This document shows positions 1 through 64,000 of a DNA stretch of 64,000 nucleotides, piece after piece (within the stretch, counting starts at the first letter, position 1; each line of letters begins with the position of its first letter). The stretch is taken from positions 21,734-85,733 of the forward strand of contig JACKFC010000015.1 in assembly GCA_020632665.1 (NCBI GenBank). Reading direction: 5' to 3'. The stretch comes from Deltaproteobacteria bacterium. GTDB lineage: Bacteria; Myxococcota_A; UBA9042. The notes beneath the pieces were generated by a model, which was given only the letters and a program-made list of their open reading frames with translations, was not told the origin of the DNA and did no database searches. Position numbers and translations under genes: made by a program.

Positions 1-2452
1 CGGCGGCGTGGGCCGCGAGGATGGGCGTCAAAGCGTCGGCGTTGCCATCGTTCAGCAGGCCGAGCACGCCGCTGCTCTGCAGCGCGAAGGCGACGGCGCC
101 CTGGCCGAGCTGCCGATCGACGGCCTGGTCGAGCCCACGGTCGAAGCGCGCGAGGACCGCCGAGACAGCAGCCTGCGTCGCGACCGCCATCGGCGCCGCG
201 GCAGCGGCCATGGGGCTATTCGACGCCGGCGTCGCGACGCCCTGCCGCTGGGTATCCTGCGCAGCGCGCTGAATCGCCATGGGCTGGCGCGCCTGCTGCG
301 CCACGCGCTGCTGGCGCTGGGTCGCCTGCGCCGCACGCGGCCCGGTCGGGCGACCTTCGGCGTCGACGGGAACCGGGGCGTCTTCCCCTGGGACGAGCCA
401 CTCGCCAGCGCCGGCGTCGAAGGCCAAGCCACCCTGCATCGGGCTCACGCTGCCGGCGGCGCGGAGGTGCGAGAGCATCTCGTTGCCGGATTCGGCGGCG
501 AAGCCGTCCAAGCCCAGGCTCGGCATCATCGGGGCGGCGAGCGCTCCAGCGATCGAGGTGGGCGAGGTCGACGCGGTCTGCGGCGCTGCGCCGACGCCGG
601 CGAAGAGCCGATCGGTGAGCCGCGTCGCCTGCGCGAGCGTGGCCACGGCGGTGACACCGGGCTGAATCGCTGCGGCGGTCGGCCGGGTGATGGCGGCGGC
701 GGCTGGTAGCGACGCCACGCCCTGCGTGGCCCGAGTCGGTTGGGTCGCGACCGTCTGCAGCGGGGCGCGCTCGGTGAGCCAACGCGGCGTCGCGGCGATC
801 GGGGCGGCAGCGGTCGGAGTGCCCGCGCTGGTACGCGGAGCCTTCCCAGGCGCGGCGTCGGTCGTGGACCGCGTGGCGTCGACCGGAGCCGCGATCTCGA
901 TCTCTTGTGCCAGCGCCAACCACTCGCCGGCGCCGAGCTCGTCACCGAGCGCAGCGACGCGCTCGCGACCGGCGAAACCGAGCGCGGGCTCGGCGGCCTC
1001 GGCGCGGCCTGCGGCGGCGGTATCGTCGAGCCATTGCGACCAGCGGGCGCCGGGCGCCTGCTCGGCCGGCGCACGGAAAGCCGGATGGGCAGCGACGCCA
1101 CGCTCGACGCGGGCGATCAGGGCCGAGGCCGAGGAGACCGCACCCTGCAGCGCGGTCCAGCTCGCCGCGCTGGCCGGGGCCTGCGCGCTCACCGTCGTCG
1201 CGGAACGGGGCGCATCGACCCCGCCGATCGGCGCGGCACCGGCCGGCGTCGTGGGAGCGAGCGTCGTGGCTGCCTCGCGCAAGGCGAGCAGTCCGGAGGT
1301 CTGGCGCTGCGCGGGCGCGGCCGTGGTGCCGGCCGGAGCGGTCGTGGTCAGCGGGCGTGCCGTTTGGCTCGCCAGATCGCGCCGCACCATGCGTGGCGCG
1401 GCCTGCAGGTTGCGGGTCTGCAGGCGAGCCTGCAGCGCGGCCTGGACGACGCGCTGCGACGGAGCGGACGCCGCGATTGCGGCCGGCGTCGCCGTCGCCG
1501 CCGCAGCGGGCGCGGCCATGGTACTGGCGGGAGCGGCCTTCGGCGCAGCGACCCAGCGCTCCTGCTTCGCGTCGAACGCGAGATCGGGCAGGTCGGCGAG
1601 CGGCGCGAGCATGGCCATCTCGGCCTCGCCCTCGGCCAAGCGCAGCGCGCGCGTCGGCATCGCTTCGACCGAGACGTCGCTGACCGAGCCGACCAGGCGC
1701 TGCGCGTCGATGCTGGCCAGCGGTGCCACCCCGTCTTCGCGGAGCAGACGCGCCGAAGCACGCAGGCTCGGACGCGCAGTCAGCGTGACGTCGAAGCTGG
1801 AGAGACCGGGGTCTACAGTCCCCAGGTCCCCAGCGCGATCGGACCTCGCGGCCCCGCTGAGGGCGCCGACGTCTGCAGTCGCGCCGCTCTGCCGGACCGT
1901 CGTGCGCTCGGCGCCTTCGCTGGCCGAGGCGGCGCGGCGGGCCGCGACCTCGGCGGCGCGCTGACGCACCTCGGTGAGGGCCTTGCGGACTGCGGCGAGG
2001 CGACGCGACTGAGCGGGAGCGGCCTTGCGTGGAGCGGTGGCCTGCTTGGATTCGGTGGCCTTGGCTGCAGCAGCGCGGCGGGGCGCGCGACCATCGCTGC
2101 GCAGCGAGCGGGTGGCTTCTTCGAGTGCGGCTTCTTCCTCTTCGAGGACGACCTGAACGAGATCGGCGAGATCGCCGACGGCGAGAGCGCGGACCTCGGC
2201 ACCGAGGCTCTGGGCCAGACGTGGCTCGAGCGCGATCATCGACGCGATCTCGAAGGCTTCGGTGGAGAAGCCGGCGCCGAGTCCGGTGAGGGCGGTGAGC
2301 CCGTCGAGCAGGCCGGTCGCGCCGCTGCCGATGCTCAACGAGCGCTCGGCGTGGGCGGCGATCGGGCTATCTGCCCAACGCGCCAAGACGCCGCGGTGCA
2401 GGCTCAGCACCTCGTCGTTCTGCGTCGCGCTTTGTTCTGTCGTCTCTGCCAC
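1..2452 (-). CDS. Ala/Pro/Thr-rich protein whose 3' end lies beyond the window (>=817 aa). Candidate tape-measure or other structural protein of the contractile-injection-system operon.
   Basis: Absent from the ORF track because there is no stop inside the window. I checked every tca/cta/tta in 1-2452 and none falls in the frame with codons starting at positions = 2 mod 3. The minus frame is therefore open from GTG at 2452 (GGGAGGG about 4 nt upstream) to position 1. Third codon positions are almost all G/C. It lies 44 nt downstream of the tube gene on the same strand. The function is inferred from position only. Confidence 0.6.
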   Translation of the reverse strand, partial: MAETTEQSATQNDEVLSLHRGVLARWADSPIAAHAERSLSIGSGATGLLDGLTALTGLGAGFSTEAFEIASMIALEPRLAQSLGAEVRALAVGDLADLVQVVLEEEEAALEEATRSLRSDGRAPRRAAAAKATESKQATAPRKAAPAQSRRLAAVRKALTEVRQRAAEVAARRAASASEGAERTTVRQSGATADVGALSGAARSDRAGDLGTVDPGLSSFDVTLTARPSLRASARLLREDGVAPLASIDAQRLVGSVSDVSVEAMPTRALRLAEGEAEMAMLAPLADLPDLAFDAKQERWVAAPKAAPASTMAAPAAAATATPAAIAASAPSQRVVQAALQARLQTRNLQAAPRMVRRDLASQTARPLTTTAPAGTTAAPAQRQTSGLLALREAATTLAPTTPAGAAPIGGVDAPRSATTVSAQAPASAASWTALQGAVSSASALIARVERGVAAHPAFRAPAEQAPGARWSQWLDDTAAAGRAEAAEPALGFAGRERVAALGDELGAGEWLALAQEIEIAAPVDATRSTTDAAPGKAPRTSAGTPTAAAPIAATPRWLTERAPLQTVATQPTRATQGVASLPAAAAITRPTAAAIQPGVTAVATLAQATRLTDRLFAGVGAAPQTASTSPTSIAGALAAPMMPSLGLDGFAAESGNEMLSHLRAAGSVSPMQGGLAFDAGAGEWLVPGEDAPVPVDAEGRPTGPRAAQATQRQQRVAQQARQPMAIQRAAQDTQRQGVATPASNSPMAAAAAPMAVATQAAVSAVLARFDRGLDQAVDRQLGQGAVAFALQSSGVLGLLNDGNADALTPILAAHAA

Positions 2453-2495
2453 GGGTCCCTCCCGTTTCGGTTTCGGTTGCGGCCGCTACGGTCCG

Positions 2496-3251
2496 CTACA
2501 TCGCCTTGTAGACGAAGTAGTCGTAGACCATACGGATCTGCTCGAAGCCGACCTGGCTCGACATCGCGTTCAGCGAGAGACCGGAGTACTCGGTGATGAA
2601 CGCGTTGAAGATCTGGTACTCGCCGATCGGCTGGTACTTTCGATTCAGCACGGTGATCGTGATGTTGGAGCGCTTGGCCCCCGCGCCACCGACGAGGCTG
2701 CTGCCGGAGAGCGAGGCCTTCATCATGTCGTAGAACTCGCCGTTGCTGGCGAACCAACCGCGCTTCATGGTCAGCGGCTCGAACTTGCCTGGGCCACGCA
2801 TATTGTAGCTGTGCTCGTTGTTGCCGCCGGAGCGCACCGGGATGGCCTCGGCCTTCCACGACAAGCCACCGATCTCGTTGAACATCGCGTAGGCGATGCT
2901 GCCGATGGTGACCTGGAAGGCGTAGCCGACGTCCGGGTCGCCATCACGCGGCGAGCTGCCGCTCTTGGCCCCGCTGCCGAGGCTGCCGGCTGGCATCCCA
3001 CCGCTCATGCCGATCGTCGCCGTGACCGAGGCGCTGACGCCGCCCTGCGAGACCTTCACCGAGGCCTTCACCGAGGCGTTGAGGCCGCCCATCATCATCG
3101 CGGCGGCAGTCGGCTCGTCGTCGGCCATCGGCACGTCGATCGGCGCTGCTGCCGCGAGGGTGGCGAGGCTGCCCGCCGACTTGGCCGAATCGGCCGCCAC
3201 GAGCTTCTGGTTGCGGCGCCCTGCGGCTGCGCTTGCCTTCTTCGTTGCCAT
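2496..3251 (-). CDS. Contractile-tail tube protein (T4 gp19 / Afp1-like domain) with a ~100-aa low-complexity N-terminal extension
   Basis: The C-terminal ~145 aa (VGYAFQVTIGSIAYAMFNEIGGLSWKAE...YQIFNAFITEYSGLSLNA...VYDYFVY) match the eCIS/phage tube pattern. ATG at 3251 is preceded by GGAGGA. GC3 stays high through the extension. Confidence 0.8.
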   Translation of the reverse strand: MATKKASAAAGRRNQKLVAADSAKSAGSLATLAAAAPIDVPMADDEPTAAAMMMGGLNASVKASVKVSQGGVSASVTATIGMSGGMPAGSLGSGAKSGSSPRDGDPDVGYAFQVTIGSIAYAMFNEIGGLSWKAEAIPVRSGGNNEHSYNMRGPGKFEPLTMKRGWFASNGEFYDMMKASLSGSSLVGGAGAKRSNITITVLNRKYQPIGEYQIFNAFITEYSGLSLNAMSSQVGFEQIRMVYDYFVYKAM

Positions 3252-3283
3252 CTCGTTCCTCCACACGCGCCTGCGGCCGGGGC

Positions 3284-5044
3284 CTAGGCGCCATCCTCAC
3301 GAGCCAGCGCGTCGACCTCTTGGGTGACGCGAAGACCGATGTACTCCGCCGGTCGAAACGGCGAGAGCCAGACGTCGACGTTGACCTGACCACGGTTCTG
3401 CGTGGTCGGGGTGTTGGTCTCGCTGTCGCAGCGGACCAGGAAGGCCTCCTGCTGCGAAGCGCCCTTCAGATAGCCCTGGCGCCAGAGCTGGTCGAGGAAG
3501 AACGACACGTCGCGCGCGATCGTCTGCCACAACCCCTGGTCGTTGTTCTCGAACACCACCCACTGCAGACCGACGTTCAGCGCGCGGGTGATGGCGACGA
3601 TGGTGCGTCGCACGTTGACGAACTGCAGCGGCCCATCGGCAGAAGCCGTGCGGGCACCCCAGACGCGGATACCGCGCTGGGCGAAGACTTGGCTGCAATT
3701 GATTCCTTCGGCGTTCAACATCGCGATGTCTTGCTGCTGCAAGAACAGTTCCAAGTCGACCACACCTTCGAGCTGTTCGTTGGCCGGGGCGCGATAAACA
3801 CCCTGGCTGTGGTCACAGCGGGCGTAGATGCCGGCGACGTGGCCCGAGGGGGGCACCGCCTTGCCCGTGGTGGAATTCGACGGGATCACGTAGGGATAGT
3901 AGAACGCAGCGAAGCTCGTGTTGAAGAGCCGGCGCCACTGCATCGCCCCGCGCGGGTTCTCGCCGGGCGGGATATCCAAGATCGCGAAGCGATCTTTTTT
4001 CTCCTCGCACTGGGTGACGATGGCCGACTGGACGATCTCGACGTCCTTGGGCGACTTGAAGCCGGCCGACTTCTCCAGGCACCAAGCGAGATCGGGCGCG
4101 ACGAGCAGGTCGATCTCCTCGAGATCGGCGATGCCGGCGAGGCCGTAGCGGTGCCCCGGGCCGAGATCCGCGCCGATGAAGTCTTCGGCGGTGACGGTGT
4201 AGAGGCCGTCCGTTCCGCCGTCGAGCCGCGTCGGCGGGCATTCGACGGGGAAGTTCTCTGGGATCGACGTGACCGCGTCGAGGTTGGCGACCTCGATCAA
4301 GCGCGATCGCTTGTTGATGACGCGCTCGGCGAATTGCGGCGACTGCCGGGCGAGGTTCAGGCCGCGGAAGACTTCGCGCTCGCTGTGGGTCTCGACCACG
4401 AGATCGAAGCCGACCGGCTCGACCAGGGTCGGGGCCATCGACTTGAACTCGGTCTCGAGCGGCTCTCGCTCGTTCCACCACAGCGTCCGCCCGTCGACCC
4501 GGGTCAGCACCCGGTAGGCGGCGTGGTCGTCGTCGTAGATCTTGACCAGGGTGCCACGGGCGAAGCCGTAGGTGCTCTTCACCATCACGCTGCTCTCGCC
4601 GGGGTGGCCGTCGACGGTGATGAAGGTCTGCACCTTGGCTTCAGGTCGCTGGATGTGGACGCGGATCGCGTTGCCCCACATGCCCTCGGAGATGGCCTGG
4701 ACGAGCAGGGTGTTGGCGCCGGCGGCGTCGCGCAGGCGAACCGAGGCGCGGGTGGCGATCTCGTTCCGGCCGCGCTCGAAGAGGTGGCAGATGCGGACGA
4801 CGTAGCACTCGCGTCCGCCGTTGAGGAAGAAGCCGTCGACCGCGGTCTCGAGGTAGCCGCCGACGTCGAGGCTACCGAAGCGCGAGCGGAAATCGGCGAT
4901 GCTGGTGACGCGCACCGGCTCGCTGGTCGGACCGCGCTCGGTCAGGCCGAGGAAGCACGGGACGCCGCTCTGCAGCAATCCGAGTGGGGCGGCGCGCGGC
5001 GCGTCGCGCTCGATGAAGACGCCAGGTGGCCGATTCATCACCAT
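3284..5044 (-). CDS. Contractile tail sheath protein, large paralog (586 aa)
   Basis: Sheath motifs: PGVFIE at the N-terminus, GIYARCDHSQGVYRAPAN, GIRVWGARTAS, FVNVRR, WVVFENNDQGLW, EAFLVRCDSETN. AGGAGGAG lies upstream of the ATG at 5044. Confidence 0.9.
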   Translation of the reverse strand: MVMNRPPGVFIERDAPRAAPLGLLQSGVPCFLGLTERGPTSEPVRVTSIADFRSRFGSLDVGGYLETAVDGFFLNGGRECYVVRICHLFERGRNEIATRASVRLRDAAGANTLLVQAISEGMWGNAIRVHIQRPEAKVQTFITVDGHPGESSVMVKSTYGFARGTLVKIYDDDHAAYRVLTRVDGRTLWWNEREPLETEFKSMAPTLVEPVGFDLVVETHSEREVFRGLNLARQSPQFAERVINKRSRLIEVANLDAVTSIPENFPVECPPTRLDGGTDGLYTVTAEDFIGADLGPGHRYGLAGIADLEEIDLLVAPDLAWCLEKSAGFKSPKDVEIVQSAIVTQCEEKKDRFAILDIPPGENPRGAMQWRRLFNTSFAAFYYPYVIPSNSTTGKAVPPSGHVAGIYARCDHSQGVYRAPANEQLEGVVDLELFLQQQDIAMLNAEGINCSQVFAQRGIRVWGARTASADGPLQFVNVRRTIVAITRALNVGLQWVVFENNDQGLWQTIARDVSFFLDQLWRQGYLKGASQQEAFLVRCDSETNTPTTQNRGQVNVDVWLSPFRPAEYIGLRVTQEVDALAREDGA

Positions 5045-5098
5045 GAGGGCAGCTCCTCCTGGGAGTTGGGGAAAGCAAGGGCCGTGCCTGTTGCGTCG

Positions 5099-5260
5099 CT
5101 ACTTCCGGGACTTGTTGATCTCGCTGTTGATCTCCGAGATCTCTTTGACCCACGTCTGGCGCTCGCGGTGTTCCATGACGAGGATCTCGTCGAGCGGCCA
5201 ATGGAAGTGGTAGGCGATGTACGCTACCTCCTGGTACAGGCGGTCCAGGGGGTAGCTCAC
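5099..5260 (-). CDS. Small conserved eCIS-associated protein (DUF6760-like, 53 aa)
   Basis: Sequence SYPLDRLYQEVAYIAYHFHWPLDEILVMEHRERQTW. The GTG at 5260 overlaps the upstream stop as GTGA. The longer track ORF (to 5308) overlaps the preceding gene. Confidence 0.65.
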   Translation of the reverse strand: MSYPLDRLYQEVAYIAYHFHWPLDEILVMEHRERQTWVKEISEINSEINKSRK

Positions 5261-5628
5261 GATTCCCCCTGGCCACCCCCGGTGTCGACCTCGAAGCCGT
5301 GACCGCACTCAGGGCACTTCACCTTCAGCATCGAGGTGCCTTCCTCGTTGATGCGGCGGTAGAAGTCCTGCAGATAGGCGAGATCGACCGAGAACATCCC
5401 CTCGATGACCGACGGGTTGATGCTCTGCAGCGAGCCGAGCTTGGTGATGACGCGCGAGAGCAGGATGATGACGAGGTAGGCGCGGTTGTTCTGCACGCGG
5501 TAGTCCTGCAGCGGCAGGATCTCGTCCTTGGCGGTCGCCAAGCGCATCACGCCCTTTTGGTGGACATTGCCGTCCTTGTCGACGACGCCGCGAGGCAGGG
5601 TGAACTCGAACTCGGTCTTGAAAGCCAT
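5257..5628 (-). CDS. Phage-tail-assembly-chaperone-like protein (gpE/gp41-like) with a C-terminal CPECG zinc-ribbon motif
   Basis: 123 aa. The pattern EFTLPRG...VMRLATAKDEILPL...IILLSRVITKLGSL...VIEGMFSVDLAYLQDFY is typical of tail-assembly chaperones in tail-like clusters. It sits between the two sheath genes. Confidence 0.65.
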   Translation of the reverse strand: MAFKTEFEFTLPRGVVDKDGNVHQKGVMRLATAKDEILPLQDYRVQNNRAYLVIILLSRVITKLGSLQSINPSVIEGMFSVDLAYLQDFYRRINEEGTSMLKVKCPECGHGFEVDTGGGQGES

Positions 5629-5794
5629 GGGGCTCCTTGCGGGCGCGGTCCGGCTCTGGGACCGCTGGGAGTGGGCCGGGTGATCCCCGACTCAAGCGCG
5701 CGGGGCGCCGGACCGACGGCGTGTCGGCCGGCGCCCCGGCAGGTCGCGGGTCCGACGCGCGTCGCCGAGGACGACGCGCGCCGGACGGGTACCA

Positions 5795-6970
5795 CTACTC
5801 GGAGACGTCACCGCCGGCCGGCATCTGGCCGATGCGGAAGATCACGAACTCGGCGGGCTTCACGGGGCACATGCCGATCTCGCAGATCATCTGGCCCGCG
5901 TCGATGACCTCGGGCGGGTTGGTCTCCTCGTCGCACTTGACGTAGAAGGCCTCCTCCGGGGTCTTGCCGAAGAGGGCGCCCTGGCGCCAGAGGCGGAGCA
6001 GGAACGCGCCGATGTCGCGGGTCACGCGCTTCCACAGGCGATGGTCGTTCGGCTCGAAGACCACCCACTGGGTGCCGAGCTCGATCGACTGCTCGACCAT
6101 GTTGAAGAGGCGACGCACGTTGACGTAGCGCCAGCTGGCGTCCGACGAGACCGTGCGGGCACCCCAGACGCGGATGCCGCGGTTCGGGAACTCACGGATG
6201 CAGTTGATGCCCTTCGGGTTGAGCAGGTCCTGCTCGCCGCGGGTGATGTTGTACTTCAGGCCGATGGCGCCACGGACGATCTCGTTCGCGGGGGCCTTGT
6301 GCACGCCGCGCTCACCGTCGCTACGCGCGTAGATGCCGGCCATGTAGCCGCTCGGCGGCATGAAGACGTTGCCCTTGAAGGGGTCGTAGACCTCGACCCA
6401 CGGGAAGTAGTACGCGCCGTACTTGCTGTCGCGGGGCTTCGGGAGCTTGTCCACGCCGCCCTTCTCGATCACCTCGGGGGAGTCGAGAATCGCGAACCGG
6501 TAGCGCATGTTCTCGCAGTGGGTCAGGACGGCGTCCTGGATGACCGGGTCGGTCTGGCCGGGGGCGCAGACGACGTTGACGTCGTCGACATCCTCGAGCG
6601 CCTTCAGGCCGGTGCGGGTGCCCGGGCCGTTGTCGCTGCCCATGTAGAGCGCGGCCTTGCTGGCGGGCTTCTTGCCCTCTTTGTCGCCAGCGGCGGCGCC
6701 TTCCATCGTGCCGACGTTCAGCACGAAGGCGCGCGAGCCACCGTTGTTGAAGAAGCCGTAGACGGCGTGCGCCAGGTACTCGCTGTTCTGGAAATCACCG
6801 AAGTGCTTCGTGAACTGCGACCAGTTGGTGCACAGGATCGGCTCGTTGACCGGACCGACGGCGCACTCTCCAAGGAACGCGACCGTGCTGGTGCCGACCA
6901 TCTCGAGCGGCTTGGTACCGCGGTCGACTTCCTCGACGTAGACGCCTGGTGACAGGTAGGACGTAGCCAT
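5795..6970 (-). CDS. Contractile tail sheath protein, small paralog (391 aa)
   Basis: Motifs PGVYVEEV, GIYARSDGERGVHKAPAN, GIRVWGARTVS, YVNVRR, WVVFEPNDHRLW, EAFYVKCDEETN. Confidence 0.9.
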   Translation of the reverse strand: MATSYLSPGVYVEEVDRGTKPLEMVGTSTVAFLGECAVGPVNEPILCTNWSQFTKHFGDFQNSEYLAHAVYGFFNNGGSRAFVLNVGTMEGAAAGDKEGKKPASKAALYMGSDNGPGTRTGLKALEDVDDVNVVCAPGQTDPVIQDAVLTHCENMRYRFAILDSPEVIEKGGVDKLPKPRDSKYGAYYFPWVEVYDPFKGNVFMPPSGYMAGIYARSDGERGVHKAPANEIVRGAIGLKYNITRGEQDLLNPKGINCIREFPNRGIRVWGARTVSSDASWRYVNVRRLFNMVEQSIELGTQWVVFEPNDHRLWKRVTRDIGAFLLRLWRQGALFGKTPEEAFYVKCDEETNPPEVIDAGQMICEIGMCPVKPAEFVIFRIGQMPAGGDVSE

Positions 6971-7050
6971 GCTCTCTCCCCTTCACTCGTTGTCGCCCGG
7001 TTTGCTGCGCCCTTCCAGGACGCTCCGGACGAGGTTGAAAACCAAGTGCT

Positions 7051-7638
7051 TCAACGCCTGACGGCGAAGTCGCGACCGATGACTCTCCGCACCTCGGTGC
7101 TCCTGCGGTCCGACTCGACGCGGAACCGGATGAAGTAGAACAGCGTCGGGCGCAGCTCTTCGTTCATCGAGCGCCAGAACGACATGGTGTCGTTCGCGTC
7201 GGCTTGCAGGTTCGGGTGGATGTTGATCTGATCGTCCGGGTAGAACGAGTCCCCCTTGAGCTGCGGTCCGGCGAGGACCGTGTTCTCGAGGAAAGTCTTG
7301 ACCACCAGGCCGAGCAGCAGGTTCTCCTCTGCGGGCGAGTTGCCCCAGACCGAGATCGCGAAGTTCGCGTTCAAGTAGACCGGGCCGTCGCGGTAGAACT
7401 CGACGATATTGCCTTCGCGATCGTGGGTCGACACGAGGCCATCGGTCCGCTCACGGTAATTCTGCGCAAAACCAATATGGTAGAGGAAGCAGTTCACCGT
7501 CGGCAGGTTCTTGATGTTGTCCTTCTTCGGCTTTTCGGTGCCCACGCTGACGGTCGTGAAGCCGGACGTCTTGAAGGACTCCTTGAGGAGTTCCTTCACC
7601 GTCTCGCCCAGGTCTCGGATGACCTCGAACTGGCTCAT
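7051..7638 (-). CDS. DUF4255 / Pvc16-Afp16-like tail terminator (cap) protein
   Basis: 195 aa. The pattern LKELLKESF...LPTVNCFLYHIGFAQNYRER...ISVWGNSPAEENLLLGLVVKTF fits the DUF4255 family that marks eCIS loci. It is the first gene of the operon as seen here. Confidence 0.8.
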   Translation of the reverse strand: MSQFEVIRDLGETVKELLKESFKTSGFTTVSVGTEKPKKDNIKNLPTVNCFLYHIGFAQNYRERTDGLVSTHDREGNIVEFYRDGPVYLNANFAISVWGNSPAEENLLLGLVVKTFLENTVLAGPQLKGDSFYPDDQINIHPNLQADANDTMSFWRSMNEELRPTLFYFIRFRVESDRRSTEVRRVIGRDFAVRR

Positions 7639-7730
7639 CGTGCTCCCGCGCGAGGTGGCTCTGACCGCTCGCGTTGCCCCGGCGTGTGGCGTGGCGAGTA
7701 AGGCATAGCGGCGCGCGACGTGTCAACGCG

Positions 7731-10724
7731 CTACTTGCAACAGGTCGCGTAGCCCGGACAGCAGTCGCCCGCGGTCTGGCAGTAGCCGTCGCAGTAGCAA
7801 TCCTTGGTGCTGTAGATCAGGCAGACACCCGGGATGAGCTCGATGAGGCAAGGCCCGTTGATGGTGCCGGCAGGCGAGGACGAGCCGCACTTGCCGCCGC
7901 AGACGCTGCCGGCGCAGGTGTTGCACGCGTCGCCGCCCTGGCAGTCGTCGTCCTTGTTGTTGCACTGGATCTCGGTCGCGCCAGGATGCACGGCGCTGTC
8001 GCTGTCGGCACAGTCGCCGCTGTTCTTCGCGGTATACTTGCCGGTCGGCTTGCAGAGGACCTGGCTGGAGCCGGCCACGCCCCAGCCGTCGCCGTCGTTG
8101 TCGAGGTAGTAGGTGACCTTGCCTGGCGCGCTCTCGTCGGTCTGGCCGTTGCAGTTGTCGTCCTTGTCGTTGCAGCTCTCCGCGGCTCCGGGCTTGGTGG
8201 TCGCGGCGTTGTCGTCGCAGTCTCCGGATTGGGTCGCGGTGTAGCTGCCGAGCGCCTTGCACAGGCATTGGCTGGCACCGCTCTGGCCGAAGCCGTCCTT
8301 GTCGTTGTCGATGTAGTAGTCGGTGCAGCCGGCAGCGCCTTGCTCGTCGGTGACGCCGTTGCAGTTGTCGTCCTTGTTGTTGCAGGCCTCGGTCGCGCCG
8401 AGGTGGACGCCCTTGTCGTCGTCCTTGCAGTCGCCGGGCTTGAGCGCCGAGTGCGTGCCGTCGGCGGCGCAGAGGCATTTGGTCGGCGCGTAGGCGTCGC
8501 CGTAGCCGTCTTTGTCGGCGTCGACGAAGTAGGTATTGCAGCCCGCGGCACCGACGCCGTCGGTGCTGCCGTCGCAATCGTCGTCCTTGCCGTTGCAGCT
8601 CTCCTTGCCGGCCGGCGAGACGTTGGCCAGCGCGTCGTCGCAGTCGCCGGCCTTGGTCGCGGTGTAGGGGACCTTGGCCTTGCAGAGGCAGGCGGTGTCG
8701 CTGGGCTTGCCGTAGCCGTCTTGGTCGGCGTCGCCCCAGTAGATCGTGCAGCCCACCGCGTCGACCTCGTCGGTCACGGCGTCGCAGTCGTCGTCCTTGC
8801 CGTTGCAGACCTCGCCCTGCTTCGGCGAGGCGGCGGCGTCGGCGTCGTCGCAATCGCCGGCCTGGGTGACGACGTGGGTGGCGTCGGGCTTGCAGAGGCA
8901 GAGCTCGCTGCCGGGCTTGCCGTAGCCGTCCTTGTCGCCGTCGACGTAGTGCTTGCTGCAGCCGCTGGCGTCCTGCTCGTCGGTTTGCCCGTCGCAGTCG
9001 TCGTCGATCGTATTGCAGGACTCGGCGGCCTTCGGCGAGACGTCGGCGACCTTGTCGTCACAATCACCGGCTGCCGTCGCGGAGTAGGCGCCGGTGGGGG
9101 CACAGAGGCATTGCGCCAGCGTCGCGTCGCCGTAGCCGTCCTTGTCGCCGTCGAAGTAGAGCTTGGTGCAGCCGACCGCGTCTTGTTCGTCGGTCTGCCC
9201 GTCGCATTCGTCGTCTTTGCCGTTGCAGGACTCGGTTGCCGCCGGATGCACGCTCTTGTCGCCGTCGTCGCAATCACCGGCGATGAGGACCGGGAACGCT
9301 GCCGTCGGCTTGCACAGGCATGCGTTCTTGCTGCCGTCGCCGGCGCCGTCGAGATCGACGTCGGCGTAGGCGGTTTGGCAGCCCAGGGCGTCCTGTTCGT
9401 CGGTCTGGCCGTCGCAGTCGTCGTCCTTGCCGTTGCAGACCTCGGTCGCCGAGGGCGCGATCGAAAGGTCGAGCGGGGCGCAGTCCGCGGCGTCGAGCGC
9501 GCCGTCGTTGTCGTCGTCGGGGTCGACGCAATCGGCGAGGCCGTCGCTGTCGGTATCGGTGAAGCCCTCGTCGGTCTGGCCGTCGCAGTCGTCGTCCTGG
9601 CCGTTGCAGGCCTCGGCGGCCGGGGTCGCCGCCGAGCAGAGCAGCACGGCGCCGTCGCAGCTCGTGGTGCCGGGGCAGCTGCCGAAGGTATTGCTCTGCT
9701 GGCACGGCTGGCCGCTCAACGCCTCGTCGGTCTGGCCGTCGCAATCGTCGTCCTGGCCGTTGCAGAGCTCGGCGGCGGGGGCCTTCGCGTCGCAGCCCGC
9801 ACTGAGACCGTCGCAGGTCGTCGCGCCGGTGCAGGCGCCGAATTCGTTGCTCTGCTGGCAGGGCTGGCCGCTGAGGCCCTCGTCGGTCTGGCCGTCGCAG
9901 TCGTCGTCTTGGTCGTTGCAGACCTCCGCGATCGGGGTCATCGCGTTGCAGCCGGTCAGGCCGTCGATCGCGCACTTCCGCTGGCCGAGGCAGGTGCCGG
10001 CGTCGTTGCTGACGCTGCAGGTGGTGCTGTCGCCCGCGGCGATCGCGGCGGGGGAGCAGGTGCAGTCGGCGTCCTTGCGCACGCATTGCTTCGCCGCGCC
10101 TTGTTGCCCCTGCGCCAGCTCGCAGGCGTAGCCGCTGGGACAGTCCGCGCTCTCGATGCAGCCGGCGCCGCAGAAGCCGCCGCCCGCGCCGGTCTGCACG
10201 CAGAGGGCGTCTTTGGCCAGGTCGTCGCAGAAGGCGTCGGTCTCGCAGGGGCGGCAGAGCGCTTTGAGCTTGGAGACGCAGATGAAGACGGTGTCGCTGC
10301 CGGGGGCGGACTCGCAGGTCCAGCCGGTGGGGCAGCACTCGATGCAGGTCCGCGAGCAGCGCTTGCCGTCGGGGCTGTCGACGCACCAACTCGAGTCGCA
10401 GTCCGAAGCCTGCTCGCACGCCGCGCCGGGCTCGCCGGGGGCCGGATTGGCGGGGAAATCGCAGCCGTTGCCGGACTCGCCGGTGTCGACGTCGGGGCTG
10501 CCGTCGACCGCCGTCGCCGCGTCGACCGGGCCGGCGCCGGCGTCGCTGGTCGGTTTCGCGTCGTCGCTGCCGAAGCCGACGTCGAAGCCGAAGAGCACGT
10601 CGGAGCCGCCGCCCGCTTGGCCTGCGCCCTGGGTCGCGGTCGGGCCGGAGTCGCTGCAGCCGACGATCGCGACGGCGAGGAGGAGCGAGGCCACGACGCT
10701 GCGGCAAGGAAGAGATGCGGTCAC
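7731..10724 (-). CDS. Secreted lipoprotein with ~11 MopE-type putative metal-binding Cys repeats, plus EGF-like and thrombospondin-type-3-like segments
   Basis: GTG at 10724 with GGAGG 6 nt upstream. Lipobox LLLAVAIVGC. The motif GDCDD..(P)..E.CNG.DDDCDGQTDE is repeated about 11 times. One DTDSDGLADCVDPDDDNDG Ca-binding-like stretch is present. The C-terminus is Cys-rich. Confidence 0.85.
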   Translation of the reverse strand: MTASLPCRSVVASLLLAVAIVGCSDSGPTATQGAGQAGGGSDVLFGFDVGFGSDDAKPTSDAGAGPVDAATAVDGSPDVDTGESGNGCDFPANPAPGEPGAACEQASDCDSSWCVDSPDGKRCSRTCIECCPTGWTCESAPGSDTVFICVSKLKALCRPCETDAFCDDLAKDALCVQTGAGGGFCGAGCIESADCPSGYACELAQGQQGAAKQCVRKDADCTCSPAAIAAGDSTTCSVSNDAGTCLGQRKCAIDGLTGCNAMTPIAEVCNDQDDDCDGQTDEGLSGQPCQQSNEFGACTGATTCDGLSAGCDAKAPAAELCNGQDDDCDGQTDEALSGQPCQQSNTFGSCPGTTSCDGAVLLCSAATPAAEACNGQDDDCDGQTDEGFTDTDSDGLADCVDPDDDNDGALDAADCAPLDLSIAPSATEVCNGKDDDCDGQTDEQDALGCQTAYADVDLDGAGDGSKNACLCKPTAAFPVLIAGDCDDGDKSVHPAATESCNGKDDECDGQTDEQDAVGCTKLYFDGDKDGYGDATLAQCLCAPTGAYSATAAGDCDDKVADVSPKAAESCNTIDDDCDGQTDEQDASGCSKHYVDGDKDGYGKPGSELCLCKPDATHVVTQAGDCDDADAAASPKQGEVCNGKDDDCDAVTDEVDAVGCTIYWGDADQDGYGKPSDTACLCKAKVPYTATKAGDCDDALANVSPAGKESCNGKDDDCDGSTDGVGAAGCNTYFVDADKDGYGDAYAPTKCLCAADGTHSALKPGDCKDDDKGVHLGATEACNNKDDNCNGVTDEQGAAGCTDYYIDNDKDGFGQSGASQCLCKALGSYTATQSGDCDDNAATTKPGAAESCNDKDDNCNGQTDESAPGKVTYYLDNDGDGWGVAGSSQVLCKPTGKYTAKNSGDCADSDSAVHPGATEIQCNNKDDDCQGGDACNTCAGSVCGGKCGSSSPAGTINGPCLIELIPGVCLIYSTKDCYCDGYCQTAGDCCPGYATCCK
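7920..9930 (-). repeat. Tandem coding repeats (~190-bp period) encoding the MopE-like modules
   Basis: The CNGxDDDCDGxTDE codon blocks recur through this span of the lipoprotein gene. Confidence 0.8.
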
Positions 10725-10846
10725 GTGGGCCTCCGCGGCAGCCCGAAACGACGGGCTCCGTCGCCTGCCATCATGGCAAGACCGCAGCGAAGATCCAGAC
10801 AATCACGGCGTCGAAGGGTCGGTCGGCCCCGCCGCGGCAGCGGAAA

Positions 10847-11371
10847 TCAGTCGTAGCGGTAGATCGAGGCGACCGGGACGTCGCCCAACCGGGCGCGGCC
10901 GCCGAGGAAGCCGAGCTCGACCATGAAAGCGAAGCCGACGACGACGCCGCCCGCTTTCTCGATCAGTCGCTTCGCAGCGGCTGCGGTGCCGCCTGTGGCG
11001 AGGACGTCGTCGACGATGACCACGCGCTCACCCGGCGCGACGGCGTCGACGTGCATCTCGATCGTGTCGGTGCCGTATTCGAGCGCGTACTCCTCGCGCA
11101 CGACCTTCCACGGGAGCTTGCCCGGCTTGCGGATGAGGACCAGGCCGCGCCCCATCTCGTACGCCAGCGGCGCGGCGAAGAGGAAGCCGCGCGACTCGAT
11201 TCCGGCGAGCTTCTCGGGCTTGCAGGCGCTGACCTCGGCGATCATCGCTTCGGTGACGACGCGCCAGGCCTTGCCGTCGGCGAGCAGCGGCGCGATGTCC
11301 TTGAAGACGATGCCCGGCTTGGGGAAGTCGGGGACGTCGCGGATCAGCTTCTCGGCATCATGGATGGACAT
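10847..11371 (-). CDS. apt: Adenine phosphoribosyltransferase
   Basis: DFPKPGIVFKDI and the PRPP motif VVIVDDVLATGGTA. 174 aa. Confidence 0.95.
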   Translation of the reverse strand: MSIHDAEKLIRDVPDFPKPGIVFKDIAPLLADGKAWRVVTEAMIAEVSACKPEKLAGIESRGFLFAAPLAYEMGRGLVLIRKPGKLPWKVVREEYALEYGTDTIEMHVDAVAPGERVVIVDDVLATGGTAAAAKRLIEKAGGVVVGFAFMVELGFLGGRARLGDVPVASIYRYD

Positions 11372-11395
11372 GGGACTCCTCGGCGGTGGACGCGC

Positions 11396-12190
11396 TCAGG
11401 CCTTGCGGCTGCGGGAGCGGTCGTCGGGCTTGGCCGCCGCCTCGGGCATCGCGACGCCGAGCGCGTCGGCGAGCGGGGCCAGGCGATCGTGACCGGTGAT
11501 ATCGTCGGCGAGCGGGGTGACGCTGACGAAGTTGTCGCGGATGGCGTTGCAATCGCTGCCGGGCAGATCCGGCATCGAGACGCGGGAGCCGCCGATCCAG
11601 AAGTAGAGCCGACCGCGTGGGTCGTTCCGCTCGTAGACTTCGTTGGAATAGAAGCGCGCGCCGAGCCGAGTCACGCGCAGCCCGGCGAACGGCATGCGGT
11701 CGGCGGCGGGCAGGTTCACGTTCAGCGTTTGGCCGAGCGCCTTGGCCTGCGGGATCAGCTGCTCGAGCAAGGGGCCGAGCACCGGGCGCAGGGGCGGCAG
11801 CAGGGCCTCGTCGCTGGCGAAATGCGAGAACGCGATCGCGGGGATGCCCCAATGGGCGCCTTCGAGCGCGCCGGAGACGGTGCCGGAGTAGAGCACGTCG
11901 TGGGCGAGGTTCGGGCCGGGGTTGACGCCCGAAAGGACGAGGTCCGGCGCGAGTTCGAGCTGGTGCAGCCCGAGGTAGACGCAATCGGTCGGCGTACCGT
12001 CGCAGGCGTACCAGCGCTCGGAGACCTCGCGCAGGCGCAGCGGCCGGAAGAGCGTGATCGCGTGCGAGCTGCCGGAGCGCTCGGTGTCGGGGGCGACCAC
12101 CCAGACTTCGCCGAAGTCTGCGGCCACCTCGGCGAGCAGCCGGAGTCCGGGAGCGTGAATACCGTCGTCGTTGGTCAGCAGGATGCGCAT
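11396..12190 (-). CDS. surE: 5'/3'-nucleotidase SurE
   Basis: MRILLTNDDGIHAPGL at the N-terminus, GVNPGPNLAHDVLYSGTV. 264 aa. Confidence 0.95.
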   Translation of the reverse strand: MRILLTNDDGIHAPGLRLLAEVAADFGEVWVVAPDTERSGSSHAITLFRPLRLREVSERWYACDGTPTDCVYLGLHQLELAPDLVLSGVNPGPNLAHDVLYSGTVSGALEGAHWGIPAIAFSHFASDEALLPPLRPVLGPLLEQLIPQAKALGQTLNVNLPAADRMPFAGLRVTRLGARFYSNEVYERNDPRGRLYFWIGGSRVSMPDLPGSDCNAIRDNFVSVTPLADDITGHDRLAPLADALGVAMPEAAAKPDDRSRSRKA

Positions 12191-12321
12191 CGCGGCGTAG
12201 GTAAGCGCACAGGGGACTGGGATGCAACCGGCAGTTTTCTTGCCGCCGGCCGGTCTCGGGCTACGGTCGCTCTCGTGGACCCAAAGCGCCCGATGGTCGT
12301 GCGCAAAGCCGCGAGAGCACC

Positions 12322-13902
12322 ATGGATTCCGCCGACGTTCGCCAGGACCTGCTGTTCTGCCGAGGCTGCGGCAAGCACTACCGCGGCCGCCGCCGACGTT
12401 GCCCGGACGACGGCGCCGAGCTCGAGTGGGTGCGGCCGTTCGCCGGAGAAGAAGGTACGCGGGTCGACGATCGCTACGTCCTCGAGCGCCGGATCGGCAT
12501 CGGCGGGATGGGCACCGTCTGGCGGGCGCGCGACGAACTCACCGGACGCAAGGTCGCGCTGAAGCTGCTCAACGAGCGCTACGCCGCCCACGCCGCCAGC
12601 GCGCAACGCTTCCTGCGCGAGGCCCGGCTGATGCGCAAGGTCAACCATCCCGGCGTGGTGTCGTTGCACCGCTTCGGACCGACCGGCGACGGCGCGCTGC
12701 TCATCGACATGGAATATATCGACGGCGAGACCGTCCGCGAGCGCGTGCTCCGGGTCGGCGGCGGCGTCGACATGGAGATCGGCCTGCGGGTGCTGGACGG
12801 CTTGCTCGCGGCGCTGGCGGCCTGCCACGACGCCGGCCTGGTCCACCTCGACGTCAAGCCCGAGAACGTGATGCTGCACACGGCGGTGCACGAGGGCACG
12901 GTCAAGCTGGTCGACTTTGGCATCGCGCAGCCGATTGGCCCCATCGAGCACGGTGAGGACTTCGTCGTCCTCGGCACGCCGGCGTTCATGAGCCCGGAGC
13001 AGGTCCGCGGCGTCCCGGTCGACGCACGTACCGACCTCTACCTGGTCGGCTGCGTCGCTTTCGAGTTGCTGACGGGTGAGCCGCCCTTCCGCGGCGACAA
13101 GCCCTTCGAGCTCTGCCAGGCGCAGGTGCTGACCGCACCGCCGACGCTCGCCGAGCGGATGCCGGGCAAGAAGCTGCCCGACGGGCTGGATCGTTGGGTC
13201 GCGGCGTTGCTGGAGAAGAACCCGGACAACCGGCCGCGCTCTGCCCGGGTCGCGCGCGAGGCGTTGCGGCAGATTCGGCTGCGCCACCGCGAGGCCTCGC
13301 TGCCGCGTGCGCACTCGCCGCGGCCAGCCTCGATCAGCCGCTTGATGCACGCAGATCCGGCGCGGATCCAGATCGCCAACAGCCAGGGCGCGGTGCGGGC
13401 CCTGCGGGCGCTGGTGGAGGTCCGCCAGATCGGCGACGGCGGCACGCTCTACGGCCCGAAGGCGCTCGAAGAGATGGCGAAGCACCTGCTGGCCGGCGCA
13501 GTGGCGGAGCTGCGCGACTGCGGCGCGACCGTCCTCGGCCCCGAGGGCGCCTTCCTCGACATTCGCATGGCCTGCGACGACGACGAGCGCGGCGCCATCC
13601 ACCACCTGCTCGACATGCTCGGCAAGATGCACGCTGACGTCGGCCGGATCCCCGAACCACGGCTGGAGGTCCGCGCCGCTGTGCTGGCGGATAGCCCGGA
13701 CGCCCCTGGCTTCCTGCAGTCGCGGCCGCAGCACGAGCTCGCCGCGCTGCTGCATATCGGACCCGATACGCACGTGCGCGTCGACGAGCACGTCGCGCGC
13801 TGGGCCGGACGGCGGCCGATCGTGCGCCTCGCGTCATTCCGCGAGGCCGGGATCTCGGGCCTGACGACGCTCTACGCGACGACGCTGCAGCAAGCCGTCT
13901 AG
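12322..13902 (+). CDS. Ser/Thr protein kinase with an N-terminal zinc ribbon and a C-terminal degenerate cyclase-homology-like domain
   Basis: CRGCGKHY...CPDDG. Kinase motifs GIGGMGTVWRA, ALK, HLDVKPENV, DFG, TPAFMSPE. Confidence 0.9.
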   Translation: MDSADVRQDLLFCRGCGKHYRGRRRRCPDDGAELEWVRPFAGEEGTRVDDRYVLERRIGIGGMGTVWRARDELTGRKVALKLLNERYAAHAASAQRFLREARLMRKVNHPGVVSLHRFGPTGDGALLIDMEYIDGETVRERVLRVGGGVDMEIGLRVLDGLLAALAACHDAGLVHLDVKPENVMLHTAVHEGTVKLVDFGIAQPIGPIEHGEDFVVLGTPAFMSPEQVRGVPVDARTDLYLVGCVAFELLTGEPPFRGDKPFELCQAQVLTAPPTLAERMPGKKLPDGLDRWVAALLEKNPDNRPRSARVAREALRQIRLRHREASLPRAHSPRPASISRLMHADPARIQIANSQGAVRALRALVEVRQIGDGGTLYGPKALEEMAKHLLAGAVAELRDCGATVLGPEGAFLDIRMACDDDERGAIHHLLDMLGKMHADVGRIPEPRLEVRAAVLADSPDAPGFLQSRPQHELAALLHIGPDTHVRVDEHVARWAGRRPIVRLASFREAGISGLTTLYATTLQQAV

Positions 13903-13973
13903 GCCTGCGCGCCGCCGCACCGCCGCCGCGCCGCCGCGCCACGCTCGATCACGCTTTGGGCAAAAACGCCGAA

Positions 13974-14007
13974 GGCGCCAACCCCGCGAGGAGATTGGCG
14001 CCTTCTT
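13974..14007 (+). terminator. Hairpin plus T-rich tail downstream of the kinase gene, abutting attL
   Basis: GGCGCCAA (13974-13981) pairs with TTGGCGCC (13995-14002), followed by TTCTT. In the uninterrupted locus it would sit back-to-back with the tRNA-Asp 3' end. Confidence 0.4.
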
Positions 14008-14031
14008 GGCGGAGTGGACGGGACTTGAACC
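14006..14031. repeat. attL core: orphan copy of the tRNA-Asp 3' end
   Basis: TTGGCGGAGTGGACGGGACTTGAACC is identical to 29685-29710. The sequences diverge immediately beyond it. Confidence 0.85.
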
Positions 14032-14138
14032 GCCACACCCGCCAGCGCGGCAGTTGGCGCAAGAGACGAGCATGATCCGCCGCCCCATCTCCAACGCCCC
14101 GCACTTCGACCAGAGCTTCCTGTTCTGGTGGAGGCCGG

Positions 14139-14474
14139 ATGCGGCTCCTTCACATCGTCATCGCCGAGGCCGAGAACGCGCCTTGTCCCGCTGATCCCCT
14201 GGCGGCCGTCGCCGAGGCCGTGCTCGAACTGGTCGACACCGCGAGGGGCGACGAGCAAAGCTTCGCAGCGGCAACGCTGCTCATGCAGCTCCCTGCGGCG
14301 CGTGCCCGCCTTGACGCGATGTGGCAAGACCACGACCGGCGCCGGAAGGTCTGCATCGGCGCTTATCAGCTGATCGTCGCTGCCGACCAGCTCCGCCTCG
14401 CGCATCGACTACCGCCGCGCCAGGCAGCCATGATGGAGGCGCTCCGCGCCGCGGCCGAGCGGGCAGATGGCTAG
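14139..14474 (+). CDS. Hypothetical protein (111 aa)
   Basis: GGAGG 6 nt upstream of the ATG and high GC3. No motif recognised. Confidence 0.55.
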   Translation: MRLLHIVIAEAENAPCPADPLAAVAEAVLELVDTARGDEQSFAAATLLMQLPAARARLDAMWQDHDRRRKVCIGAYQLIVAADQLRLAHRLPPRQAAMMEALRAAAERADG

Positions 14475-14499
14475 CCCGGCCGCCCACGAGCGAAGGGGC

Positions 14500-14935
14500 G
14501 AGCCGCATCCGCCGCATCGGCGATGCGTCCGACCTGCATCCGTCGGATGCAGGCGACATGCTTGCAGTTGCGCATTCACGCATCGCCGGATGCGCGCACC
14601 AGGCACGCATCGAGACGCATCCGCGGGTCGCATTCGCCTGCATGTCACGCCGCATCCGGACGCATTCTGCGCATCGCGGATCGGCCGAAGACGTGATCAC
14701 GGGCGATCGCGCCCGAAATCAGTCCCGCTCGGCCCGCATACCGTCCGCATCAGCCATGCATCCCGGCGATGCGCGGAGGATGCTCGCGGTTGCGCATTCA
14801 CGCATCACCGAATGCACGCAACAAGCCCGCATCGAGACGCATCCGCGGGTCGCATTCGGAGGCTTCGAATGTCGCATCGGTCCGCATCAGCGACGCATCG
14901 ACGGTCTCAAGTTTTTTGCTCTTTCGTTTCAATGG
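14500..14935. promoter_or_regulatory. Iteron array plus AT-rich patch (candidate replication origin or regulatory array)
   Basis: 17 exact CGCATC/GATGCG hexamers and at least 9 one-mismatch variants in about 400 bp. Two 70-bp imperfect direct repeats (14567-14636 and 14789-14858). Palindromes CTGCATCCGTCGGATGCAG and CGCATCGCCGGATGCG. An AT-rich stretch at 14907-14933 lies just upstream of a wHTH gene. Confidence 0.5.
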
Positions 14936-15011
14936 GTCATGCGACGGGAGTGCGACGGCCGCATTTTCCGCAGTTGCGCCCATGCGAGCGACTGGGGCAG
15001 GCCAAGACGAG

Positions 15012-15815
15012 ATGAGCGCGACCTTCCACCAAATGATGCCGATCGACTCGTTCTTCGACCAGATGGTCGAGAACGGGTCGAGCCGCACCCGCGGAATGCT
15101 CTGGATGGTCTTCAGCATCATCAAGAACGACGCTCACCAGAAGACCGGCAACGCCGGCGTCCGCTCTGCCCGCTGGCTGGCGGGTCGCGCCGGTATCCAT
15201 GTCAGCACGTTCTGGCGTGCGGTCGCCAAGCTGACGGAGGCTGGCTGGCTGCGCCGCGAGCCGACCTGGAGCTGCGTCGACTACGGGATGCGCGGCCCGA
15301 ATCGATGGTGGGTGCCGGCAATGGAGGCCGGCCGTCCCGTGGAGCTGTTCGGGGAGGTAGCTGAGTCGACGCCGGCTGCCGAGCCTCCCGCTGCACCGGT
15401 GGCAGGTCCTGCCGGACCGCGAGCCGTGGATGCGTTCTTCCGCGACCCTCTGGCCAGCTTCGACGCTCAGGCTCCGGCGACGAGACGGACCCAGGAGTTG
15501 CCGAGTCGCGCTGAGCTGTCACTCCTGGGTACCTATCGCAGTGGCGAGTCGGTCGAGAAGTACGAGCGCAACCGCTGGGACCGCATCCTCGGCACCAGCA
15601 AGATCGACCCCGCGGACCGCAAGTCGCTTCGGAGCGCAACGGTCCTGCGCCAAGTTGGCCGCTCCGCCCGTTCCGACGGCCTGACCGAGTACGTGGTCGA
15701 GGTCCCAGAGAACCTGGTCCCCGTCGCTGAGCGCTGTTGGAGTTCAGTGCTCGAGCACGCGCGAGAGAGCAGCATCGCGCTAGTTCTCTATCGCGCCCAG
15801 CCGCCACCCGGCTAG
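15012..15815 (+). CDS. Winged-helix DNA-binding protein (candidate replication initiator or regulator)
   Basis: ARWLAGRAGIHVSTFWRAVAKLTEAGWLRRE is an HTH/wHTH motif. GC3 jumps from about 60% to about 88% at the ATG at 15012, so the track start at 14769 is rejected. Confidence 0.65.
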   Translation: MSATFHQMMPIDSFFDQMVENGSSRTRGMLWMVFSIIKNDAHQKTGNAGVRSARWLAGRAGIHVSTFWRAVAKLTEAGWLRREPTWSCVDYGMRGPNRWWVPAMEAGRPVELFGEVAESTPAAEPPAAPVAGPAGPRAVDAFFRDPLASFDAQAPATRRTQELPSRAELSLLGTYRSGESVEKYERNRWDRILGTSKIDPADRKSLRSATVLRQVGRSARSDGLTEYVVEVPENLVPVAERCWSSVLEHARESSIALVLYRAQPPPG

Positions 15816-16238
15816 CACCAATCCTTCCCAGCACGACAATCGCGAGGGCCACCGGCTCATGGGCCGGTGTGTCCTCTGTTCGCATTTTTGGGCCGAGAAC
15901 GGCTTCGCGCTGGCGCGACGGTCCCTCTGCCGTCGGCGCTGGCTGTGCTCGAGCCGTCGCAGTCGGCCGGGACCGACGCGTTCTGCAGAATCCTCAATTA
16001 TTTCCGGTGTCGCGTATCAAGCACCACGTTGTCGCTGATCAGCATCGACACCTGTCGCAAGTGCGCACCGGCGGGTGCCGCGCAGCAGCGAGACATGATC
16101 AGAGTGTTTTCAAAGTCTTCTACAGATGAATTTCAGAACCGCCCGCTCCGCGGTCGCGCCCTCCGGGCGGGTGAAACACTGGCAATGGGTGACTGCACGG
16201 CTGGCTTGCGGGACGATCGCGATCGCGAGGAGGCGCGG

Positions 16239-17222
16239 ATGTCCAAGTGCAAGGAGTGCGGCCACGAGGCTCGGTCGACGCAAGCGCTCGCAGCTCACGT
16301 CCGGTGGCACTGCCCGGCGAGGAAGGAGCGGCCGGTCGAGCCCGTCGACGAGTACCCGACATTCGTCGCGCCGGTGGAGAAGCCGGCGGCCGGCAGCTCT
16401 GCGACGATGCCGGCGGCGATAGGGGCGCCTCTGGCCGCTGCTCCGGATGCCACCGCGAAGACTCGACCGCCCGAGACGCAACCATCCGAGCCGAACCGCC
16501 CCGAGCCGGAACCGGTGCCGCGGCCACGCCGACTCGGATGGTCGGTCGGAGAGCCAGTCCGGACGCAGAAGCCCCCGGCCGCGCCCGAGACACCGAGCTA
16601 CCTGCAGAGGATGCCCCCGCCACCGGCAACCGGGCTCGCTCCGGCGGCGCCGCGCCGCCTCGAGGACGAGCTCGCTGGCGGCGCCTCCCAAGCCTCACCC
16701 CCGGCCAGTCCGCCGGCGCAAGCCGGACCGTCCGCAGCCGCCTCCGCGGCCGAGACGGCGCCGAACGGAGAGAGCGCGCCGCAGCCCTCGAGCGCGCCAG
16801 GAGCTGCGCCGGCGCAGTCGGCCGTCGCTGCGGCCAAGCTCATCGAGCTCGTGCTCAACAAGATCTTCCCAGAGTCCAAGTTGAGTGCCGACGAGAGCAA
16901 GATTCTTCGCGACGCACTGCCTGACCTGCTGCCGAAGCGAGGCGCAGTGATCATGGTGCTATTCGCGCTGATCGTGCCGCGTGTGGTGATGAAGCCAGCG
17001 GTTCTCGCCAAACTCTCGCGAGTCGCCGATAGGCTTGGTGGCGACGACAAGCCGGCGGCCGTCGAGTCGCCGCATGCGGCCGCCGAACCTGCCGCTGCGC
17101 CTGCGCCGTCGGCTACGCCCGAGTCCACGCCTGCGCCTGCGCCGTCGGCCACGCCGGATCCGGCGCCCCGACGGTCACCTCCGACCGAAGCAGAGATCGC
17201 TCGCTCGTGGGGCGAGGCATGA
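16239..17222 (+). CDS. Zinc-ribbon, Pro/Ala-rich protein with one transmembrane helix
   Basis: GAGGAGG upstream of the ATG at 16239. MSKCKECGHE...HVRWHC. TM helix GAVIMVLFALIVPRVVM. Its stop overlaps the ATPase start as ATGA. Confidence 0.6.
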   Translation: MSKCKECGHEARSTQALAAHVRWHCPARKERPVEPVDEYPTFVAPVEKPAAGSSATMPAAIGAPLAAAPDATAKTRPPETQPSEPNRPEPEPVPRPRRLGWSVGEPVRTQKPPAAPETPSYLQRMPPPPATGLAPAAPRRLEDELAGGASQASPPASPPAQAGPSAAASAAETAPNGESAPQPSSAPGAAPAQSAVAAAKLIELVLNKIFPESKLSADESKILRDALPDLLPKRGAVIMVLFALIVPRVVMKPAVLAKLSRVADRLGGDDKPAAVESPHAAAEPAAAPAPSATPESTPAPAPSATPDPAPRRSPPTEAEIARSWGEA

Positions 17223-17827
17223 GCAACTCGCCCTTCGAGCTCGTGCCATTCGGGACCGTGGCCCACGGCTCGTTGCGAGAGCACGAGCTGCACCTGGTGG
17301 TTGGGATGCCCGGCCACGGCAAGACGGTCTACATGCTCAACTTCATGGCGGAGTGGAGAGCGCGCAATCTCGGCAAGAGCCTCGCGGTCGACCTCGAGGC
17401 GCGCGAGCCGATCGGCGACGGCTACCTCGCGCGCTGGGCCGACGTGTGGTGCCGGGAGCCTCCTGAGGAGCTGCCCGACTGGGTGCGACTGATGGTGTGC
17501 GACGAGGCGCACGAGTACGTCGGCACCCAGGCGGTGAAGTATCCAGGCATGGAAAGCCTGGCGTCGTCGCACCGGCACAAGCCGGTGATGCTCCTATGGG
17601 GGACCCAACGCCCGAACCAGATCAAGCGCGACGTCTGGGCCAAGGCCAAGCGGGTCGTCATCTTCCGCGTCATCGACTCCAGCGACCACAGGCGCCTCCT
17701 CGAACTGCCCGGGCTCGAGCGCAAGCACATCGACGTCATCAGCCGACTCCCGCCGGGCTTTGCGGCGGTCTGGGACCTGCACGAGACCGGCATTTGGCTG
17801 CCATGGGTACCGCAATGGGAGTCGTGA
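17219..17827 (+). CDS. Zot-like P-loop NTPase (candidate virion assembly/packaging ATPase)
   Basis: Walker A GMPGHGKT, Walker B LMVCDEAH, then SSHRHKPVMLLWGTQRPNQIKRDV, which resembles the HRH...TQ motif of Zot/pI ATPases. No TM segment. An alternative GTG start exists at 17207. Confidence 0.8.
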   Translation: MSNSPFELVPFGTVAHGSLREHELHLVVGMPGHGKTVYMLNFMAEWRARNLGKSLAVDLEAREPIGDGYLARWADVWCREPPEELPDWVRLMVCDEAHEYVGTQAVKYPGMESLASSHRHKPVMLLWGTQRPNQIKRDVWAKAKRVVIFRVIDSSDHRRLLELPGLERKHIDVISRLPPGFAAVWDLHETGIWLPWVPQWES

Positions 17828-18054
17828 TTGACTGGCTCGAGCTAGGGGGCGCCTGCAAGCGCATCCGCAAGGAGCGCGGCTGGTCTGCCGACCTGCTCGC
17901 GGCGAAAGCGGGCTGCCATAGGACCACGGTCTACCGCCTCGAGCGTTGCGAGCCAGTCAGCATGGCGTCGCTCCAGCTCGTCTTCGTCGCGCTCGGCATC
18001 GAACTGCGGGTCGACGCGCGAATGTCGGTTTTGAGCGACGTCGCTCCAAACTGA
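17815..18054 (+). CDS. XRE-family HTH protein (79 aa)
   Basis: IRKERGWSADLLAAKAGCHRTTVYRLERCEP...LQLVFVALGIEL. It overlaps the ATPase gene end by 13 nt. Confidence 0.65.
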   Translation: MGVVIDWLELGGACKRIRKERGWSADLLAAKAGCHRTTVYRLERCEPVSMASLQLVFVALGIELRVDARMSVLSDVAPN

Positions 18055-18119
18055 CTTCCAGAGCCGGATCGGCCTCTCCAGCATGAACCCCTGCGGCGCG
18101 ACCGCCAGAGGAGAGCGAC

Positions 18120-19241
18120 ATGTTCGAGAAGCAGATCATGAAGGCCGAGCAGGCGGGCAACTCCGCGATCTACGTCCGGCCGCCCCCGCGCCTGTATGGC
18201 CATCGCGCCGACCGCCTCTGCGTCGAGCTCCGGCTGACGTTCAACAACGGCACTGGTGCTCTTGCCGACCTGACCGAGGCGTTCTTCACCGGCAGCAAGC
18301 TGAAGTGGAACTACCGCGACAATTCGCCCTTCATCGTCGACACGCCGCTGGCGCCCGCCGAGTGGGCCAACCAGATCATGCAGCGACGCTGGGCCGGCGG
18401 GCTGGTGCAGTGCGACGGCGGCATCCAGGTGGCCATCGGCGCCACCGAGACCCACAGCTTCTACCTCGACATCGACCTGGCGATCCCGCTCGCCGAGCGT
18501 CCGGTCGACTTCTCGCAGGACATCTCGGAGCTGGGTGCGCTCACCTTCACGCCCGACATGTCGAACGAGGCCGCGTCGCTCTCGCTCACCAACGTCGAGG
18601 TCATCGTCACGGCGTACGGCAAGCGCACGGACGCCCTGTACAGCGGCTCGCGCCTGCGGATCAGCACGCAGAACAGCCTCGCGCCGATCAGCAGCGACGA
18701 GCTGGCCCTCGAGGGCAAGCTCATCGCGCTCTTCATCTTCACCAAGGACGGGACGGTGCCCATCGCGTCGACCGTGCCGCAGGTCAAGGTCGGCAACCAG
18801 CAGCTGCTCGAGACCGTCGATACCAATACCCTCGACGTCGTCAAGCACCTCGGTGCGTCGCGCTGGACTCTCTTCCCCCAGCGTCCGAGCGACGGCGCCC
18901 CGAGCGCCGACTTCCCCGACGACATCGGCCACCTGGTGATGCCGGAGGAGGGCTTCCGGATCAGTGCGCTGCCGGGCAACAAGGGCGACGTCGTCAACGT
19001 CTCCTACGCCACCGCGCCTTCCGCCAGCACCGGCAAGCACGTCTATGTGCTGGTCGAGCTCGTCCCGCGCCAGACCTGCTTCAAGCGCGAGATCCCGGGC
19101 GCGGTGGAGATGAAGCGCGAGGACTTCGAGCGCTACGTCGAGTACCCGACCATCGGGGCCGGGATCCTCACCGACGAGCTGAAGGACGTCCTGCCGCAGG
19201 TCATCCGGACGCCGCAGGTGCTCCAGCGCATCGGCTGCTGA
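18120..19241 (+). CDS. Hypothetical protein, 373 aa (candidate major capsid protein, unverified)
   Basis: GAGGAG upstream and high GC3. No TM segment. Many short hydrophobic-alternating (beta-like) segments. It is the largest soluble protein of the structural block. Confidence 0.7.
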   Translation: MFEKQIMKAEQAGNSAIYVRPPPRLYGHRADRLCVELRLTFNNGTGALADLTEAFFTGSKLKWNYRDNSPFIVDTPLAPAEWANQIMQRRWAGGLVQCDGGIQVAIGATETHSFYLDIDLAIPLAERPVDFSQDISELGALTFTPDMSNEAASLSLTNVEVIVTAYGKRTDALYSGSRLRISTQNSLAPISSDELALEGKLIALFIFTKDGTVPIASTVPQVKVGNQQLLETVDTNTLDVVKHLGASRWTLFPQRPSDGAPSADFPDDIGHLVMPEEGFRISALPGNKGDVVNVSYATAPSASTGKHVYVLVELVPRQTCFKREIPGAVEMKREDFERYVEYPTIGAGILTDELKDVLPQVIRTPQVLQRIGC

Positions 19242-19265
19242 TCAGTACGCAGGGAGGATGAAGCC

Positions 19266-20159
19266 TTGGGCACCCCGTCCGCCAACCAGGTCCTCGAGAT
19301 CCTGACCTCGACGTTCGGCAGCGGTCCGGCGCAGTGCGTCTGGGACCAGGTCAACACTGTGACGCTGGTCCCGGCGCTCATTGCGGCCGTGCCCACTGGC
19401 GGCGCCAGCCTGGTCGGCTACCTCGGCCCGATCGTCACGAGCTGCGGCGTCGGCTCGGTCGAGGAGCTGGCCATGGCGATCGCGAATGCGTTCGTCACTG
19501 GCGGCGGCTCCGGCGAGAAGGCCGAGACAGGTGGCGCAAAGGAGTGCTACTGGACCAAGCCGGGCAAGGACGGCCTGGACGAGTATTGGGACCCGGTCTG
19601 TATCCAACTGACCAAGGCCGGGTGGCGACAAAAGAGCATCGGCGGCTGGGGCAGCAAGACCGTGGTCGACTATGTCACGCCCGCCGGTTGGCAGGTCCAG
19701 TTCCTCTGGGACATGAAGTTGGGGAGCAAGGGCAACGGCCAGACTGGCGTCTTCTACGTCAACAATCCCGACCTGGTCGTCACCGCCGGCGCCGCAGGCC
19801 TGCCGACACAGAGCAATCCGGGGACAGCCCGCTTCGAGAAAGGTGGGGTTGCCAAGGCCATCGAGGTCTTCGGCTCCGCTCCGACGCCCGAGGCGGTGCT
19901 CGCGAAGTACAGCAACAAGAAGCTGCCCCCGGGCGTCCGCAAGATCTGGCCCACCGGGGCCTGTCTCAACACAGCCAACCAGCGCGTCGACTGCCAGACC
20001 GGCGCCATCTTGAGCCCGACGGTCCTCATCCCGCCGACCAAGACCGACGGCGACGACCATGACGACGAAGGTGGCATCCAGGCGTGGCATATCGGCGCCG
20101 TGGTCGCGGTGCTCGCCATCCTCGCCGCACTGGCCTGGTGGCTCTGGGGCGACGCATGA
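19266..20159 (+). CDS. Hypothetical protein with a C-terminal TM anchor (297 aa)
   Basis: TTG start with GGGAGG 8 nt upstream. C-terminal IGAVVAVLAILAALAWWLW. Confidence 0.65.
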   Translation: MGTPSANQVLEILTSTFGSGPAQCVWDQVNTVTLVPALIAAVPTGGASLVGYLGPIVTSCGVGSVEELAMAIANAFVTGGGSGEKAETGGAKECYWTKPGKDGLDEYWDPVCIQLTKAGWRQKSIGGWGSKTVVDYVTPAGWQVQFLWDMKLGSKGNGQTGVFYVNNPDLVVTAGAAGLPTQSNPGTARFEKGGVAKAIEVFGSAPTPEAVLAKYSNKKLPPGVRKIWPTGACLNTANQRVDCQTGAILSPTVLIPPTKTDGDDHDDEGGIQAWHIGAVVAVLAILAALAWWLWGDA

Positions 20160-20710
20160 GCGACAACCCCACCACCTTGCACAACGCTCGTTCGCTCGAG
20201 GTCAAGTACGGCTTCGGCGAGGTCAAGTCCGGCGCCGAGGCCGCGGACTTCAAGTCCGCCATGCGTGAGGCCGGCCTCGAGGACGGGTCGGCCTGCGTGC
20301 TCACCGCCTGGGCGGGCGGCGCTCCGGCCGACAAGAGCTGGATCAACCCCTCTGGCTGGTTCGACAAGCGCGAGACCGCCGAGGACGCCTGCGGGCGCGA
20401 CTTCCCCGACGTCCCCGACGTCGAGGACGCCCTCGAGGAGCTGCGGAGCGCCAGCCCGGCGCTCGCTCAGCTGGTCGAGGTCAAGGCCGGACGGAAGCAG
20501 CGCAGCGAGTACCGCTCGCTGGTCGAAAACGCCAATCAGGACGCAGTGAAGCTCGGCAAGGACGCCATCGTGAAGGTGAAGGAGGTGCTCAAGGACACCG
20601 CCGACACCGCGGGCGACGTCCTCGATGCCGCGCTGCCGTGGAAGCTGGTGATCGCGATCGTCGTGGTCCTGATCGCCATTGGAGCCGTCTGGGTGCTCGC
20701 GAAGAAGTAG
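20156..20710 (+). CDS. Hypothetical protein with a C-terminal TM anchor (184 aa)
   Basis: ATGA overlap with the preceding gene. C-terminal LVIAIVVVLIAIGAVWVLA. Confidence 0.65.
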   Translation: MSDNPTTLHNARSLEVKYGFGEVKSGAEAADFKSAMREAGLEDGSACVLTAWAGGAPADKSWINPSGWFDKRETAEDACGRDFPDVPDVEDALEELRSASPALAQLVEVKAGRKQRSEYRSLVENANQDAVKLGKDAIVKVKEVLKDTADTAGDVLDAALPWKLVIAIVVVLIAIGAVWVLAKK

Positions 20711-20727
20711 CCCAGCAGGAGTGCGTG

Positions 20728-20922
20728 ATGAAGCAGTGGTTTCAAAGCATCGATTGGGTTGCGCTGGGCATCACCGGCGTCGTGGCGGTGGTCGCCGCCG
20801 TGGCCTATGCCTTCATCGTCGACGACGCCGACATGCTGACCGCGATCATCATCGGTCTGCTCGCAGGCGTCGGCACGCCGCTGGCCTACCACACCGCCGA
20901 CCGGGCGATCAGCTTCGCCTAG
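20728..20922 (+). CDS. Small two-TM membrane protein (64 aa)
   Basis: AGGAG upstream of the ATG at 20728. Two hydrophobic helices. Confidence 0.55.
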   Translation: MKQWFQSIDWVALGITGVVAVVAAVAYAFIVDDADMLTAIIIGLLAGVGTPLAYHTADRAISFA

Positions 20923-20925
20923 TCG

Positions 20926-21297
20926 ATGCGCACTTGGCCCGCCGACGCTTGCCCTCCGGTCGCCGCGCGCTACGGCACCTGGCGCCTCGCCGCGAATGGC
21001 TCGAGCTCGACCCCGGTCGAGATCAGTCACAATCGCTGGCGGCTCTCGGTGCAATACGCTTCGACGGTCAGCGCCGGCGACGTCACCGCGTTCACCGGCG
21101 TCGCGCCGGGCGACGGCGGCGGCGGGATGGTGCGGGCCAAGGCCGGCGCGGTCGCGTACGCAGCGGACGGCGGCCAGCTCGAAGGCCAATGGGCGCCGGG
21201 GGTCGAGCGTGAGTTTTCGATCTCGCTTGCAGGCTATGCCGGCGCCGGCGACGTGACCGTGCAGCTCGAGACGTGGAGCGACCTGCCATGGCGCTGA
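20926..21297 (+). CDS. Hypothetical protein (123 aa)
   Basis: Starts 4 nt after the previous stop, with high GC3. No motif recognised. Confidence 0.55.
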   Translation: MRTWPADACPPVAARYGTWRLAANGSSSTPVEISHNRWRLSVQYASTVSAGDVTAFTGVAPGDGGGGMVRAKAGAVAYAADGGQLEGQWAPGVEREFSISLAGYAGAGDVTVQLETWSDLPWR

Positions 21298-21596
21298 GCC
21301 CCCAAACCAGGCGCAAGCTCGTCGACTACGGCGCAGCGCTCGGCCTGCTCGGCTTCGGCGCGCTCGGGGCACACGGCGTGCAGTGGCAGGTCGGCGTCGC
21401 GGAGGCGCGGACGGCGGACCACGCGGCGGACGCGGTACGCCGAGCGATGGCGGACGCGGTGCATGCCGAGATGGCGCCGCTGCAGTTCACCGTCGGGCGG
21501 CTGGTCCGCGTGACCGAGGACCTGGCGTTTCGGGTCGGCCGCAACGAGGGCGCCATCGCGGGTCTGCCGTCGCCGGCGACGCGGAGCGCGCCATGA
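21288..21596 (+). CDS. Hypothetical membrane protein (102 aa)
   Basis: Overlaps the previous gene end. TM helix LVDYGAALGLLGFGALGAHGV. Confidence 0.55.
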   Translation: MALSPQTRRKLVDYGAALGLLGFGALGAHGVQWQVGVAEARTADHAADAVRRAMADAVHAEMAPLQFTVGRLVRVTEDLAFRVGRNEGAIAGLPSPATRSAP

Positions 21597-21952
21597 TGCC
21601 GACCGCCAACCCATGGCCGATCGACGACGCGCGCCACAACGTGTGGCAGCTCTGCCGTGAGCTCGCCAACCTCGAGGGCCACCTCGACGACCCCGGCCGC
21701 AACTGCGTCAAGTGCATCACCAAGCACCTCGCTTGCATCGAGGGCCTGGCGCAAGAGGGCATCGGCCTGGACCACAGCGCCGCGCTGCAGCCGCTGTTCC
21801 GGCAGGTCATCGACGCCGTCGCTTCGGCTGGCTGGGCGCCAGGTGTCCCCCCGGAGGCGGCGCGCGAGCTGATCCGCCAGGCGCGACGTGCGTGTTGCAC
21901 AGCGCAGCTCCGCAACGCCGGCGCTCCCAACATCCTCCCGAGGAGATCCTGA
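21593..21952 (+). CDS. Hypothetical protein (119 aa, Cys-containing)
   Basis: ATGA overlap upstream and TGATG overlap with the muramidase gene downstream. Confidence 0.55.
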   Translation: MMPTANPWPIDDARHNVWQLCRELANLEGHLDDPGRNCVKCITKHLACIEGLAQEGIGLDHSAALQPLFRQVIDAVASAGWAPGVPPEAARELIRQARRACCTAQLRNAGAPNILPRRS

Positions 21953-22803
21953 TGAGCAAGCAACCCGTCGCCGGCTCACTGCTGGGCATCGACGTCTCGC
22001 ATTGGCAAGGCAAGATCGACTGGAACGCCGTCGCCGGCAGCTCCACCCCCTGGGGCGCCGTCGAATTTGCCTACGCCAAGGCGAGCACCGGCAAGGGCGG
22101 TCGCGACAAGCGCTTCGTCGAGAACGCGGTTGCCGCGGCGAAGGCCGGCCTGCCGTTCGGCGCCTACCACTGGCTCAAGCCGGGGCAGTATCTGCCCACC
22201 GAAGAGGCCGCCAACTTCGTCGCAGCGATCCAAGCCGCCCGCGCCGCCGGCGCCAAGGTCGAGCTCGCGCCGATGATCGACCTCGAGGACAAACCGGCGT
22301 CGACGATGGGCAACGATCCGCAGGCCGTCGTCGACTACGCCGACGAATTCGCCAAGGCGGTCAAGGCGGCACTCGGCCAGACGCCGATCTTGTACGTCGG
22401 CAGCAACTACGCGAAGCAGTACATGGGCACCAAGGTGCCGCCGGGCCTGCCGATCTGGGTGCCGCAGTACAACAAGCCGAGCTGCAACTACGATCCCACG
22501 GTCGCGGGCCCGAACAAGCTCAACGCCGCCACCGCGAACTGGGCGGTCTGGCAGTACTGCTCGAAGGGCAAGATCCCGGGCATCAGCGGCGACGTCGACC
22601 TGAACGCGCTGCGCAGCGACCGCATCGACGCCGTCGGCCTCAAGGGTCGACGCGTCGCCCTGCCGTCGACGACCCGCGGCGGCGCAGGCGCAGACGACAA
22701 GAAGAAGGCAGACGACGCCGGCGGCAGCACCACGCTCTACGCCGTCGGGGGCGCGCTGCTGCTGCTGATCATCATCATCATCCTCGCGCTGCAGGCGGGG
22801 TAG
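21952..22803 (+). CDS. GH25 muramidase (lysozyme) with a C-terminal transmembrane anchor
   Basis: GIDVSHWQGKIDWNAV, FAYAKASTGKGG..D..F, GAYHW, DLED. AGGAG upstream. C-terminal LYAVGGALLLLIIIIILALQAG. Confidence 0.9.
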   Translation: MSKQPVAGSLLGIDVSHWQGKIDWNAVAGSSTPWGAVEFAYAKASTGKGGRDKRFVENAVAAAKAGLPFGAYHWLKPGQYLPTEEAANFVAAIQAARAAGAKVELAPMIDLEDKPASTMGNDPQAVVDYADEFAKAVKAALGQTPILYVGSNYAKQYMGTKVPPGLPIWVPQYNKPSCNYDPTVAGPNKLNAATANWAVWQYCSKGKIPGISGDVDLNALRSDRIDAVGLKGRRVALPSTTRGGAGADDKKKADDAGGSTTLYAVGGALLLLIIIIILALQAG

Positions 22804-22812
22804 GAGGTTCCC

Positions 22813-22959
22813 ATGTCCGGCAAGTACTTCGACAAGAAGACCAAGCGCTGGCGCGACCGCGACACCAAGGCCTTCGTCAAGGCACCGCGCGACGGCAAGC
22901 CCACGCCGAGCCGCAGCAGCGGCAAGGGCGGCAAGGGCGGCAAGAAGGGCAAGAAATGA
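22813..22959 (+). CDS. Small Lys/Gly-rich basic protein (48 aa), below the ORF-track size cutoff
   Basis: TAGGAGG 5 nt upstream of the ATG at 22813. MSGKYFDKKTKRWRDRDTKAFVKAPRDGKPTPSRSSGKGGKGGKKGKK. Its stop overlaps the next start as ATGA. Confidence 0.5.
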   Translation: MSGKYFDKKTKRWRDRDTKAFVKAPRDGKPTPSRSSGKGGKGGKKGKK

Positions 22960-23234
22960 GCCAGGCCTCGCTCCCGATCCCGACCCGCGGCAACGTCCAG
23001 GACGCCGTCGACCAGGCCCGCTTCTGGCTCCGTACGGCGATCAAGGAAGGAAGCGGCTACGCCTTTCCTCTGGCCGTCGGCGGTACCGTCATCGCGGCGC
23101 TGCTCGTCGCCTGGGTCGCCGGCGTCCTGCTCGACGGCCTCTGGGCTGCGCTGGTCGCCGCTGCGCTCGCCGCGCTCTTCGCTCCGGCGCTCTTCAACTC
23201 CCTGCTGACGAGCTTGCTCGCCTCGATGAAGTGA
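22956..23234 (+). CDS. Membrane protein (92 aa, holin-like topology)
   Basis: Hydrophobic segments VGGTVIAALLVAWVAGVLL and AALVAAALAALFAPALF. Confidence 0.55.
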   Translation: MSQASLPIPTRGNVQDAVDQARFWLRTAIKEGSGYAFPLAVGGTVIAALLVAWVAGVLLDGLWAALVAAALAALFAPALFNSLLTSLLASMK

Positions 23235-23241
23235 GGCTCCG

Positions 23242-23592
23242 ATGCTCGAGTTGCTAGCCTGGCTGCTGGCCCACGGGTCGGACATCGGCAAGGCACTTCT
23301 TGCGCTGGCCCTGATCTTCACCCAGCTCGTCGGTGTCGCGAGCGTCGTGGTTCGATGGACCCCGACGCCGACCGACGACAAGTGGTTGGCACCGGTGATG
23401 CGGGTCGCCGAGTGGGTCAGCCTGGCGCTCAAGCGGCCCGCAGTCGTCGGCAAGGGCACCAAGACCGACCAGCTCGACGTGCTGGTGGACGCCCTGCAGC
23501 GCGGCGACACCGGCGAGCTGCAGGCCATCGTCGAAGCCGTGCAGAGCTACAAGCCTCCTGCGCCCCCCCACGACACCCTCCCCGAGCACTGA
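23242..23592 (+). CDS. Membrane protein (116 aa)
   Basis: N-terminal hydrophobic helices and high GC3. Confidence 0.55.
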   Translation: MLELLAWLLAHGSDIGKALLALALIFTQLVGVASVVVRWTPTPTDDKWLAPVMRVAEWVSLALKRPAVVGKGTKTDQLDVLVDALQRGDTGELQAIVEAVQSYKPPAPPHDTLPEH

Positions 23593-23696
23593 TGGACCCG
23601 CGCCTCGAGCTCGCCGTCGTGCTGCTCGTGGCGCTCGGTGTCGGCGCCGGCGCTGGCTTCGCGGCCGTCGTCGGCGAGCTGCTGGGCTGGTGGTGA
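23592..23696 (+). CDS. Very small TM peptide (34 aa)
   Basis: TGATG coupling to the previous gene. MDPRLELAVVLLVALGVGAGAGFAAVVGELLGWW. Confidence 0.4.
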   Translation: MDPRLELAVVLLVALGVGAGAGFAAVVGELLGWW

Positions 23697-23718
23697 GCGC
23701 CTGCAGGAGGCCCGGGCC

Positions 23719-23970
23719 GTGAGCGTTTTCTGGACAGAGAGGGCTGGCAAGCAACTCGCGGCTATTCAGCGCAGTGACGCGAAGCTCGCGGGCCAAGTGA
23801 AGCTCGCCGTCGAGAAGCTCCACGATACTGGACACGGCGACGTGAAGATGCTCAAGGGGGCGCCCGGCGAGTTTCGCGTGCGGGTCCGGAAGTATCGGAT
23901 CAAGGGGTACTGGGACGGCGACGTGCTCGTGGTCCTCGAGGTCGGCCACCGGAGCTCGATCTACCGCTAG
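23719..23970 (+). CDS. RelE/ParE-family toxin
   Basis: GTG at 23719 with GGAGG 8 nt upstream. The pattern ...KLHDTGHGDVKMLKGAPGEFRVRVRKYRIKGYWDGDVLVVLEVGHRSSIY fits the RelE/ParE fold signature. Confidence 0.75.
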   Translation: MSVFWTERAGKQLAAIQRSDAKLAGQVKLAVEKLHDTGHGDVKMLKGAPGEFRVRVRKYRIKGYWDGDVLVVLEVGHRSSIYR

Positions 23971-31594: not shown

Positions 31595-31843
31595 ATGGCG
31601 ACCTGGAAATGCGAAGTGAAGATGAAGTTCGGTAAGTACTCGGCCCACGTCTGGAAGGCCACCGAGCGCGCGGGCGTGCCGGTCGCCGACGGTCTGGGCA
31701 GCAGCAAGGCTGCGGTGGAGCAGGTGCTCGAGGCGGTGCAGAAGGCCGGCTTCAGCGAGGGGGATGACGAGATCATCTTCCGCGATAGCGCCTACGGCTC
31801 GCTCTCCGAGCTCCGTCACGTGATGAGCCGCGCCCCGTACTAG
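31595..31843 (+). CDS. Small hypothetical protein (82 aa)
   Basis: GGAGG 7 nt upstream of the ATG at 31595. MATWKCEVKMKFGKYSAHVWK... Confidence 0.5.
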   Translation: MATWKCEVKMKFGKYSAHVWKATERAGVPVADGLGSSKAAVEQVLEAVQKAGFSEGDDEIIFRDSAYGSLSELRHVMSRAPY

Positions 31844-31912
31844 CAGTGGCGCGACCCGACGACGACGGGCGCCCGGGCGATGGTCCGGGTGCCCGTTTTC
31901 GTTTTGGCGGCG

Positions 31913-33181
31913 CTAGCGTCGGGTCCAGACCAGGACGTCTGCGCTCGCTCCGGCCTCTGCGCCGGGATCGAGCGGCGCCTGCCGAATCAGCACATCGGAG
32001 TCGGCCCAGCCGGCGAGATCGGCCGACCCGGCGGTGCGCACGGGTTCGACGCCGAGGCTCCCGTCGGCGGTCGCCACCCAGCGCCCGGGCAGGAAGGCCT
32101 CACGGGGGCCATTGCTGTGCAGCGGCGCGGTCAGCGGCACCGCGACGCTGCGCCAGCCGGCGCCTGCCTCGCCTTCGAGCCAGCACAACGCAGGCCGCAG
32201 GAAGAGGTGCGCCGCGACGACGCTGCTGACCGGGTTGCCGGGCAGGCCCAAGATCAGCGTCTCGCCGATGAAGGCGCAGAGCACCGGCTTGCCGGGGCGC
32301 ATCTTCACCCGATGGAAGACGACCTCGGCGCCGAGGCTGGCGAGCGCGCCGCCGACCAGGTCGTAGTCGCCCATCGAGACGCCGCCGGAGAGGACGACGA
32401 TATCGCAGAGCCCGGCGAGGTGGCGGACGGCGTCGGCGACCGCGTCCTTGCGGTCGACGGCCACTTCGCCGTGCATCACCTCTGCGCCCCATGCGTCGAG
32501 CAGCGCGGCGAGTGACCAGCGGTTCGAGTCGCGGACCTGACCGGGTGCGGGCTGCTGATCGACCCGGACGATCTCGTCGCCTGTGGGCAGCAGCCCGACG
32601 CGCGGCCGGCGAACGACCTCGGGACGGGCGACACCGAAACTGGCGAGAACCCCGAGCCGGGCGCCATCGACACGCTGACCCGCGGCGAGGACACGGGCGC
32701 CAGCCACGACCTCGCTGCCTTTGCGGGCGATGTGCTGCTCGGCGTGGACCGGGCCTTCGACGATCAGCGTCGCGCCGGCAAGGACGCCGCCGTCGATCTC
32801 GGCGGAGCGGGTCCGCTCGACCGGAACGACCGCGTCGGCCCCGGGGGGAACGACGCCGCCGGTCATCACCCGCACCGCCGTGCCGGCTTCGACCGCGGCG
32901 GCATAGGGTGCTCCGGCGGGCGACTCACCGACGACACGGAGGCGATTCTCTGCGGCGGCGCACTCGACGCTGCGGACCGCGACACCGTCCATCATGCTGC
33001 GGTCGAAGTCGGGCTGGTCCCGATCGGCGCGAACGTCGACGGCGAGGACGCGGCGGGCCGCGTCGGGCAGCGCCACGCGTTCGGTGGTGCGCAACGGTCG
33101 CAGCCGCTCGCGCAACAGGGCGAGGGCGTCGTCAACCGGCAGCAGGGGCGTGCGCGGCGTCGCCTTGGGTTCGGCGTGCAT
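31913..33181 (-). CDS. moeA: Molybdopterin molybdenumtransferase MoeA
   Basis: Overall MoeA/gephyrin-E pattern (LPVDDALALL..., SMMDGVAVR, VLSGGVSMGDYD, GLPGNPVSS). 422 aa. Confidence 0.9.
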   Translation of the reverse strand: MHAEPKATPRTPLLPVDDALALLRERLRPLRTTERVALPDAARRVLAVDVRADRDQPDFDRSMMDGVAVRSVECAAAENRLRVVGESPAGAPYAAAVEAGTAVRVMTGGVVPPGADAVVPVERTRSAEIDGGVLAGATLIVEGPVHAEQHIARKGSEVVAGARVLAAGQRVDGARLGVLASFGVARPEVVRRPRVGLLPTGDEIVRVDQQPAPGQVRDSNRWSLAALLDAWGAEVMHGEVAVDRKDAVADAVRHLAGLCDIVVLSGGVSMGDYDLVGGALASLGAEVVFHRVKMRPGKPVLCAFIGETLILGLPGNPVSSVVAAHLFLRPALCWLEGEAGAGWRSVAVPLTAPLHSNGPREAFLPGRWVATADGSLGVEPVRTAGSADLAGWADSDVLIRQAPLDPGAEAGASADVLVWTRR

Positions 33182-33202
33182 CGGGATCCCCGCTCGGTCA
33201 GG

Positions 33203-34426
33203 CTATTTGTCGGTGAAGCAGTTCTGCGACTGGTTGCCGCAGAACTGGCCCTTGATGACGGGCAGGCAGGTGGCCTGGTCGTAGGGGAACGCACAGCCCG
33301 CGATCTCGGCTTCCTTGGTGTCCATATTCTTCGCGACGCAGCCCTCGTATTGCAGGAAGGCGTCCTTGCTGCCGGCCTTGCCCTTGTCGAGGCAGGTCTT
33401 GATGCAGCTGTAGGCGCCGCCGACGCCTTCGCAATTCTGCGAGACGCAGTTGTCGATCTCCTGACAGGTCGTGCTGCCACCGGCGCCGAAGCACGCGGTG
33501 AGCTCGGCGCTGCACTTCTCCGACCAGCACGCGACGGGGTTGATCGCCTTGACGCATTGCTCACGGCAGGTGGCCAGGTCGGCCGAGGCCTTGCGCGCGG
33601 CCGAGGTCGCCATCGCGTCGCAGTGCGAGGCGCAGGTATTGGGCTTATTCGGCAGCGACTCCGGGCAGTGCGCGGTGCAGTAGCTGCTGCCGACGCAAGT
33701 GAAGGCTTCGCCGTCGGTGCAGGTGTCGAGCGCTGTGCCGCACTTCTCGGCGATGCAGGCGGCGCGGGCAACCGTGCCCATCTTGGCGTCACAGCTGGCG
33801 TCGGCGCAGATGCGCAGCGCCTTGGCCGGAGCGAGCGCGCCCTTGTCCGCGGCGACGTAGCAGCCGAGCTTGCAGACGGCGTCGCCGTTGTCGCAGGCGC
33901 CGACGCAGGTGAACGTTGTCATGCAGGTCGCATCACCGGCGCCGAACGCGGCGCAGGCGTCGATCTTGTCGAAGCACTCGGCGAAGTCGCAGTTCAGCTC
34001 GGCGACCGCGCCCTCGGTGACGGCGCCGCAGAGGTCGACGTGGCAAGCGCCAATCGCGCCGAGCTTGGGCACGTCGGCCGAGTCCAGGCCCTTGGCGCAG
34101 GCGTCCTGGCAGGCCTTGTCGCCGTCGGGGCAACCCATGCCGCAGAAGAGCGCCTCGCCGCAGGTCGGCGCCGGCGCGGCGGTATCCTTGCTGCCGCCGG
34201 TGTCGTTGGTGCCGCCGGTATCCTTGCTGCCAGCGGTGTCCTTGCTGCCGGCGTCCTTGCTGCCGCCGGTGTCGGCGCCGGCGTCGGTCAAAGCGTCGGT
34301 CACTCCGGTGGCGTCGGTCGCCGCGGCATCCGATTCGCTCTTGCTCTCCTCACCGCCACAGGCCGGCAGGGCGAAGGTGAGAGCCGCGATCAGCAGCCAA
34401 GCTTTCGGGGACGTGGGCAGACGCAT
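33203..34426 (-). CDS. Cys-rich secreted lipoprotein (407 aa)
   Basis: Lipobox LTFALPAC. A Ser/Lys/Asp/Thr linker followed by more than 40 Cys in repeated C-x-C contexts. Confidence 0.8.
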   Translation of the reverse strand: MRLPTSPKAWLLIAALTFALPACGGEESKSESDAAATDATGVTDALTDAGADTGGSKDAGSKDTAGSKDTGGTNDTGGSKDTAAPAPTCGEALFCGMGCPDGDKACQDACAKGLDSADVPKLGAIGACHVDLCGAVTEGAVAELNCDFAECFDKIDACAAFGAGDATCMTTFTCVGACDNGDAVCKLGCYVAADKGALAPAKALRICADASCDAKMGTVARAACIAEKCGTALDTCTDGEAFTCVGSSYCTAHCPESLPNKPNTCASHCDAMATSAARKASADLATCREQCVKAINPVACWSEKCSAELTACFGAGGSTTCQEIDNCVSQNCEGVGGAYSCIKTCLDKGKAGSKDAFLQYEGCVAKNMDTKEAEIAGCAFPYDQATCLPVIKGQFCGNQSQNCFTDK

Positions 34427-34596
34427 GGAAACCTCCGACGGCCGCGCTCTCGCAGCGCGGGGGGCGTGAGGCTAGAGAGATCGCCCGATGTGTCAAGGTC
34501 TGCAAAGGCTGCAAACACGCCACAATTGCAGACGCCGCCGGCGTGGGAGAGCCCCGCGCCGGCGGCGTCGACAGCGGTCGAAACCGCCGCAGTCTG

Positions 34597-35019
34597 CTAG
34601 ACGAGTTCGAAGGCGGCGCTGAAGAAGAACGCCACTTCGCGCGCGGCCGAAGCCGGGCTGTCCGAGCCGTGGACCGTATTCTTGCCCTTGGACTCGGCGT
34701 AGAGCTTGCGGATGGTGCCCTCGTCGGCCTGCGCCGGATCGGTGGCGCCCATCAGCTTGCGGTTCTGCGCGATGGCGTCCTCGCCCTCGAGGACCATGAG
34801 CATCACGGCGCCCGAGGTCATGTACTCGACGAGCTCACCGTAGAACGGGCGCTCCTTGTGCTCGGCGTAGAACGCACCGGCCTGGCCGGCGGTGAGGTGG
34901 ACCAGCTTGGCCGCGGCGATGCGCAGGCCGGCGCCCTCGAAGATCGAGATGACGTGGCCGATGTGACCGTTCTGGACGCCGTCCGGCTTGATGATGGAGA
35001 GGGTCTGCTCGATGGCCAT
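34597..35019 (-). CDS. ndk: Nucleoside diphosphate kinase
   Basis: [15 protein letters not shown]...[11 protein letters not shown] at 35019 with GGAG upstream. The track's upstream extension is rejected. Confidence 0.95.
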
Positions 35020-35125
35020 GGGAAGCTCCGATTGCTGCGCGCGGCGCAGCGGAAGAGGTCGAGAATCGAGTGTCGAGGGTGGTCGTGCGGTGCGTGGCGG
35101 ATTGTGCCGTGCGCCGTCATCGGCC

Positions 35126-36019
<894 letters not shown>

Positions 36020-36060
36020 GGTGCCTCCCTGGTTCCGGGACTGGGTGTCGTGTTGCGGTG

Positions 36061-37239
36061 CTACAGGCTCGCGGCGTAGGCGCGCGCGGCGGCGACGGCC
36101 TTCTCGGCGCCGTCCTTCATATCGTCGGCGGCGGTGATGGCGAGGCCGGACTCGGCGAGCATCTTGCGGCCGAGCTCGACGTTGGTGCCCTCGAGGCGGA
36201 CGACCAGCGGACGGTCGATGCCGACCTGCTTGGCGGCCTCGATGATGCCCGCGGCGATCGTGTCGCACTTCATGATGCCGCCGAAGATATTGACGAAGAT
36301 CGCGTGCACGCGGGCGTCGCCGAGGATGATGCGGAAGGCTGCCGTCACCCGCTCGGCGGTGGCGGAACCGCCGACGTCGAGGAAGTTGGCCGGCTCGGCG
36401 CCGTAGTGCTTCAGGATGTCCATCGTGGCCATGGCGAGGCCGGCGCCGTTGACCAGGCAGCCGACGTTGCCGTCGAGGTGGACGTAGTTCAGGTCCCAGC
36501 GGCTGGCCTCGACCTCGCGCGGGTCCTCTTCGTCGAGGTCGCGGAATGCTTCGATCTCCTTCTGCCGGTCGAGCGCGTTGTCGTCGAAGGTGATCTTGCC
36601 GTCGAGCGCGATGAGGTCACCGCTGCCGGTCACGACCAGCGGGTTGATCTCGACCAGGCTGCAATCCTTCGCCATGTAGAGCGCGTAGAGCGCGTGGAAG
36701 AATTTGCCGGCCTGGCGGACGGTCTTGCCGGTGAGGCCGAGCGCGAAGGCGACCTTGCGGCATTGGAAGTCCTGCAGGCCGACCTTCGGATCGACCCAGA
36801 CCTTGACGATCTTCTCGGGGGTGTCGCGGGCGACGTCCTCGATGTTCATGCCGCCTTCGGTCGAGGCCATCAGCACGATCTGGCCGCTATCGCGGTCGAG
36901 CAACATGCCGAGGTAGAGCTCGCGGGCGATGTCGGCGCCGCCCTCGATATAGAGGCGACGGACCGTCTGGCCTTCCGGGCCGGTCTGGTGCGTGACCAGC
37001 TGCATGCCCATGATCTGCTGGGCGCGCTGCTGCACTTCCTCGAGGGTCTTGCAGACCTTGACGCCGCCACCGAGGCCGCGACCACCGGCGTGGATCTGCG
37101 CCTTGACGACACGGATCGGGCCGGGGAGGCGCTTGGCGGCCTCGACTGCCTCGGCGACCGAGAAGGCCGGGTAGCCTTCGGGCGTCGGCACGCCGAACTC
37201 GCGGAATAGTTGCTTGGCCTGGTACTCGTGAATCTTCAT
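36061..37239 (-). CDS. sucC: Succinyl-CoA ligase subunit beta
   Basis: [18 protein letters not shown]..., [25 protein letters not shown] at 37239. Confidence 0.95.
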
Positions 37240-37354
37240 GCCATCCTCTCCGCGGCGCCGAATCCCGATCGGCGTCGAGCCGGCGGCGACGTACCACGCG
37301 CCCCCGCGCGAGGCAACCGAGAGGCGGTCGACTGCGCCGCCGTGACGAGGGTCG

Positions 37355-38368
37355 ATGGCGGCGTGGCTGCAGGCGATGGTGGCGAAGTTGCGGGAGGTGG
37401 CGGAACGCCGTGCGCCCGTGCTCTCGGCAGCGGTGGCGCGGGCGCTCGAGGTCGAACTCTTCGATCGTGCCGCGGCGCTGGCGCTCTTCACGATGCTCGC
37501 CGCGGTTCCCGGGCTGCTCGGCGCGCTCTCGGTCGCCGGCTTGGTCTTCTCGCGCGTCGGCGAGGTGGCCGAACTCGCCGGATGGGCGGCGCCAGACGAC
37601 GCCGCGGCGCGGGCACAGCTGCTGCGGGTGATCCGCGAGGCCCTGCCGGGCGTGACCTGGGACCCCGCCTCGCTGGCGGACGCGCTGGCGGAGCACCGCA
37701 CCGCCAACGGCGTGATCGGCACGATCGGCACGCTGATCGTCGGCGCGAACCTGATGGCCCGGCTCGACGCGGCGGTGCGCGCCGTCCTCGGCCGGCAACG
37801 ACGATCGTTCTGGCAGGCGGCCGGCGCGCTCTCGATCGCCTTCGTCGCCGGGGCGCTGATCGCGCTGCTGCTGACCTTCTTGATGCCGCTGCTGGAGTGG
37901 GGCCTGCGGGTGGCGACGGGCGGGCTGGAGGCGCTCGCGTTCGGCTGGATCGACGCCGTCTCGCTCGCGGTCGCCGCTGGCCAATTGCTGCCGATCGCGG
38001 TCGGATTCGCGGTGCTGGTGCGCTGGTCGGCGGGGCGCCGGCGCCTGGGCCGTCGGCGGCTCTGGGGCGTGGCCATGGTCTTCGGCGCGCTGTGGTTCCT
38101 CGGCCAGCGCGCGTTCTCGATCTACGTGCAAGAGATCGCGTTGATGAGCGCCATCTACGGCGCGCTGACCGGCGTCGTCGCGTTGATGCTCTGGCTCTAC
38201 TACGCCACCAGCGCCCTGTTGATGGCCGTCGCCGTGCTCGACGCCTGGGAGCGGCATGCACGCAAACGCGGGGACGTTGCCGGGTTCCGGACCCGCCGCT
38301 ACCCTGCCGCCGCCCGCCGCCGACGTCGCCACCGCGACGTGACCGAGCGGCAAGGGAGGCAGCCTTGA
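37355..38368 (+). CDS. YihY/BrkB-family membrane protein
   Basis: Multi-TM with the typical layout ([13 protein letters not shown]..., [18 protein letters not shown]). Confidence 0.75.
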
Positions 38369-38934
38369 GCGAGACGGCCCGAGCAACCACCGAGGAGAGC
38401 GGCAGCCAGCCGTGGCACGACGACGCATCGGGTCGCGACCGCTGGGGCATCCTGCTCGACAAACAATACTTCAACTTCGGTTCGGCCCACTTCCTGATCT
38501 TCGCCGACGGCACGCGGGAAGAGCTGCACGGCCACAACTACCGCGCGACGCTCGAGCTCGACGCCGACCTCGACGAGGCGTGGCTGGTCGCCGATTTCTT
38601 GGTCGTCAAGCCGATCTTTCGCCGGGTCTGCGACAGCCTCGACCACCGCACGCTGCTGCCGCTGCACAACCCCCACCTGCGGGTCGAGGTCGGCGAGCGC
38701 GAGGTCGTGGCTTGGTACGGCGAGGGCGATCGCTACGTCGTGCCGCTGCGCGACTGCAAGCTGCTCGAGATCGAGAATACCTCGAGTGAGCTGCTCGCCC
38801 GCTGGATCGCCCGGCAATTCCTCGCTGGCTTGCGGGAGGCGCTGCCGGCACTGCCGCTGCGCCGCATCGCCGTCTCGGTGCAGGAGTCCCCGGGCCAGAA
38901 CGCGCGCTACGAGCGCAGCTGGGACGCTCGTTGA
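38365..38934 (+). CDS. 6-pyruvoyl-tetrahydropterin synthase / QueD-like protein
   Basis: TTG at 38365 with GGGAGG upstream, overlapping the previous stop. FNFGSAHFL...ELHGHNYRATLEL...DFLVVKP...LDHRTLLP. Confidence 0.7.
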   Translation: MSETARATTEESGSQPWHDDASGRDRWGILLDKQYFNFGSAHFLIFADGTREELHGHNYRATLELDADLDEAWLVADFLVVKPIFRRVCDSLDHRTLLPLHNPHLRVEVGEREVVAWYGEGDRYVVPLRDCKLLEIENTSSELLARWIARQFLAGLREALPALPLRRIAVSVQESPGQNARYERSWDAR

Positions 38935-40871
38935 GCCCAGCCACCCGCAACGCCGCCTGGTGGATCGGCGGCCTCGGCGCCGCCCTGCTGGGGGCGTTCG
39001 CCGCGCCCGTTCCTGGCTTTCTCGACGCCGGCGAGTTCATCGCCGCGGCGCGCGAATTGGGCGTCATCCATCCGCCCGGCCATTCGGCCTGGCTCTCGCT
39101 GGCCGGCCTCGCCGAGTTGCTGCCCTTCGGCCCCGTCTCGGCGCGCGTGGCGTGGCTGAGCGCTGCCTTCGCCGGCGTCGCTGCGGCGCTCTTGGTGCGC
39201 CTCGCCGGGCGCATCTTCTCTGCCCGCGAGCCGGACGCGCTCTCGGTCACCTTCGGCGCGGTCGCCACGGGCCTGACCCTGCTCGCCAGCGGCTCGCTGT
39301 GGCTGGTCGCGACGCGCGCCGAGGTCTACACGCTGGCGCTGCTGACCAACCTCTGGGCGCTCGATGCGGCGCTGCGGGCCGGCGACGAAGCCGAGACCGG
39401 AGACGCCGGCGCGGCCCCGCGTGCCGCTGTGGAGGTCGCCATCGCCGTGGCGTTGGGCCTGCTGAACCACCACTACGTCACGCTCTTCGCCTTGCCCGCC
39501 GTGCTCGCCGCAGGATGGCCGGCGCTGCTAGGCCCGGTCGGCAGGCCGCGGACGCTCGCGGTGCTGATCGGCGCCGCCGTCTTCCTCGGCCTCGGCTACC
39601 TCGCCCTGCCCTTGCGCGCGGCGTCGGAGACGGGCGTCCGCTGGGGCGACCCGCTCAGCCTGCAGGGGTTGTGGGACCACCTGACGGCGGCGCATTTCCA
39701 GCGCTCGGTCACCGAGACCGGCAGCGGCGGCGGGATGGCCACGCTCGACAGCGCGGGCTTGTTGCTCTTCGGCCTGGTTCGCGAGCTCGGCGTGCCGCTC
39801 GGCACGATCGGGCTGGCCGGCGTGGTGTTGCTCGGGCTGCGGCCGAACCGGCGCGCGTTCACCGTGTGGCTGGCGCTGATCGGCGGGCTCCTCGGCAAGG
39901 CGCTGATGCAGGTCGACCTGCGCAACCCCGATGACCACGGCTACGCGCTGCTCGCGGTCGCGGCGATCGCGCTGGGTGCCGGCTCATTGACCACGACGGT
40001 GGCCGCGGCCCTGCGACGGGCCCACCCGCGCAACGGCTTCCTCGCGGTGGCGACGATGGCGCTGCTCGTCATCGGCAACGTCGCGACCTTGGTCGCCTCG
40101 CCCGACCACGCGCCGTGGCAGCAGCGCGCGCCCGACCGCCTCGACGACGCCTTGCGCGAGCCCACGATGCCCGGCGGGCTGCTGCTCTCGACCTACTACG
40201 CGACGCACTTCGGTGAGTTGGCCTTCCGCGCCGCGGAGGGCCGGCGCCCCGACCTCTGCGCCACCCACCTCTCGCTGCGCAGCGGCGACACCGACGGCGG
40301 CCGCGGCTATGCCCGCTACTTCGTGCAGCGCTATCCCGAGTACGCCGCCTTGGCCAAGGGCGCGGTCGCCAACGGGCGGGCGCCGATCGGCAACGTCCTG
40401 CAGGGCGCCGAGCAGCATCGCGTGGTCGCCGAGCTCGACCCGGACAACCAGATCCCACCGGCGTTCTACGACGTCGGGCCGGTCGGCCATCGGCTGCTCT
40501 CGGATCGCGAGCGACGGCTGGACTACGTCCCCGGCCACCTGCGCGAGAAGGCGAACCGCGGCTGGGAGGCGCTCTACGGCGTGATCGGCAGCGTCGATCG
40601 GCTCGACCACCCGACCCGCGCCTACCTGCTCTGGCAGCATACGTTGGAGACGGCGCACGCGCTGCGTCGCGGCTGGATCGGCCCGGCCGAGGACGCCCTC
40701 GCCCGGGCCAAGGCGATCGCGCCCGCCGACGCAAGCCTCGGCATCCTCGAAGCGCGGCTGGCGAAGCTGCGGGACGCCTGGAAGCGGGGTGACGCGCGGG
40801 CCTACGCAGACCTCTGGCGCGGCTGGGCGAAGCTGGATCTCAGCGCGATGTTGCGTCCGCCGGCACCGTAG
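38931..40871 (+). CDS. DUF2723-like polytopic membrane protein (PMT/glycosyltransferase-39-like fold) with a C-terminal helical repeat domain
   Basis: N-terminal FLDAGEFIAAARELGVIHPPGHSAWL motif. At least 9 hydrophobic helices. Confidence 0.7.
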   Translation: MSPATRNAAWWIGGLGAALLGAFAAPVPGFLDAGEFIAAARELGVIHPPGHSAWLSLAGLAELLPFGPVSARVAWLSAAFAGVAAALLVRLAGRIFSAREPDALSVTFGAVATGLTLLASGSLWLVATRAEVYTLALLTNLWALDAALRAGDEAETGDAGAAPRAAVEVAIAVALGLLNHHYVTLFALPAVLAAGWPALLGPVGRPRTLAVLIGAAVFLGLGYLALPLRAASETGVRWGDPLSLQGLWDHLTAAHFQRSVTETGSGGGMATLDSAGLLLFGLVRELGVPLGTIGLAGVVLLGLRPNRRAFTVWLALIGGLLGKALMQVDLRNPDDHGYALLAVAAIALGAGSLTTTVAAALRRAHPRNGFLAVATMALLVIGNVATLVASPDHAPWQQRAPDRLDDALREPTMPGGLLLSTYYATHFGELAFRAAEGRRPDLCATHLSLRSGDTDGGRGYARYFVQRYPEYAALAKGAVANGRAPIGNVLQGAEQHRVVAELDPDNQIPPAFYDVGPVGHRLLSDRERRLDYVPGHLREKANRGWEALYGVIGSVDRLDHPTRAYLLWQHTLETAHALRRGWIGPAEDALARAKAIAPADASLGILEARLAKLRDAWKRGDARAYADLWRGWAKLDLSAMLRPPAP

Positions 40872-42219
40872 CGCCGTGGCGCACGACCCAGCCGCGGCTG
40901 ACTTCGCCGCGGAAGGGCGCGTCGATCACGTCGAAGGCGCGGCCCGGCGGCTCGATCTCGACGAAGAAGGGCACCGCCCGCGAGAGGGCGTTGAGCGCCG
41001 GATCGCCGCCCTCGGGGGCCGGCTCGTCGGGGTCGCCGGCGGCGTCGGGGTCGGTCTCCGAGAGCGCCAGCAGCGAGAGTCGATAGGCCGACTCCGCCCA
41101 TGACCGGCCGGGGACGATCTCGCTGAGGCGGAAGGTGCCACCGCCTTCGGCGAGCGCCCCCATATCGGCGACGAAGGCGTCGAGCGCGGTGAACTCGGGG
41201 AGCTCGGGCTCGCCGGGGAGCGCGTCTTCCGGCGCGCCGTCGGTCCAGCCGTAGAGGCTCGGTCCCTCTTCCCGCTCGGGCGCGTGGACGAGCTCGTATT
41301 CGGCTTCGCTGAGCAGGTTGTCGACGATGCCGAAGATGGGCGAGAGCGGCACGGCGACCAGCTCGCCACCGAAATCCGCCAGCATGTCGACGTCGCAGCG
41401 CATCAGGAATTGCGTCATGTCGACGATCGAGAGGCCCGATTCGCCGAGCGCGACGCGCTTGTCGGCGAGGTCGCCGAGCGCCCGATACAGCGCCGCGTGC
41501 CAGCGATGCAGCTCCGAGAGCTGCTGGCCGACCTGCTGCGCGACGCGGTAGGCCTCGGTCTCGGAGAGGTCGATCTCCTCGATGGCGACGCGGGCGCGGC
41601 GGGCCCAAGCGAGGTTGCGGTCGATGCGCTCGCGGGTCTCGAGGATGCGGACCTCGGAGTGGCTCTCGAGCGCCGACTCAGCTTCGAGCGCGATGCGGCA
41701 GAGGTTGTGCCGCAGGTGGCGCAACGCCGGCGTCGCCTCGGTGCCGAGATCGCGGGAGAGCTGCACGTTGAGCACGCCGAGCGCGAGGTCGCCCTGGTCG
41801 GCGCGGACGTCGAGGACCCGGCGGATGATCGGGAAGAGCGCCTCGCCCCGCTCGGTGAGCCGGTGGTCGCGGACCTCGAGCTCGAGCCAGCCGGAGCGGC
41901 GCAGGTTGCGCAGCACCATCGAGAGGGCCTCGGGCGCCAGCCAGACGAAGTGGCGCAGCAGCGCGTCCGGCTCCCAGACGGCGCGATCGGATTCGGCGAT
42001 CTCGGCGAGGACCGCCATCCGCACGACGAAGTCGGCCTCACCGAGGCGGAAGAGCTCGCGCAGCATCGTGAAGAAGTCGAGGCCGCCGGCCGCGGTCTCG
42101 AGCGCCGGGATGTCGCCGGCCGCAAAGCGCGACGAGAGCAACGATTCCAGGGCCCGGGTCGGGCGCTCTTGGACCTCGTCGGTCTCGGGCAGCAATAGGG
42201 CGTGGGCGCTCTGGCTCAT
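40840..42219 (-). CDS. Hypothetical protein with a winged-helix segment, a coiled-coil middle and an acidic C-terminus (459 aa)
   Basis: ATG at 42219 (MSQSAHALL...). wHTH-like LSMVLRNLRRSGWLELEVRDHRLTERGEALF. The track extension to 43026 is rejected. Confidence 0.6.
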   Translation of the reverse strand: MSQSAHALLLPETDEVQERPTRALESLLSSRFAAGDIPALETAAGGLDFFTMLRELFRLGEADFVVRMAVLAEIAESDRAVWEPDALLRHFVWLAPEALSMVLRNLRRSGWLELEVRDHRLTERGEALFPIIRRVLDVRADQGDLALGVLNVQLSRDLGTEATPALRHLRHNLCRIALEAESALESHSEVRILETRERIDRNLAWARRARVAIEEIDLSETEAYRVAQQVGQQLSELHRWHAALYRALGDLADKRVALGESGLSIVDMTQFLMRCDVDMLADFGGELVAVPLSPIFGIVDNLLSEAEYELVHAPEREEGPSLYGWTDGAPEDALPGEPELPEFTALDAFVADMGALAEGGGTFRLSEIVPGRSWAESAYRLSLLALSETDPDAAGDPDEPAPEGGDPALNALSRAVPFFVEIEPPGRAFDVIDAPFRGEVSRGWVVRHGATVPADATSR

Positions 42220-42269
42220 GCGCGGCTGGGTAGCACGAAGGCGAGGACGGGGGAAGGCCGATCGCGCGT

Positions 42270-43451
42270 CTACGGCGTGCGCTGCGACCAGGTGATCCGC
42301 GGCAAGGTCGGGGGCGTCGCGAGCCACGCGCTGGCGGTCGCGTCTTGCTGCAGATGGCTGCGGAAGAAGGCCGCCAGCCACGGCGCGAGCGCGAGCTGGA
42401 CCTCGGCCGGAGGCGGATAGACGAACGCGCTGCCGTCCTTCATCCGCTTGCCGGCGCCGCAGCCGGGCGCGAAGGCGTCGGTCATCCCGGCGATATCGCT
42501 GACCGACCAATGCCCGGCGTCGGCGACCTCGAGCAGCCACGCCGGCGCCGTCGCCGCCTCGTAGTTCGACCGCAGAAAATCGTCGCCGATGGTGCCGATC
42601 GAGTTGTCCTCGGCCAGCAGGACGTAGAGCTGCGGCTGCTTCAGCTTCGGCACGTCGACCCCGGGCAGCAGCGGGTTCTGCATCGGCGCGCCGAGGGCCG
42701 CGACGGCACGGATGCGCGGCTCGATCGTGGCCAGCCGCCCGACGGTCACCGCGCCGAAGCTGTGGCCGATCGCGCCGACCCTTTCGGGATCGATCGCGGC
42801 GGTGACGGCGGCGGGGAAGGCCGCGTCGCCGGCGAGCAGGCGGTCGACGACGAAGGCGACGTCCTGCTCGCGGGTGAGCAGCGTCTTCGGCCCGAGCGGC
42901 AGCGGATTGCCGGCGATCGTGTCGAAGACGGTATTGCCGACGTGGTCGACCGCGGCCACGACGAAGCCCTGCGCGGCGAGGTGCTCGGCGAGGCTGAACG
43001 CCCACCAGCGGACGCAGCCGTGGCAATGCGAGAGCACCAGCAGCGGCAACCCGGTGGCGACCAGCTCACCTTGGGCCAGCGCCCGCGTCCCCCACGAGGT
43101 CGTGCAGGTCGGGGCCTCGGCCAGCAGCGTCGCGAGGGCTGGTCCGTTGTCTCCGGGCTCGAACGCGCTGACCGGATCGGGGGTCGAACCGGGGACCTGG
43201 GCGATCGGCAGCCAGAGCTCGACCGGCAGTGAGCGGCTGCGCGCGGCGTCTTCGATCACGACCCGGCGGTGCGCGACGGCATGGGGGCCGAAGGTCGCGG
43301 GGTCTCCGGCAATGGGGACCGTCCCTGAATCCATGGCGTCGGCGGCGTCGGCGGCGGAGGACGACGAACCCGAGCCGTCGCCGCCGCATCCGACGAGCGG
43401 CAGGAGCAGGCCGAAGGCGAGGAAGAACGTGCGGCCGAGAGAAGACGACAT
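42270..43451 (-). CDS. Alpha/beta-hydrolase lipoprotein (PAF-acetylhydrolase / dienelactone-hydrolase-like)
   Basis: Lipobox LLLPLVGC. Nucleophile elbow GHSFG. Confidence 0.7.
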   Translation of the reverse strand: MSSSLGRTFFLAFGLLLPLVGCGGDGSGSSSSAADAADAMDSGTVPIAGDPATFGPHAVAHRRVVIEDAARSRSLPVELWLPIAQVPGSTPDPVSAFEPGDNGPALATLLAEAPTCTTSWGTRALAQGELVATGLPLLVLSHCHGCVRWWAFSLAEHLAAQGFVVAAVDHVGNTVFDTIAGNPLPLGPKTLLTREQDVAFVVDRLLAGDAAFPAAVTAAIDPERVGAIGHSFGAVTVGRLATIEPRIRAVAALGAPMQNPLLPGVDVPKLKQPQLYVLLAEDNSIGTIGDDFLRSNYEAATAPAWLLEVADAGHWSVSDIAGMTDAFAPGCGAGKRMKDGSAFVYPPPAEVQLALAPWLAAFFRSHLQQDATASAWLATPPTLPRITWSQRTP

Positions 43452-43598
43452 GGAGGCTCCGCTTCGCGCCGCGCACGTGTGGCGGCGACTGCTGCGGCCG
43501 GACGGTGGCAAGCCGAGATCCGAGGGTCAAGCGCGCCGCCAGCGTTGGCAGCCGGGCGACGGGCGGGCATGATCGGCGGCGCGAACGAAGGGGTAGCG

Positions 43599-44669
43599 AT
43601 GGACCACGAGATCGAGCAAGCACGCAGGCGCAAAGACGAGCACCTGCGGATCGCCGCAGACGAGCCTTCGGTGCAGCGCCCCGGCGTCGGGACGGGCCTC
43701 TCGTCGCTCGATTTCGAGATGCACTCGCTGCCGGAGCTGGATCTCGACGCGGTCGACACGCGCGTCACCCTGCTCGGCATGGACCTCGCCGCGCCGCTGC
43801 TGGTCGGCGCGATGACCGGCGGAACGGCCGAAGCCGGCGCGGTGAACCGCATCTTGGCGGAGGCCGCCGAGCGCACCGGCGTCGGATTCTGCCTCGGCAG
43901 CCAGCGGCCGATGCTCGACGGCGACCCCGAGGCACGCCGCAGCTTCGAGCTGCGCGACGTCGCGCCGACCACGCTGATCTGCGGCAATATCGGAGCGATT
44001 CAGCTGCGCGACGCGCCGCCGGGGGCGCTCGACATGCTGGCCGAGACGACGCGGGCCAACGCGATGTTCGTCCACCTGAACCCCCTGCAGGAGGCCGTGC
44101 AGCCCGAGGGCGATCGCGATTGGCGCGGCGTCTACGAGGCGATCGCCAAGGCCGTTTCGCACTCGACCACGCCGGTGCTGGTCAAGGAGGTCGGCGCGGG
44201 CCTCTCCAACGCGACCTTGCAGGCCTTGGCGCTGACCGGCATCGCCGGTGTCGAGACGGCGGGCGTCGGCGGCACGAGCTGGTCGCAGATCGAGGCGCTG
44301 CGCCACGGCGGCCGCACGCCGCGGGCGATCGCGGGCTCGGTCCTCGCCGGCTTCGGCACACCGACGGCCCGCAGCGTTCGGCTGGCGCGGGCCGCCTTCC
44401 CGGGCCGCGTCGTGATCGCCTCGGGCGGCCTGCGCGACGGCCTGCAGGCGGCAAAGTGCATCGCGCTCGGCGCCGACGCGGTGGCGATGGCGTGGCCCTT
44501 CTTGATCGCCGCGCGCAGCGGGCGCGATCCGGCGCGCGCGGTCGACGCCGTGGTCACCGAGATCGAGGGTGTGATCGAGACCCTGCGGATCACGATGTTC
44601 CTGATCGGCGCGCCGACGGTCTCGCATCTGGCCCGCGCGCAGCTGCAGCCCGTGCCAGGGCTCGGCTAG
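43599..44669 (+). CDS. fni: Type 2 isopentenyl-diphosphate delta-isomerase (FMN-dependent)
   Basis: RKDEHL..., APLLVGAMTGG, GSQR, LVKEVGAGLS, GGLRDG. An alternative start exists at 43569. Confidence 0.85.
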   Translation: MDHEIEQARRRKDEHLRIAADEPSVQRPGVGTGLSSLDFEMHSLPELDLDAVDTRVTLLGMDLAAPLLVGAMTGGTAEAGAVNRILAEAAERTGVGFCLGSQRPMLDGDPEARRSFELRDVAPTTLICGNIGAIQLRDAPPGALDMLAETTRANAMFVHLNPLQEAVQPEGDRDWRGVYEAIAKAVSHSTTPVLVKEVGAGLSNATLQALALTGIAGVETAGVGGTSWSQIEALRHGGRTPRAIAGSVLAGFGTPTARSVRLARAAFPGRVVIASGGLRDGLQAAKCIALGADAVAMAWPFLIAARSGRDPARAVDAVVTEIEGVIETLRITMFLIGAPTVSHLARAQLQPVPGLG

Positions 44670-44675
44670 GCCGAC

Positions 44676-45593
44676 ATGGCGGACGGCACCGCACACGCCA
44701 AGGCGATCCTGATCGGTGAGCATTTCGTCCTCGACGGCGTGCCGGCGATCGCGCTCTCGCTGCCGGGGATGCAGACGCGGGTGCGTTGGCGCGACGACGG
44801 CGCCACGCTCCACCTCTCGCAGCGCCTACGGGCGGCGCTCGGACCGGCGCAGGAGCAGACGCTCGTGATGCTGCGGTTGGCGGCGGAGCTGGCAGGTGCG
44901 CCGGCGCGGGGCGAAGTCGACGTCCGCAGCACGGTGCCGATCGGCCGCGGCTTCGGCAGCTCGGGGGCGCTCGCGGTCGCGGCACTGCGGGCGTTCGGCG
45001 GCAGCGATTGGCCGGCGCAGAAGCTGCTCGACGCGGCGCGGCAGATCGAGGCGGTGGTGCACGGCCATTCGTCGGGTCTGGACCCGGCGACGGCGATGGC
45101 GGACGGCGCGGCGATCGCCTTCCGCGACGGCACGGTGCAACGACGGATCGCGCCGCACGCGAGCCCCGCCTTGCAGCGCGCGCGCTGGCTGCTGACCGAC
45201 GTGGGCGAGGCCCCCTCGACCGGCGCGGCGATCGCCAGGGCCCGCGCGGCGCGTGAAAGGCTCGGCCCTCGAGCCACGGGCGCGCTGCGCGATCGCGTCG
45301 CGGCAGCGGCGGCGGAGGCCGAGCGTGGCCTGCGCGAGGGCGCGCCGGAGGCCATCGCCGCCGCGATGCGCGACAACGACGCCGCCCTGCGCGACCTCGA
45401 CGTCGTCGACGACCGCATGGCGCGCCGCATCGCGACGCTGCAATCCCTCGGTGCGCTGGCGGCGAAGCAGAGTGGCGCCGGCCTCGGCGGGCTCATCCTC
45501 GGCCTTGCGCCAAACCCCGCTGTGGCCACACTCTTGCGCGACCGGCTCGCCGACGACGGCGCCACCAGCTGGATTCTGGAGATCTGCCCATGA
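44676..45593 (+). CDS. mvk: Mevalonate kinase (GHMP family)
   Basis: AKAILIGEHFVLDG and the GHMP motif PIGRGFGSSGALAVA. Confidence 0.8.
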   Translation: MADGTAHAKAILIGEHFVLDGVPAIALSLPGMQTRVRWRDDGATLHLSQRLRAALGPAQEQTLVMLRLAAELAGAPARGEVDVRSTVPIGRGFGSSGALAVAALRAFGGSDWPAQKLLDAARQIEAVVHGHSSGLDPATAMADGAAIAFRDGTVQRRIAPHASPALQRARWLLTDVGEAPSTGAAIARARAARERLGPRATGALRDRVAAAAAEAERGLREGAPEAIAAAMRDNDAALRDLDVVDDRMARRIATLQSLGALAAKQSGAGLGGLILGLAPNPAVATLLRDRLADDGATSWILEICP

Positions 45594-46582
45594 GCTTCGA
45601 GCGCGCAGCCGCCTTCGCCCCGATCAACATCGCCCTCTCGAAATATTGGGGCAAACGCGACCATGAGCGGAACCTGCCGCTGGCGCCGTCGGTCTCGGTG
45701 ACCCTGGCCGAGCTGGGGACGCTCTCGGTCGTCGCGCCCTCCGAGGAGCTCGAGGGCAATATGATGGTCATCAACGACAAGGCCGCCGACGCCAAGGCGT
45801 TGGTCCGGGTCGGCCGCGTGATGCGGACGGTGCGCGAGATGGCCGGGACCGAGGTGCGGGCCGGCATCCGCTCGGTCAATACCGTCCCGACCGCGCAGGG
45901 CCTGGCGAGCTCGGCGTCGGCGTTCGCGGCGCTCGCAAAGGCCGCGACCACGGCCTACGGCCTCGAGCTCGACGACCAGGAGCTCTCGAAGATCGCCCGC
46001 CTGGGCAGCGGCTCGGCGACCCGCTCGGTGCACGGCGGCTTCGTGCTCTGGCGCCGCGGGGAAGAGGACGACGGCAGCGACAGCCTGGCCGAGCAGCTCG
46101 CCTCGGCCGAGGATTGGCCGCTCCGCGCGGTGATCGCCCACATCGGCGTCGGCCCGAAGAAGGTCCCCTCCGGTGACGGGATGCGCCTCTCGGCCGATAC
46201 CTCGCCCTTCTTCTCGGCCTGGATCGACACCTGCTTCACCGACGTCGCCGAGTGCCTCGCCGCCATCGCCGCGCGCGACTTCGAGCGGCTCGCCGACGTG
46301 ACCGAGTCGAACTGCCTGGCGATGCACGCGACGATGTTGGCGACCCGCCCGGGGCTGATCTATTGGCAACCGGCGACGGTCGCGGTGATGCACGCCGTGC
46401 GGGCGTTGCGCGCCGCCGGCCACGCCGCCTTCTTCACCATTGACGCCGGCCCGTCGGTCGTCGTGCTGTGCGAGGCGGGCGAGGTCGAGACCGTCTCGCG
46501 GACGCTCGGCGGCATCGAGGGCGTGGTCAAGCTGACCCGCACCCGCATCGGTGGTGGTGCCCATATCGTCCCGAACGGCTAG
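45590..46582 (+). CDS. mvaD: Diphosphomevalonate decarboxylase
   Basis: APINIALSKYWGKRD, LASSASAFAAL, GSGSATRS. ATGA overlap with mvk. Confidence 0.9.
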   Translation: MSFERAAAFAPINIALSKYWGKRDHERNLPLAPSVSVTLAELGTLSVVAPSEELEGNMMVINDKAADAKALVRVGRVMRTVREMAGTEVRAGIRSVNTVPTAQGLASSASAFAALAKAATTAYGLELDDQELSKIARLGSGSATRSVHGGFVLWRRGEEDDGSDSLAEQLASAEDWPLRAVIAHIGVGPKKVPSGDGMRLSADTSPFFSAWIDTCFTDVAECLAAIAARDFERLADVTESNCLAMHATMLATRPGLIYWQPATVAVMHAVRALRAAGHAAFFTIDAGPSVVVLCEAGEVETVSRTLGGIEGVVKLTRTRIGGGAHIVPNG

Positions 46583-46591
46583 GGCGGCGAG

Positions 46592-47548
46592 ATGCGGTCG
46601 AGCAGCGTCCCCGGCAAGTTGATGCTGGCCGGCGAGTACGCGGTGCTCGCCCCCGGTGGTTGCGCGATCGCGGCGGCGACGGTGCCGCTGGTCGATTGGT
46701 GGCTGCCGACCGACGCGACGCCGGGCGTGCAGCTGCAGGCCTTCGGTCGCACCTTCGCTTGGCACGATCACGACGCGGCTCCCGAGGGCATCGCGCGATT
46801 CGTCGCGGCCACGGCGCAGGCGATGCAGCGCGAGGGCGTCCCCGGCGACGCGGCGATCGCGTTGCGCGTGCGGGCAGACCACGGCGGCCGCAAACTCGGC
46901 CTCGGCAGCAGCGCGGCGGTCTGCGTCGCGACCGGCCGGGCCCTCGCCAGCGCCGCCGGCCGCCCCTTCGATTTGGCGTTGTTGCGCGCCTGCGAGCGGG
47001 CCCATTTCGCAGCGCAGGGAGGTCGCGGCAGCGGCTACGACATCTTCACCGTCGGTGCAGGCGGCGTGGTCCGCTACGACCGAGAGAACAAGGCGGTGCA
47101 GCCGCTGCGTTGGCCGGACGGGCTGTGCGCGGTCGCCTTCTTCGCCGGCGAGAGCGCAGATACCCGCGAGGCGATCGGCGGACGCATCCGCCCAGCTCCC
47201 GACGACATCCAACGCATCAGCGCGGCGGAAGCGGCCTTGGCCTCGGCCTTGGCGCAGGGAGACCGCGACGCGACGATGGCGGCGATCGCCGGCGCCGAGC
47301 GGGCCTTCGTCGCCATGGCGGAACGCTTCCCCTGGCTGCTGCCCACGGGCCTGCGCCAGATCGCGGCTTGCGTCGCCGACGCAGGCGGGGTCTACCGCAC
47401 CTCTGGCGCGGGGGGCGGCGACTGCGGCCTCGGCTTCTTCGCCGACGCGGCGCAGGCGGAAGCGGCCGAGCAGGCGTGGCGGGCGGCGGGTGGATGGGTG
47501 GTATGTCGTTGGCCAGAGGCGCTCTGGCCGTCCGAGGAGGCCCTTTGA
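46592..47548 (+). CDS. Phosphomevalonate kinase (GHMP family)
   Basis: PGKLMLAGEYAVL, KLGLGSSAAV. Its operon position sits between mvaD and the prenyl synthase. Confidence 0.75.
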   Translation: MRSSSVPGKLMLAGEYAVLAPGGCAIAAATVPLVDWWLPTDATPGVQLQAFGRTFAWHDHDAAPEGIARFVAATAQAMQREGVPGDAAIALRVRADHGGRKLGLGSSAAVCVATGRALASAAGRPFDLALLRACERAHFAAQGGRGSGYDIFTVGAGGVVRYDRENKAVQPLRWPDGLCAVAFFAGESADTREAIGGRIRPAPDDIQRISAAEAALASALAQGDRDATMAAIAGAERAFVAMAERFPWLLPTGLRQIAACVADAGGVYRTSGAGGGDCGLGFFADAAQAEAAEQAWRAAGGWVVCRWPEALWPSEEAL

Positions 47549-48564
47549 TGATCGACCTACGTGCCGCGCTACAAGCCGAACGCCCCGGATTGGACGACGC
47601 CATCGCGCGCGTCGTGGCGTATCGGCCGGGGCAGCCGCTGGCGCCGGCGTCGGCGGACGCGCGGCTGCGGGCGATGATCGACGAGCACCTCGAGACCGGC
47701 GGCAAGCGGCTGCGGGGCCTGCTCCCTGCCGCGTTGGTGCGGGCGGAAGGTGGGCCGGTCGAGGCGGCGGCCACGCTCGGCGCATGCCTGGAGTTGCTGC
47801 ACAACGGCACCTTGGTCCACGACGATATCCAAGACGGCGACCAGATGCGCCGTGGGCGGCCGACGCTCTGGAAGGTCCATGGCGTGCCGCAAGCGATCAA
47901 CGTCGGCGACGCGCTCTACGCCGCGCCGCTCGCGGTGATCGCGGCCGATCCGAGCGTTCCGACCCGGCACCGCGGCGCGCTCGCGGCGTTGCTGGCCGGC
48001 GCGCTGCTCGAGACGATCCGCGGCCAGGTCGCCGACCTCGATCTGCACGGCGACGAGGAGCCACCACGCGCCCAGCTCGAGGCGGTCGCGGTCGCCAAGA
48101 CGGCGCCCTTCTTCGCTGCGGCGATCCACGGCGCCGCGCTGCTCCTCGATCACGACGGCGGCGACGCAGCACACGTCGCGGGGCGGGCCCTGGGGCTCGG
48201 ATTCCAGCTCCGCGACGACCTGCTCGACTTGGTCGGCAGCAAGGGTCGCGGCGCCGCCGGTGCCGATCTGCGCGAAGGCAAGCTCACGCTGCCCGGCCGC
48301 CTCGCCCTCGAGGGCGCCAGCGAGGCCGAGGAATTCGCCCTGCGCGCGCTGCTGTCGCGGGCGGCGGCGGGCGATGTGCCGAGCGACGAGGAGGTCGCGC
48401 ATTGGGTGGCGTGGATCCACGCCCGTGGCGGCGTCGAGGGCGGTCGCATCGCGCTCGACGAGCTGCTGGCCGAGGCCGAAGACGCCGGTCGCCGCGCCCT
48501 GCCCGCAGCGGCCGCCGAGGTCTTCGCCGCTTTCGTCAGCCGGCTCGGCGCGTTGGACGGCTGA
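47548..48564 (+). CDS. Polyprenyl diphosphate synthase (trans-IPPS)
   Basis: First Asp-rich motif LVHDDIQDGD and second FQLRDDLLD. The ATG overlaps the upstream stop (TGATG). Confidence 0.85.
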   Translation: MIDLRAALQAERPGLDDAIARVVAYRPGQPLAPASADARLRAMIDEHLETGGKRLRGLLPAALVRAEGGPVEAAATLGACLELLHNGTLVHDDIQDGDQMRRGRPTLWKVHGVPQAINVGDALYAAPLAVIAADPSVPTRHRGALAALLAGALLETIRGQVADLDLHGDEEPPRAQLEAVAVAKTAPFFAAAIHGAALLLDHDGGDAAHVAGRALGLGFQLRDDLLDLVGSKGRGAAGADLREGKLTLPGRLALEGASEAEEFALRALLSRAAAGDVPSDEEVAHWVAWIHARGGVEGGRIALDELLAEAEDAGRRALPAAAAEVFAAFVSRLGALDG

Positions 48565-48566
48565 CC

Positions 48567-49436
48567 ATGCACGATGCCCCGAGCGTCACGCTCCGCTTCC
48601 CCGAGCTCGACTTTCACCTGGTAGGCTGGAGCGTCGCCGGCATCGAGACCTGGCTGCGGGTGCCGGAATGGTCGTTGACCATCGACTGCGGCCGGCCTGC
48701 GATGCAGGCGATCGCGAGCCGCCATCTGGCCCTGACCCACGCCCATCTCGACCACGCTGGCGGCGTCGCCGGCTGGCTCGGCCTGCGCTCGATGCTGAAG
48801 ATGGGCCACGCCGACGTCTACGCGCCGGCTGCCGTCTGCGACGCGCTGCGCGCGGTCTGCGCCGCCTGGGCTGAGCTGCAGCGGGTGCGCTTCGCGTGGA
48901 CGCTGCACCCGGTGCAGGCCGGCGACCGCTTCGAGATCGGCGGCGGCCGCGTGCTCGAGGCGCTGCCTGCGCACCACAATGACGTGCCGGCCGTGGGCTG
49001 GGCGGTCTACGCTCGGCGGCAGCGGCTGCGTCCCGAGTTGGTCGGCCTCGCCGGGGCAGAGATCGCGCGACGCAAGCGCGCCGGCGCGGTCATCTCGGAC
49101 GCGTTCCTGCACCCGCTCCTCGCCATCAGCGGCGATACCCGGAGCACCATCGCCGCCGAGGTGTCAGCGCTGCGCGAGGCCGAGGTCGTGCTGCACGAGA
49201 CGACGCTCTTGGACGACGCCCACCCGGCGGCCAAGGCGCATCAGGGCGGCCATACCCACCTGCGCGATCTCGACGAGAGCCCAGTGGCCGAGTCTGCGCG
49301 CTTTTTCGTGCCCTACCACGTGAGTCAGCGCTACGACACGGCCACCGCACGCGAGCTGCTGCACGCGGCGCTGGGTGGTCGATTCGGCGCGCGCTGCGTG
49401 CCGCTGCTACCGGAAGTGGATCGCGGGGAACGCTAG
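48567..49436 (+). CDS. MBL-fold metallo-hydrolase
   Basis: THAHLDHAGG motif, then later H and D ligands. Starts 3 nt after the synthase stop. Confidence 0.75.
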   Translation: MHDAPSVTLRFPELDFHLVGWSVAGIETWLRVPEWSLTIDCGRPAMQAIASRHLALTHAHLDHAGGVAGWLGLRSMLKMGHADVYAPAAVCDALRAVCAAWAELQRVRFAWTLHPVQAGDRFEIGGGRVLEALPAHHNDVPAVGWAVYARRQRLRPELVGLAGAEIARRKRAGAVISDAFLHPLLAISGDTRSTIAAEVSALREAEVVLHETTLLDDAHPAAKAHQGGHTHLRDLDESPVAESARFFVPYHVSQRYDTATARELLHAALGGRFGARCVPLLPEVDRGER

Positions 49437-51067
49437 CCGCGCCAACGGACGACGCGGCGCGGGGCGACCATGTCGATGATGCCCTTGAGCTTGATCGGGT
49501 CGAGGACCTCGACGTCGACCTTGTCCTGGACGTGCTCCCAGGTCGCCGGCGCGAGCAGCACTTCACCAGGTCCGGCCATGCCGCAGAGGCGGGCCGAGAG
49601 GTTCACGCCTCGACCGAGGACGGTGTAGCTCAGCGTCTGCGTGCTGCCCATATAGCCGGCGATGAGCTGGCCGGTGGCGATGCCGATGCCGACGCCGATC
49701 GGGACTTCGCCGCGAGCCTCACGCTCTTCGTTGAAGTCGTTGACGATCTGCTGCATCTCGATCGCGCAGTGGACCGCGCGGGCCTCGTCCTCGTCGCTCG
49801 CCACGGGAGCGCCCCAGAGGGCCATGACCGCGTCGCCGATGTATTTGTCGAGCGTACCTTGGTGCTTGAAGACCGCGTTGGTCACGCGCTCGAAGTAATC
49901 GTTCATCATGGCGACCATCTCGGCCGGCGGGGTCCGCTCGGTGAGGTTGGTGAAGCCACGGACGTCGGAGAAGAGGACGGAGACGCGCCGGAGCGAGCCG
50001 CCCTTCTCCATCGGCAGCTCGCCCGAGACGATCTGGTCGACCAGGTTCGGACTCAACATGCGCGAGAGCGACTCGCGCGCCGCGGTCTCCTCGCGGATCT
50101 TTCGCTGCATGAGCACGTTGTCGATGCCGATGCTGGCCTGACGCGCAACCGCGCCGAGGGCCGAGAGATCCTTCTCGGTGAACAGACCGGTCGAGATCAG
50201 CGAGTCGACGTGCAACACTCCGAGGACGCGCTCGTTGGCGATCAACGGCACCGTCATCGACGAGCGGATGCCCTGCAGCACGACGGACTGGCCGGAGAAA
50301 CGCGCGTCCATGCGGGCGTCGGTCGAGAGCACGGCCTCGCGCCGGCCGACGGCCTGACGCAGGATCGAGGACGGCACACGGACTTCTTCGGTCGTGCCTT
50401 CCCAGCCGACACCCGGGCGGACGCGGACGGCGAAATTCTTCAACCGATCGACGACTTCGTAATCGCCCTTCATGGACGAGTCGATCATCATCACCACGCC
50501 ACGGTCGACCGGCAGCCACTCGAAGATGCGGCCGAGGATCTTGTCGACCATCGACTCGATATCTTTGAGCGCGTGCAGGTCGCCGGAGAGCGTGTAGGCG
50601 AGGCGGAGCTTCTCGTAGTCGAGCTTCAGCGTCGTGACGTCGGCGACCAGCTCGGCAGGCGCGAAATCACGGAGCAGATCGAGCTGAACGGTCGCGTGGA
50701 TCGAAGCCGGCGGCTCCTCTTCGACCGGCGGTGCGGCGGCAGGGGCCTGCGCGACGGGCTCTTCCGGCGCGACGTAGCGCCACGACGTGGAGCCGATGCG
50801 CACGGTGTCGCCGTCGCCCAGGGTCATCGAGCCTTCGACCAGGACGTCGTTGCAGTACGTGCCGTTGCGGCTGTCGAGGTCGCGTAGGACGTAGGCATTC
50901 GAGCCCGGCTTGCGGGAGAAGACCGCGTGCTCCTTGCTGACCAGTCGATCGACGATCTGCAAGGTATTGGTCGGCTGGCGACCGACCGTGGTCAGGTCGC
51001 CGAGTTCGATCTCCTGCTGTCCGGGTCCGCCTCCGAGTCGAACCAGTCGAGCGCTCCGATTCGCCAT
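49433..51067 (-). CDS. FHA-GAF-adenylate/guanylate cyclase
   Basis: ATG at 51067. FHA (TVGRQPTNTLQI...VSKEHAV...DLDSRNGTY), a GAF-like middle, and a class III cyclase domain (VSVLFSDVRGFTNL...GDAVMALWGAP...IGVGIGIATG). Confidence 0.9.
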   Translation of the reverse strand: MANRSARLVRLGGGPGQQEIELGDLTTVGRQPTNTLQIVDRLVSKEHAVFSRKPGSNAYVLRDLDSRNGTYCNDVLVEGSMTLGDGDTVRIGSTSWRYVAPEEPVAQAPAAAPPVEEEPPASIHATVQLDLLRDFAPAELVADVTTLKLDYEKLRLAYTLSGDLHALKDIESMVDKILGRIFEWLPVDRGVVMMIDSSMKGDYEVVDRLKNFAVRVRPGVGWEGTTEEVRVPSSILRQAVGRREAVLSTDARMDARFSGQSVVLQGIRSSMTVPLIANERVLGVLHVDSLISTGLFTEKDLSALGAVARQASIGIDNVLMQRKIREETAARESLSRMLSPNLVDQIVSGELPMEKGGSLRRVSVLFSDVRGFTNLTERTPPAEMVAMMNDYFERVTNAVFKHQGTLDKYIGDAVMALWGAPVASDEDEARAVHCAIEMQQIVNDFNEEREARGEVPIGVGIGIATGQLIAGYMGSTQTLSYTVLGRGVNLSARLCGMAGPGEVLLAPATWEHVQDKVDVEVLDPIKLKGIIDMVAPRRVVRWRG

Positions 51068-51389
51068 GCCGCGGTGCCTCTTCGTCGTCTTGCCCGTAGG
51101 GGCGTTCCAAGGTCGACCCCCGGGCCTGGGAGTCGTGCTCAGCCTCCTTGGCAAGGGGCTTCGCGGAGTGACGCTCCCGTGTGACGAAGCAGCAGGAGAG
51201 CGAGTCGGTGGGAATCTAACATCCGACGTCACGCTTGTCATGCACCGCACGCGATCCTCGCCGACCTCGCGGGTACCCAGTTGCACGCACCGCCGGCGGC
51301 TGCGACGCTCGAGGGCGGAAAACGGCGCACTGCGGCGGGATCGGGAGTTCGCGTTGACGTCTTCGAAGCGCGCAGATCAAGCGAATACG

Positions 51390-53705
51390 ATGATCGCGCG
51401 GGGCGCTCGACTGCTCTCCTGGTGGCCGATTTGGCTGCCCTGGTCGGTCGCGCTGGCCACCCTCGCCGTGGCGCCGGGCGTCGCGATCCTGGACGCGCAC
51501 GCCGCCTTGTTGCTCGCGCCGATCATCGGGATTTGCTCCGGAGCATGGACGCGGCGCGCGTTGCGCGACCCGGCGCTCCCGGGCCAGCGCGTCGCTGCCG
51601 GCCTGGTGCTGATCATCCTCGCGCCGGCGTTGCAGCTCGCGCTGCACGGGCTCTGGTTGCCGTGGTGCGATCCGCTCGGCGGTGCCCTGCTCTGGATCGG
51701 CGGCCCGGTCTTTGCGGCATTGGTCGGCGGCTGTATGGCGCTGCTGGCTGCCGGGCTGTGGCCGACGCGACCGTTGCTGACCTGGACGCTGATCGCCAGC
51801 GCGAGCGCGCTGCCCCCGATCGCTCGCTTCCTGCTCGAGCCGACCGTCGCCTCCTGGCACGAGCTCTTCGGCATGATCCCGGGCTCGCTCTACGAGGACG
51901 CGCTCGCCGCAGATGACCGGCTGTGGCTGTTTCGGGCGAGCACGACGCCGTTCTGGCTGGGGCTCGGCGCATGGGGATGGTCGCGACGGCGCGGCGGCGG
52001 AGCCAGCGCGCAACGGATCGCGCTCGCCGTCGCTTTCGCCGCATGGGGCGTGGGCTGGCAGCTGGGCGCGACCCAGGGTTGGCGGGTCGACCGGGACGCG
52101 GTTCTGCGCGAGCTGCGGGTGACGCGCGCGGTCGCCGTCGGCGCCGGCGATCCGACCACCGCCGCGGTGATTCACCTCGCCGCGACGCCCGGCTGGCAGA
52201 CCCGCGCGGCGCTGCTGGAGGAGGATATTCGCGTCGCCTGGCGTGGGCTCCGCGCCTTCTTCGGCGCCGCGCCGCAGCAGCCGGTCGAGATCTTCGTCTA
52301 CGCCGACGACCGGCAGAAGACGCGGCTCATGGGCGCCGACGCGGTCGAGATGGCGAAACCCTGGCTGCACCAGGCGCATCTGGTCCAACCAGGCTTCGGC
52401 GAGTCGATCCTGGTCCACGAGATGGCGCACGTCTTCGGCGCGGCGCTGGCCGACCATCCGCTGGGCGTGCCGATGCGGGCCGGATTGCTGCCGGACGCGG
52501 TGCGAATCGAGGGCCTGGCGGTGGCTGCCGAATGGCCGAGTCGTGGCGGGCTCGATCCGGACGCCGAGGCCGCCGCGATGCGCAAGCTCGGGCTGGCGCC
52601 GCCGATCGCCGCGCTGATGTCGCCGACCGGATTCGCCAGCGAGAGTTCGGCCCGCGCCTACGTGCTCGCCGGCTCGCTGCTGCGCTGGGTCTGGCGGCGC
52701 TGCGGACGGCAGGCCCTCGCCGAGGTCTATCGCGGTGCCGAGCTCGACGTCGCCTGCCGCCTCGAGCCCGGTGAGGCCGTGCGCCGCTGGGAGGCCGCGC
52801 TCGACCGGCCGCTGACCCCAGCTCTGACCGCGACCCAGCTCGCCTACGCCGAGGCGCGCTTCGAATCGCCCGGCATCTTGCGGCGCCCCTGCGCGCTGGC
52901 GATCGGCCGCTGCCGCCAAGCCAGCAACGCCGACTTCCGCGCTGGCCGTCACACCGCCGCACGAGGGCGGTGGCACGCGCTGCACGCCGCGCTCTCGCCG
53001 CACCTCGACTCAGCGCAACTGCCGCTCTGGCTGGACCTGGTGCGTGCGGCCGCCGAAGTTCGCGCCGGCGACCTCGACGCGGCGCGCCGGATCATCGACG
53101 CGCGCCTGGCGATCGAGCCGCCGCCACGGGCGTTGGACCGGGCGGCGCTGCTGACGGCGCGCGGTGATCTGGCGCTGCGCCGTGGCGACGCCGAGGGAGC
53201 CCGCAGCGATTGGCGTGCCGCGGCGCAGCTCCCGCGCAGCGAGCCGGGCGAGCGGACGCTCTTGGTGAAGGACCTGCTGAGTCGCTTCCCCAGCGGTGCC
53301 GCCGCCGCCCTCGATCTCCTGGCGCTCGGCGGCGACGGTGACGACGTTCGCGCCCGCTGGCACGCCCTGGCGCAGGAGCGTCCGGAGCAGGTGGTGACGC
53401 GCTACCTCGACGGCCGGATGCAGATCCTCGGCGGAGGTATCGACGAGGCAGACGAGGACCGCGACCGCGCCCGGGATGGCTTGCGGTCCGTGGCAGGTGA
53501 ACGCGAGGCGCCTCGGCTGCTGCGGCGCGAAGCCCGACGACTGCTCGCGCTCGACGCGGCACGCCGCGGCGCGTGTGCGGAGATCGACGTTCACGCCGCA
53601 GCTGCGGGCGACGATCGGGTGGTGCAGGCGTGGCGCGAGCGGTTCAAGGCGCGCTGCGCGGAGATGCGACGCTCAGGCGAAGTTGGCCAAGCGATCCAGC
53701 AATGA
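51390..53705 (+). CDS. Polytopic membrane protein with an HExxH motif and a C-terminal TPR-like helical domain (771 aa)
   Basis: ATG at 51390. About 8 N-terminal TM helices. ILVHEMAHVFG. Helical repeats toward the C-terminus. Confidence 0.65.
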   Translation: MIARGARLLSWWPIWLPWSVALATLAVAPGVAILDAHAALLLAPIIGICSGAWTRRALRDPALPGQRVAAGLVLIILAPALQLALHGLWLPWCDPLGGALLWIGGPVFAALVGGCMALLAAGLWPTRPLLTWTLIASASALPPIARFLLEPTVASWHELFGMIPGSLYEDALAADDRLWLFRASTTPFWLGLGAWGWSRRRGGGASAQRIALAVAFAAWGVGWQLGATQGWRVDRDAVLRELRVTRAVAVGAGDPTTAAVIHLAATPGWQTRAALLEEDIRVAWRGLRAFFGAAPQQPVEIFVYADDRQKTRLMGADAVEMAKPWLHQAHLVQPGFGESILVHEMAHVFGAALADHPLGVPMRAGLLPDAVRIEGLAVAAEWPSRGGLDPDAEAAAMRKLGLAPPIAALMSPTGFASESSARAYVLAGSLLRWVWRRCGRQALAEVYRGAELDVACRLEPGEAVRRWEAALDRPLTPALTATQLAYAEARFESPGILRRPCALAIGRCRQASNADFRAGRHTAARGRWHALHAALSPHLDSAQLPLWLDLVRAAAEVRAGDLDAARRIIDARLAIEPPPRALDRAALLTARGDLALRRGDAEGARSDWRAAAQLPRSEPGERTLLVKDLLSRFPSGAAAALDLLALGGDGDDVRARWHALAQERPEQVVTRYLDGRMQILGGGIDEADEDRDRARDGLRSVAGEREAPRLLRREARRLLALDAARRGACAEIDVHAAAAGDDRVVQAWRERFKARCAEMRRSGEVGQAIQQ

Positions 53706-54404
53706 TTCGAGCGCTGCGCCGAGTTGCGGGCCGAGGTCGTTGGTCGCCATCGGGAACATGAACGAAGCGAGCGGCATGCCGTCTGGGTCGCCGCTCTGCT
53801 CCTGCCAATCCGAGAGGGCGTCGTCGTCGGCGAAGAGCGCGCCGGCCGAGATCGCGGCGCCCGGCGCCATGGCGCCGTCCCATCGCGGCAAGAACATGGC
53901 CACCGTCTCGGGGGATCGGGTGTGGATGCCGGTCTCGTCGCAGTCGAGGCGAAAGGCGTCGCCGCCGCCGCCGGCACAGACGCCGACGATTCGCCCTGGG
54001 CGGCCCAAGCCACGCGGCACGGCGAGCGCGGCGATCGGCCCGATCAGATGGACGTTGCCACCTTCGGCGATCTCGTAGCGCAACGTGCCGGCACGTGTCG
54101 TGAAGGTCCCGGCGAATTCGAGGACCTTGCCGTCGTCGACGACGATCAGCCCGAGTCCGGCCAACGCCGGGACCGAGGCGTGGATCTCTGCCGCCGCGAC
54201 GCCGCCGTGTTCGGCCGCCAGATCGATCAAGCTGTCGAGGGACGGGAGCCAGCCGCGCGTCACCAGGGACGACGCGGCCTGACTCAGCAGGATTCGACCC
54301 GGCTCGGGCGCCTCGCGCGCCGCCTGCAACAGCCAAGCGACGGGTTCGAGCCCCGGGGAAGCGGCGTCGATCGCCGCGCGAAAGCCGGTCGGGTCGAAGG
54401 ACAC
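53673..54404 (-). CDS. Hypothetical protein (243 aa)
   Basis: ATG ORF with high GC3. No motif confidently recognised. Confidence 0.55.
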   Translation of the reverse strand: MSFDPTGFRAAIDAASPGLEPVAWLLQAAREAPEPGRILLSQAASSLVTRGWLPSLDSLIDLAAEHGGVAAAEIHASVPALAGLGLIVVDDGKVLEFAGTFTTRAGTLRYEIAEGGNVHLIGPIAALAVPRGLGRPGRIVGVCAGGGGDAFRLDCDETGIHTRSPETVAMFLPRWDGAMAPGAAISAGALFADDDALSDWQEQSGDPDGMPLASFMFPMATNDLGPQLGAALESLLDRLANFA

Positions 54405-54413
54405 GCCGGGAGG

Positions 54414-54671
54414 CTAGCCTTGGGTCTGGGCCTTGTGCAGGGCCTTGGCCAGACGGCTGACGATGCGGCTGGCGCGCTTCTTCGGGATGATGCCCTTGGC
54501 GCCGGCACCGGCGATCGACTCCATCGTGCCGGCGAGATCGGCGGAGCCGTCCTCGAGACCGGTGCGGAACGTCTTGACGGTGGTGCGGACGACAGCACGG
54601 CCGGCGCGGTTGCGCAGGCGACGCTTCTCGTTCTGGCGGGCGCGCTTCAGCGCAGACTTGTGGTTCGCCAC
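54414..54671 (-). CDS. rpsT: 30S ribosomal protein S20
   Basis: MANHKSALKRARQNEKRRLRNRA... Confidence 0.95.
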   Translation of the reverse strand: MANHKSALKRARQNEKRRLRNRAGRAVVRTTVKTFRTGLEDGSADLAGTMESIAGAGAKGIIPKKRASRIVSRLAKALHKAQTQG

Positions 54672-54827
54672 GTTCTCTCTCCAGCGCCACCGCTTCGCGT
54701 GTGGCAGGGCCGCTCTGGCGGCCGGATGACTCGTCGCGCGCGGGCCGAAGCCGCATGCGGGGCGGCGTAGATACCCGCGGCGAAGCGTTGCGTCAAGGAC
54801 GAAAACACACAGTCCGGACGGCTCCGC

Positions 54828-55454
54828 TCAGGGGGCCGCGTCCAGGGCCGTGCGCGTGCCGTCGGCGCCATAGCGGGTGCCGCCCGCCGAGCTCGCCCGC
54901 TCGGGCAGAACGCAGCGCGCTGCGTCGCAAACCAGATCGGCTGGGCAAGCCTCCGCACCGGCACAGGCCAGGGCCAAGCAGGCGCCATCCTGGCAGCGTG
55001 CCGAATCGCAGAGCGCGACGTCGCCCGCGGCGCAGGTGGTGCCGAGCCCCTCGGTGATGCGGATGCTGGAGCTGACTTCGCTGCTGCGGCCGAGATCGTC
55101 GACCACCCGCAGCTGCACGGCGAAGGTCCCCGGCGAGGAGAAGGTGTGGCGGAGCGAAGGCGCAGCGGTCGACTGCAGCGGGCTGCCGTCGGCGACGGTG
55201 AAGTCGAAGCGGACGATCTGGGTCCCGGGCGTCGGCGCGTCACCGGCAGCGGCGACCGCCGTATTCGCGGCCGAGAAGAAGACTTCGCTGCCCGCGACCG
55301 CGATCTCGGCGTGCTGCAGACCGGCGACCGGCGCGGGCGGCGTCGGCGTCGACTCGGTGCCGCAGCCGAGCGCGACGAGCGGCACGGTCCACGCGGCGAG
55401 CGCGGCGCGCAGCGTCTCTCCCCCCCTGCGTTCGTTCGGCTTTCGCGCGGCCAT
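54828..55454 (-). CDS. Lipoprotein with a PKD-like Ig domain and a Cys-rich tail
   Basis: Lipobox LVALGC. FDFTVADGS...HTFSSPGTFAVQLRVVDDLG. Confidence 0.65.
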   Translation of the reverse strand: MAARKPNERRGGETLRAALAAWTVPLVALGCGTESTPTPPAPVAGLQHAEIAVAGSEVFFSAANTAVAAAGDAPTPGTQIVRFDFTVADGSPLQSTAAPSLRHTFSSPGTFAVQLRVVDDLGRSSEVSSSIRITEGLGTTCAAGDVALCDSARCQDGACLALACAGAEACPADLVCDAARCVLPERASSAGGTRYGADGTRTALDAAP

Positions 55455-55528
55455 CGCCTGCTCCTCGATCGGCGGTTGTGCGGAGTGTCCGAGCCCGCCG
55501 CGGCGGCGTCAACTTCGCGGCGCTCGGC

Positions 55529-56887
55529 TCAGCTGACGACGTGCCCGACCAGATCGTAGTCGTGCGATTCGGTGATCTCGACCATGCGGATCTGGCCGCG
55601 GCCGATATCGTCCGGTGCGTCGTTGATGTAGACGACGCCGTCGATCTCGGGCGCCTGTCCGGCGTGGCGGCCCTCGAGCAGCAGATCCGTCTCTTCCGAG
55701 AGGCCGTGGACCAGCACCGGGAGGGTCTGCCCGACGCGATCGGCGTTGCGGGCGCGGGCGATCTTGCGTTGCACGTCGAGCAGCGTCTTCTGCCGGTAGT
55801 CCTTGACCGGATCCGGCACCTGATCGGCCTGACGTGCGCTCGCGGTGCCCTCTTCCTGGCTGTAGGCGAAGGCGCCCATATGGTCGAAGCGCCAGCGCTC
55901 GACAAAGCGGACCAGGTCGAGGAAATCGTCCTCGGTCTCGCCCGGATGGCCGACCAGCAGCGTGGTGCGCAGCGTGATGTCGGGCATCGCGACGCGCAGG
56001 GCGTCGAGCAGCGTCTCCATCTCCAGCCGCGAGGTCCGCCGGTTCATCCGCTCGAGCACGCGATCGCTGCAGTGCTGCAGCGGCATGTCGACGTAGTTGC
56101 AGCAGTTGTCGGTCTCGGCCATCGCCGCGATCAGCTCCGGCGTGAAATTGTGCGGGTAGGCGTACATCAGCCGCACCCAACCCAGGCCGTCGACCTTGCC
56201 GAGCTCACGGACCAAGCGCGCGAGGGCCTGCGGCTCGGCGATATCCTCGCCGTAGTGGGTCAGATCCTGCGCGACGAGGCAGATCTCGACCGTGCCTTGC
56301 TCGACCAAGTGACGCGCTTCGGCGACGCAATCCTCGACCGTGCGGGAGCGCTGCCGGCCGCGCAGCTTCGGGATGATGCAGAACGAGCAGCCCTGCGAGC
56401 AGCCCTCGGCGATCTTCAGGTAGTTCGAGAACGAGCCCTGCTGCACCCAGCGCGGCTCGAGGTGGTCGGCGATGAACTCGGGCCGGCCCTTCTTGTCGCC
56501 GCGGGCGAAGGCGTGGCCGGGCTGCGACTCGAGCGAGAGGACCTCGAGCAGCCGCTGGTACTCGCCGGTGCCGATGAAGAAGTCGACCTCGGGCATCTCG
56601 GCGCGCAGCTCCGGCGCGTGGCGCTGGCTCAGGCAGCCGGCGACGACCAGGCGCGCCGAGGGGTTGCGCTCCTTGACCTCGGCGAGCTCGAGGATCGCGT
56701 CGACGCTCTCGACCTTGCTCTCCTCGATGAAGGCGCAGGTGTTGACGAGCAGGACGTCGGCCGCGTCGGGATCGGCCACCATCGAGAGCCCGGCCGAAGC
56801 CAATCCGCCGACCATCAGCTCGGTGTCGACGCGGTTCTTCGGGCAGCCGAGGCTGACGACGTGGACGGTGCGTGGGGGTTGCATCAC
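55529..56887 (-). CDS. rimO: Ribosomal protein S12 methylthiotransferase RimO (radical SAM, MiaB family)
   Basis: VSLGCPKNRVD, CSQGCSFC radical-SAM cluster, C-terminal TRAM-like domain. Confidence 0.85.
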   Translation of the reverse strand: MMQPPRTVHVVSLGCPKNRVDTELMVGGLASAGLSMVADPDAADVLLVNTCAFIEESKVESVDAILELAEVKERNPSARLVVAGCLSQRHAPELRAEMPEVDFFIGTGEYQRLLEVLSLESQPGHAFARGDKKGRPEFIADHLEPRWVQQGSFSNYLKIAEGCSQGCSFCIIPKLRGRQRSRTVEDCVAEARHLVEQGTVEICLVAQDLTHYGEDIAEPQALARLVRELGKVDGLGWVRLMYAYPHNFTPELIAAMAETDNCCNYVDMPLQHCSDRVLERMNRRTSRLEMETLLDALRVAMPDITLRTTLLVGHPGETEDDFLDLVRFVERWRFDHMGAFAYSQEEGTASARQADQVPDPVKDYRQKTLLDVQRKIARARNADRVGQTLPVLVHGLSEETDLLLEGRHAGQAPEIDGVVYINDAPDDIGRGQIRMVEITESHDYDLVGHVVS

Positions 56888-56920
56888 GGGCTCACGGGCC
56901 GGCCGGACAGCGCCGGCGGG

Positions 56921-58936
56921 CTAGAAGTCGATCGAGCTCTCGCCGGCGCGCTCGAAGATCAGATCGAGGTCGGCAGAATCGACGGTGAAGCTGCCGTCGC
57001 CGTCGAAGAGCTCGTCCCAGAGGGTGTTCGGGAAGAAGCTCTTCTTCCAGACGATGGTCCGGCGCTGGCGGAAGGCGCTCTCGATCAGGTCGACGCCGTC
57101 GACCATGCCGTCGAGGCTGACGTCGGCGCCGTCGAGGATGCGGAAGCGGCGGAGCAGGTGCCGGCTCACGTCGGGGCGGACGATGAGCGGCCGCGCCGTG
57201 GTCTCGAAGCTGACCACGCTGACCCAGCCGGTGTCGGGCGACAGGACGTCGACCGAGCGGGTCTCGACCTCGCCGCCGGCGTAGGTGATGCGCAGCGGCA
57301 GCTTGAAGCGCAGCGGCTTGGCGCCGAGCTGGGCCATCCGCAGTCGAACCTCGTAGCCGCCGCCTTCCTTTTCGACGACGCGCGCCGCGAATTCGACGTC
57401 GATCCGGCCCTTGCTGCCCCACCATTGGTCGAAGAACCAGCCGAGGTCGCGCCCCGACGACTTCTCCATCGCAGCGCGCAGATCGGCGACCTTGGCGTAG
57501 TCGCGATCGAAGGCCTTGGCGTAGATGGCGAGGCCCTCGAGCATCGTCTCTTCGCCGAGCTCGTAGCGCAGCATGTCCAGCACCACGGCACCCTTGTGGT
57601 AGACGATCGGCACGTACGCGGGCGAGGTATAGACGGTGGCCGAGCCGAGCGGGCGATCGTCGTTCTCGCCGACGGTATAGACGTAGCTGAGGTTGTCCTC
57701 GATCAGCTGGCTGCGGCTCTCGAGCGTCTTCTCGGTGTAGAGGCAGCTCGAGAATTCCGCGAGCGACTCGGAGAGGCTGACATCGGCCGTGCCCATCGGC
57801 CGCGCGAGGTTGCCCCACCATTGGTGCGCGATCTCGTGTGCCGTCAGCTCGTTCCAGCTGGTCCAGCCCTGGGCGCCGGCCTGCGCGCCGAAGACGTTGC
57901 GCAGCATGAAGATGCCGGCGAGCGGGGCGTAGCCGCCGCCGAAGTTGTTCGCGACCTGGATCAGCGAGAGCCCGCTCCACGGGAAGGGCACGAAGCGCTC
58001 ACCATAGAACGCCAGGATATCCTTTGCCGAGGCGAGCAGGCCGGTGGCAGCGCCCTTGTAGTCCTCCAGGGTCACGAGGCGCAGCCAGGGCTCGCCGGGC
58101 TTGTTCTGCCCCGGATCGGTGCCGGTGAAGGCGTAGGCGGCGATCGAGAAGCCGCCGTTCTCGGTCCGCTCGTTCTGCACGAAGGTCCAGCGCAGGCGCC
58201 CGTCCGGCTCCCACGTGAAGCCCTTGGGCTCGCCCGGAGCGGCCGCGGCGCGATCGGCCGGCGTCAGCACGTGCAGCGTCGAGGTATGCGGCGCGTGCAG
58301 GGCCTTGGCGTGGTCGGCGAAGACGCGGAAGAAGAGGACCTGCGAGAATTGATCGTCGAAGGTGCAGGTCCGCAGCAGCGTCGTCTTGGCGTTGCAGTCC
58401 AGGGTCGCGCCGTAGCGAATGGCGATCTTGCGGCTCTCACCGGGCTGCAGCGGCGGATCGAGCGTGACGTCGACGACGGTGATCTGGCCAAAGGGCGTAT
58501 CGCTGCTCCAGGTGACCGTCGCGCCGTCCGCCAAGTGGACCGCCTCGATCGTGACGATGGGCAGCCGCAGGGCCACGCTGCCGGTGGCCTCGATCGCCTC
58601 CACCGTCACGGTCAATTCGACCGCGAGCCCGGGCACCGTCGGGTCGACGTCGACGGTCGCCTCTTGGTGACCGAGGCGCCAGCCCTGCTCGAGCAGCGCG
58701 CCGAACGAGGCGGAGACCGCCCCCCAGCCGAGCGCCGCGTTGGGATCGGGCAGTGGCTGCTCGCCGCGGGCGTCCGCCTCGTGCTGGTGATGCTGGGCGC
58801 GCGTCGCGAACGCCGAGCCGGGCAGCGGCGGCAAATCGAGGACGGGCAGCGGACCGGGCACGCTCGGCGCGGCGGCGGCGGGCGCGACCAGCAGCGCGAG
58901 GAGGGCGCAAACCAGGAGCGAGAGGGCGGCCTTCAT
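56921..58936 (-). CDS. Secreted M1-family zinc aminopeptidase
   Basis: Signal peptide from the ATG at 58936. HEIAHQWWGN ... E (gluzincin). Confidence 0.85.
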   Translation of the reverse strand: MKAALSLLVCALLALLVAPAAAAPSVPGPLPVLDLPPLPGSAFATRAQHHQHEADARGEQPLPDPNAALGWGAVSASFGALLEQGWRLGHQEATVDVDPTVPGLAVELTVTVEAIEATGSVALRLPIVTIEAVHLADGATVTWSSDTPFGQITVVDVTLDPPLQPGESRKIAIRYGATLDCNAKTTLLRTCTFDDQFSQVLFFRVFADHAKALHAPHTSTLHVLTPADRAAAAPGEPKGFTWEPDGRLRWTFVQNERTENGGFSIAAYAFTGTDPGQNKPGEPWLRLVTLEDYKGAATGLLASAKDILAFYGERFVPFPWSGLSLIQVANNFGGGYAPLAGIFMLRNVFGAQAGAQGWTSWNELTAHEIAHQWWGNLARPMGTADVSLSESLAEFSSCLYTEKTLESRSQLIEDNLSYVYTVGENDDRPLGSATVYTSPAYVPIVYHKGAVVLDMLRYELGEETMLEGLAIYAKAFDRDYAKVADLRAAMEKSSGRDLGWFFDQWWGSKGRIDVEFAARVVEKEGGGYEVRLRMAQLGAKPLRFKLPLRITYAGGEVETRSVDVLSPDTGWVSVVSFETTARPLIVRPDVSRHLLRRFRILDGADVSLDGMVDGVDLIESAFRQRRTIVWKKSFFPNTLWDELFDGDGSFTVDSADLDLIFERAGESSIDF

Positions 58937-59589
58937 CGCGCACCTCCCGCGGCCGGACGAACCTCGAGGGCGGCCCAATCGAGCGCAAGCACCGTGTAGT
59001 CGGCCGAGCGGGCGAGCGTCCGCGCGGGATCGAAGGCGAGCGTCGTCGGCAGCGCACCGATCACGCGGAAGCGCAACGTCGCCCAGACCTGCTTGCCGAC
59101 CTTCGCTCCCTCGAGCGGCGAATAGGGGCTGCCCCCTTCGCGGACGCGGGCGGCGCCGAGCAGGACGCGATCCTTGCCCGCGTGGACCAAGGCGCGCGGC
59201 GCCCAGCCGTCCCCGGCCAAGACGGCGTGCTCCTTCGTGTCGATCAGCTCGAGCGCCGCGGGATCGAAGCGCAGGTGGCTCGCCGCGCCGAAGAGATCCG
59301 GGATGTCCAGGAGCAGCACCCGCACCTCGACTTCGACCGCGGCGTCGGCCTCGAAGACGGTGGCTTCCAGCCCGACCCGTGGGCCGCTGGCTGCGCCGGT
59401 GACGATAGCCGTCGTCGACGCCGCGCCGGCGCCGTCGACCGTGCCCGCGTCGGCGCCGACGTCGAGCGAGGCCGTGGCGTCGTCGTCGCCGGCTGGGGCG
59501 GCGTCACGGCAGCTCGTCAGCAGCAGGGCCGCTCCGAGCGCGATCACTGCGATCAGGGGCGTGGCGGTGGGTCGAGCGTGGCGAACCAT
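58933..59589 (-). CDS. Lipoprotein with a cohesin-like beta domain
   Basis: ATG at 59589. Lipobox ALLLTSC. ...HLRFDPAALELID... Confidence 0.6.
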   Translation of the reverse strand: MVRHARPTATPLIAVIALGAALLLTSCRDAAPAGDDDATASLDVGADAGTVDGAGAASTTAIVTGAASGPRVGLEATVFEADAAVEVEVRVLLLDIPDLFGAASHLRFDPAALELIDTKEHAVLAGDGWAPRALVHAGKDRVLLGAARVREGGSPYSPLEGAKVGKQVWATLRFRVIGALPTTLAFDPARTLARSADYTVLALDWAALEVRPAAGGAR

Positions 59590-59761
59590 GGCGATGCTGC
59601 CTCCTCTGGCTGCGAATCGGCGGCCCTTCGGGCCGGAGCGGCGCGGACCGTACACGCGCCTTCGACGAGCGGCCAGCGAAAATCTCAGGACCGTTGATCT
59701 TCCGTGGGGGTGTCGGCAACCCAATGGTACGATGCGCGTCTACGCGTAGACGGAGGCGAGA

Positions 59762-60385
59762 ATGGCGAGCCTGCAAGTCAGCGACGAACGAGCAAGAGAG
59801 GACGCGATCGACGAACGGCTCGTCGCGTCCTTTCAGCGGGGCAACTCGCACGCGCTCAGTGAGCTCTACCGCCGGCACGGCCGACGGGTCGAGTCGGTGG
59901 CCCGCAACGTCATCGGCCCGAGCGACGAGCTCGAGGACGTGGTGCAGGACGTCTTCATCGAGCTGCACCGCTCGCTGCACCGCTTCCGCGGCGACGCCCG
60001 CTTCACGACCTGGCTGCACCGGGTGACGGTCAACGTCGCGCTGCAGCACCTGCGGCGTGGCAAGCGCAAGGGCTGGCTGCGCTGGCTCGGCCTCGATCAG
60101 ATCACCCAGGGGCAGACCGCGCGCGTGCCGGCCGGCGATCGCCAGGTCGAAGCCCGCGAGACGGTGCGCGCGCTCTACGGCGCGCTCGACCAAGTCAGCG
60201 AAAAGAAGCGCGTGGTCTTCACGCTCTACGAACTCGAGGGGATGTCGCTCGAAGACATCGCCGCAACCGTCGGCACCTCGATCAACACGGTCAAGAGCCG
60301 CCTGCATCACGCGAGGCGGGAGATCTTCGGCGAGCTGGACAGCAAGGGCCTCTTGCCCACGCACACGCTCTCGGTGGTGAAGTGA
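59762..60385 (+). CDS. ECF-type RNA polymerase sigma factor
   Basis: Region 2 DVVQDVFIELHRSLHRFRGDARFTTWLHRVTVN. Region 4 LEGMSLEDIAATVGTSINTVKSRLHHAR. Confidence 0.9.
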   Translation: MASLQVSDERAREDAIDERLVASFQRGNSHALSELYRRHGRRVESVARNVIGPSDELEDVVQDVFIELHRSLHRFRGDARFTTWLHRVTVNVALQHLRRGKRKGWLRWLGLDQITQGQTARVPAGDRQVEARETVRALYGALDQVSEKKRVVFTLYELEGMSLEDIAATVGTSINTVKSRLHHARREIFGELDSKGLLPTHTLSVVK

Positions 60386-61641
60386 TGATGACGCACGACG
60401 AAACGATGGGCGTCTGCCTGGACGAAGAGCTCCTCTTCGCGCTCGGCGACGAGCGGAGCGACCTCGACCCGGCCGTCCGTGAGGCAGCAACCGAGCATGC
60501 CGCGCGGTGCGCACATTGCGCTGCGCAGATGCAGGAGCAGCGGCGGTTCCGCACCCTGCTGCTGCGGGCCCGGGTGCCCGGGCTCGGCGCCGAGCAATGG
60601 CGTGCCCTGGACCAGCGCATCGGCATGTTGGGGACCGAGCCGCAGCCGCGGCGGGTCTCGATCGGCGCGCGGACGTATTGGGGCCTGACCCTCGCCGCCG
60701 CCGCGGTGGCTGTGGTGGTCGGGGTCGGTCGCTTCCTCGATCAGCAGGCTGCAGAGGCGAGCGCGGCCTCGGTTGCATCGACTGCGCCGGATCGTGCGGT
60801 GGCGGTCACGCCGACAGGCGCGATCGCGCCGGCGCTCGGGGTGGTGCGGGTGGACGGCACGGTCGCGGTGATCGACGGCGCCGGTCTGGAGGCCGGTGCC
60901 TTGCAGCCGGGCGCGAACCTGGCGGTGGGGTCGACCTTGCGCGCCGATGCGCCGGCACGGATCGCGCTGGCCGGGACGGCGGTGCTGGACCTCGCGGCCG
61001 GCACCGAAGTCCGTGTCGACGCGGCGAATACACGCGACTTCTTCGTCCGCATTCGACACGGCGAGGTTGGGCTGCAGGTCGACAAGCGTGCGCCGGAGCA
61101 GCGCTTCGCCGTGCTGGCCGGCTCGTACCGCGCCGCGGTGGTCGGTACGCAGTTCCGGGTGCGGCTCGGCGAGGACGCCAGCGTCGAGGTCGAGGTCCGT
61201 GAGGGCGCCGTGCGGGTGGACGAGGCAGCACAGGGCGATTCGGTGCGGGCCGAGACGACCGTGGTCGTCCGCGCCGGCCGACGCTGGCAGGCGCGTGGCG
61301 GCCAGATCTTGGTCGGCCCGATCCCGTCTGCCGACGCACCCACGGCGATTCCGGGGTCCGCTGCGAACCACGTGCAGGCCGAGTCGAGCGATCCGGAGGC
61401 AGGCGATGGCGAAGAGACGCCGAACCGGGCGAGCCAGCGTTCTGCCGGCGAGCGACGCGCCGTCATGGGCGCGCGCGCCATCGGTGGTGTGCACAGCGAC
61501 GGGACGGTCTTCGCGGCCGACGGCCTGCCGATGGCACCGACGCCCGCGCCGGCGCCGAAGCATCGCGTGCTGATCGAGGTTCCGCCGCAGGCCATGACGG
61601 CCGAGGAGATCCGGCGCGCGAAGGCTGCCGAACACCGTTGA
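60382..61641 (+). CDS. Anti-sigma factor (zf-HC2, one TM, FecR-like periplasmic domain)
   Basis: ATGA-type overlap with the sigma gene. H..C..C motif (HAARCAHCAAQ). TM helix YWGLTLAAAAVAVVVGVG. Confidence 0.75.
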   Translation: MMMTHDETMGVCLDEELLFALGDERSDLDPAVREAATEHAARCAHCAAQMQEQRRFRTLLLRARVPGLGAEQWRALDQRIGMLGTEPQPRRVSIGARTYWGLTLAAAAVAVVVGVGRFLDQQAAEASAASVASTAPDRAVAVTPTGAIAPALGVVRVDGTVAVIDGAGLEAGALQPGANLAVGSTLRADAPARIALAGTAVLDLAAGTEVRVDAANTRDFFVRIRHGEVGLQVDKRAPEQRFAVLAGSYRAAVVGTQFRVRLGEDASVEVEVREGAVRVDEAAQGDSVRAETTVVVRAGRRWQARGGQILVGPIPSADAPTAIPGSAANHVQAESSDPEAGDGEETPNRASQRSAGERRAVMGARAIGGVHSDGTVFAADGLPMAPTPAPAPKHRVLIEVPPQAMTAEEIRRAKAAEHR

Positions 61642-61665
61642 TGGCGGACCGCGCAGACCGAGGCT

Positions 61666-62190
61666 TCAGAAGTCGAGGGTGCCGGCGCCGCCGCGATGCC
61701 ACGCGAAGCCGATGCAGAGTTGCAGCGTATCGCCCCCCCGGTTGACGGCGAGGCGCTCCCACGCGACGCGGGCCTGCCACGAGAAAGCGCGGCTGCTGCG
61801 ATAGGCCACGCCGGCGCCCGCGCGCAGCAGCAGCCCGCCACTCCAGACTTCTGGATGGACGCCGTAGCCGGCGCCCAGCTCGAGCCATGGCACCCAGGTC
61901 AGCGCGTCGATCGCGACCCGGACCTCGCCCCGTGCCGCGAGGCGGTGCGGCAGGGTGGCGTCGGTGACGGTGAAGCTGCCGTCGAGGGCAGCGCCGAACG
62001 CGACGAGATCGCTCCACCACCAAGCGGACGAGAGGGCGGCGCCGATCCGGCCCGAGCCGTCGAGCAGCAGCGACCCGGCGAGTTCGCGCTCGCCCGTGCT
62101 GGCCTGTGCGGGGGCGATCGTCATGGCGACGGCCGCGCACACCAGCGCAGCGGCGAGGCGGCGTCGCGTTGCCGGCCGGCTAGGACGCAT
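61666..62190 (-). CDS. Small outer-membrane beta-barrel protein
   Basis: Signal peptide ...AVAMTIAPAQA, alternating beta-strand pattern, C-terminal ...LDF. Confidence 0.6.
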   Translation of the reverse strand: MRPSRPATRRRLAAALVCAAVAMTIAPAQASTGERELAGSLLLDGSGRIGAALSSAWWWSDLVAFGAALDGSFTVTDATLPHRLAARGEVRVAIDALTWVPWLELGAGYGVHPEVWSGGLLLRAGAGVAYRSSRAFSWQARVAWERLAVNRGGDTLQLCIGFAWHRGGAGTLDF

Positions 62191-64000
62191 CGCCCTGCAC
62201 CTCGTCGAAGAAATCCGCCTCGGCGACGATCTTCAGCGTGCCGTTGGCCTCCGCCAGCTTGCGCGCCTTCTTCAGCTTCGACGACGGCGGGTCCGCGGTG
62301 AGCTCGTCGCCCCCGACGACGAGCAGCGTCGTCTCGGCGGTGACCGAGCTGCCGGCGACGCCCCCCATCCGGGTGACCAATTGCTGCGCGTCGCGGCGGC
62401 CCATGCGCTCCAGCTTACCGGTGAAGACGACGACTTCGCCGGCGAGCGCTCCCCCGGTCGCGGCGGCGGGCGCGTCGCGCACGATCTCGACATGGTGCAG
62501 CAAGCGATCGATCAGCGGCCCAGCGTCCTGCAGCCCATCGGCGATGCGCTCGGCGGTGAGCTCGCCGAGCGAGTGGATCGCGGCGAGCTCTTCGCGTGGC
62601 AGGGCGCGCAGCTCGGCGAGGGTGTAGCGCGAGGCGAGGAGTTGCGCCGCGTGGCGGCCCAGCGTCTCGATGCCGAGCGCGACGAGGAAGGTCGGTAGCG
62701 GCACCTGCCGCCGCGCCGCCACCTGGGCGACCAGCTTGTTCGCAGATGTCTCGGCCATCCGTGGCAGCACGAGGAGCGCCTCGGGACGCAGGCGATAGAG
62801 GTCGGCGGCGTCGTGGAGCAGCCCCGCGGCGAGCAGCGCGTCGAGGATCTTCGGCCCGAAACCGTCGATCTCGAGCGCCGCTGTATAGTGGAAGAGCTGC
62901 GCACGGAGCACCGGCGGGCAATCGCCCGGCGCGCTGCAATGCAGCGTTCGGGTCTCGACGTCCTCACCAGCGACGCGTCGCATGCTGCTGCGCACCTCGG
63001 TCGCGGCGCCGCAACCGGGACAGGCTGCCGGCGGCACGATCTCGGCGTCGCCGCCGCCGCGAGAGCCCTCGACGTGGGGGATCACGCCGCCGCGACGGGT
63101 CAGCAGCAGCGTGTCGCCGATTCGCAGCGTGAGTCGCTCGACGTTGGAGAGGTTGTGCAGCGTGGCGCGGCTGATCGTGGCGCCGGAGAGCGCGACCGGC
63201 TCGACCAGCGCGACCGGCGTGATCGTGCCGGTGCGGGAGACGCTCCACTCCACGCCGACCAACCTGCTCTCGCCAGAGTCGCCCTGGAACTTCCACGCGA
63301 TCGCAAAGCGCGGATGGTGCCCGGTGACGCCGAGCCGGCGCTGCGTCGCGACGTCGTCGATCTTGAAGACGACGCCGTCGGTCTCGTAGTCGAGCGCGGC
63401 GCGGCGTTGCTCCCAATGCGTGAAGACGGCCTCGCTCGCGCCGGCGGAGCAGGTCTGGCTCGGTGCCGGCGTGAAGCCCAGCGCGTGCAGTCGCTCGGTC
63501 TTCTCGGCCTCGGAGGCGACTTCGACACCGAGCAAATCATAGGCGAAGAAGCGCAGCGATTCGGGCGGGACGCCGCCGCTCTCCTTCGCCTTCAGCGCGC
63601 CGGCGGCGACGTTGCGTGGGTTGGCAAAGAGCTCGGCCACCTCGGCGAAAGCGGAGAGCGGCATGTAGACCTCGCCGCGGACCTCGATCGGCGCGTCGCC
63701 GAGCAGCTCGGTGGGCAGCTGGGCAGGGACGCCGGGGATCCGCCGCACGTTGCGGCCGATGTCTTCACCGCGCCGTCCGTCGCCACGGGTCGCGGCCAGC
63801 TCGAAGCGGCCGGTGCCGTCGTAGCGAATCGAGACGGCGGCGCCGTCGATCTTCGGGCTCGCACGCAGCACGAGCGTTCCGTCCTTCGCCCACTCCATCA
63901 GCTCGGTGAAGCCGTAACATTTGTCGAGCGAGAGCATCGGCGCGCGGTGCTCGATCCGCTCACCGTCCGCGGTCCCGTCGCCGCCGCCGATGGCAGCCAG
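62180..64000 (-). CDS. ligA: NAD-dependent DNA ligase LigA (5' end beyond the window)
   Basis: The frame stays open upstream of the track's Met to position 64000 (..IEHRAPMLSLDKCY). KIDG adenylation site, CPGCG zinc finger, HhH region, C-terminal BRCT (VVFTGKL...). Confidence 0.9.
   Translation of the reverse strand: MAAIGGGDGTADGERIEHRAPMLSLDKCYGFTELMEWAKDGTLVLRASPKIDGAAVSIRYDGTGRFELAATRGDGRRGEDIGRNVRRIPGVPAQLPTELLGDAPIEVRGEVYMPLSAFAEVAELFANPRNVAAGALKAKESGGVPPESLRFFAYDLLGVEVASEAEKTERLHALGFTPAPSQTCSAGASEAVFTHWEQRRAALDYETDGVVFKIDDVATQRRLGVTGHHPRFAIAWKFQGDSGESRLVGVEWSVSRTGTITPVALVEPVALSGATISRATLHNLSNVERLTLRIGDTLLLTRRGGVIPHVEGSRGGGDAEIVPPAACPGCGAATEVRSSMRRVAGEDVETRTLHCSAPGDCPPVLRAQLFHYTAALEIDGFGPKILDALLAAGLLHDAADLYRLRPEALLVLPRMAETSANKLVAQVAARRQVPLPTFLVALGIETLGRHAAQLLASRYTLAELRALPREELAAIHSLGELTAERIADGLQDAGPLIDRLLHHVEIVRDAPAAATGGALAGEVVVFTGKLERMGRRDAQQLVTRMGGVAGSSVTAETTLLVVGGDELTADPPSSKLKKARKLAEANGTLKIVAEADFFDEVQGDAS

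What the first reader, a model, noticed from the sequence alone, without database searches (positions are those of the whole stretch)
1..7638. Promoter-proximal half of a contractile injection system (eCIS/phage-tail-like) operon with non-canonical gene order
DUF4255 (cap), two sheath paralogs (391 and 586 aa) and a gp19/Afp1-type tube protein in one minus-strand operon are the hallmark of extracellular or cytoplasmic contractile injection systems. The order here is cap, small sheath, chaperone-like protein, DUF6760-like peptide, large sheath, tube, and then a long Ala-rich protein. In the Afp/PVC and Streptomyces-type loci I remember, the tube genes follow the sheath directly and the chaperone-like pair comes after the tube. 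Only one tube gene is visible. The baseplate, spike, ATPase and any cargo genes must lie beyond position 1, so the system cannot be classified from this window.
Basis: partly seen in the sequence, partly recalled or inferred. Interest (0 to 1): 0.7.

Follow-up and report, generated by a model that had tools for sequence, protein, structure and literature searches.

The report
Myxobacterial injection-system operon missing its tube gene
This is the first half of a phage-tail-like "molecular syringe" operon of an uncultured myxobacterium; its odd gene order arises because the family carries two sheath-tube gene pairs and this lineage has moved the main tube gene elsewhere in the genome.

Summary
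Window 1-7726 (minus strand) holds a promoter-like site, a DUF4255 cap, a 391-aa sheath, a chaperone-like 123-aa protein coupled to a 53-aa DUF6760 peptide, a 586-aa sheath, a gp19 tube with a ~105-aa N-terminal extension, and the first 817 aa of an Ala-rich tape-measure-like protein.

Eleven syntenic Myxococcota loci show the missing half: tube initiator (CIS_tube+LysM), VgrG-related spike, gp25, Baseplate_J, P2-I/Cis12-like, Cis13-like, then FHA and transmembrane VWA-FHA proteins. No AAA+ ATPase, capsid or terminase is present. The system is therefore not a remnant or a prophage tail.

The "non-canonical order" has a specific cause. The family order is cap-sheath-tube1-chaperone-DUF6760-sheath2-tube2-TMP. 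The window's lineage lacks tube1 in the operon, while a sister locus (L032) keeps it. Orphan tube1 genes sit among housekeeping genes. In one MAG of this lineage (JAGSHB01) the tube1-less cluster and an orphan tube1 lie on different contigs.

The small sheath is closest to the Streptomyces cytoplasmic CIS and the haloarchaeal T6SS-like CIS. Verdict: an uncharacterised but abundant variant of a known kind. Interest is moderate.

The parts
7697..7726 (-). Candidate sigma-70-type promoter of the operon: TTGACA (7726-7721), 18-nt spacer, CTTACT (7702-7697), followed by a ~60-nt leader and an RBS-like GGGAG before the cap ATG.
   Evidence: The TTGACA-N16-18-xTAxxT arrangement sits in the same place upstream of the cap gene in L005, L006, L007, L010, L032, L012 and L018. 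The strict consensus scan did not call it, because its -10 hexamer lacks A at position 2.
7051..7638 (-). Cap / tube terminator (Afp16/Cis16-like, DUF4255), 195 aa; first gene of the operon.
   Evidence: Pfam Pvc16_N, 68 bits. PDB hit 9gts_0A, a Pvc16 N-terminal domain protein of the Streptomyces CIS, E 2.5e-9. Identity to relatives is 73-96% and dN/dS is 0.05-0.08.
5795..6970 (-). Small sheath (391 aa); inferred main sheath.
   Evidence: Pfam Phage_sheath_1 plus 1C. Best PDB hits are 8bky_A/8bl4_V, Streptomyces CIS-Sc Cis2 (470 bits), and the 9ezm haloarchaeal CIS sheath (416 bits). It is 90-99% identical across the clade and 84% to variant A. dN/dS is 0.05-0.14 with unusually low dS, and GC3 is 0.94.
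5700..5784 (-). Two strong GC-rich hairpins in the 166-nt spacer between the small sheath and p123. This is the position where relatives carry the tube1 gene.
   Evidence: RNA fold -109 kcal/mol, z = -5.2 against shuffles. The hairpin sequences are conserved in L010, L005 and L003. No tube1 remnant is present.
5257..5628 (-). p123: tail-assembly-chaperone-like protein with an invariant CPxCxH motif.
   Evidence: PHROG 508 'tail assembly chaperone', E 1.4e-5. At least 8000 homologues, the best 120 all at least 78% identical, named 'phage tail assembly protein' by NCBI. Invariant C105/C108/H110. dN/dS 0.05-0.07.
5099..5260 (-). DUF6760 peptide, 53 aa, translationally coupled to p123.
   Evidence: Pfam DUF6760, E 5e-15. 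The GTG start overlaps the p123 stop (GTGA) with a GGGGGA site upstream. It always follows p123 in relatives.
3284..5044 (-). Large sheath paralog (586 aa) with an inserted domain; inferred baseplate-proximal or specialised sheath.
   Evidence: Pfam sheath domains at residues 338-574. It hits the same PDB sheaths as the small paralog but at 280 bits. It is ~40% identical to the small sheath over the C-terminal ~290 aa, 61-90% identical within the clade, with dN/dS 0.13-0.20.
2496..3251 (-). Tube paralog ('tube2'): gp19 tube domain (residues ~105-251) behind a clade-specific ~105-aa Ala/Gly/Ser-rich N-terminal extension.
   Evidence: Pfam Phage_T4_gp19 at 98 bits and TIGR02241. It is 35% identical to L012 tube2 and only 22% to tube1. 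The extension is in frame in all 10 loci and carries the motif K/RLVAxE..GS..LPAxAP..AAM. Only one representative hit in 1.8 billion proteins, from the same clade.
1..2452 (-). N-terminal 817 aa of an Ala-rich (25% Ala) tape-measure-like protein; the gene runs off the window.
   Evidence: GTG 2452 behind GGGAGGG. Composition. Orthologues are 1444-1986 aa, sit between tube2 and the LysM tube initiator, overlap its start, and end in a conserved helix ELEALAMKIARSVLVRIKRERERRG. No Pfam, PHROG or NCBIfam hit.

Best explanation
Window 1-7726 is the 5' half of a chromosomal contractile-injection-system (CIS) operon of an uncultured Myxococcota lineage.

Shown by sequence:
- The genes run from a promoter-like site just after the upstream gene's stop.
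- In order they encode the cap (Cis16-like), a highly conserved small sheath, a translationally coupled chaperone-like/DUF6760 pair, a second larger sheath paralog, a divergent tube paralog with an N-terminal extension, and a ~1450-aa Ala-rich tape-measure-like protein.

Shown by synteny in relatives:
- The operon continues with a LysM tube initiator, a VgrG-related spike, a small Zn-ribbon protein, gp25, Baseplate_J, a P2-I/Cis12-like protein and a Cis13-like protein.
- It ends with a soluble FHA protein and a membrane-spanning VWA-FHA protein, with no AAA+ ATPase.

The unusual order has two causes:
- The family has two sheath-tube modules flanking the chaperone pair: cap-sheathS-tube1-p123-DUF6760-sheathL-tube2-TMP.
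- In the window's lineage the tube1 gene (the conserved, Afp1/Cis1-like main tube) has left the operon. It is encoded as a stand-alone gene among housekeeping genes elsewhere in the genome.

Inferred mechanism:
- The unlinked tube1 and the small sheath build the trunk.
- The large sheath and tube2 form the baseplate-proximal layers, as Afp3/4 and Afp5 do.
- p123/DUF6760 chaperone the tape measure.
- The cap terminates the tube.
- The FHA/VWA-FHA pair couples assembly or firing to the inner membrane and to Ser/Thr phosphorylation.
For: - Domain identities.
- Synteny surE-apt-(MopE)-cap-shS-p123-DUF6760-shL-tube-TMP holds in L001-L011.
- Downstream half in L015/L016, L017 and L109.
- Variant A with tube1 between the small sheath and p123 occurs in L012-L014 and in about 50 metagenomic loci.
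- L032 belongs to the window's surE-apt clade (shS 92%, shL 69%, surE 67%) and still has tube1 in the operon.
- Tube1 has no tblastn hit in the 64-kb window or in L001-L011. Only 166 bp separate the small sheath from p123, and there is no remnant.
- About 25 loci carry an orphan tube1 with no CIS gene within 5 kb, in varied housekeeping contexts.
- Orphans are under purifying selection: pN 0 against pS 0.185 between two different contexts. They are nearest to L032's in-operon tube1.
- Key link: orphan tube1 P0249 lies on JAGSHB010000133.1, and the tube1-less cluster L001 lies on JAGSHB010000018.1 of the same MAG, GCA_023954815.1.
- Second co-occurrence: assembly ERZ1283888 holds both kinds of contig, with matching composition.
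- Strong purifying selection on cap, small sheath and p123; low dS of the small sheath suggests high expression.
- The VWA-FHA protein has two TM segments flanking the VWA domain.
Against: - The window's own genome could not be examined beyond 64 kb, so tube1 elsewhere is inferred from relatives.
- The same-MAG link rests on metagenomic binning. GC is 0.627 against 0.615 and tetranucleotide r is 0.94, which is consistent but not discriminating.
- NCBIfam CIS1 and CIS5 models do not separate tube1 from tube2. The PDB search places the window tube nearer to main-tube proteins (All3324, Alg1) than to Pvc5/Afp5-type adaptors. The 'baseplate-proximal adaptor' role of tube2 and the large sheath therefore rests on gene position and conservation pattern only.
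- The promoter is not called by the strict consensus scan.
- The TMP assignment rests on position, size and a conserved C-terminal helix only.
- The missing ATPase could also be unlinked.
Confidence: 0.75

Rival explanations
1. Single-tube system. In this lineage tube1 is truly dispensable, and the N-extended tube paralog in the operon builds the whole inner tube together with both sheaths. Orphan tube1 genes would then belong to other systems or other organisms.
For: - Only one gp19 gene is in the operon and in the window.
- Many contractile systems work with one tube protein (own knowledge: P2, R-pyocins, T6SS Hcp).
- The window tube's best PDB hits are main-tube proteins.
- L018, a distant relative, also lacks tube1 in the operon.
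Against: - The small sheath shows no accelerated change in tube1-less loci. It is 90-94% identical to the window, against 92% for L032, which retains tube1.
- The window tube is only 22% identical to tube1, and its dN/dS of 0.36 is the most relaxed in the operon.
- Orphan tube1 genes are conserved under purifying selection with no other CIS genes nearby. One is binned in the same MAG as a tube1-less cluster.
Confidence: 0.17
2. Degenerate remnant: a decaying CIS cluster that has lost its tube gene and ATPase and no longer makes particles.
For: The in-operon main tube gene is absent, and no AAA+ ATPase is found in relatives' clusters.
Against: - All genes are intact, with high GC3.
- dN/dS is 0.05-0.2 for cap, sheaths and p123, lower than for the neighbouring housekeeping genes surE and apt.
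- The same architecture is conserved across at least 11 MAGs from different lakes and sediments.
- The complete baseplate half is present in relatives.
- Related Myxococcota gp19 genes are reported as highly transcribed in situ (PMC11937823).
Confidence: 0.03
3. Tail module of a myovirus-like prophage.
For: Sheath, tube, chaperone and tape-measure genes are phage-tail homologues. A prophage-like element with a terminase-like ORF, a GH25 lysozyme and an integrase at a tRNA lies at about 14-29.7 kb in the same window.
Against: - The operon is separated from that element by a MopE-repeat lipoprotein gene, apt, surE and a Ser/Thr kinase gene.
- The surE-apt-CIS synteny is conserved in relatives that lack the element.
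- No capsid, portal or terminase gene flanks the cluster in L015-L017 or L109.
- The DUF4255 cap and the sheath's similarity to the CIS-Sc sheath are CIS hallmarks.
Confidence: 0.02

Closest known systems
Streptomyces coelicolor cytoplasmic CIS (CIS-Sc; Casu et al. 2023, PMC10066040; PDB 8BKY/8BL4, 9GTP/9GTS)
   Same: - The small sheath is its closest solved relative (470 bits, E 4e-140).
- The cap matches the Streptomyces CIS cap chain 9gts_0A (Pvc16 N-terminal domain protein).
- The cluster has no conventional tail fibre.
- A conserved membrane protein lies at the end of the cluster (Sco4242/CisA there, TM-VWA-FHA here).
   Different: - The small sheath here lacks the Cis2 inserted domain; the match comes in two stretches, and query 94-388 aligns to Cis2 225-530.
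- A second, larger sheath paralog is present.
- A 1450-2000-aa tape-measure-like protein is present, whereas CIS-Sc is described as lacking a typical TMP.
- FHA proteins are present, and the main tube gene is unlinked.
- The host is a diderm. Localisation is untested.
Haloarchaeal T6SS-like CIS (Halogeometricum borinquense; PMC11566945; PDB 9EZM)
   Same: Second-closest solved sheath (416 bits). [quoted passage not shown] Cis12- and Cis13-like proteins are present in relatives here.
   Different: That cluster has an ATPase and lacks a cis14 tape measure. This one is the reverse. The membrane protein is unrelated: six TM helices there, a VWA-TM-FHA protein here.
Afp / PVC extracellular CIS (Serratia, Photorhabdus; PDB 6RAO, 6J0N)
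   Same: - Several sheath paralogs and two tube paralogs.
- A sheath paralog followed by a second tube gene just before the baseplate genes (own knowledge of the afp1-afp16 order; component names).
- Cap, TMP, LysM initiator, VgrG, gp25 and gp6-like genes are shared.
   Different: - The cap comes first rather than last, and the TMP lies before the baseplate genes.
- No Afp15 ATPase in the cluster and no adenovirus-type fibre.
- The chaperone/DUF6760 pair sits between the two sheath-tube modules.
- Sequence similarity is much lower (Pvc2 199 bits, Afp3 179 bits).
PLTS/eCIS-like clusters of Myxococcota (Sarris et al. 2014, PMC4122934; Chen et al. 2019, PMC6899500; seamount UBA796 MAGs, PMC11937823; Haliangiales model, bioRxiv 2024.12.19.629468)
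   Same: Same phylum. Two sheath ORFs were noted for Myxococcaceae. Clusters in uncultured Myxococcota MAGs have a highly transcribed gp19 gene and are proposed to act in predation.
   Different: The passages read here do not mention the tube1-less operon with an unlinked tube gene, the FHA/TM-VWA-FHA module, or the absent ATPase. I could not see their figures or supplements. I did not test whether their loci are orthologous to this one.
T6SS threonine-phosphorylation pathway (Fha/TagH with PpkA/PppA)
   Same: FHA-domain proteins are encoded in a contractile-system cluster, one of them membrane-spanning. A Ser/Thr kinase gene is conserved next to the locus in this clade. The comparison to the T6SS pathway is from my own knowledge.
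   Different: No TssB/C, TssJLM or ClpV. The sheath is phage/CIS type. Kinase linkage may be mere chromosomal synteny, since it is absent from the L012/L018 contexts.

Membership tests
Contractile injection system superfamily (eCIS/PLTS, Afp/PVC-like) | Phage-type contractile sheath protein(s) | tested here: met
   Two ORFs carry Phage_sheath_1 plus Phage_sheath_1C. Both give strong hits to solved CIS sheaths.
Contractile injection system superfamily (eCIS/PLTS, Afp/PVC-like) | gp19/Hcp-type inner tube protein | tested here: met
   Phage_T4_gp19 at 98 bits and TIGR02241 at 84 bits for 2496-3266. The conserved main-tube paralog is absent from the window.
Contractile injection system superfamily (eCIS/PLTS, Afp/PVC-like) | DUF4255 / Afp16-type cap (absent from classical T6SS per Chen et al. 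2019) | tested here: met
   Pvc16_N at 68 bits. PDB 9gts_0A, E 2.5e-9. Literature.
Contractile injection system superfamily (eCIS/PLTS, Afp/PVC-like) | Baseplate and spike: LysM initiator, VgrG, gp25, Baseplate_J | tested here: inconclusive
   These lie outside the window. All are present directly downstream in syntenic relatives L003, L015/L016, L017 and L109.
Contractile injection system superfamily (eCIS/PLTS, Afp/PVC-like) | Cluster-encoded AAA+ ATPase (Afp15), one of the 8 core components in more than 85% of loci | tested here: not met
   No AAA-domain gene lies between surE/apt and the FHA genes in L015-L017 or L109, and none was found among the window ORFs scanned. It could be unlinked.
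Contractile injection system superfamily (eCIS/PLTS, Afp/PVC-like) | No capsid, portal or terminase genes in the cluster | tested here: met
   Flanks are housekeeping genes here and in relatives. The prophage-like element at 14-29.7 kb is separate.
CIS subclade containing Streptomyces CIS-Sc (dbeCIS IId) | Sheath groups with Cis2 of Streptomyces | tested here: inconclusive
   The best PDB hit by far is Cis2 (470 bits, against 199 for Pvc2). No phylogeny was built against dbeCIS reference sets.
CIS subclade containing Streptomyces CIS-Sc (dbeCIS IId) | Cytoplasmic, non-released particles | not testable with these tools
   This needs microscopy or fractionation. The only indirect hints are a TM-VWA-FHA protein and the absence of lysis genes in the cluster.
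Myovirus prophage tail module | Contiguity with head, packaging and lysis modules, plus integration signatures | tested here: not met
   The locus is conserved at the surE-apt position across the clade.
Type VI secretion system | TssB/TssC sheath, TssJLM membrane complex, ClpV | tested here: not met
   The sheaths are Phage_sheath_1 type. No T6SS families appear among the Pfam or NCBIfam hits for cluster proteins. Only the FHA proteins are reminiscent of T6SS.

The most novel reading that the evidence does not exclude
This family is a cell-bound, T6SS-like injection machine of Myxococcota, not a released eCIS.
- It would be anchored and triggered through the operon-encoded periplasmic-VWA/TM/cytoplasmic-FHA protein and Ser/Thr phosphorylation.
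- It would work without a dedicated ATPase.
- It would be built from two distinct sheath-tube modules.
- The trunk tube subunit would be expressed from an unlinked, separately regulated gene, so that tube supply gates assembly.
- The clade-specific N-terminal extension on the second tube protein would fill the lumen as a tether or cargo-loading element.
Probability: 0.2. Interest if true: 0.75.

Novelty: new variant of a known kind. Interest (0 to 1): 0.45.

Why it matters
- The p123 chaperone-like family alone has at least 8000 close homologues in public metagenomes. Related Myxococcota tube genes are reported among the most transcribed genes of uncultured predatory lineages. This is therefore an abundant but uncharacterised nanomachine.
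- Automated eCIS finders rely on linked core genes: two tube genes, an ATPase and a fibre. A system whose main tube gene and possibly its ATPase are unlinked will be mis-scored as incomplete.
- The sister loci with and without the in-operon tube gene form a natural experiment on how the stoichiometry and regulation of the most abundant subunit are organised.
- The FHA/TM-VWA-FHA module gives a testable handle on whether these systems act from inside the cell, like the Streptomyces and haloarchaeal relatives, or as released particles.

Tried and rejected
1. Exact-sequence look-ups of both sheaths found the window's proteins absent from the gene-position collection, so the contig could not be extended directly.
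2. I considered a programmed -1 frameshift joining p123 and DUF6760, as in phage G/GT chaperones. The frames do differ by -1, but there is no slippery heptamer. A GTG start overlapping the stop behind a good Shine-Dalgarno site explains the overlap, so I rejected the frameshift in favour of translational coupling.
3. I tried NCBIfam CIS1 versus CIS5 models to tell the main tube from the adaptor. Both paralogs score higher on CIS5, far below cut-off, so this is uninformative.
4. The AlphaFold2 model of p123 from a 26-sequence alignment had mean pLDDT 48. It was unusable, and I ran no fold search.
5. Searching the tube N-extension against 1.8 billion representatives gave one hit, from the same clade, and no functional clue.
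6. I looked for a promoter or operator motif shared between the operon and orphan tube1 genes. Only generic sigma-70-like elements turned up.
7. JGI sample 3300001596 holds a tube1-less cluster on a 5.04-Mb contig and an orphan tube1 on a 6.58-Mb contig. I first took this as the same genome. The contig numbering suggests many >5-Mb contigs, possibly separate genomes, so I downgraded it to weak evidence.
8. I found no conserved neighbour for the orphan tube1 genes nearest to the window's clade. A 164-aa upstream ORF shared by L031 and L033, and the meaB-like gene seen in three loci, are the only recurrences.
9. A literature search for DUF6760 returned nothing.

Full report
**Observation.** The window is ~70% G+C. 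Coding frames are easy to recognise from GC3 of 0.85-0.94. On the minus strand between 7638 and 1 there are seven consecutive genes.
- 7051-7638: Pfam gives Pvc16_N/DUF4255.
- 5795-6970 (391 aa): Phage_sheath_1 plus Phage_sheath_1C.
- 5257-5628 (123 aa): no Pfam hit.
- The short ORF after it: DUF6760.
- 3284-5044 (586 aa): the two sheath domains again.
- 2496-3266: Phage_T4_gp19. NCBIfam adds TIGR02241 for this tube.
- Below 2452: an open, Ala-rich frame that runs off the window.

Four details change.
- DUF6760 starts at GTG 5260, which overlaps the p123 stop (GTGA) behind GGGGGA. It is 53 aa and translationally coupled.
- The tube starts at ATG 3251, and only residues ~105-251 are tube domain.
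- The Ala-rich gene starts at GTG 2452 behind GGGAGGG.
- A TTGACA-N18-CTTACT element at 7726-7697 lies directly after the stop of the upstream gene. It is conserved upstream of the cap gene in seven related loci, although a strict consensus scan does not call it.

**Surroundings.** Upstream on the same strand lie a 1023-aa Cys-rich lipoprotein with 11 MopE repeats, then apt and surE. A Ser/Thr kinase gene is divergent from them. The rest of the window is ordinary chromosome: moeA, sucC, mevalonate-pathway genes, a miaB-like gene, an M1 peptidase, an ECF sigma/FecR pair, ligA and an FHA-GAF-cyclase. The exception is a prophage-like element at about 14-29.7 kb, which carries a terminase-like ORF, a GH25 lysozyme and an integrase abutting tRNA-Asp/tRNA-Val. 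That element is separated from the operon by housekeeping genes and has no sheath or tube homologues.

**Relatives and the missing half.** A scan of species-representative genomes with the tube domain returned 11 loci, eight titled Myxococcales or Myxococcota MAGs and three with broader or discordant record titles (Proteobacteria, Pseudomonadota, 'uncultured Enterobacteriaceae'). They share the order surE-apt-(MopE in some)-cap-small sheath-p123-DUF6760-large sheath-tube-Ala-rich protein. The kinase is conserved upstream in the six loci that extend far enough. Downstream, in L003, L015/L016, L109 and the more distant L017, the operon continues as follows.
- The Ala-rich protein, 1444-1614 aa (1986 aa in L012).
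- A CIS_tube+LysM tube initiator whose start overlaps the stop of the Ala-rich gene.
- A 382-aa VgrG-related protein (NCBIfam, 147 bits).
- A 75-aa four-Cys Zn-ribbon protein.
- gp25.
- A 999-aa Baseplate_J/TIGR02243 protein.
- A Tail_P2_I/CIS12-like protein.
- A 518-aa protein whose N-terminus matches CIS13_fam.
- A 221-aa FHA protein.
- A 524-aa protein with a periplasmic VWA domain between two TM segments and a cytoplasmic FHA domain.

After these the strand and gene content change. None of these clusters contains an AAA+ ATPase, a capsid gene or a terminase. The expectation of a linked ATPase is not met either.

**Why the order looks wrong.** The p123 family is very large. At least 8000 hits were returned, the best 120 are all at least 78% identical, and NCBI names them 'phage tail assembly protein'. 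p123 also matches PHROG 508, 'tail assembly chaperone'. In a 9.29-Mb genome (OW818691.1, L012) the order is cap-sheath(382)-tube(143)-p123-DUF6760-sheath(587)-tube(167)-1986-aa protein-LysM initiator-VgrG. A second sheath-tube pair then precedes the tape measure. About 50 metagenomic loci show this same 'variant A'.

The first tube ('tube1') has no tblastn match in the whole window or in L001-L011. The window's tube is the second type: 35% identical to L012 tube2 and 22% to tube1. In the window only 166 bp separate the small sheath from p123. That spacer holds two strong hairpins (z = -5.2) and no tube remnant. L032 belongs to the window's own surE-apt clade, with surE 67%, small sheath 92% and large sheath 69% identity to the window. 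It still carries tube1 in the operon. The gene was therefore lost from this position within the clade.

**Where tube1 went.** About 25 of the 80 metagenomic tube1 loci are 'orphans'. They hold a single tube1 gene with no other CIS gene within 5 kb, in varied housekeeping contexts such as glmS-like, meaB-like, pseudouridine synthase and OmpA/SLT genes. The orphans L031, L033, L039 and L042 are the nearest relatives (90-94%) of L032's in-operon tube1. One orphan protein is 100% identical in two different genomic contexts while 18.5% of synonymous sites differ, which indicates strong purifying selection.

The most direct link is this. Orphan tube1 P0249 lies on contig JAGSHB010000133.1 of GCA_023954815.1. 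The tube1-less cluster L001, whose small sheath is 94% identical to the window's, lies on JAGSHB010000018.1 of the same MAG. A second co-occurrence is assembly ERZ1283888, which holds both the cluster contig (L002/L109) and an orphan tube1 contig (L104). Their tetranucleotide correlation is 0.95-0.96. Both links depend on binning or co-assembly, and the compositional check is permissive. I therefore put 'tube1 is encoded elsewhere in the window's genome' at about 0.75-0.8.

**Selection.**

| Gene | dN/dS against L010 and L005 |
|---|---|
| cap | 0.05-0.08 |
| small sheath | 0.05-0.14 |
| p123 | 0.05-0.07 |
| large sheath | 0.13-0.20 |
| tube domain | 0.36 |
| surE, apt | 0.15-0.41 |

 The small sheath also has an unusually low dS and a GC3 of 0.94, as expected for a very highly expressed gene. 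Its identity to the window is the same in loci with tube1 (92%) and without it (90-94%). This argues that its partner tube has not changed. Divergence rises steeply along the operon against the closest relative: cap 96, small sheath 99, p123 98, large sheath 90, tube ~70 and Ala-rich protein 48%. I cannot explain that gradient.

**Relation to known systems.** The small sheath's best solved relatives are Cis2 of the Streptomyces coelicolor cytoplasmic CIS (8BKY/8BL4, 470 bits) and the Halogeometricum T6SS-like CIS sheath (9EZM, 416 bits). These are far ahead of Pvc2 (199), Afp3 (179), the Anabaena tCIS (172) and AlgoCIS (161). The large sheath gives the same ranking at lower scores. The cap's only PDB match is the Streptomyces CIS cap chain 9gts_0A.

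The literature already records two sheath ORFs in Myxococcaceae PLTS clusters (PMC4122934). It lists eight core eCIS components including the ATPase (PMC6899500). It reports eCIS-like clusters with highly transcribed gp19 genes in uncultured Myxococcota (PMC11937823) and a modelled Haliangiales CIS. In the Streptomyces and haloarchaeal systems, a cell-internal mode of action goes with a conserved cluster-encoded membrane protein. The TM-VWA-FHA protein is the analogous candidate here, but that is inference.

**Mechanism: what is shown and what is inferred.**
- Shown: gene content, order, translational coupling, conservation, the downstream baseplate in relatives, absence of tube1 from the operon, and existence of conserved unlinked tube1 genes, one of them in a MAG of this clade.
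- Inferred from gene position, from conservation patterns and from my own knowledge of Afp/PVC structures, where Afp3/4 and Afp5 form the baseplate-proximal layers:
  - The small sheath plus unlinked tube1 form the trunk.
  - The large sheath plus the N-extended tube form the proximal layers.
  - The Ala-rich protein is the length ruler. It is 25% Ala, carries recurring G-x-G-x-W-L-x-L-G motifs, and has a conserved C-terminal helix in relatives.
  - p123/DUF6760 chaperone the ruler.
  - The cap terminates the tube.
- Speculative: FHA-mediated coupling to the membrane and to Ser/Thr kinases, and a lumenal or cargo role for the clade-specific N-extension.

**Rivals.**
- A true single-tube system is the main alternative (about 0.17).
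- A degenerate remnant (0.03) and a prophage tail (0.02) are contradicted by selection, synteny and flanks.

**Verdict.** The 'non-canonical order' resolves into a family-typical double sheath-tube architecture plus a lineage-specific relocation of the main tube gene. The predicted ATPase is not linked. This is a new variant of a known kind: abundant, uncharacterised and relevant to how CIS loci are detected and classified, but not categorically new.

Noticed in passing
window 14000-29870: A prophage-like integrative element. It has lower G+C (~0.67), many ORFs with no family hit, a terminase-large-subunit-like ORF (17207-17824, PHROG 2666, E 3e-11), a GH25 lysozyme (21712-22800) and a tyrosine integrase (28510-29724) abutting tRNA-Asp (29686-29762) and tRNA-Val (29795-29868). 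It is not connected to the CIS operon.
   Followed up: partly
window 7731-10802 (-): A 1023-aa secreted, lipobox-bearing Cys-rich protein with 11 MopE 'putative metal-binding' repeats (CNGxDDDCDGxTDE). It is inserted between apt and the CIS promoter. It is present in L003, L004 and L006 but absent in the closest relative L010 and in L001, L005, L007, L008 and L032, so it is a variable insertion rather than part of the system.
   Followed up: partly
window 12322-13899 (+): A Ser/Thr protein kinase gene divergent from surE. It is conserved at this position in L001, L005, L007, L008, L010 and L032 (53-87% identity). Given the FHA proteins at the operon's 3' end in relatives, a functional link is possible, but this may be plain synteny.
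   Followed up: partly
window 5700-5784 (-): Two 17-18-bp GC-rich hairpins without U-tracts lie directly after the small sheath gene (fold z = -5.2) and are conserved in close relatives. They may attenuate transcription or stabilise mRNA so that sheath is made in excess. In L032 similar hairpins follow both the sheath and tube1.
   Followed up: partly
window 1-7638 vs L010/L011: Steep gradient of protein divergence along one operon between very close relatives: small sheath 99%, large sheath 90%, tube ~70%, Ala-rich tape-measure-like protein 48%.
   Followed up: no
L016:9317-9544 (relatives; position between the VgrG-like and gp25 genes): A 75-aa four-cysteine Zn-ribbon protein occupies the slot where PAAR (Afp10/Cis10) sits in other CIS. 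There is no PAAR Pfam hit. It may be an alternative spike tip.
   Followed up: no
L016:16642-18216 and L017:16784-18337: The last gene of the cluster encodes a protein with an N-terminal TM/signal segment, a periplasmic VWA domain, a second TM segment and a cytoplasmic FHA domain. It is preceded by a soluble FHA protein. Both are conserved between distant members of the family.
   Followed up: partly
L067, L068, L075, L083 (about 7.8-9.1 kb): In a more distant branch of the family (small sheath 75-78% identical to the window's) the second tube gene is more similar to tube1 (38-45%) than to tube2. This suggests repeated turnover of the second tube paralog.
   Followed up: no
window 49436-51376 (-) and 43479-47545 (+): An FHA-GAF-adenylate/guanylate cyclase gene, and a mevalonate-pathway cluster (FMN-dependent dehydrogenase-like gene, two GHMP kinases and diphosphomevalonate decarboxylase). 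These are ordinary chromosomal content noted for context.
   Followed up: no

Follow-up and report, generated by a model that had tools for sequence, protein, structure and literature searches.

A phased array of a short CGCATC-type motif beside a winged-helix gene as a candidate replication origin in a rare, probably tailless provirus

Within a provirus integrated in a deltaproteobacterial chromosome, a gene for a winged-helix protein is preceded by a non-random, non-coding array of one short motif (array A), and a second array of the same motif (array B), absent from the original prediction, lies 10.8 kb from the first. We consider that array A, the AT-rich patch next to it and the winged-helix gene may together constitute an ori-rep cassette, in which both arrays would serve as platforms for the winged-helix protein and array B would act as a second site; the probability that we attach to this reading is about 0.45. 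If so, the module is plausibly an unusual variant of a familiar type of origin, the repeat array paired with a winged-helix protein, carried by a rare provirus. All positions below and in Table 1 are those of the window, by which we mean the whole 64-kb stretch of DNA that was analysed, and the winged-helix gene is referred to as rep for brevity.

Table 1. Features of the provirus and of its two motif arrays, in order along the window
Feature	Position	Strand	Basis
attL, 26-bp copy of the tRNA-Asp 3' end	14006..14031	.	exact repeat
Small helical ORF	14139-14474		
Array A: 17 exact and 10 one-mismatch aCGCATc sites	14504..14899	.	counts, repeat alignment, codon-position GC
AT-rich patch, candidate rep promoter and/or DNA-unwinding element	14907..14933	+	AT ranking
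Gene for 267-aa winged-helix protein (rep)	15012..15815	+	conservation, structure model, profile searches
Hairpin with 14-bp stem and T run, terminator candidate	15845..15890	+	alignment with L001, folding
Conserved non-coding block	16093..16172	+	alignment with L001, AT ranking
Gene for zinc-finger and transmembrane protein	16239-17222		
Gene for FtsK/HerA-like P-loop ATPase	17219-17827		
Gene for Cro/CI-type HTH protein	17815-18054		
Gene for 373-aa beta-rich protein	18120-19241		
Several membrane protein genes	between the 18120-19241 gene and the GH25 endolysin gene		
GH25 endolysin gene	21712-22803		
ParE/RelE toxin gene, downstream of the endolysin gene	23638-23970		
Array B: 2.5 x 105 bp, 16 GCAT cores	25669..25952	+	motif count, phasing, codon-position GC
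Gene for 136-aa protein with two tandem HTH_17 domains (excisionase/MerR-like)	26111..26521	-	domain matches
Tyrosine integrase gene; frame runs into attR core	28510..29727	+	family match
attR core inside tRNA-Asp (29686-29762, minus strand)	29685..29710	.	exact repeat, tRNA search

The motif was first recognised through the density of a single hexamer, and the counts on which that recognition was based are borne out. CGCATC or its complement GATGCG occurs exactly 17 times between the first and last sites of array A, the number originally given, where ~0.5 would be expected. The 64-kb window as a whole contains 106 copies, against a mean of 101.6 after dinucleotide shuffling, and the rate outside the two arrays is 0.49 per 400 bp, in agreement with the earlier estimate of fewer than one; at this outside rate, the Poisson probability of 17 hexamers in 396 bp is ~9e-21. 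The check on motif abundance that had been proposed, carried out within the window, thus places the hexamer at chance density except in the two arrays, and neither the rest of the element nor the flanking chromosome within the window shows any further enrichment. At least nine one-mismatch copies had also been claimed, and ten are present with the GCAT core intact (CGCATT five times, TGCATC three times, CGCATA and AGCATC once each) against 1.4 expected. Array A holds 31 GCAT cores in all, 23 of them on the + strand, with a site spacing of 8-17 bp overall and typically 9-13 bp, and alignment of all 47 cores from arrays A and B yields aCGCATc(s) as the consensus, in which about seven positions are informative.

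In its architecture, array A is essentially one 222-bp duplication. The direct repeat predicted at this offset is present and longer than had been proposed, with 14525-14665 and 14747-14887 being 76% identical and a core of ~70 bp being ~90% identical. Both of the predicted palindromes were recovered as well: CGCATC-GCCG-GATGCG at 14579-14594, and one formerly placed at about 14534-14552 that reads CCTGCATCCG-T-CGGATGCAGG at 14533-14553 with perfect 10-bp arms. A third, CGCATCG-G-CGATGCG, lies at ~14513-14527, and the three inverted site pairs sit at the left end of the array, whose right edge is 113 bp upstream of the rep ATG. Codon-position GC is flat in every frame of array A, and array B is likewise non-coding by this measure, which rules out coding repeats for both; a known RNA in the arrays is also ruled out, an Rfam search giving two tRNAs and nothing else. 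Separately, a 12-mer, GTGATCACGGGC, which includes the palindrome TGATCA, occurs between the two halves of array A at 14693-14704 and is identical at positions 2-13 of a related contig (L001, described below); on sequence grounds, it may be a separate protein-binding site.

Array B is the more regular of the two. It consists of 2.5 tandem units of 105 bp that are 88% identical, and each unit opens with four sites at intervals of 12, 9 and 12 bp, which creates a sub-period of 21 bp. Its 16 GCAT cores, 11 of which are exact CGCATC, all lie on the + strand, and a 10.5-bp phase is kept strictly throughout (spectral power 11.8 of a maximum of 16, a value that none of 500 random placements attained). 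In array A, periodicity at 10.5 and 11.75 bp is moderate but significant (power 8.0, reached by 0.2% of random placements), and the repeat lengths of 105 and 222 bp are both near-multiples of 10.5. Array B has no AT-rich neighbour. It is located between two convergent genes, whose stop codons are at 25565 and 26111; the second of these genes, for the double-HTH_17 protein, has its 3' end 160 bp away from the array. Because both flanking genes end there, array B has no obvious promoter to control. With an array of equal quality beside another DNA-binding gene, array A is one of two candidate sites for "the" origin, and the winged-helix protein one of two candidate binders.

The only relative with usable flanking DNA is L001, a 1974-bp contig that encodes a winged-helix homologue 46% identical to the rep product. 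Eight CGCAT copies, all on the + strand and 4/8 of them exact CGCATC, occur in the 328 bp upstream of this homologue, and more are found downstream of it. When the two halves of array A are compared, motif columns are 88% identical and other columns 56% (p = 6e-7); for the window against L001, identity is 66% in motif columns and 47% in spacers. The test is partly circular, since the columns were defined from the same sequences that are compared. These observations bear on the notion that the arrays are functionless local amplifications of a short sequence, generated by slippage or duplication. Recent-looking internal duplications do exist in both (222 bp at 76%, 105 bp at 88%), but the presence of one motif at two unlinked loci and in a diverged relative, the conservation of motif columns while spacers drift, and the maintenance of helical phasing make such an explanation extremely unlikely.

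The immediate surroundings of rep supply further candidate cis elements. The stretch at 14907-14933, which had been called conspicuously AT-rich, has a GC content of 0.30 and ranks second in AT-richness among the 27-mers of the 64-kb window (quantile 1.1e-4). First in this ranking is 16107-16133, on the opposite side of rep, such that the two most AT-rich spots of the window flank the winged-helix gene. The patch is situated between the last three phased sites of array A (14873-14899) and the start codon, and is loosely conserved in L001. Of the earlier designation as a DNA-unwinding element, the AT-richness holds and the unwinding role is a candidate one, the patch being 27 bp long, at a promoter position and weakly conserved in L001; identity as the rep promoter is at least as likely. 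Scans with sigma-70 promoter and intrinsic-terminator consensus sequences gave no match in either region covered, and the AT-rich patch in particular has no sigma-70 match. Just after the rep stop codon, alignment and folding identify a conserved hairpin with a 14-bp stem followed by a T run, in which a stem pair that is A-T in the window is G-T in L001. This hairpin is, judging from its sequence, likely the terminator of a monocistronic rep transcript, and with such a terminator behind it rep looks monocistronic and the AT-rich patch becomes the natural place for its promoter. Farther downstream, within the intergenic region 15816-16238, a non-coding block of ~80 bp that contains the most AT-rich 27-mer is nearly invariant with respect to L001, whereas the neighbouring proteins are just 41-46% identical. 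The block is a candidate late-operon promoter or alternative unwinding site and, being better conserved, appears from the alignment to be a better candidate for a sequence-specific cis element than the patch at 14907-14933.

The same surroundings can be viewed in another way, namely that the arrays are not an origin and instead represent operator, roadblock or architectural sites for a regulator of transcription or recombination, an account that we regard as possible yet doubtful. In one form of it, the winged-helix protein could be a pure autoregulator or a switch between the rep and late promoters. The last three sites of array A abut the patch that is the likeliest rep promoter, and rep looks to be a single-gene unit with its own terminator, both as this form would have it; the ~30 sites spread over ~400 bp, however, far exceed what an operator needs.

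As to the protein itself, the original prediction of a winged helix-turn-helix gene at 15012 was correct: the gene is real, its product has a winged-helix N-terminus, and the start codon and N-terminal sequence are conserved in the relative. In an AlphaFold model of low confidence (pLDDT 54), the protein is laid out as a winged helix at residues ~24-100, of canonical topology, followed by a disordered Pro/Ala-rich linker and a C-terminal alpha/beta domain. Foldseek retrieves generic MarR/SlyA-type winged helices (E > 0.04), and sequence and fold searches of the PDB return generic winged helices solely (MarR/SlyA, Rrf2, Z-alpha). Pfam and NCBIfam give no match above threshold, including to any curated Rep family such as Rep_3 or RepA. 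Profile searches are somewhat more suggestive: the protein matches phrog_8102, "replication initiation protein", at E = 0.0046, and one family member (P0002) matches phrog_270, "replication initiation protein", over residues 4-104 at E = 8e-6 and, more weakly, phrog_428, the O-like phrog_391 and the DnaD-like phrog_186, while another (P0006) reaches the Pfam gathering score for HTH_36. These initiator-family matches are weak and span the generic winged-helix part only; the best profile matches of the family are, at the sequence level, biased towards initiators. What survives of the claim to an initiator gene is the winged helix and the initiator-leaning family profiles, but not membership of a recognised Rep family. 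HTH_36 is the helix-turn-helix domain of several plasmid Rep proteins that have iteron-like oriV repeats beside rep (PMC3832669), and winged-helix domains are common in plasmid, viral and chromosomal initiators (PMC2777425). Across the three known family members, neither the wing (TWSC..YGMRGPNRW) nor residues T66, W68 and R69 of the predicted recognition helix vary, a pattern compatible with an unchanged target sequence. Profile searches of the element's ORFs detected no other recognisable replication protein or candidate initiator, and no helicase, primase or polymerase gene is recognisable in any of them.

The candidate cassette belongs to a 15.7-kb element integrated in tRNA-Asp, array A lying between the two copies of the exact 26-bp direct repeat of the tRNA 3' end that bound the element. 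The integrase shows no specific kinship to any GenBank phage integrase. A hairpin at ~13975-14005 beside attL has the look of the tRNA's own former terminator, moved away from it when the element inserted. Outside the element, a long minus-strand ORF of the host flank (7731-10802) includes a region, 8001-10000, in which AT skew is strongly negative (-0.44, -0.31). At the head of the presumed late operon is a gene for a protein that combines an N-terminal C2H2-like zinc finger (CxxC...HxxxxHC), conserved in L001, with an extended Pro/Ala-rich stretch and a transmembrane segment. The product of the next gene has Walker A and B motifs and matches the packaging, Zot and HerA families. For the 373-aa protein, the top ~20 Foldseek matches are nearly all capsid proteins of PRD1 (P3), PR772 and STIV, at E ~1e-5 and TM ~0.25 from a poor model (pLDDT 44). 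The combination of ATPase, capsid-like fold and endolysin points to a tailless provirus of the PRD1/PM2 lineage, and the element is, on these structural models, probably a tailless double-jelly-roll provirus. Proviruses of this lineage carry very diverse replication modules (PMC5894146).

The lineage to which the element belongs is extremely rare. Its capsid-like and winged-helix proteins have three or four relatives apiece in protein collections, no relatives were found in GTDB genomes, IMG/VR, GenBank phages or PLSDB plasmids (phages and plasmids being searched by protein and by DNA), and a metagenome scan with Logan look-ups gave contigs of 1.4-3.9 kb only. Contigs L124, L125, L126 and L128, from Logan runs SRR12358675 and SRR12358676, are 100% identical to the element; such identical contigs terminate within array B (25843, 25763), within array A (~14635) and, at 29717, 7 bp beyond the attR core. 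A coexistence of integrated and excised forms could account for the break at att. L001 derives from one of these two runs, which means that two related elements with the same motif may coexist. When IMG/VR was scanned for a pattern of three spaced CGCATC copies, the matches were simple or coding tandem repeats, apart from a single unrelated array. That array, at ~4200-4420 of a 4.5-kb viral contig (L081, IMGVR_UViG_3300024520_003659), is an intergenic CGCATCA array with direct and inverted copies that directly follows a gene with a winged-helix-looking C-terminus, a layout like that of array A in a different element.

The gene next to array B introduces an alternative candidate binder of the motif, the double-HTH_17 protein. 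It matches both phrog_66, "excisionase and transcriptional regulator" (E = 4e-11), and the small-terminase HTH family phrog_57 (E = 7e-8). The former match belongs with a second form of the regulatory account, in which this protein could act like P2 Cox or 186 Apl and in which array B, situated between the ends of convergent transcription units, would insulate the late transcript from the lysogeny transcript. Phasing, a predominant orientation and a head-to-tail order of the copies are features also of Cox/Apl/Xis filaments, and the 21-bp sub-period with its two sites would suit a protein with two tandem HTH domains. Yet array B is without a promoter to act on, the divergent promoter region of the HTH_17 gene holds a different palindrome and no CGCATC, the sole comparative link is to the winged-helix gene, and 470 bp or more separate the arrays from the att core, a distance at which they are not classical arm or Xis sites; on that distance, integrase arm or Xis sites were rejected as an identity for the arrays. 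The different palindrome is a perfect GTCAAG-TCG-CTTGAC at 26582-26596, unique in the window and located between the HTH_17 gene and the integrase-side operon, and its sequence suggests that it is likely the operator for a different regulator.

The second match, to phrog_57, is relevant to the proposal that the arrays are centromere-like or packaging-recognition sites, which we think unlikely. A small adaptor would coat the phased repeats to build a segrosome-like complex, and this complex would either partition the circle or mark the genome for the ATPase. Array B is placed at the end of an operon, like sopC and parS, and the element encodes an FtsK/HerA-like ATPase that could be the partner; moreover, arrays of a short 8-bp motif on pMF1 are bound by a small ParB (PMC3235114). 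Family searches of the element, however, found no partition NTPase of the ParA, ParM or TubZ type, the ORFs upstream of array B (24361-25152 and 25149-25565) have neither a Walker motif nor a family match, and an integrating element hardly needs partition. A partition locus was rejected for want of an NTPase gene. For packaging, the difficulty is that this virus lineage is not known to use any sequence-specific packaging signal. A more specific version, in which the phased arrays would be the genome-recognition signal of a double-jelly-roll virus and a winged-helix or HTH adaptor would hand the circle to the packaging ATPase, is very unlikely in our estimation; by analogy, such a handover would be likened to KOPS/FtsK-gamma or clt/TraB.

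To return to the ori-rep cassette, the mechanism that we propose begins with arrays A and B as binding sites for one element-encoded, sequence-specific protein, most likely the winged-helix product of rep. The 15.7-kb provirus would leave tRNA-Asp as a circle, and the winged-helix protein would then cooperatively occupy the ~27-31 aCGCATc sites of array A. With sites about one helical turn apart and on one face of the DNA, a large nucleoprotein complex would arise beside the AT-rich patch, where it would exert autoregulation on the neighbouring rep promoter and also separate the DNA strands, allowing the host replisome to load. Array B, with its 16 sites in three 105-bp units, would be another cis site, brought together with array A by protein-mediated looping, and its role could be that of an enhancer or of a copy-control ("handcuffing") locus, for which P4 crr, P1 incA and the R6K iteron clusters are the models. 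On the excised circle, array B is 4.2 kb from array A across attP.

How far the element conforms to an iteron origin can be judged feature by feature. The originally proposed layout stands insofar as a non-random, non-coding array lies beside a winged-helix gene. Clustered direct repeats beside the candidate rep gene are present (17 exact and 10 near copies in 400 bp). Both the shortness of the motif and its arrangement in two arrays set it apart from classical iterons. In place of a 17-22 bp unit repeated two helical turns apart, there is a core of ~7 bp at a spacing of 8-17 bp, and the regular 21-bp sub-period with two sites each is confined to array B. The rep product falls outside the recognised Rep family (Rep_3 with WH1-WH2), and the inverted copies are at the end of array A far from the promoter, unlike the operators of iteron plasmids. 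A search for TTRTCCACA with at most one mismatch found no DnaA box in the element, and a DnaA-dependent origin is disfavoured for this reason. Given the unit size and the missing Rep family, DnaA box and primase-helicase, the element departs from iteron and P4-type origins in several of the features by which they are classified.

Should the origin interpretation be true, the element would exemplify a replicon with ~45 copies of a 7-bp site in two phased arrays and an orphan winged-helix reader, in a provirus lineage for whose core proteins databases of billions of proteins contain no more than 3-4 relatives. It would also offer a possible minimal replicon for a high-GC host group that is short of plasmid tools, as well as an entry into the replication of tailless, membrane-containing temperate viruses without a polymerase of their own. 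If the arrays are instead regulatory or packaging sites, they would still represent a clean protein-DNA recognition system, and a packaging signal would be the first sequence-specific one described for the double-jelly-roll lineage.

Four groups of known systems invite comparison. Iteron-type theta origins of plasmids and prophage-plasmids are exemplified by P1 oriR with incC/incA, F ori2, R6K and pPS10, in which classical iterons of 17-22 bp are present in 3-9 copies at ~22 bp spacing. Like these origins, and like the HTH_36-type Rep modules of alphaproteobacterial plasmids (PMC3832669), the element has clustered sites beside a winged-helix gene; it further shares with iteron origins the inverted and direct copies and an adjacent AT-rich stretch, and with the P1 incA and R6K clusters the placement of a second repeat cluster elsewhere on the replicon. 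Unlike them, its unit is ~7 bp at 9-13 bp spacing in ~30 and 16 copies, its protein stands outside the curated Rep families, it has no DnaA box, its AT-rich patch separates the repeats from the gene, and its role in replication is a predicted one.

Centromere arrays of type Ib/II partition systems form another group, of which R1 parC is an example. On the Myxococcus plasmid pMF1, the loci ItA-ItF are composed of AGATGTCT units bound by ParB (PMC3235114). As in pMF1 and R1 parC, several short-motif arrays are positioned upstream or downstream of operons, and the cooperative coating by a small DNA-binding protein that characterises those systems is proposed likewise for the arrays described here; in contrast to them, the element has no partition NTPase gene and integrates. 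The P2 Cox and 186 Apl arrays, finally, consist of direct repeats, phased at ~10.5 bp and placed at two separate loci, to which a small HTH excisionase/regulator binds. The element resembles them in having ~10.5-bp phased direct repeats at two separate loci of a temperate element, and differs in that the Cox and Apl arrays lie at switch promoters and attP, whereas its own arrays are clear of the att core and of the HTH_17 divergent promoter (26522-26595).

The remaining system is that of satellite phage P4, whose ori and crr were reportedly the subject of work by Flensburg and Calendar in 1987 and Ziegelin et al. in 1993. In P4, a short 8-bp site occurs at both ori and crr, and one locus is made of direct repeats of ~100-120 bp. 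P4 alpha is a large primase-helicase, whereas no primase or helicase domain was found in any element ORF; in addition, the P4 motif is unrelated and the copy number is far higher in the element. Common to both are a short site at two loci kilobases apart on a small tRNA-integrating element, and one locus of ~100-bp repeats with several sites each, here array B with its 105-bp units. Recognition by a winged helix would also be shared, the origin-binding domain of alpha being a winged helix (cited in PMC2777425) and the element's being that of a candidate binder. By analogy, then, an origin formed by the two arrays and the winged-helix protein would especially resemble P4 ori/crr.

Follow-up and report, generated by a model that had tools for sequence, protein, structure and literature searches.

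A tRNA-Asp-integrated element with a predicted double jelly-roll capsid gene is a probable temperate provirus of a tail-less kind

The window analysed here, a 64,000-nucleotide stretch of contig JACKFC010000015.1 (assembly GCA_020632665.1), carries an element of 15,679 bp, close to the 15 kb given in an earlier note on this DNA. The element occupies the 3' end of a tRNA-Asp gene and is framed by direct repeats that are identical over all 26 nt (Table 1). Removal of positions 14032-29710 in silico yields a sequence colinear with the tRNA-Asp site of a related strain (L018), which is empty and whose flanks are 94.8% identical over 9.2 kb. Because this strain of about 95% identity has an empty site, the insertion or loss is recent. 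The element was inserted at the tRNA-Asp 3' end by a tyrosine integrase, and near by lies an excisionase gene whose TIGR01764 match exceeds the cut-off of that model. The integrase showed no close similarity to the phage integrases of the collection searched. Its C-terminus is predicted to change with the state of the element, the protein having 405 aa in the prophage and 414 aa in the reconstructed circle. Integrase, excisionase, att repeats and the empty site all support the proposal that the element is temperate. Mx8, which unlike our element is a P22-like tailed temperate phage, integrates at tRNA-Asp. Since its attachment site falls within the 3'-terminal part of the integrase gene (PMC6070905), integration alters the C-terminus of the Mx8 integrase, and that of the element's integrase likewise changes.

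The host, uncultured, is represented by an NCBI MAG under the label 'Deltaproteobacteria bacterium', and among its named relatives an 'uncultured Myxococcales' MAG comes closest. Because the SurE identity to that MAG is 67%, the previous assignment to a myxobacterium (Myxococcota) is probable rather than established. Described myxophages are all tailed (PMC6070905), in agreement with what had been said of them.

The genes of interest form a block within the element, in which every ORF described before is present and third-position GC (GC3) of 0.85-0.95 indicates coding. The earlier inventory, which ran from 17219 to 23696, had however overlooked the XRE-type HTH gene and the 119-aa ORF, and the conserved module begins one gene earlier, at 16239.

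Table 1 Features of the element, in window positions
Feature	Coordinates	Strand	Evidence
attL	14006..14031		26-nt direct repeat TTGGCGGAGTGGACGGGACTTGAACC, displaced copy of the tRNA-Asp 3' end; read directly
111-aa ORF	14139..14474	+	GC3 0.80; zero family matches
CGCATC(G/C) motif cluster with 141-nt direct repeat	14500..14900		Motif and repeat scan
267-aa winged-HTH protein	15012..15815	+	phrog_8102 'replication initiation protein' E 0.0055; MarR-type wHTH E 0.02
327-aa protein	16239..17222	+	N-terminal Cys/His zinc-finger-like motif, Ala/Pro-rich linker, one TM helix
202-aa FtsK/HerA-superfamily genome-packaging ATPase	17219..17827	+	phrog_2666 E 2.5e-11
79-aa XRE-type HTH protein	17815..18054	+	Between ATPase and capsid genes; Pfam HTH_3 E 9e-7
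373-aa protein, predicted double jelly-roll capsid fold	18120..19241	+	AF2 model and Foldseek
297-aa protein, C-terminal TM anchor (276-294)	19266..20159	+	Kyte-Doolittle
184-aa protein, C-terminal TM anchor (164-182)	20156..20710	+	Family-wide conservation
64-aa small membrane protein	20728..20922	+	TM at 13-31
123-aa soluble protein, family-conserved	20926..21297	+	phmmer vs L015_8021-8371 E 1.4e-11
102-aa protein	21288..21596	+	N-terminus weakly hydrophobic, Kyte-Doolittle 1.22
119-aa Cys-containing ORF	21593..21952	+	GC3 frame signal, translation
283-aa GH25 muramidase, C-terminal TM anchor (262-280)	21952..22803	+	Pfam Glyco_hydro_25 E 5e-34
48-aa polybasic peptide, 18 Lys/Arg	22813..22959	+	Composition; GC3 0.94
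92-aa membrane protein	22956..23234	+	TM at 41-59
116-aa membrane protein	23242..23592	+	TM at 19-37; phrog_9685 (function unknown) E 1.2e-4
34-aa hydrophobic ORF, uncertain gene	23592..23696	+	TM-like segment at 9-27
ParE/RelE-family toxin gene	23719..23970	+	Pfam ParE_toxin E 7.7e-6
Two ORFs, 263 and 138 aa	24361..25565	+	Zero Pfam, PHROG, NCBIfam, PADLOC assignments
105-nt tandem repeat, 2.5 copies	25669..25953		TRF score 407; 11 CGCATC motif matches
Excisionase-family DNA-binding protein	26111..26521	-	TIGR01764 'excise' E 1.6e-10; Pfam HTH_17 E 1.5e-12
Three ORFs, 93, 301 and 192 aa	26650..28470	+	GC3 0.78-0.88; zero family matches
Tyrosine integrase	28510..29727	+	Pfam Phage_integrase E 1.2e-11; ORF crosses attR into tRNA-Asp
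attR core 29685-29710 within intact tRNA-Asp(GTC) gene 29686-29762	29685..29762	-	ARAGORN and sequence

The 373-aa protein, rightly described before as large, soluble and beta-rich, has in its predicted structure the PRD1/adenovirus-type double jelly-roll (DJR) capsid fold. We searched the PDB by Foldseek with an AF2 model built on a 24-sequence alignment (pLDDT 87.5, pTM 0.87) and obtained 105 matches at E<=1e-3. Among the best 50 of these, 49 are DJR capsid entries; the other, the vaccinia D13 scaffold, is likewise of this fold. PRD1 P3 is the top match (E 4.8e-11, with a moderate TM of 0.54), and the other best matches comprise the capsid proteins of STIV (E 1e-9), PR772, PBCV-1, PM2 (P2; E 3e-7, TMq 0.41) and FLiP. 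The best fold matches in the viral library were tectivirus capsid proteins, from Gluconobacter phage GC1 (E 1.7e-11) and Bacillus phage Wip1. Structure prediction and fold search thus recovered the jelly-roll fold that had been suspected. At the sequence level there was no similarity to known capsid proteins, PRD1 P3 included, or to PHROG and Pfam capsid families; the protein family, which counts 23 representatives among 1.84 billion, is in neither Pfam nor PHROGs. Because the capsid protein is predicted to have this fold, the virus would be tail-less and probably membrane-containing.

The small P-loop protein of 202 aa is an FtsK/HerA-type ATPase, the kind with which these viruses package DNA, and carries Walker A (GMPGHGKT), Walker B (LMVCDEAH) and TQRP motifs. 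In profile searches of the PDB it grouped with HerA (1e-7), STIV B204 (1e-3) and FtsK (2.6e-3), not with full Zot/pI proteins, and its hhalign alignment to PRD1 P9 (E 1.4e-4) covers Walker A, Walker B and the (T/S)QRP motif. By tblastn it matched only the packaging ATPases of SH1, PH1, HHIV-2, P23-77, phiKo, pGIL01 and Jorvik, or Zot. The label of phrog_2666, 'terminase large subunit', is the sole one of its kind in the element; as the ATPases of SH1, PH1, HHIV-2 and P23-77 also bear it, we read it as denoting that ATPase family. Family libraries scanned with each ORF of the element gave no match to portal, HK97 capsid, protease, tail or tape-measure families, so the earlier statement that terminase and tailed-phage genes are missing holds.

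The morphogenesis module is syntenic in independent metagenomic contigs (L001, L003, L012, L013 and L015), and comparison with L001 gives a dN/dS of about 0.16 for the ATPase gene and about 0.10 for the HTH gene, which keeps its position there. Since the order recurs on independent contigs and dN/dS is low, the gene block is not a product of chance. Four of these contigs, of about 9.5-11 kb (L003, GCA_012970195.1; L012, GCA_050655955.1; L013; L015), share with the element the capsid, ATPase, pre-ATPase TM, approximately 190-aa C-anchored and approximately 120-aa families, all encoded on one strand with their order unchanged, and their cell-wall enzymes too are membrane-anchored. In contrast to the element, they have different lysins, a conserved 147-159-aa protein and, in place of the integrase, a miniature protein-primed family B polymerase of 460-536 aa (phrog DNA polymerase, 2e-8; phi29 polymerase, 0.009; YxDTD motif). 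Pattern scans of the IMG/VR viral collection found no relatives.

Hydrophobic segments (Kyte-Doolittle, 19-residue window, threshold 1.6) occur in eight proteins, the GH25 muramidase included. Six of the seven TM proteins proposed previously stand (19266, 20156, 20728, 22956, 23242 and 23592), but the seventh, at 21288, has only weak hydrophobicity; the membrane-anchored muramidase and the tiny polybasic peptide were both borne out. The 327-aa protein, whose homologue also lies directly 5' of the ATPase gene in the relatives (hhalign probability 72.5, E 3.3e-5), sits where PRD1 P10 does and is a candidate assembly or membrane factor. The 297-aa protein is a candidate virion membrane or vertex protein. 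The proteins at its position in the relatives have 210-312 aa and align weakly with it (hhalign E 0.0025); three of the four have a hydrophobic segment, which in L003 alone is C-terminal, and the 312-aa protein of L015 has none at the scan threshold. Conservation is clearer for the 184-aa protein (phmmer against L015_7174-7755, E 2e-9; hhalign against A5, probability 85.6, E 5.6e-6). The 64-aa protein weakly matches a holin PHROG (E 0.006), and its counterparts have 59-74 aa, with a TM segment in L003 and L012 and none at the scan threshold in the 74-aa protein of L015. No TM segment was found by Kyte-Doolittle in the 123-aa protein, which L015_8021-8371 in turn links to homologues in L003 and L012; its sequence matched neither PRD1 P31 nor the PDB, and we regard it as a candidate penton with a single jelly roll. 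Neither the 102-aa protein nor the 119-aa ORF has a Pfam or PHROG match. The muramidase, which also matches the phrog_291 endolysin (E 1e-40), may serve in lysis and/or as an entry enzyme in the virion membrane, and the polybasic peptide is a candidate DNA-condensing protein.

Outside the block, 16 of the 77 CGCATC(G/C) matches of the window fall within the motif cluster 5' of the winged-HTH gene, which holds a 141-nt repeat pair (14525-14665 and 14747-14887) and is a candidate iteron or operator array. The winged-HTH protein itself may, on weak family matches, be a replication initiator or a regulator. Pfam, PHROG and NCBIfam scans of the element confidently identified no replication protein.

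In structure, the capsid protein best matches those of Tectiviridae (PRD1, GC1, Bam35/Wip1). These viruses have genomes of about 15 kb and place a small P9-type ATPase just 5' of the capsid gene with one small gene between; the P9-P20-P3-P22 order of PRD1 mirrors our ATPase, small gene, capsid gene and run of TM proteins. PRD1 P7 has, by the same scan, a C-terminal hydrophobic segment like that of the muramidase. With the positive fold test, the architecture of internal-membrane icosahedral phages proposed before (ATPase, capsid, small membrane proteins, membrane lysin, about 15 kb) is supported. Unlike tectiviruses, the element is integrated at a tRNA gene and encodes a tyrosine integrase and an excisionase; a protein-primed DNA polymerase, a terminal protein and inverted terminal repeats are absent from the window. 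The element resembles PM2-like (Corticoviridae) and STIV-group proviruses, which combine a DJR capsid and an FtsK/HerA ATPase in 10-15 kb integrated by a tyrosine recombinase (Yutin et al. 2018, PMC5894146), and its ATPase matches STIV B204. However, PM2 P2 is a weaker structural match, no rolling-circle Rep protein turned up in the element, and its genes are arranged as in tectiviruses. That survey (PMC5894146) makes no mention of Myxococcota or Deltaproteobacteria in its text and supplements.

We consider it likely that the block serves morphogenesis and lysis in a temperate provirus of 15.7 kb, one of the tail-less icosahedral dsDNA PRD1-adenovirus kind (Bamfordvirae/Tectiliviricetes-type). 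Such a provirus could instead be cryptic or domesticated, non-infectious and kept for its ParE toxin or other cargo, as the want of a confidently identified replication gene, a toxin without a recognisable partner antitoxin and about 5 kb of accessory ORFs without known function would suggest. This we find rather unlikely, given that all conserved-module ORFs are intact, integrase and excisionase are full length, the att repeats have not diverged, the empty site speaks for recent insertion or loss, and purifying selection, measured against L001, acts on the ATPase and HTH genes. A virus of the P23-77/sphaerolipovirus type, with a shell of two single jelly-roll proteins, would fit the best labelled ATPase matches, which include SH1, PH1, HHIV-2 and P23-77; it is very improbable, as both jelly rolls lie in one protein that aligns with DJR capsid proteins across about 385 columns, and the layout has no adjacent pair of capsid genes of about 170-300 aa. 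Equally hard to sustain is a satellite or integrative island that lacks its own capsid and parasitises a helper phage: small size and tRNA-gene integration would suit it, yet the element encodes a capsid protein, a packaging ATPase, membrane proteins and a lysin of its own, and the same module occurs in stand-alone, polymerase-encoding contigs of about 10-11 kb. Finally, a very divergent filamentous (Inoviridae-like) phage, with a Zot/pI-type ATPase for extrusion and small TM proteins as coat, could call on the many such proteins and on ATPase matches to phrog_197 'Zot-like toxin' (E 9e-6), inovirus Zot genes (E 0.1) and PDB 2r2a (E 2e-4), but the predicted fold of the capsid protein, whose gene lies close to that of the ATPase, all but refutes it; moreover, pI/Zot proteins span the membrane with their C-terminal half, whereas the ATPase has no hydrophobic segment, shows the TQRP motif of FtsK/HerA and fits HerA better, and non-lytic filamentous phages are not known to need a muramidase such as the element encodes.

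For the tail-less provirus, our model suggests that capsid trimers would form a pseudo-hexagonal shell round a lipid vesicle bearing 6-8 small virus-encoded membrane proteins, with the conserved 123-aa protein at the fivefold vertices. The ATPase would pump the genome in via a special vertex, and the polybasic peptide may aid its condensation. By analogy with PRD1 P7, the anchored muramidase may ride the virion membrane and breach peptidoglycan at entry and/or act in lysis. The morphogenesis module would be common to this virus and its uncultivated relatives of about 10-11 kb with their miniature protein-primed polymerase, a replication module apparently swapped here for integrase, excisionase, winged-HTH protein and iteron-like arrays, so that a circular excised genome would be expected. 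The virus would be of a known kind but of a new lineage, one that sequence databases miss.

The morphogenesis and lysis genes of the window lie in a discrete 15,679-bp element at 14032-29710. Because the window has about 70% G+C, gene calls followed the GC content of third codon positions and not ORF length. The 26-nt sequence TTGGCGGAGTGGACGGGACTTGAACC, read directly in the window, is found twice, and its right-hand copy is the 3' end of an intact tRNA-Asp(GTC) gene. The unoccupied locus is seen in L018, a Logan contig from run ERR14790958, which carries the host genes APRT, SurE, Ser/Thr kinase, tRNA-Asp, tRNA-Val and MoeA as in the window, with the tRNA-Asp directly after the kinase and no insertion between them. 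With 14032-29710 taken out, the window and L018 align from one end to the other, 9.2 kb at 94.8% identity, and attB can be read exactly from the tRNA-Asp/tRNA-Val locus of L018. Hence the element is a mobile insertion, which one strain has and a close relative lacks. This comparison rests on L018; two other contigs with related SurE genes, L008 and L009, end short of the tRNA locus.

The element also encodes a tyrosine integrase and an excisionase. Together with the repeats duplicating the tRNA 3' end and the relative's empty site, these complete the set of features by which a tRNA-integrating temperate element is recognised. We reconstructed the attP junction as ...GGAAAACACCCT + TTGGCGGAGTGGACGGGACTTGAACC + GCCACACCCGCCAGC...; the 405-aa prophage form of the integrase ends in ...RDLNPRPPA, while the reconstructed excised form would have 414 aa and end in ...RDLNRHTRQRGSWRKRRA. 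The 3' end of the integrase gene contains the attachment site, an arrangement shared with the myxophage Mx8 (PMC6070905). No phage integrase in the collection searched was close to it, and we therefore claim no homology to that of Mx8.

Features of the element, its surroundings and related contigs (window positions unless a contig is named)
Feature	Position	Strand or context	Evidence or content
Host secreted protein gene	7731-10802	minus strand	1023 aa; PF11617, E 9e-70
Left copy of TTGGCGGAGTGGACGGGACTTGAACC (attL)	14006-14031		read directly
CGCATC-rich array	14500-14900	non-coding, upstream of the winged-HTH gene	141-nt direct repeat
Pre-ATPase protein gene	16239-17222	directly upstream of the ATPase gene	N-terminal Cys/His motif MSKCKECGHEARSTQALAAHVRWHC
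Packaging ATPase gene	17219-17827		202 aa
XRE-type HTH gene	17815-18054	between ATPase and capsid genes, overlaps ATPase stop	
Predicted capsid gene	18120-19241		373 aa
Conserved C-terminally anchored protein gene	20156-20710		E 2e-9 to L015
123-aa protein gene	20926-21297		E 1.4e-11 to L015
ORF	21593-21952		
ParE/RelE-family toxin gene	23719-23970		Pfam E 7.7e-6
Basic ORF	23971-24141	minus strand, convergent, abuts toxin stop codon	56 aa
CGCATC-rich array	25669-25953	non-coding, adjoins the excisionase gene	105-nt tandem repeat, 2.5 copies
Excisionase-family gene	26111-26521	minus strand	TIGR01764, E 1.6e-10, above its cut-off
Tyrosine integrase gene	28510-29727	ORF crosses attR into tRNA-Asp	Pfam E 1.2e-11
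Right copy of TTGGCGGAGTGGACGGGACTTGAACC (attR)	29685-29710	3' end of tRNA-Asp(GTC)	read directly
Unoccupied tRNA-Asp/tRNA-Val locus	L018 4044-4300	matches window 13940-14031 + 29711-29870	exact attB
XRE-type HTH gene of closer relative	L001 831-1070		
Counterpart of pre-ATPase protein gene	L015 2980-3774		Cys/His motif CEHCGRRFKNPGGLGAHKRFC
Putative family B polymerase gene	L003 839-2449		
Putative family B polymerase gene	L012 2056-3498		
Putative family B polymerase gene	L013 1924-3399		
Putative family B polymerase gene	L015 831-2213		

The gene at 18120-19241 encodes the 373-aa soluble, beta-rich protein that the earlier note had described, and had proposed to test for a jelly-roll capsid fold by structure prediction and fold search. 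That check came out positive. An AlphaFold2 model built on a 24-sequence alignment reached pLDDT 87.5 and pTM 0.87 (a first model from four sequences, with pLDDT 47, was set aside for this run) and predicts two successive beta-barrels, each with an inserted helix. Foldseek returned 105 PDB matches at E<=1e-3; among the best 50 of these, 49 were double jelly-roll (DJR) capsid entries and the one remaining was the vaccinia D13 scaffold, itself of that fold. PRD1 P3 matched at E 4.8e-11 (TM 0.54, about 385 aligned columns), PR772 at E 1.9e-10, STIV at E 1.3e-9, PBCV-1 Vp54 at E 1.8e-8, PM2 P2 at E 2.9e-7 (TMq 0.41) and FLiP at E 1.9e-6. Among predicted viral structures, two tectivirus capsid proteins matched best, those of Gluconobacter phage GC1 (E 1.7e-11) and Bacillus phage Wip1. 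The model thus predicts a DJR major capsid protein.

The capsid family is small and unrecognised by sequence databases. Neither the protein nor any of the 24 family members had a match in Pfam or PHROG, a PDB sequence search with the protein or its profile gave none, and neither did tblastn against 50,697 phage genomes; hhalign against PRD1 P3 gave a probability of 2. Only three relatives were found among 5.8 billion clustered proteins, and 23, of 354-416 aa, came from a profile search that covered all of 1.84 billion representatives. Pattern scans for capsid or ATPase relatives gave none in GTDB genomes or IMG/VR and a single 1.5-kb contig in JGI metagenomes.

The 202-aa P-loop ATPase reported by the earlier note is present upstream of the capsid gene, with Walker A (GMPGHGKT), Walker B (LMVCDEAH) and TQRP motifs. 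It matches phrog_2666 (E 2.5e-11), a family labeled 'terminase large subunit'; the RefSeq records of the SH1, PH1, HHIV-2 and P23-77 ATPases bear the same label, so we take phrog_2666 as a family of tail-less membrane-virus ATPases. A comparison with FtsK-HerA and Zot/pI proteins, also asked for by that note, favored the former: a three-sequence profile run against the PDB matched HerA at 1e-7, followed by 2r2a, a Zot-like N-domain (2e-4), B204, the packaging NTPase of STIV (1e-3), and FtsK (2.6e-3). PRD1 P9 aligned by hhalign across all three motifs (E 1.4e-4), and B204 and P9 share the size of about 200 aa. A hydrophobicity scan found no hydrophobic segment in the protein. From its motifs, profile matches and lack of such a segment, we conclude that this is a FtsK/HerA-type genome-packaging ATPase, a hallmark of DJR viruses.

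The other features listed for the module are also present. Proteins characterised mainly by one or two transmembrane (TM) helices had been listed at seven starts; hydrophobic segments were found for 19266, 20156, 20728, 22956, 23242 and 23592, while that at 21288 was only marginal. Overall, eight module proteins have TM segments, a profile that resembles PRD1's and is an indirect sign of a possible lipid membrane beneath the capsid. The membrane-anchored muramidase is a GH25 enzyme (Pfam 5e-34) whose residues 262-280 form the C-terminal anchor, and the tiny polybasic peptide has 18 Lys/Arg among 48 aa. The XRE-type HTH gene, the 21593-21952 ORF and the conserved pre-ATPase gene were absent from that account. 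The HTH product may be a repressor or a late regulator. The pre-ATPase protein carries an N-terminal zinc-finger-like Cys/His motif, also present in its L015 counterpart; a lengthy Ala/Pro-rich linker and a single TM helix come next, which for a candidate virion assembly or membrane factor is an unusual build. The soluble 123-aa protein, a candidate penton, belongs to a family of 116-135 aa that gave no sequence signal against PRD1 P31 or the PDB, nor did the relatives' alignment alone. Downstream, no recognisable antitoxin precedes the ParE/RelE-family toxin gene. The accessory ORFs received no NCBIfam or PADLOC assignment.

Related modules were found on metagenomic contigs. In L001, a closer relative, the ATPase, HTH and capsid genes follow the window's order; the HTH gene is conserved there under purifying selection (dN/dS 0.068/0.667), and together with the ATPase values (0.094/0.602) this indicates that the module is under such selection. 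The ATPase search also gave four longer contigs, L003 (9.9 kb), L012 (11.0 kb), L013 (11.0 kb) and L015 (9.5 kb), with every gene on one strand. Their order is polymerase, a 147-159-aa protein, an Ala/Pro-rich TM protein, ATPase, a small gene (in some of them only), capsid, a 210-312-aa protein, a C-terminally anchored protein of about 190-265 aa, a 59-74-aa protein, a 116-135-aa soluble protein and membrane-anchored cell-wall enzymes. The 210-312-aa protein, with a hydrophobic segment in three of four contigs, corresponds to the 297-aa protein of the window, which is anchored at its C-terminus; such a segment was present in two of the three 59-74-aa proteins scanned. Homology to the window was detected for the ATPase (E 1e-23 to 1e-30) and the capsid protein (E 1e-11 to 1e-14). 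It extends to the 20156-20710 product (hhalign probability 85.6), the 123-aa protein, which through L015 links on to L003 and L012, and the pre-ATPase protein (hhalign probability 72.5, E 3.3e-5).

The replication genes differ. Proteins of 460-536 aa encoded by the relatives show similarity to PHROG DNA-polymerase families (E 2e-8 to 3e-7) and to the phi29 DNA polymerase (E 0.009); they carry a YxDTD motif and score only marginally in Pfam (DNA_pol_B_2, E 0.02). By these matches they are unusually small, miniature family B polymerases of the protein-primed type, as in tectivirus-like viruses. Inverted terminal repeats were not found in L003, L012 or L013, contigs that are perhaps incomplete, so we infer linear genomes for the relatives from the polymerase only. 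No polymerase was found in the whole 64-kb window by tblastn with the relatives' polymerases, or in family scans of the element's ORFs; in tblastn with all of the relatives' proteins only the ATPase, the 20156-20710 product and the 123-aa protein matched. In place of a polymerase, the element has the integrase, the excisionase, two CGCATC-rich arrays and a winged-HTH protein that weakly matches a 'replication initiation' family (E 0.0055). These arrays, which hold 27 of the 77 CGCATC(G/C) matches in 64 kb, densely packed, may be iterons or operators.

In its layout the element parallels the Tectiviridae. As in PRD1, where the order is P9-P20-P3-P22..., the ATPase is followed by a small gene, the capsid gene and several small TM proteins in a row, and the peptidoglycan hydrolase has a C-terminal anchor as P7 does. 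Unlike tectiviruses, the element has no protein-primed family B DNA polymerase, terminal protein or inverted terminal repeats, sits integrated in a tRNA gene with direct att repeats at its ends, and encodes a capsid protein whose sequence is unrelated to the P3 or Bam35 capsid families by Pfam, PHROG, hhalign and tblastn. With these defining features absent, it would work like a tectivirus-type virion and is not a member of the Tectiviridae. For integrated DJR proviruses that carry a tyrosine integrase, the PM2, STIV and Odin groups provide known examples (Yutin et al. 2018, PMC5894146). An assignment to the PM2-like Corticoviridae fits less well: their P2 is compact (about 270 aa, against 373 aa here) and the weaker structural match, and scans of the element's ORFs gave no match to a rolling-circle Rep family, a PM2-like trait. 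A P23-77- or sphaerolipovirus-like virus would have two single jelly-roll capsid proteins; this reading was rejected, one double-barrel protein being predicted instead. The pI/Zot proteins of filamentous phages have a membrane-spanning C-terminal domain. An inovirus was rejected on the ATPase's lack of a hydrophobic segment and the predicted DJR capsid gene beside it, and a satellite was likewise considered and rejected. A tailed phage (Caudoviricetes) was dismissed, as no HK97-fold capsid, portal, large terminase (the phrog_2666 label apart) or tail gene turned up when the element's ORFs were scanned against Pfam and PHROG; adding NCBIfam, the scans bore out the earlier note's statement that these and a protease are lacking.

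The host is probably an uncultured member of the Myxococcota. Its flanking SurE is 88% identical to a protein of a 'Pseudomonadota bacterium' MAG and 67% to one of an 'uncultured Myxococcales' MAG, and a nearby host gene encodes a secreted protein with ten MopE-type Cys-rich 'putative metal-binding' repeats; these two observations make the affiliation probable. Described myxophages are all tailed, and a 2018 review covers tailed groups only (PMC6070905). Neither Myxococcota nor Deltaproteobacteria appear in the text and supplements of the DJR survey (PMC5894146), and we found no literature linking a DJR virus or tectivirus with myxobacteria, Myxococcota or Deltaproteobacteria.

Taken together, the predicted DJR capsid, the FtsK/HerA-type ATPase, the integrase, the excisionase and the empty site support the earlier proposal of a tail-less temperate virus: the element is best read as the provirus of a virus that has a predicted DJR capsid and whose host is probably one of the Myxococcota. 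The lineage is new; the virus is a variant, with swapped modules, of a known type and not a new kind of system. A bolder reading, which we hold tentatively and rate somewhat short of an even chance, is that it is an active temperate virus, the integrase-bearing branch of an unrecognised DJR family and the first non-tailed virus of a Myxococcota-like host, in which one capsid/ATPase/membrane-protein module packages either protein-primed linear genomes (in the polymerase-encoding relatives) or excised circular ones.

Genetic tools for related bacteria could draw on the tRNA-Asp attachment site, now precisely mapped, and on its integrase. The capsid family was missed by Pfam, PHROGs, sequence search of phage genomes and IMG/VR pattern scans, and in the source 'Deltaproteobacteria bacterium' MAG its gene is labeled by NCBI as hypothetical protein H6747_08935 (MCB9739382); it therefore illustrates how the DJR virus kingdom is undercounted, and the 24-member seed alignment is a means to find further members. 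One morphogenesis module, combined with a polymerase in some genomes and with an integrase in another, offers a clean case of replication-module swapping, and the pairing bears on how one packaging ATPase handles different genome forms. If the bolder reading is true, a replicon switch would have been caught inside a single virus family.

What the first reader, a model, noticed from the sequence alone, without database searches (positions are those of the whole stretch)
18120..19241. 373-aa soluble protein as candidate major capsid protein
This is the largest non-membrane ORF of the block. It lies just downstream of the ATPase and HTH genes, has a strong GAGGAG ribosome-binding site, and contains many short alternating hydrophobic stretches (VELRLTF, SFYLDIDLAI, LSLTNVEVIVTAY, LIALFIFT, VVNVSYAT, HVYVLVELV) suggestive of an all-beta protein. 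Its size is in the range of double jelly-roll capsid proteins. No motif allowed me to assign it.
Basis: inference. Interest (0 to 1): 0.6.

Follow-up and report, generated by a model that had tools for sequence, protein, structure and literature searches.

The report
Jelly-roll capsid protein of myxobacterial provirus
The 373-residue protein is very probably the shell-building (double jelly-roll) capsid protein of a small, tail-less, probably membrane-lined virus that lies integrated in the chromosome of an uncultured myxobacterium; it is a previously unannotated sequence family of a well-known type of virus.

Summary
The ORF at 18120-19241 (+) is real: 373 aa, GC3 0.95, GAGGAG ribosome-binding site 6 nt upstream. 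An AlphaFold2 model built on a 20-sequence family alignment (pLDDT 88.6, pTM 0.88) matches, over its full length, only double jelly-roll (DJR) major capsid proteins: PRD1 P3 (Foldseek E 2.5e-11), PR772, STIV, PBCV-1, PM2, FLiP, and the GC1 and Wip1 tectivirus capsid proteins. The ESM Atlas gives the same neighbours from its own model.

The gene sits in a 15.7-kb element integrated at tRNA-Asp, bounded by an exact 26-bp repeat and carrying a tyrosine integrase. Just upstream is a 202-aa FtsK/HerA-type ATPase whose profile matches HerA (3e-7) and the STIV B204 packaging NTPase (2.6e-4). Downstream lie several small membrane proteins, a conserved 123-aa jelly-roll-like protein and a GH25 lysin. 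No terminase, portal or tail domain was found.

The capsid family is tiny (19 clusters among 1.8 billion representatives), named only 'hypothetical protein', and invisible to Pfam, PHROGs, NCBIfam, PDB sequences and 50,697 phage genomes. Among genomes searched it occurs only in one Myxococcota family. By sequence, the scan has not met it on other DNA. It is a new member of a known kind, of moderate interest.

The parts
18120..19241 (+). [quoted passage not shown]
   Evidence: GC3 0.95. AF2 pLDDT 88.6, pTM 0.88. Foldseek PRD1 P3 E 2.5e-11, STIV 1e-9, PM2 3.8e-7, FLiP 5.5e-7. BFVD GC1 MCP 3.9e-12. ESM Atlas TM 0.63 to a P3 capsid cluster.
18108..18113 (+). GAGGAG ribosome-binding site, 6 nt before the ATG
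   Evidence: Read directly from the sequence.
17219..17827 (+). FtsK/HerA-superfamily P-loop ATPase, 202 aa; candidate genome-packaging ATPase
   Evidence: Walker A and Walker B motifs and a TQRP motif are invariant in the 4-sequence alignment. Profile vs PDB sequences: HerA 3e-7, STIV B204 2.6e-4, STIV2 B204 4.7e-3. PHROG 'terminase large subunit' 2.7e-11 and Zot-like 1e-5. Collinear BLASTP match to PRD1 P9, E 1e-3. Immediately upstream of the capsid gene in 4 of 4 loci.
17815..18054 (+). Small XRE-type HTH protein (about 79 aa; start approximate) between the ATPase and capsid genes
   Evidence: Pfam HTH_3 9e-7. A positional homolog is present in all four loci.
19266..20159 (+). 297-aa protein with a C-terminal membrane helix, function unknown (possible vertex, spike or membrane-linking protein)
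   Evidence: GC3 0.89. TM segment at residues 276-294. No family match. A protein of similar size (266-301 aa) follows the capsid gene in the relatives, but without detectable similarity.
20084..20710 (+). Conserved protein with a C-terminal membrane anchor (real start probably the internal ATG near 20156)
   Evidence: TM segment at residues 188-206. 35-38% identical homologs in the G010 and G022 loci.
20638..20922 (+). Small membrane protein (start uncertain)
   Evidence: TM segment. GC3 0.74.
20926..21297 (+). Conserved 123-aa all-beta protein with a jelly-roll-like sandwich fold; candidate vertex (penton) protein, by inference only
   Evidence: AF2 pLDDT 86.2, about 8 strands. Foldseek best E only 1e-3, to the nucleoplasmin pentamer core, YPM, GOLD, CBM and luteovirus coat protein. 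32% identical homolog in the G022 locus. No similarity to PRD1 P31.
21712..22803 (+). GH25 muramidase with a C-terminal membrane helix (real start probably the internal ATG at 21952)
   Evidence: Pfam Glyco_hydro_25 1e-33. TM segment at residues 342-360.
23242..23592 (+). 116-aa membrane protein
   Evidence: TM segment at residues 19-37. Weak match to phrog_9685, 1e-4.
28510..29727 (+). Tyrosine integrase
   Evidence: Pfam Phage_integrase 1.2e-11. 41% identical integrase in the G022 locus.
14006..14031 (.). Left att core (exact 26-bp direct repeat)
   Evidence: the repeat finder family D20. A perfect metagenome contig bridges the host-element junction at 13000-14635.
29685..29710 (.). Right att core, which is the 3' end of tRNA-Asp(GTC) at 29686-29762 (-)

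Best explanation
The 373-aa protein is the major capsid protein of a 15.7-kb temperate, tail-less virus of the PRD1/STIV/PM2 type (Varidnaviria, DJR lineage) integrated at tRNA-Asp of an uncultured Myxococcota bacterium.

Shown here: the chain is predicted with high confidence to fold into two tandem jelly-roll beta-barrels that superpose on known DJR capsid proteins. It is encoded directly after an FtsK/HerA-type ATPase related to the STIV B204 packaging NTPase. It is followed by several small membrane proteins, a conserved small jelly-roll-like protein and a muramidase. The whole lies inside an att-bounded element with an integrase.

Inferred by analogy with PRD1, STIV and PM2: the protein forms trimers with pseudo-hexagonal outline that tile an icosahedral shell around a lipid vesicle studded with the virus's small membrane proteins. 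Another protein, perhaps the 123-aa one, closes the fivefold vertices. The ATPase at one vertex pumps the genome into the preformed particle. The anchored GH25 enzyme opens the cell wall at entry or exit.
For: Real gene: GC3 0.95. Family conserved full-length across 20 clusters at 17-57% identity with no breaks. AF2 model pLDDT 88.6, pTM 0.88. Foldseek PDB: the top 50 ranks shown are all DJR capsid proteins, led by PRD1 P3 (E 2.5e-11, TM 0.53, 388 aligned columns), then PR772, STIV, PBCV-1, Sputnik, mavirus, PM2 and FLiP. BFVD: tectivirus GC1 MCP 3.9e-12, STIV coat, Wip1 MCP. ESM Atlas independent model: TM 0.63 to a cluster in which 62% of members carry the Pfam P3_N and P3_C families; also Sputnik, NCLDV and PM2 P2 clusters. 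ATPase profile: HerA 3e-7, STIV B204 2.6e-4. ATPase-capsid adjacency in 4 of 4 loci. Six proteins with TM helices in the block. GH25 lysin and integrase. att repeat and tRNA-Asp. No Pfam terminase, portal, HK97 or tail domain in the 21 element ORFs scanned.
Confidence: 0.88

Rival explanations
1. The gene is a capsid protein by descent, but the element is a cryptic or defective provirus, or a domesticated remnant, that no longer makes virions. The protein would then be idle or exapted.
For: Element contigs have the same depth as host-flank contigs, and no credible excision or circle junction was seen. Only two short RNA-library contigs fall on the element, and none of the listed ones lies on the capsid gene.
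Against: The att repeats are exact. The integrase, ATPase, capsid and lysin frames are intact with strong codon bias. The same core module is kept in three related genomes at 24-40% identity, which implies long-term purifying selection. Quiescence in a bulk metagenome is what one expects of a lysogen.
Confidence: 0.12
2. It is a non-capsid protein with a double jelly-roll or similar beta-sandwich fold, such as a cellular DJR homolog of the DUF2961 type (Krupovic et al. 2022, PMC8812541), a lectin-like adhesin, or a minor virion protein.
For: There is no sequence similarity to capsid families. Jelly-roll sandwiches are common in carbohydrate-binding and other proteins.
Against: The top structural matches are full-length DJR capsid proteins and not enzymes or CBMs. 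No Pfam hit at all, including DUF2961. The gene lies in a mobile element right after a B204/HerA-like ATPase in every locus. No other ORF of the element is a plausible major capsid protein.
Confidence: 0.05
3. The fold assignment is an artefact of a shallow alignment: AlphaFold over-confident on 20 sequences.
For: Only 20 sequences were available. The ESM Atlas single-sequence model is of low confidence (pLDDT 0.60).
Against: All five AF2 models agree (pLDDT 86.6-88.6). The lower-confidence ESM model, made by a different method, finds the same capsid clusters. The beta-rich pattern is visible in the sequence itself.
Confidence: 0.03

Closest known systems
PRD1 P3 and other tectivirus major capsid proteins (PRD1, PR772, GC1, Wip1; Tectiviridae, Tectiliviricetes)
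   Same: Best structural matches. Similar length (373 vs 395 aa). Same local gene order of packaging ATPase, small gene(s), capsid protein, small membrane proteins. Similar genome size (15.7 vs 14.9 kb). A cell-wall hydrolase is encoded in both.
   Different: 10-13% identity, with no profile-level similarity. No protein-primed family-B DNA polymerase or terminal protein was found. The element is temperate, with a tyrosine integrase and att sites at a tRNA, and probably uses a winged-helix initiator. An XRE HTH gene sits between the ATPase and the capsid gene. The host is Myxococcota.
STIV/STIV2 (Turriviridae) capsid protein B345 and packaging NTPase B204
   Same: The capsid protein matches structurally (E 1e-9). 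The ATPase family profile matches B204 by sequence, and the proteins are the same size, about 202-212 aa. STIV-group elements often carry tyrosine integrases (Yutin et al. 2018, PMC5894146).
   Different: Archaeal versus bacterial host. ATPase-capsid juxtaposition is not conserved in the STIV group (PMC5894146). No capsid sequence similarity.
PM2-group (Corticoviridae, Autolykiviridae, Vinavirales) proviruses
   Same: DJR capsid protein, internal-membrane architecture, frequent occurrence as integrated proviruses of Gram-negative bacteria (PMC5894146). The structural match to PM2 P2 is E 3.8e-7.
   Different: PM2 P2 is much shorter (269 aa) and matches less well. Gene order and replication modules differ. 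No sequence similarity.
The six DJR groups of Yutin et al. 2018 (Odin, PM2, STIV, Bam35-Toil, PRD1, FLiP)
   Same: Same hallmark pair of DJR capsid protein and packaging ATPase, with interchangeable replication, integration and lysis modules.
   Different: I could not place the family in any group by sequence. None of the profile libraries, which include these viruses' families, matches it.

Membership tests
Double jelly-roll major capsid proteins (Bamfordvirae) | Two tandem eight-stranded jelly-roll beta-barrels in one polypeptide | tested here: met
   AF2 model pLDDT 88.6. Full-length Foldseek alignments to PRD1 P3, STIV, PBCV-1, PM2 and FLiP at probability 1.00. ESM Atlas agrees. This rests on predicted, not solved, structure.
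Double jelly-roll major capsid proteins (Bamfordvirae) | Assembles into trimers with pseudo-hexagonal symmetry that tile an icosahedral capsid | not testable with these tools
   No multimer prediction or experiment was available.
Double jelly-roll major capsid proteins (Bamfordvirae) | Co-encoded with an FtsK/HerA-superfamily (A32/P9/B204-type) packaging ATPase | tested here: met
   Adjacent ATPase in 4 of 4 loci. Profile hits HerA 3e-7 and STIV B204 2.6e-4. Collinear with PRD1 P9.
Double jelly-roll major capsid proteins (Bamfordvirae) | Sequence match to a curated capsid family (Pfam P3_N/P3_C, P2_N/P2_C, Capsid_NCLDV; PHROG capsid families) | tested here: not met
   Zero hits even at E 10 for P0001, and none at E 0.1 for the 20 family members scanned one by one. 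hhalign to P3 gives probability 7%.
Double jelly-roll major capsid proteins (Bamfordvirae) | Major component of purified virions | not testable with these tools
   The host is uncultured (a metagenome-assembled genome). No particles are available.
Tectiviridae | Linear genome with inverted terminal repeats, replicated by a protein-primed family-B DNA polymerase with a terminal protein | tested here: not met
   No polymerase domain in the 21 element ORFs scanned. The element is bounded by direct att repeats and carries a tyrosine integrase.
Single jelly-roll penton proteins (PRD1 P31-like), for the 123-aa protein | Eight-stranded jelly roll of about 120-130 aa that forms pentamers at the vertices | tested here: inconclusive
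   The all-beta model has pLDDT 86. Only weak matches (E 1e-3 or weaker) to generic jelly-roll-like sandwiches, and P31 is not among them. No sequence similarity to P31. Pentamer formation is untestable here.
Cellular DJR homologs (DUF2961-type) | Match to the DUF2961 family and a chromosomal, non-mobile context | tested here: not met
   No Pfam hit of any kind. The gene lies inside an att-bounded integrated element.

The most novel reading that the evidence does not exclude
This element and its relatives found a new family-level lineage of temperate, membrane-containing DJR viruses specific to Myxococcota. It would be the first tail-less virus type tied to that phylum in the literature I could search. 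Its own features would include a capsid-protein sequence family unrelated by sequence to all described ones, an XRE regulator fixed between the packaging ATPase and capsid genes, and a conserved C-terminal cysteine on the capsid protein that might cross-link capsomers.
Probability: 0.55. Interest if true: 0.5.

Novelty: new member of a known kind. Interest (0 to 1): 0.4.

Why it matters
Known myxobacterial viruses are almost all tailed phages. A 2026 survey classified 98.4% of 790 myxobacterial vOTUs as Caudoviricetes (bioRxiv 10.64898/2026.09.14.751636). This locus shows that the PRD1-type lineage also reaches Myxococcota, as a temperate 15.7-kb provirus found in wastewater and activated-sludge communities.

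It adds a capsid-protein family that every sequence-profile library I tried misses. Tools relying on such profiles would therefore probably overlook elements like it, and the family alignment (A1) can serve as a new search profile. Beyond that, the architecture is the expected one for this virus kind, so the finding extends a known pattern rather than changing it.

Tried and rejected
- **Sequence searches, all empty.** For the capsid protein: Pfam, PHROGs, NCBIfam, PDB sequences as a single sequence and as a profile, and tblastn against 50,697 phage records. The ATPase also has no tblastn hit in the phages.
- **The search for related loci.** The single protein found nothing in viral contigs or genome contigs.
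- **hhalign against PRD1.** The capsid family vs P3 and the 123-aa family vs P31 were not significant. The ATPase profile vs P9 was also not significant, although the pairwise BLASTP was collinear at E 1e-3.
- **Penton assignment.** Foldseek and the ESM Atlas give only generic beta-sandwich neighbours for the 123-aa protein, so this stays an inference.
- **Excision and expression from public runs.** All runs were Logan contigs. The listed 'joints' have 21-24-nt sides in GC-rich DNA and I do not trust them. No junction joining the two att cores (14006-14031 and 29685-29710) was among those shown. Parts of the element without RNA cover prove nothing.
- **Tools unavailable.** The VIA-align libraries pdb_via and pdb_via_wide were not on the machine.
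A PHROG Zot-like hit exists (1e-5). The stronger and more specific matches are to HerA and B204 and to a PHROG named 'terminase large subunit', so I read it as a packaging ATPase.

Full report
**Observation.** In DNA of 67-70% G+C long chance ORFs abound, so I tested coding quality. G+C at codon positions 1/2/3 is 0.63/0.43/0.95, the sharpest coding signature in the block. ATG 18120 is the first start in its stop-to-stop frame and is preceded by GAGGAG at 18108-18113. No hydrophobic segment reaches a transmembrane threshold.

**Setting.** The gene lies in an integrated element. An exact 26-bp direct repeat occurs at 14006-14031 and 29685-29710, and the right copy is the 3' end of tRNA-Asp(GTC) at 29686-29762. 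A tyrosine integrase (28510-29727, Pfam 1.2e-11) abuts it. Outside the repeats are host genes: purine phosphoribosyltransferase-like and SurE-like ORFs read, a Ser/Thr kinase (Pfam) and a MoeA-like ORF.

Inside the element, nearly all genes are on the + strand, in this order:
- a winged-helix protein that weakly resembles a replication initiator
- a zinc-ribbon/Pro-rich protein
- a 202-aa P-loop ATPase (17219-17827)
- a 79-aa XRE HTH protein (about 17815-18054; Pfam HTH_3, 9e-7)
- the 373-aa protein
- a 297-aa protein with a C-terminal membrane helix
- further proteins with single membrane helices
- a conserved 123-aa beta protein
- a GH25 muramidase with a C-terminal helix (Pfam 1e-33)
- a ParE-like toxin, HTH regulators and several unknowns

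None of the 21 ORFs scanned has a terminase, portal, HK97-capsid or tail domain.

**Relatives.** The word-indexed search of 5.8 billion proteins found three relatives. The exhaustive HMMER scan of 1.84 billion cluster representatives found 19 clusters at E<=1e-3, nearly all 354-416 aa (one is a 182-aa fragment), at 24-57% identity over the matched stretches (the fragment 88%). They align end to end (A1). Every member that carries a source name is called 'hypothetical protein'.

Among whole genomes, the family profile matched 4 of 401 sampled genomes of the phylum, all in one family. Two of these are records titled 'Myxococcales bacterium' MAGs, so the host lineage is Myxococcota. The window's own genome has a single copy.

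**Fold.** AlphaFold2 on A1 gave a confident model (mean pLDDT 88.6, pTM 0.88, five models within 2 points). It is mostly beta, with strand groups in each half and a helix at a comparable position in each (77-89 and 237-243).
- **Foldseek against the PDB** returned only DJR major capsid proteins among the top 50 ranks shown: PRD1 P3 (E 2.5e-11, TM 0.53, 388 aligned columns), PR772, STIV (1e-9), PBCV-1 Vp54, Sputnik, mavirus, PM2 P2 (3.8e-7), FLiP (5.5e-7), ASFV p72 and faustovirus.
- **Foldseek against BFVD** gave the capsid protein of the tectivirus GC1 (3.9e-12), an unnamed 373-aa viral protein, the STIV coat and the Wip1 capsid protein.
- **The ESM Atlas**, using its own lower-confidence model, lists a cluster in which 62% of members carry the Pfam P3_N and P3_C families (TM 0.63). 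It also lists Sputnik, NCLDV and PM2-P2 capsid clusters. Its feature search (score 0.96) points to viral clusters in which about 10-12% of members carry P2 or P3 capsid domains.

Two prediction methods and three libraries therefore agree. Sequence identity to these proteins is 7-13%. No sequence method sees the relationship.

**The partner ATPase.** DJR viruses typically pair the capsid protein with an FtsK/HerA-superfamily packaging ATPase (Yutin et al. 2018, PMC5894146). The 202-aa ATPase has Walker A and B motifs and a TQRP motif that are invariant among the four orthologs.
- Its profile matches HerA hexameric ATPases (3e-7 to 4e-5). It also matches the solved genome-packaging NTPase B204 of STIV (2.6e-4) and STIV2 (4.7e-3), proteins of 210-212 aa aligned over two thirds of their length.
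- PHROGs gives a family named 'terminase large subunit' (2.7e-11) and a Zot-like family (1e-5).
- BLASTP to PRD1 P9 aligns residues 113-164 of both proteins (E 1e-3 for the single comparison). The profile version was not significant.
- The ATPase gene lies directly upstream of the capsid gene, with the small HTH gene between them, in all four genomes. PRD1 has the same order: ATPase, small genes, capsid protein, small membrane proteins.

**Other virion candidates.** The core shared with the distant relatives is the ATPase, the capsid protein, a C-terminally anchored 208-aa protein, the 123-aa protein, an HTH protein and the integrase.

The 123-aa protein folds confidently (pLDDT 86.2) into an all-beta sandwich of about eight main strands. 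Its best PDB matches are weak (E 1e-3 or weaker) and non-specific: the nucleoplasmin/nucleophosmin pentamer core, YPM, GOLD domains, CBMs and a luteovirus coat protein. The Atlas gives generic sandwiches, and there is no similarity to PRD1 P31. Its size, fold class and conservation make it a reasonable penton candidate, but that is inference. An internal membrane is inferred from the six proteins with membrane helices in the block.

**State of the element.** Public runs holding the element are activated-sludge and wastewater metagenomes from four studies. In the probable source sample:
- A perfect 2.5-kb contig bridges the left junction, so the element is integrated there.
- Element contigs (depth 19-27) and flank contigs (22-23) have equal depth.
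- A second study holds both the element and its flank at depth of about 4.
- No credible excision junction was shown.
- The RNA library has only two short perfect contigs on the element, in the ATPase gene and just upstream of the lysin gene. DNA carry-over could explain them.

The data fit a quiescent lysogen and say nothing about inducibility.

**Mechanism.**
- Shown: the fold, the family, the context and the integration.
- Inferred from the behaviour of PRD1, STIV and PM2 (established knowledge): trimeric pseudo-hexameric capsomers forming an icosahedral shell over a protein-rich lipid vesicle; pentons at the vertices; ATPase-driven packaging through a unique vertex; a muramidase acting at entry or lysis; lysogeny by site-specific recombination at tRNA-Asp.

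**Comparison and novelty.** Structurally the protein is nearest to tectivirus P3-type capsid proteins. The element is not a tectivirus, because it has no protein-primed polymerase or terminal protein and instead integrates through a tyrosine recombinase. The ATPase is nearest by sequence to STIV B204. I could not assign the family to any of the six published DJR groups by sequence.

In the searchable literature I found no DJR virus tied to Myxococcota. A 2026 preprint classifies 98.4% of myxobacterial vOTUs as Caudoviricetes. Earlier notes of this scan describe other, unrelated tail-less jelly-roll viruses, some with probable Myxococcota hosts. None resembles this protein by sequence, and I did not test those notes.

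Published work already expects a wide spread of divergent DJR proviruses, so this is a new member (probably family-level) of a known kind. Its interest is moderate.

Noticed in passing
window 17815-18054 (+); L004 about 4360-4590; L005 8457-8687; L012 10120-10344 (-): A small XRE-type HTH gene (Pfam HTH_3/HTH_31) is fixed between the packaging ATPase and the capsid gene in all four related loci. A regulator embedded in the morphogenetic operon is not part of the PRD1 layout.
   Followed up: partly
C-terminus of the capsid family (alignment A1, columns 501-527; window about 19230-19238): 12 of 20 family members have a cysteine within their last few residues (one has a Cys-rich tail). The 123-aa protein family has an invariant Cys9. 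This might mean disulfide or metal links between capsid parts. Untested.
   Followed up: no
window 22813-22959 (+); L005 15469-15636 (+): A 48-aa extremely basic Lys/Arg/Gly-rich ORF with GC3 0.96 follows the lysin. The G022 element has a 55-aa basic ORF with GC3 0.95. It is a candidate DNA-condensing or membrane-associated protein.
   Followed up: no
window 25657-25931 and 14525-14887: A 105-bp tandem repeat (about 2.6 units, 89-91% identical) is rich in a CGCATC-like motif. A 141-nt imperfect direct repeat lies upstream of the winged-helix gene. Another follow-up report of this scan treats these as candidate iterons.
   Followed up: no
window 23638-23970 (+) and 23971-24141 (-): A ParE/RelE-type toxin domain (Pfam ParE_toxin, 7.7e-6) lies inside the element, with a convergent 56-aa basic ORF abutting its stop.
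   Followed up: no
window 17536-17712 and 21740-21951: A wastewater metatranscriptome (run X7) holds perfect short contigs on the ATPase gene and just upstream of the lysin gene, as well as on the host gene at 30110-30842. This hints at transcription but does not prove it, because DNA may be present in the library.
   Followed up: partly
window 19007-19012: A co-occurring variant of the capsid gene (P0002, 99% identical, on a 1774-nt contig) exists in the same activated-sludge sample. It has clustered substitutions at 19007, 19009 and 19012, so at least two alleles of the provirus coexist there.
   Followed up: no
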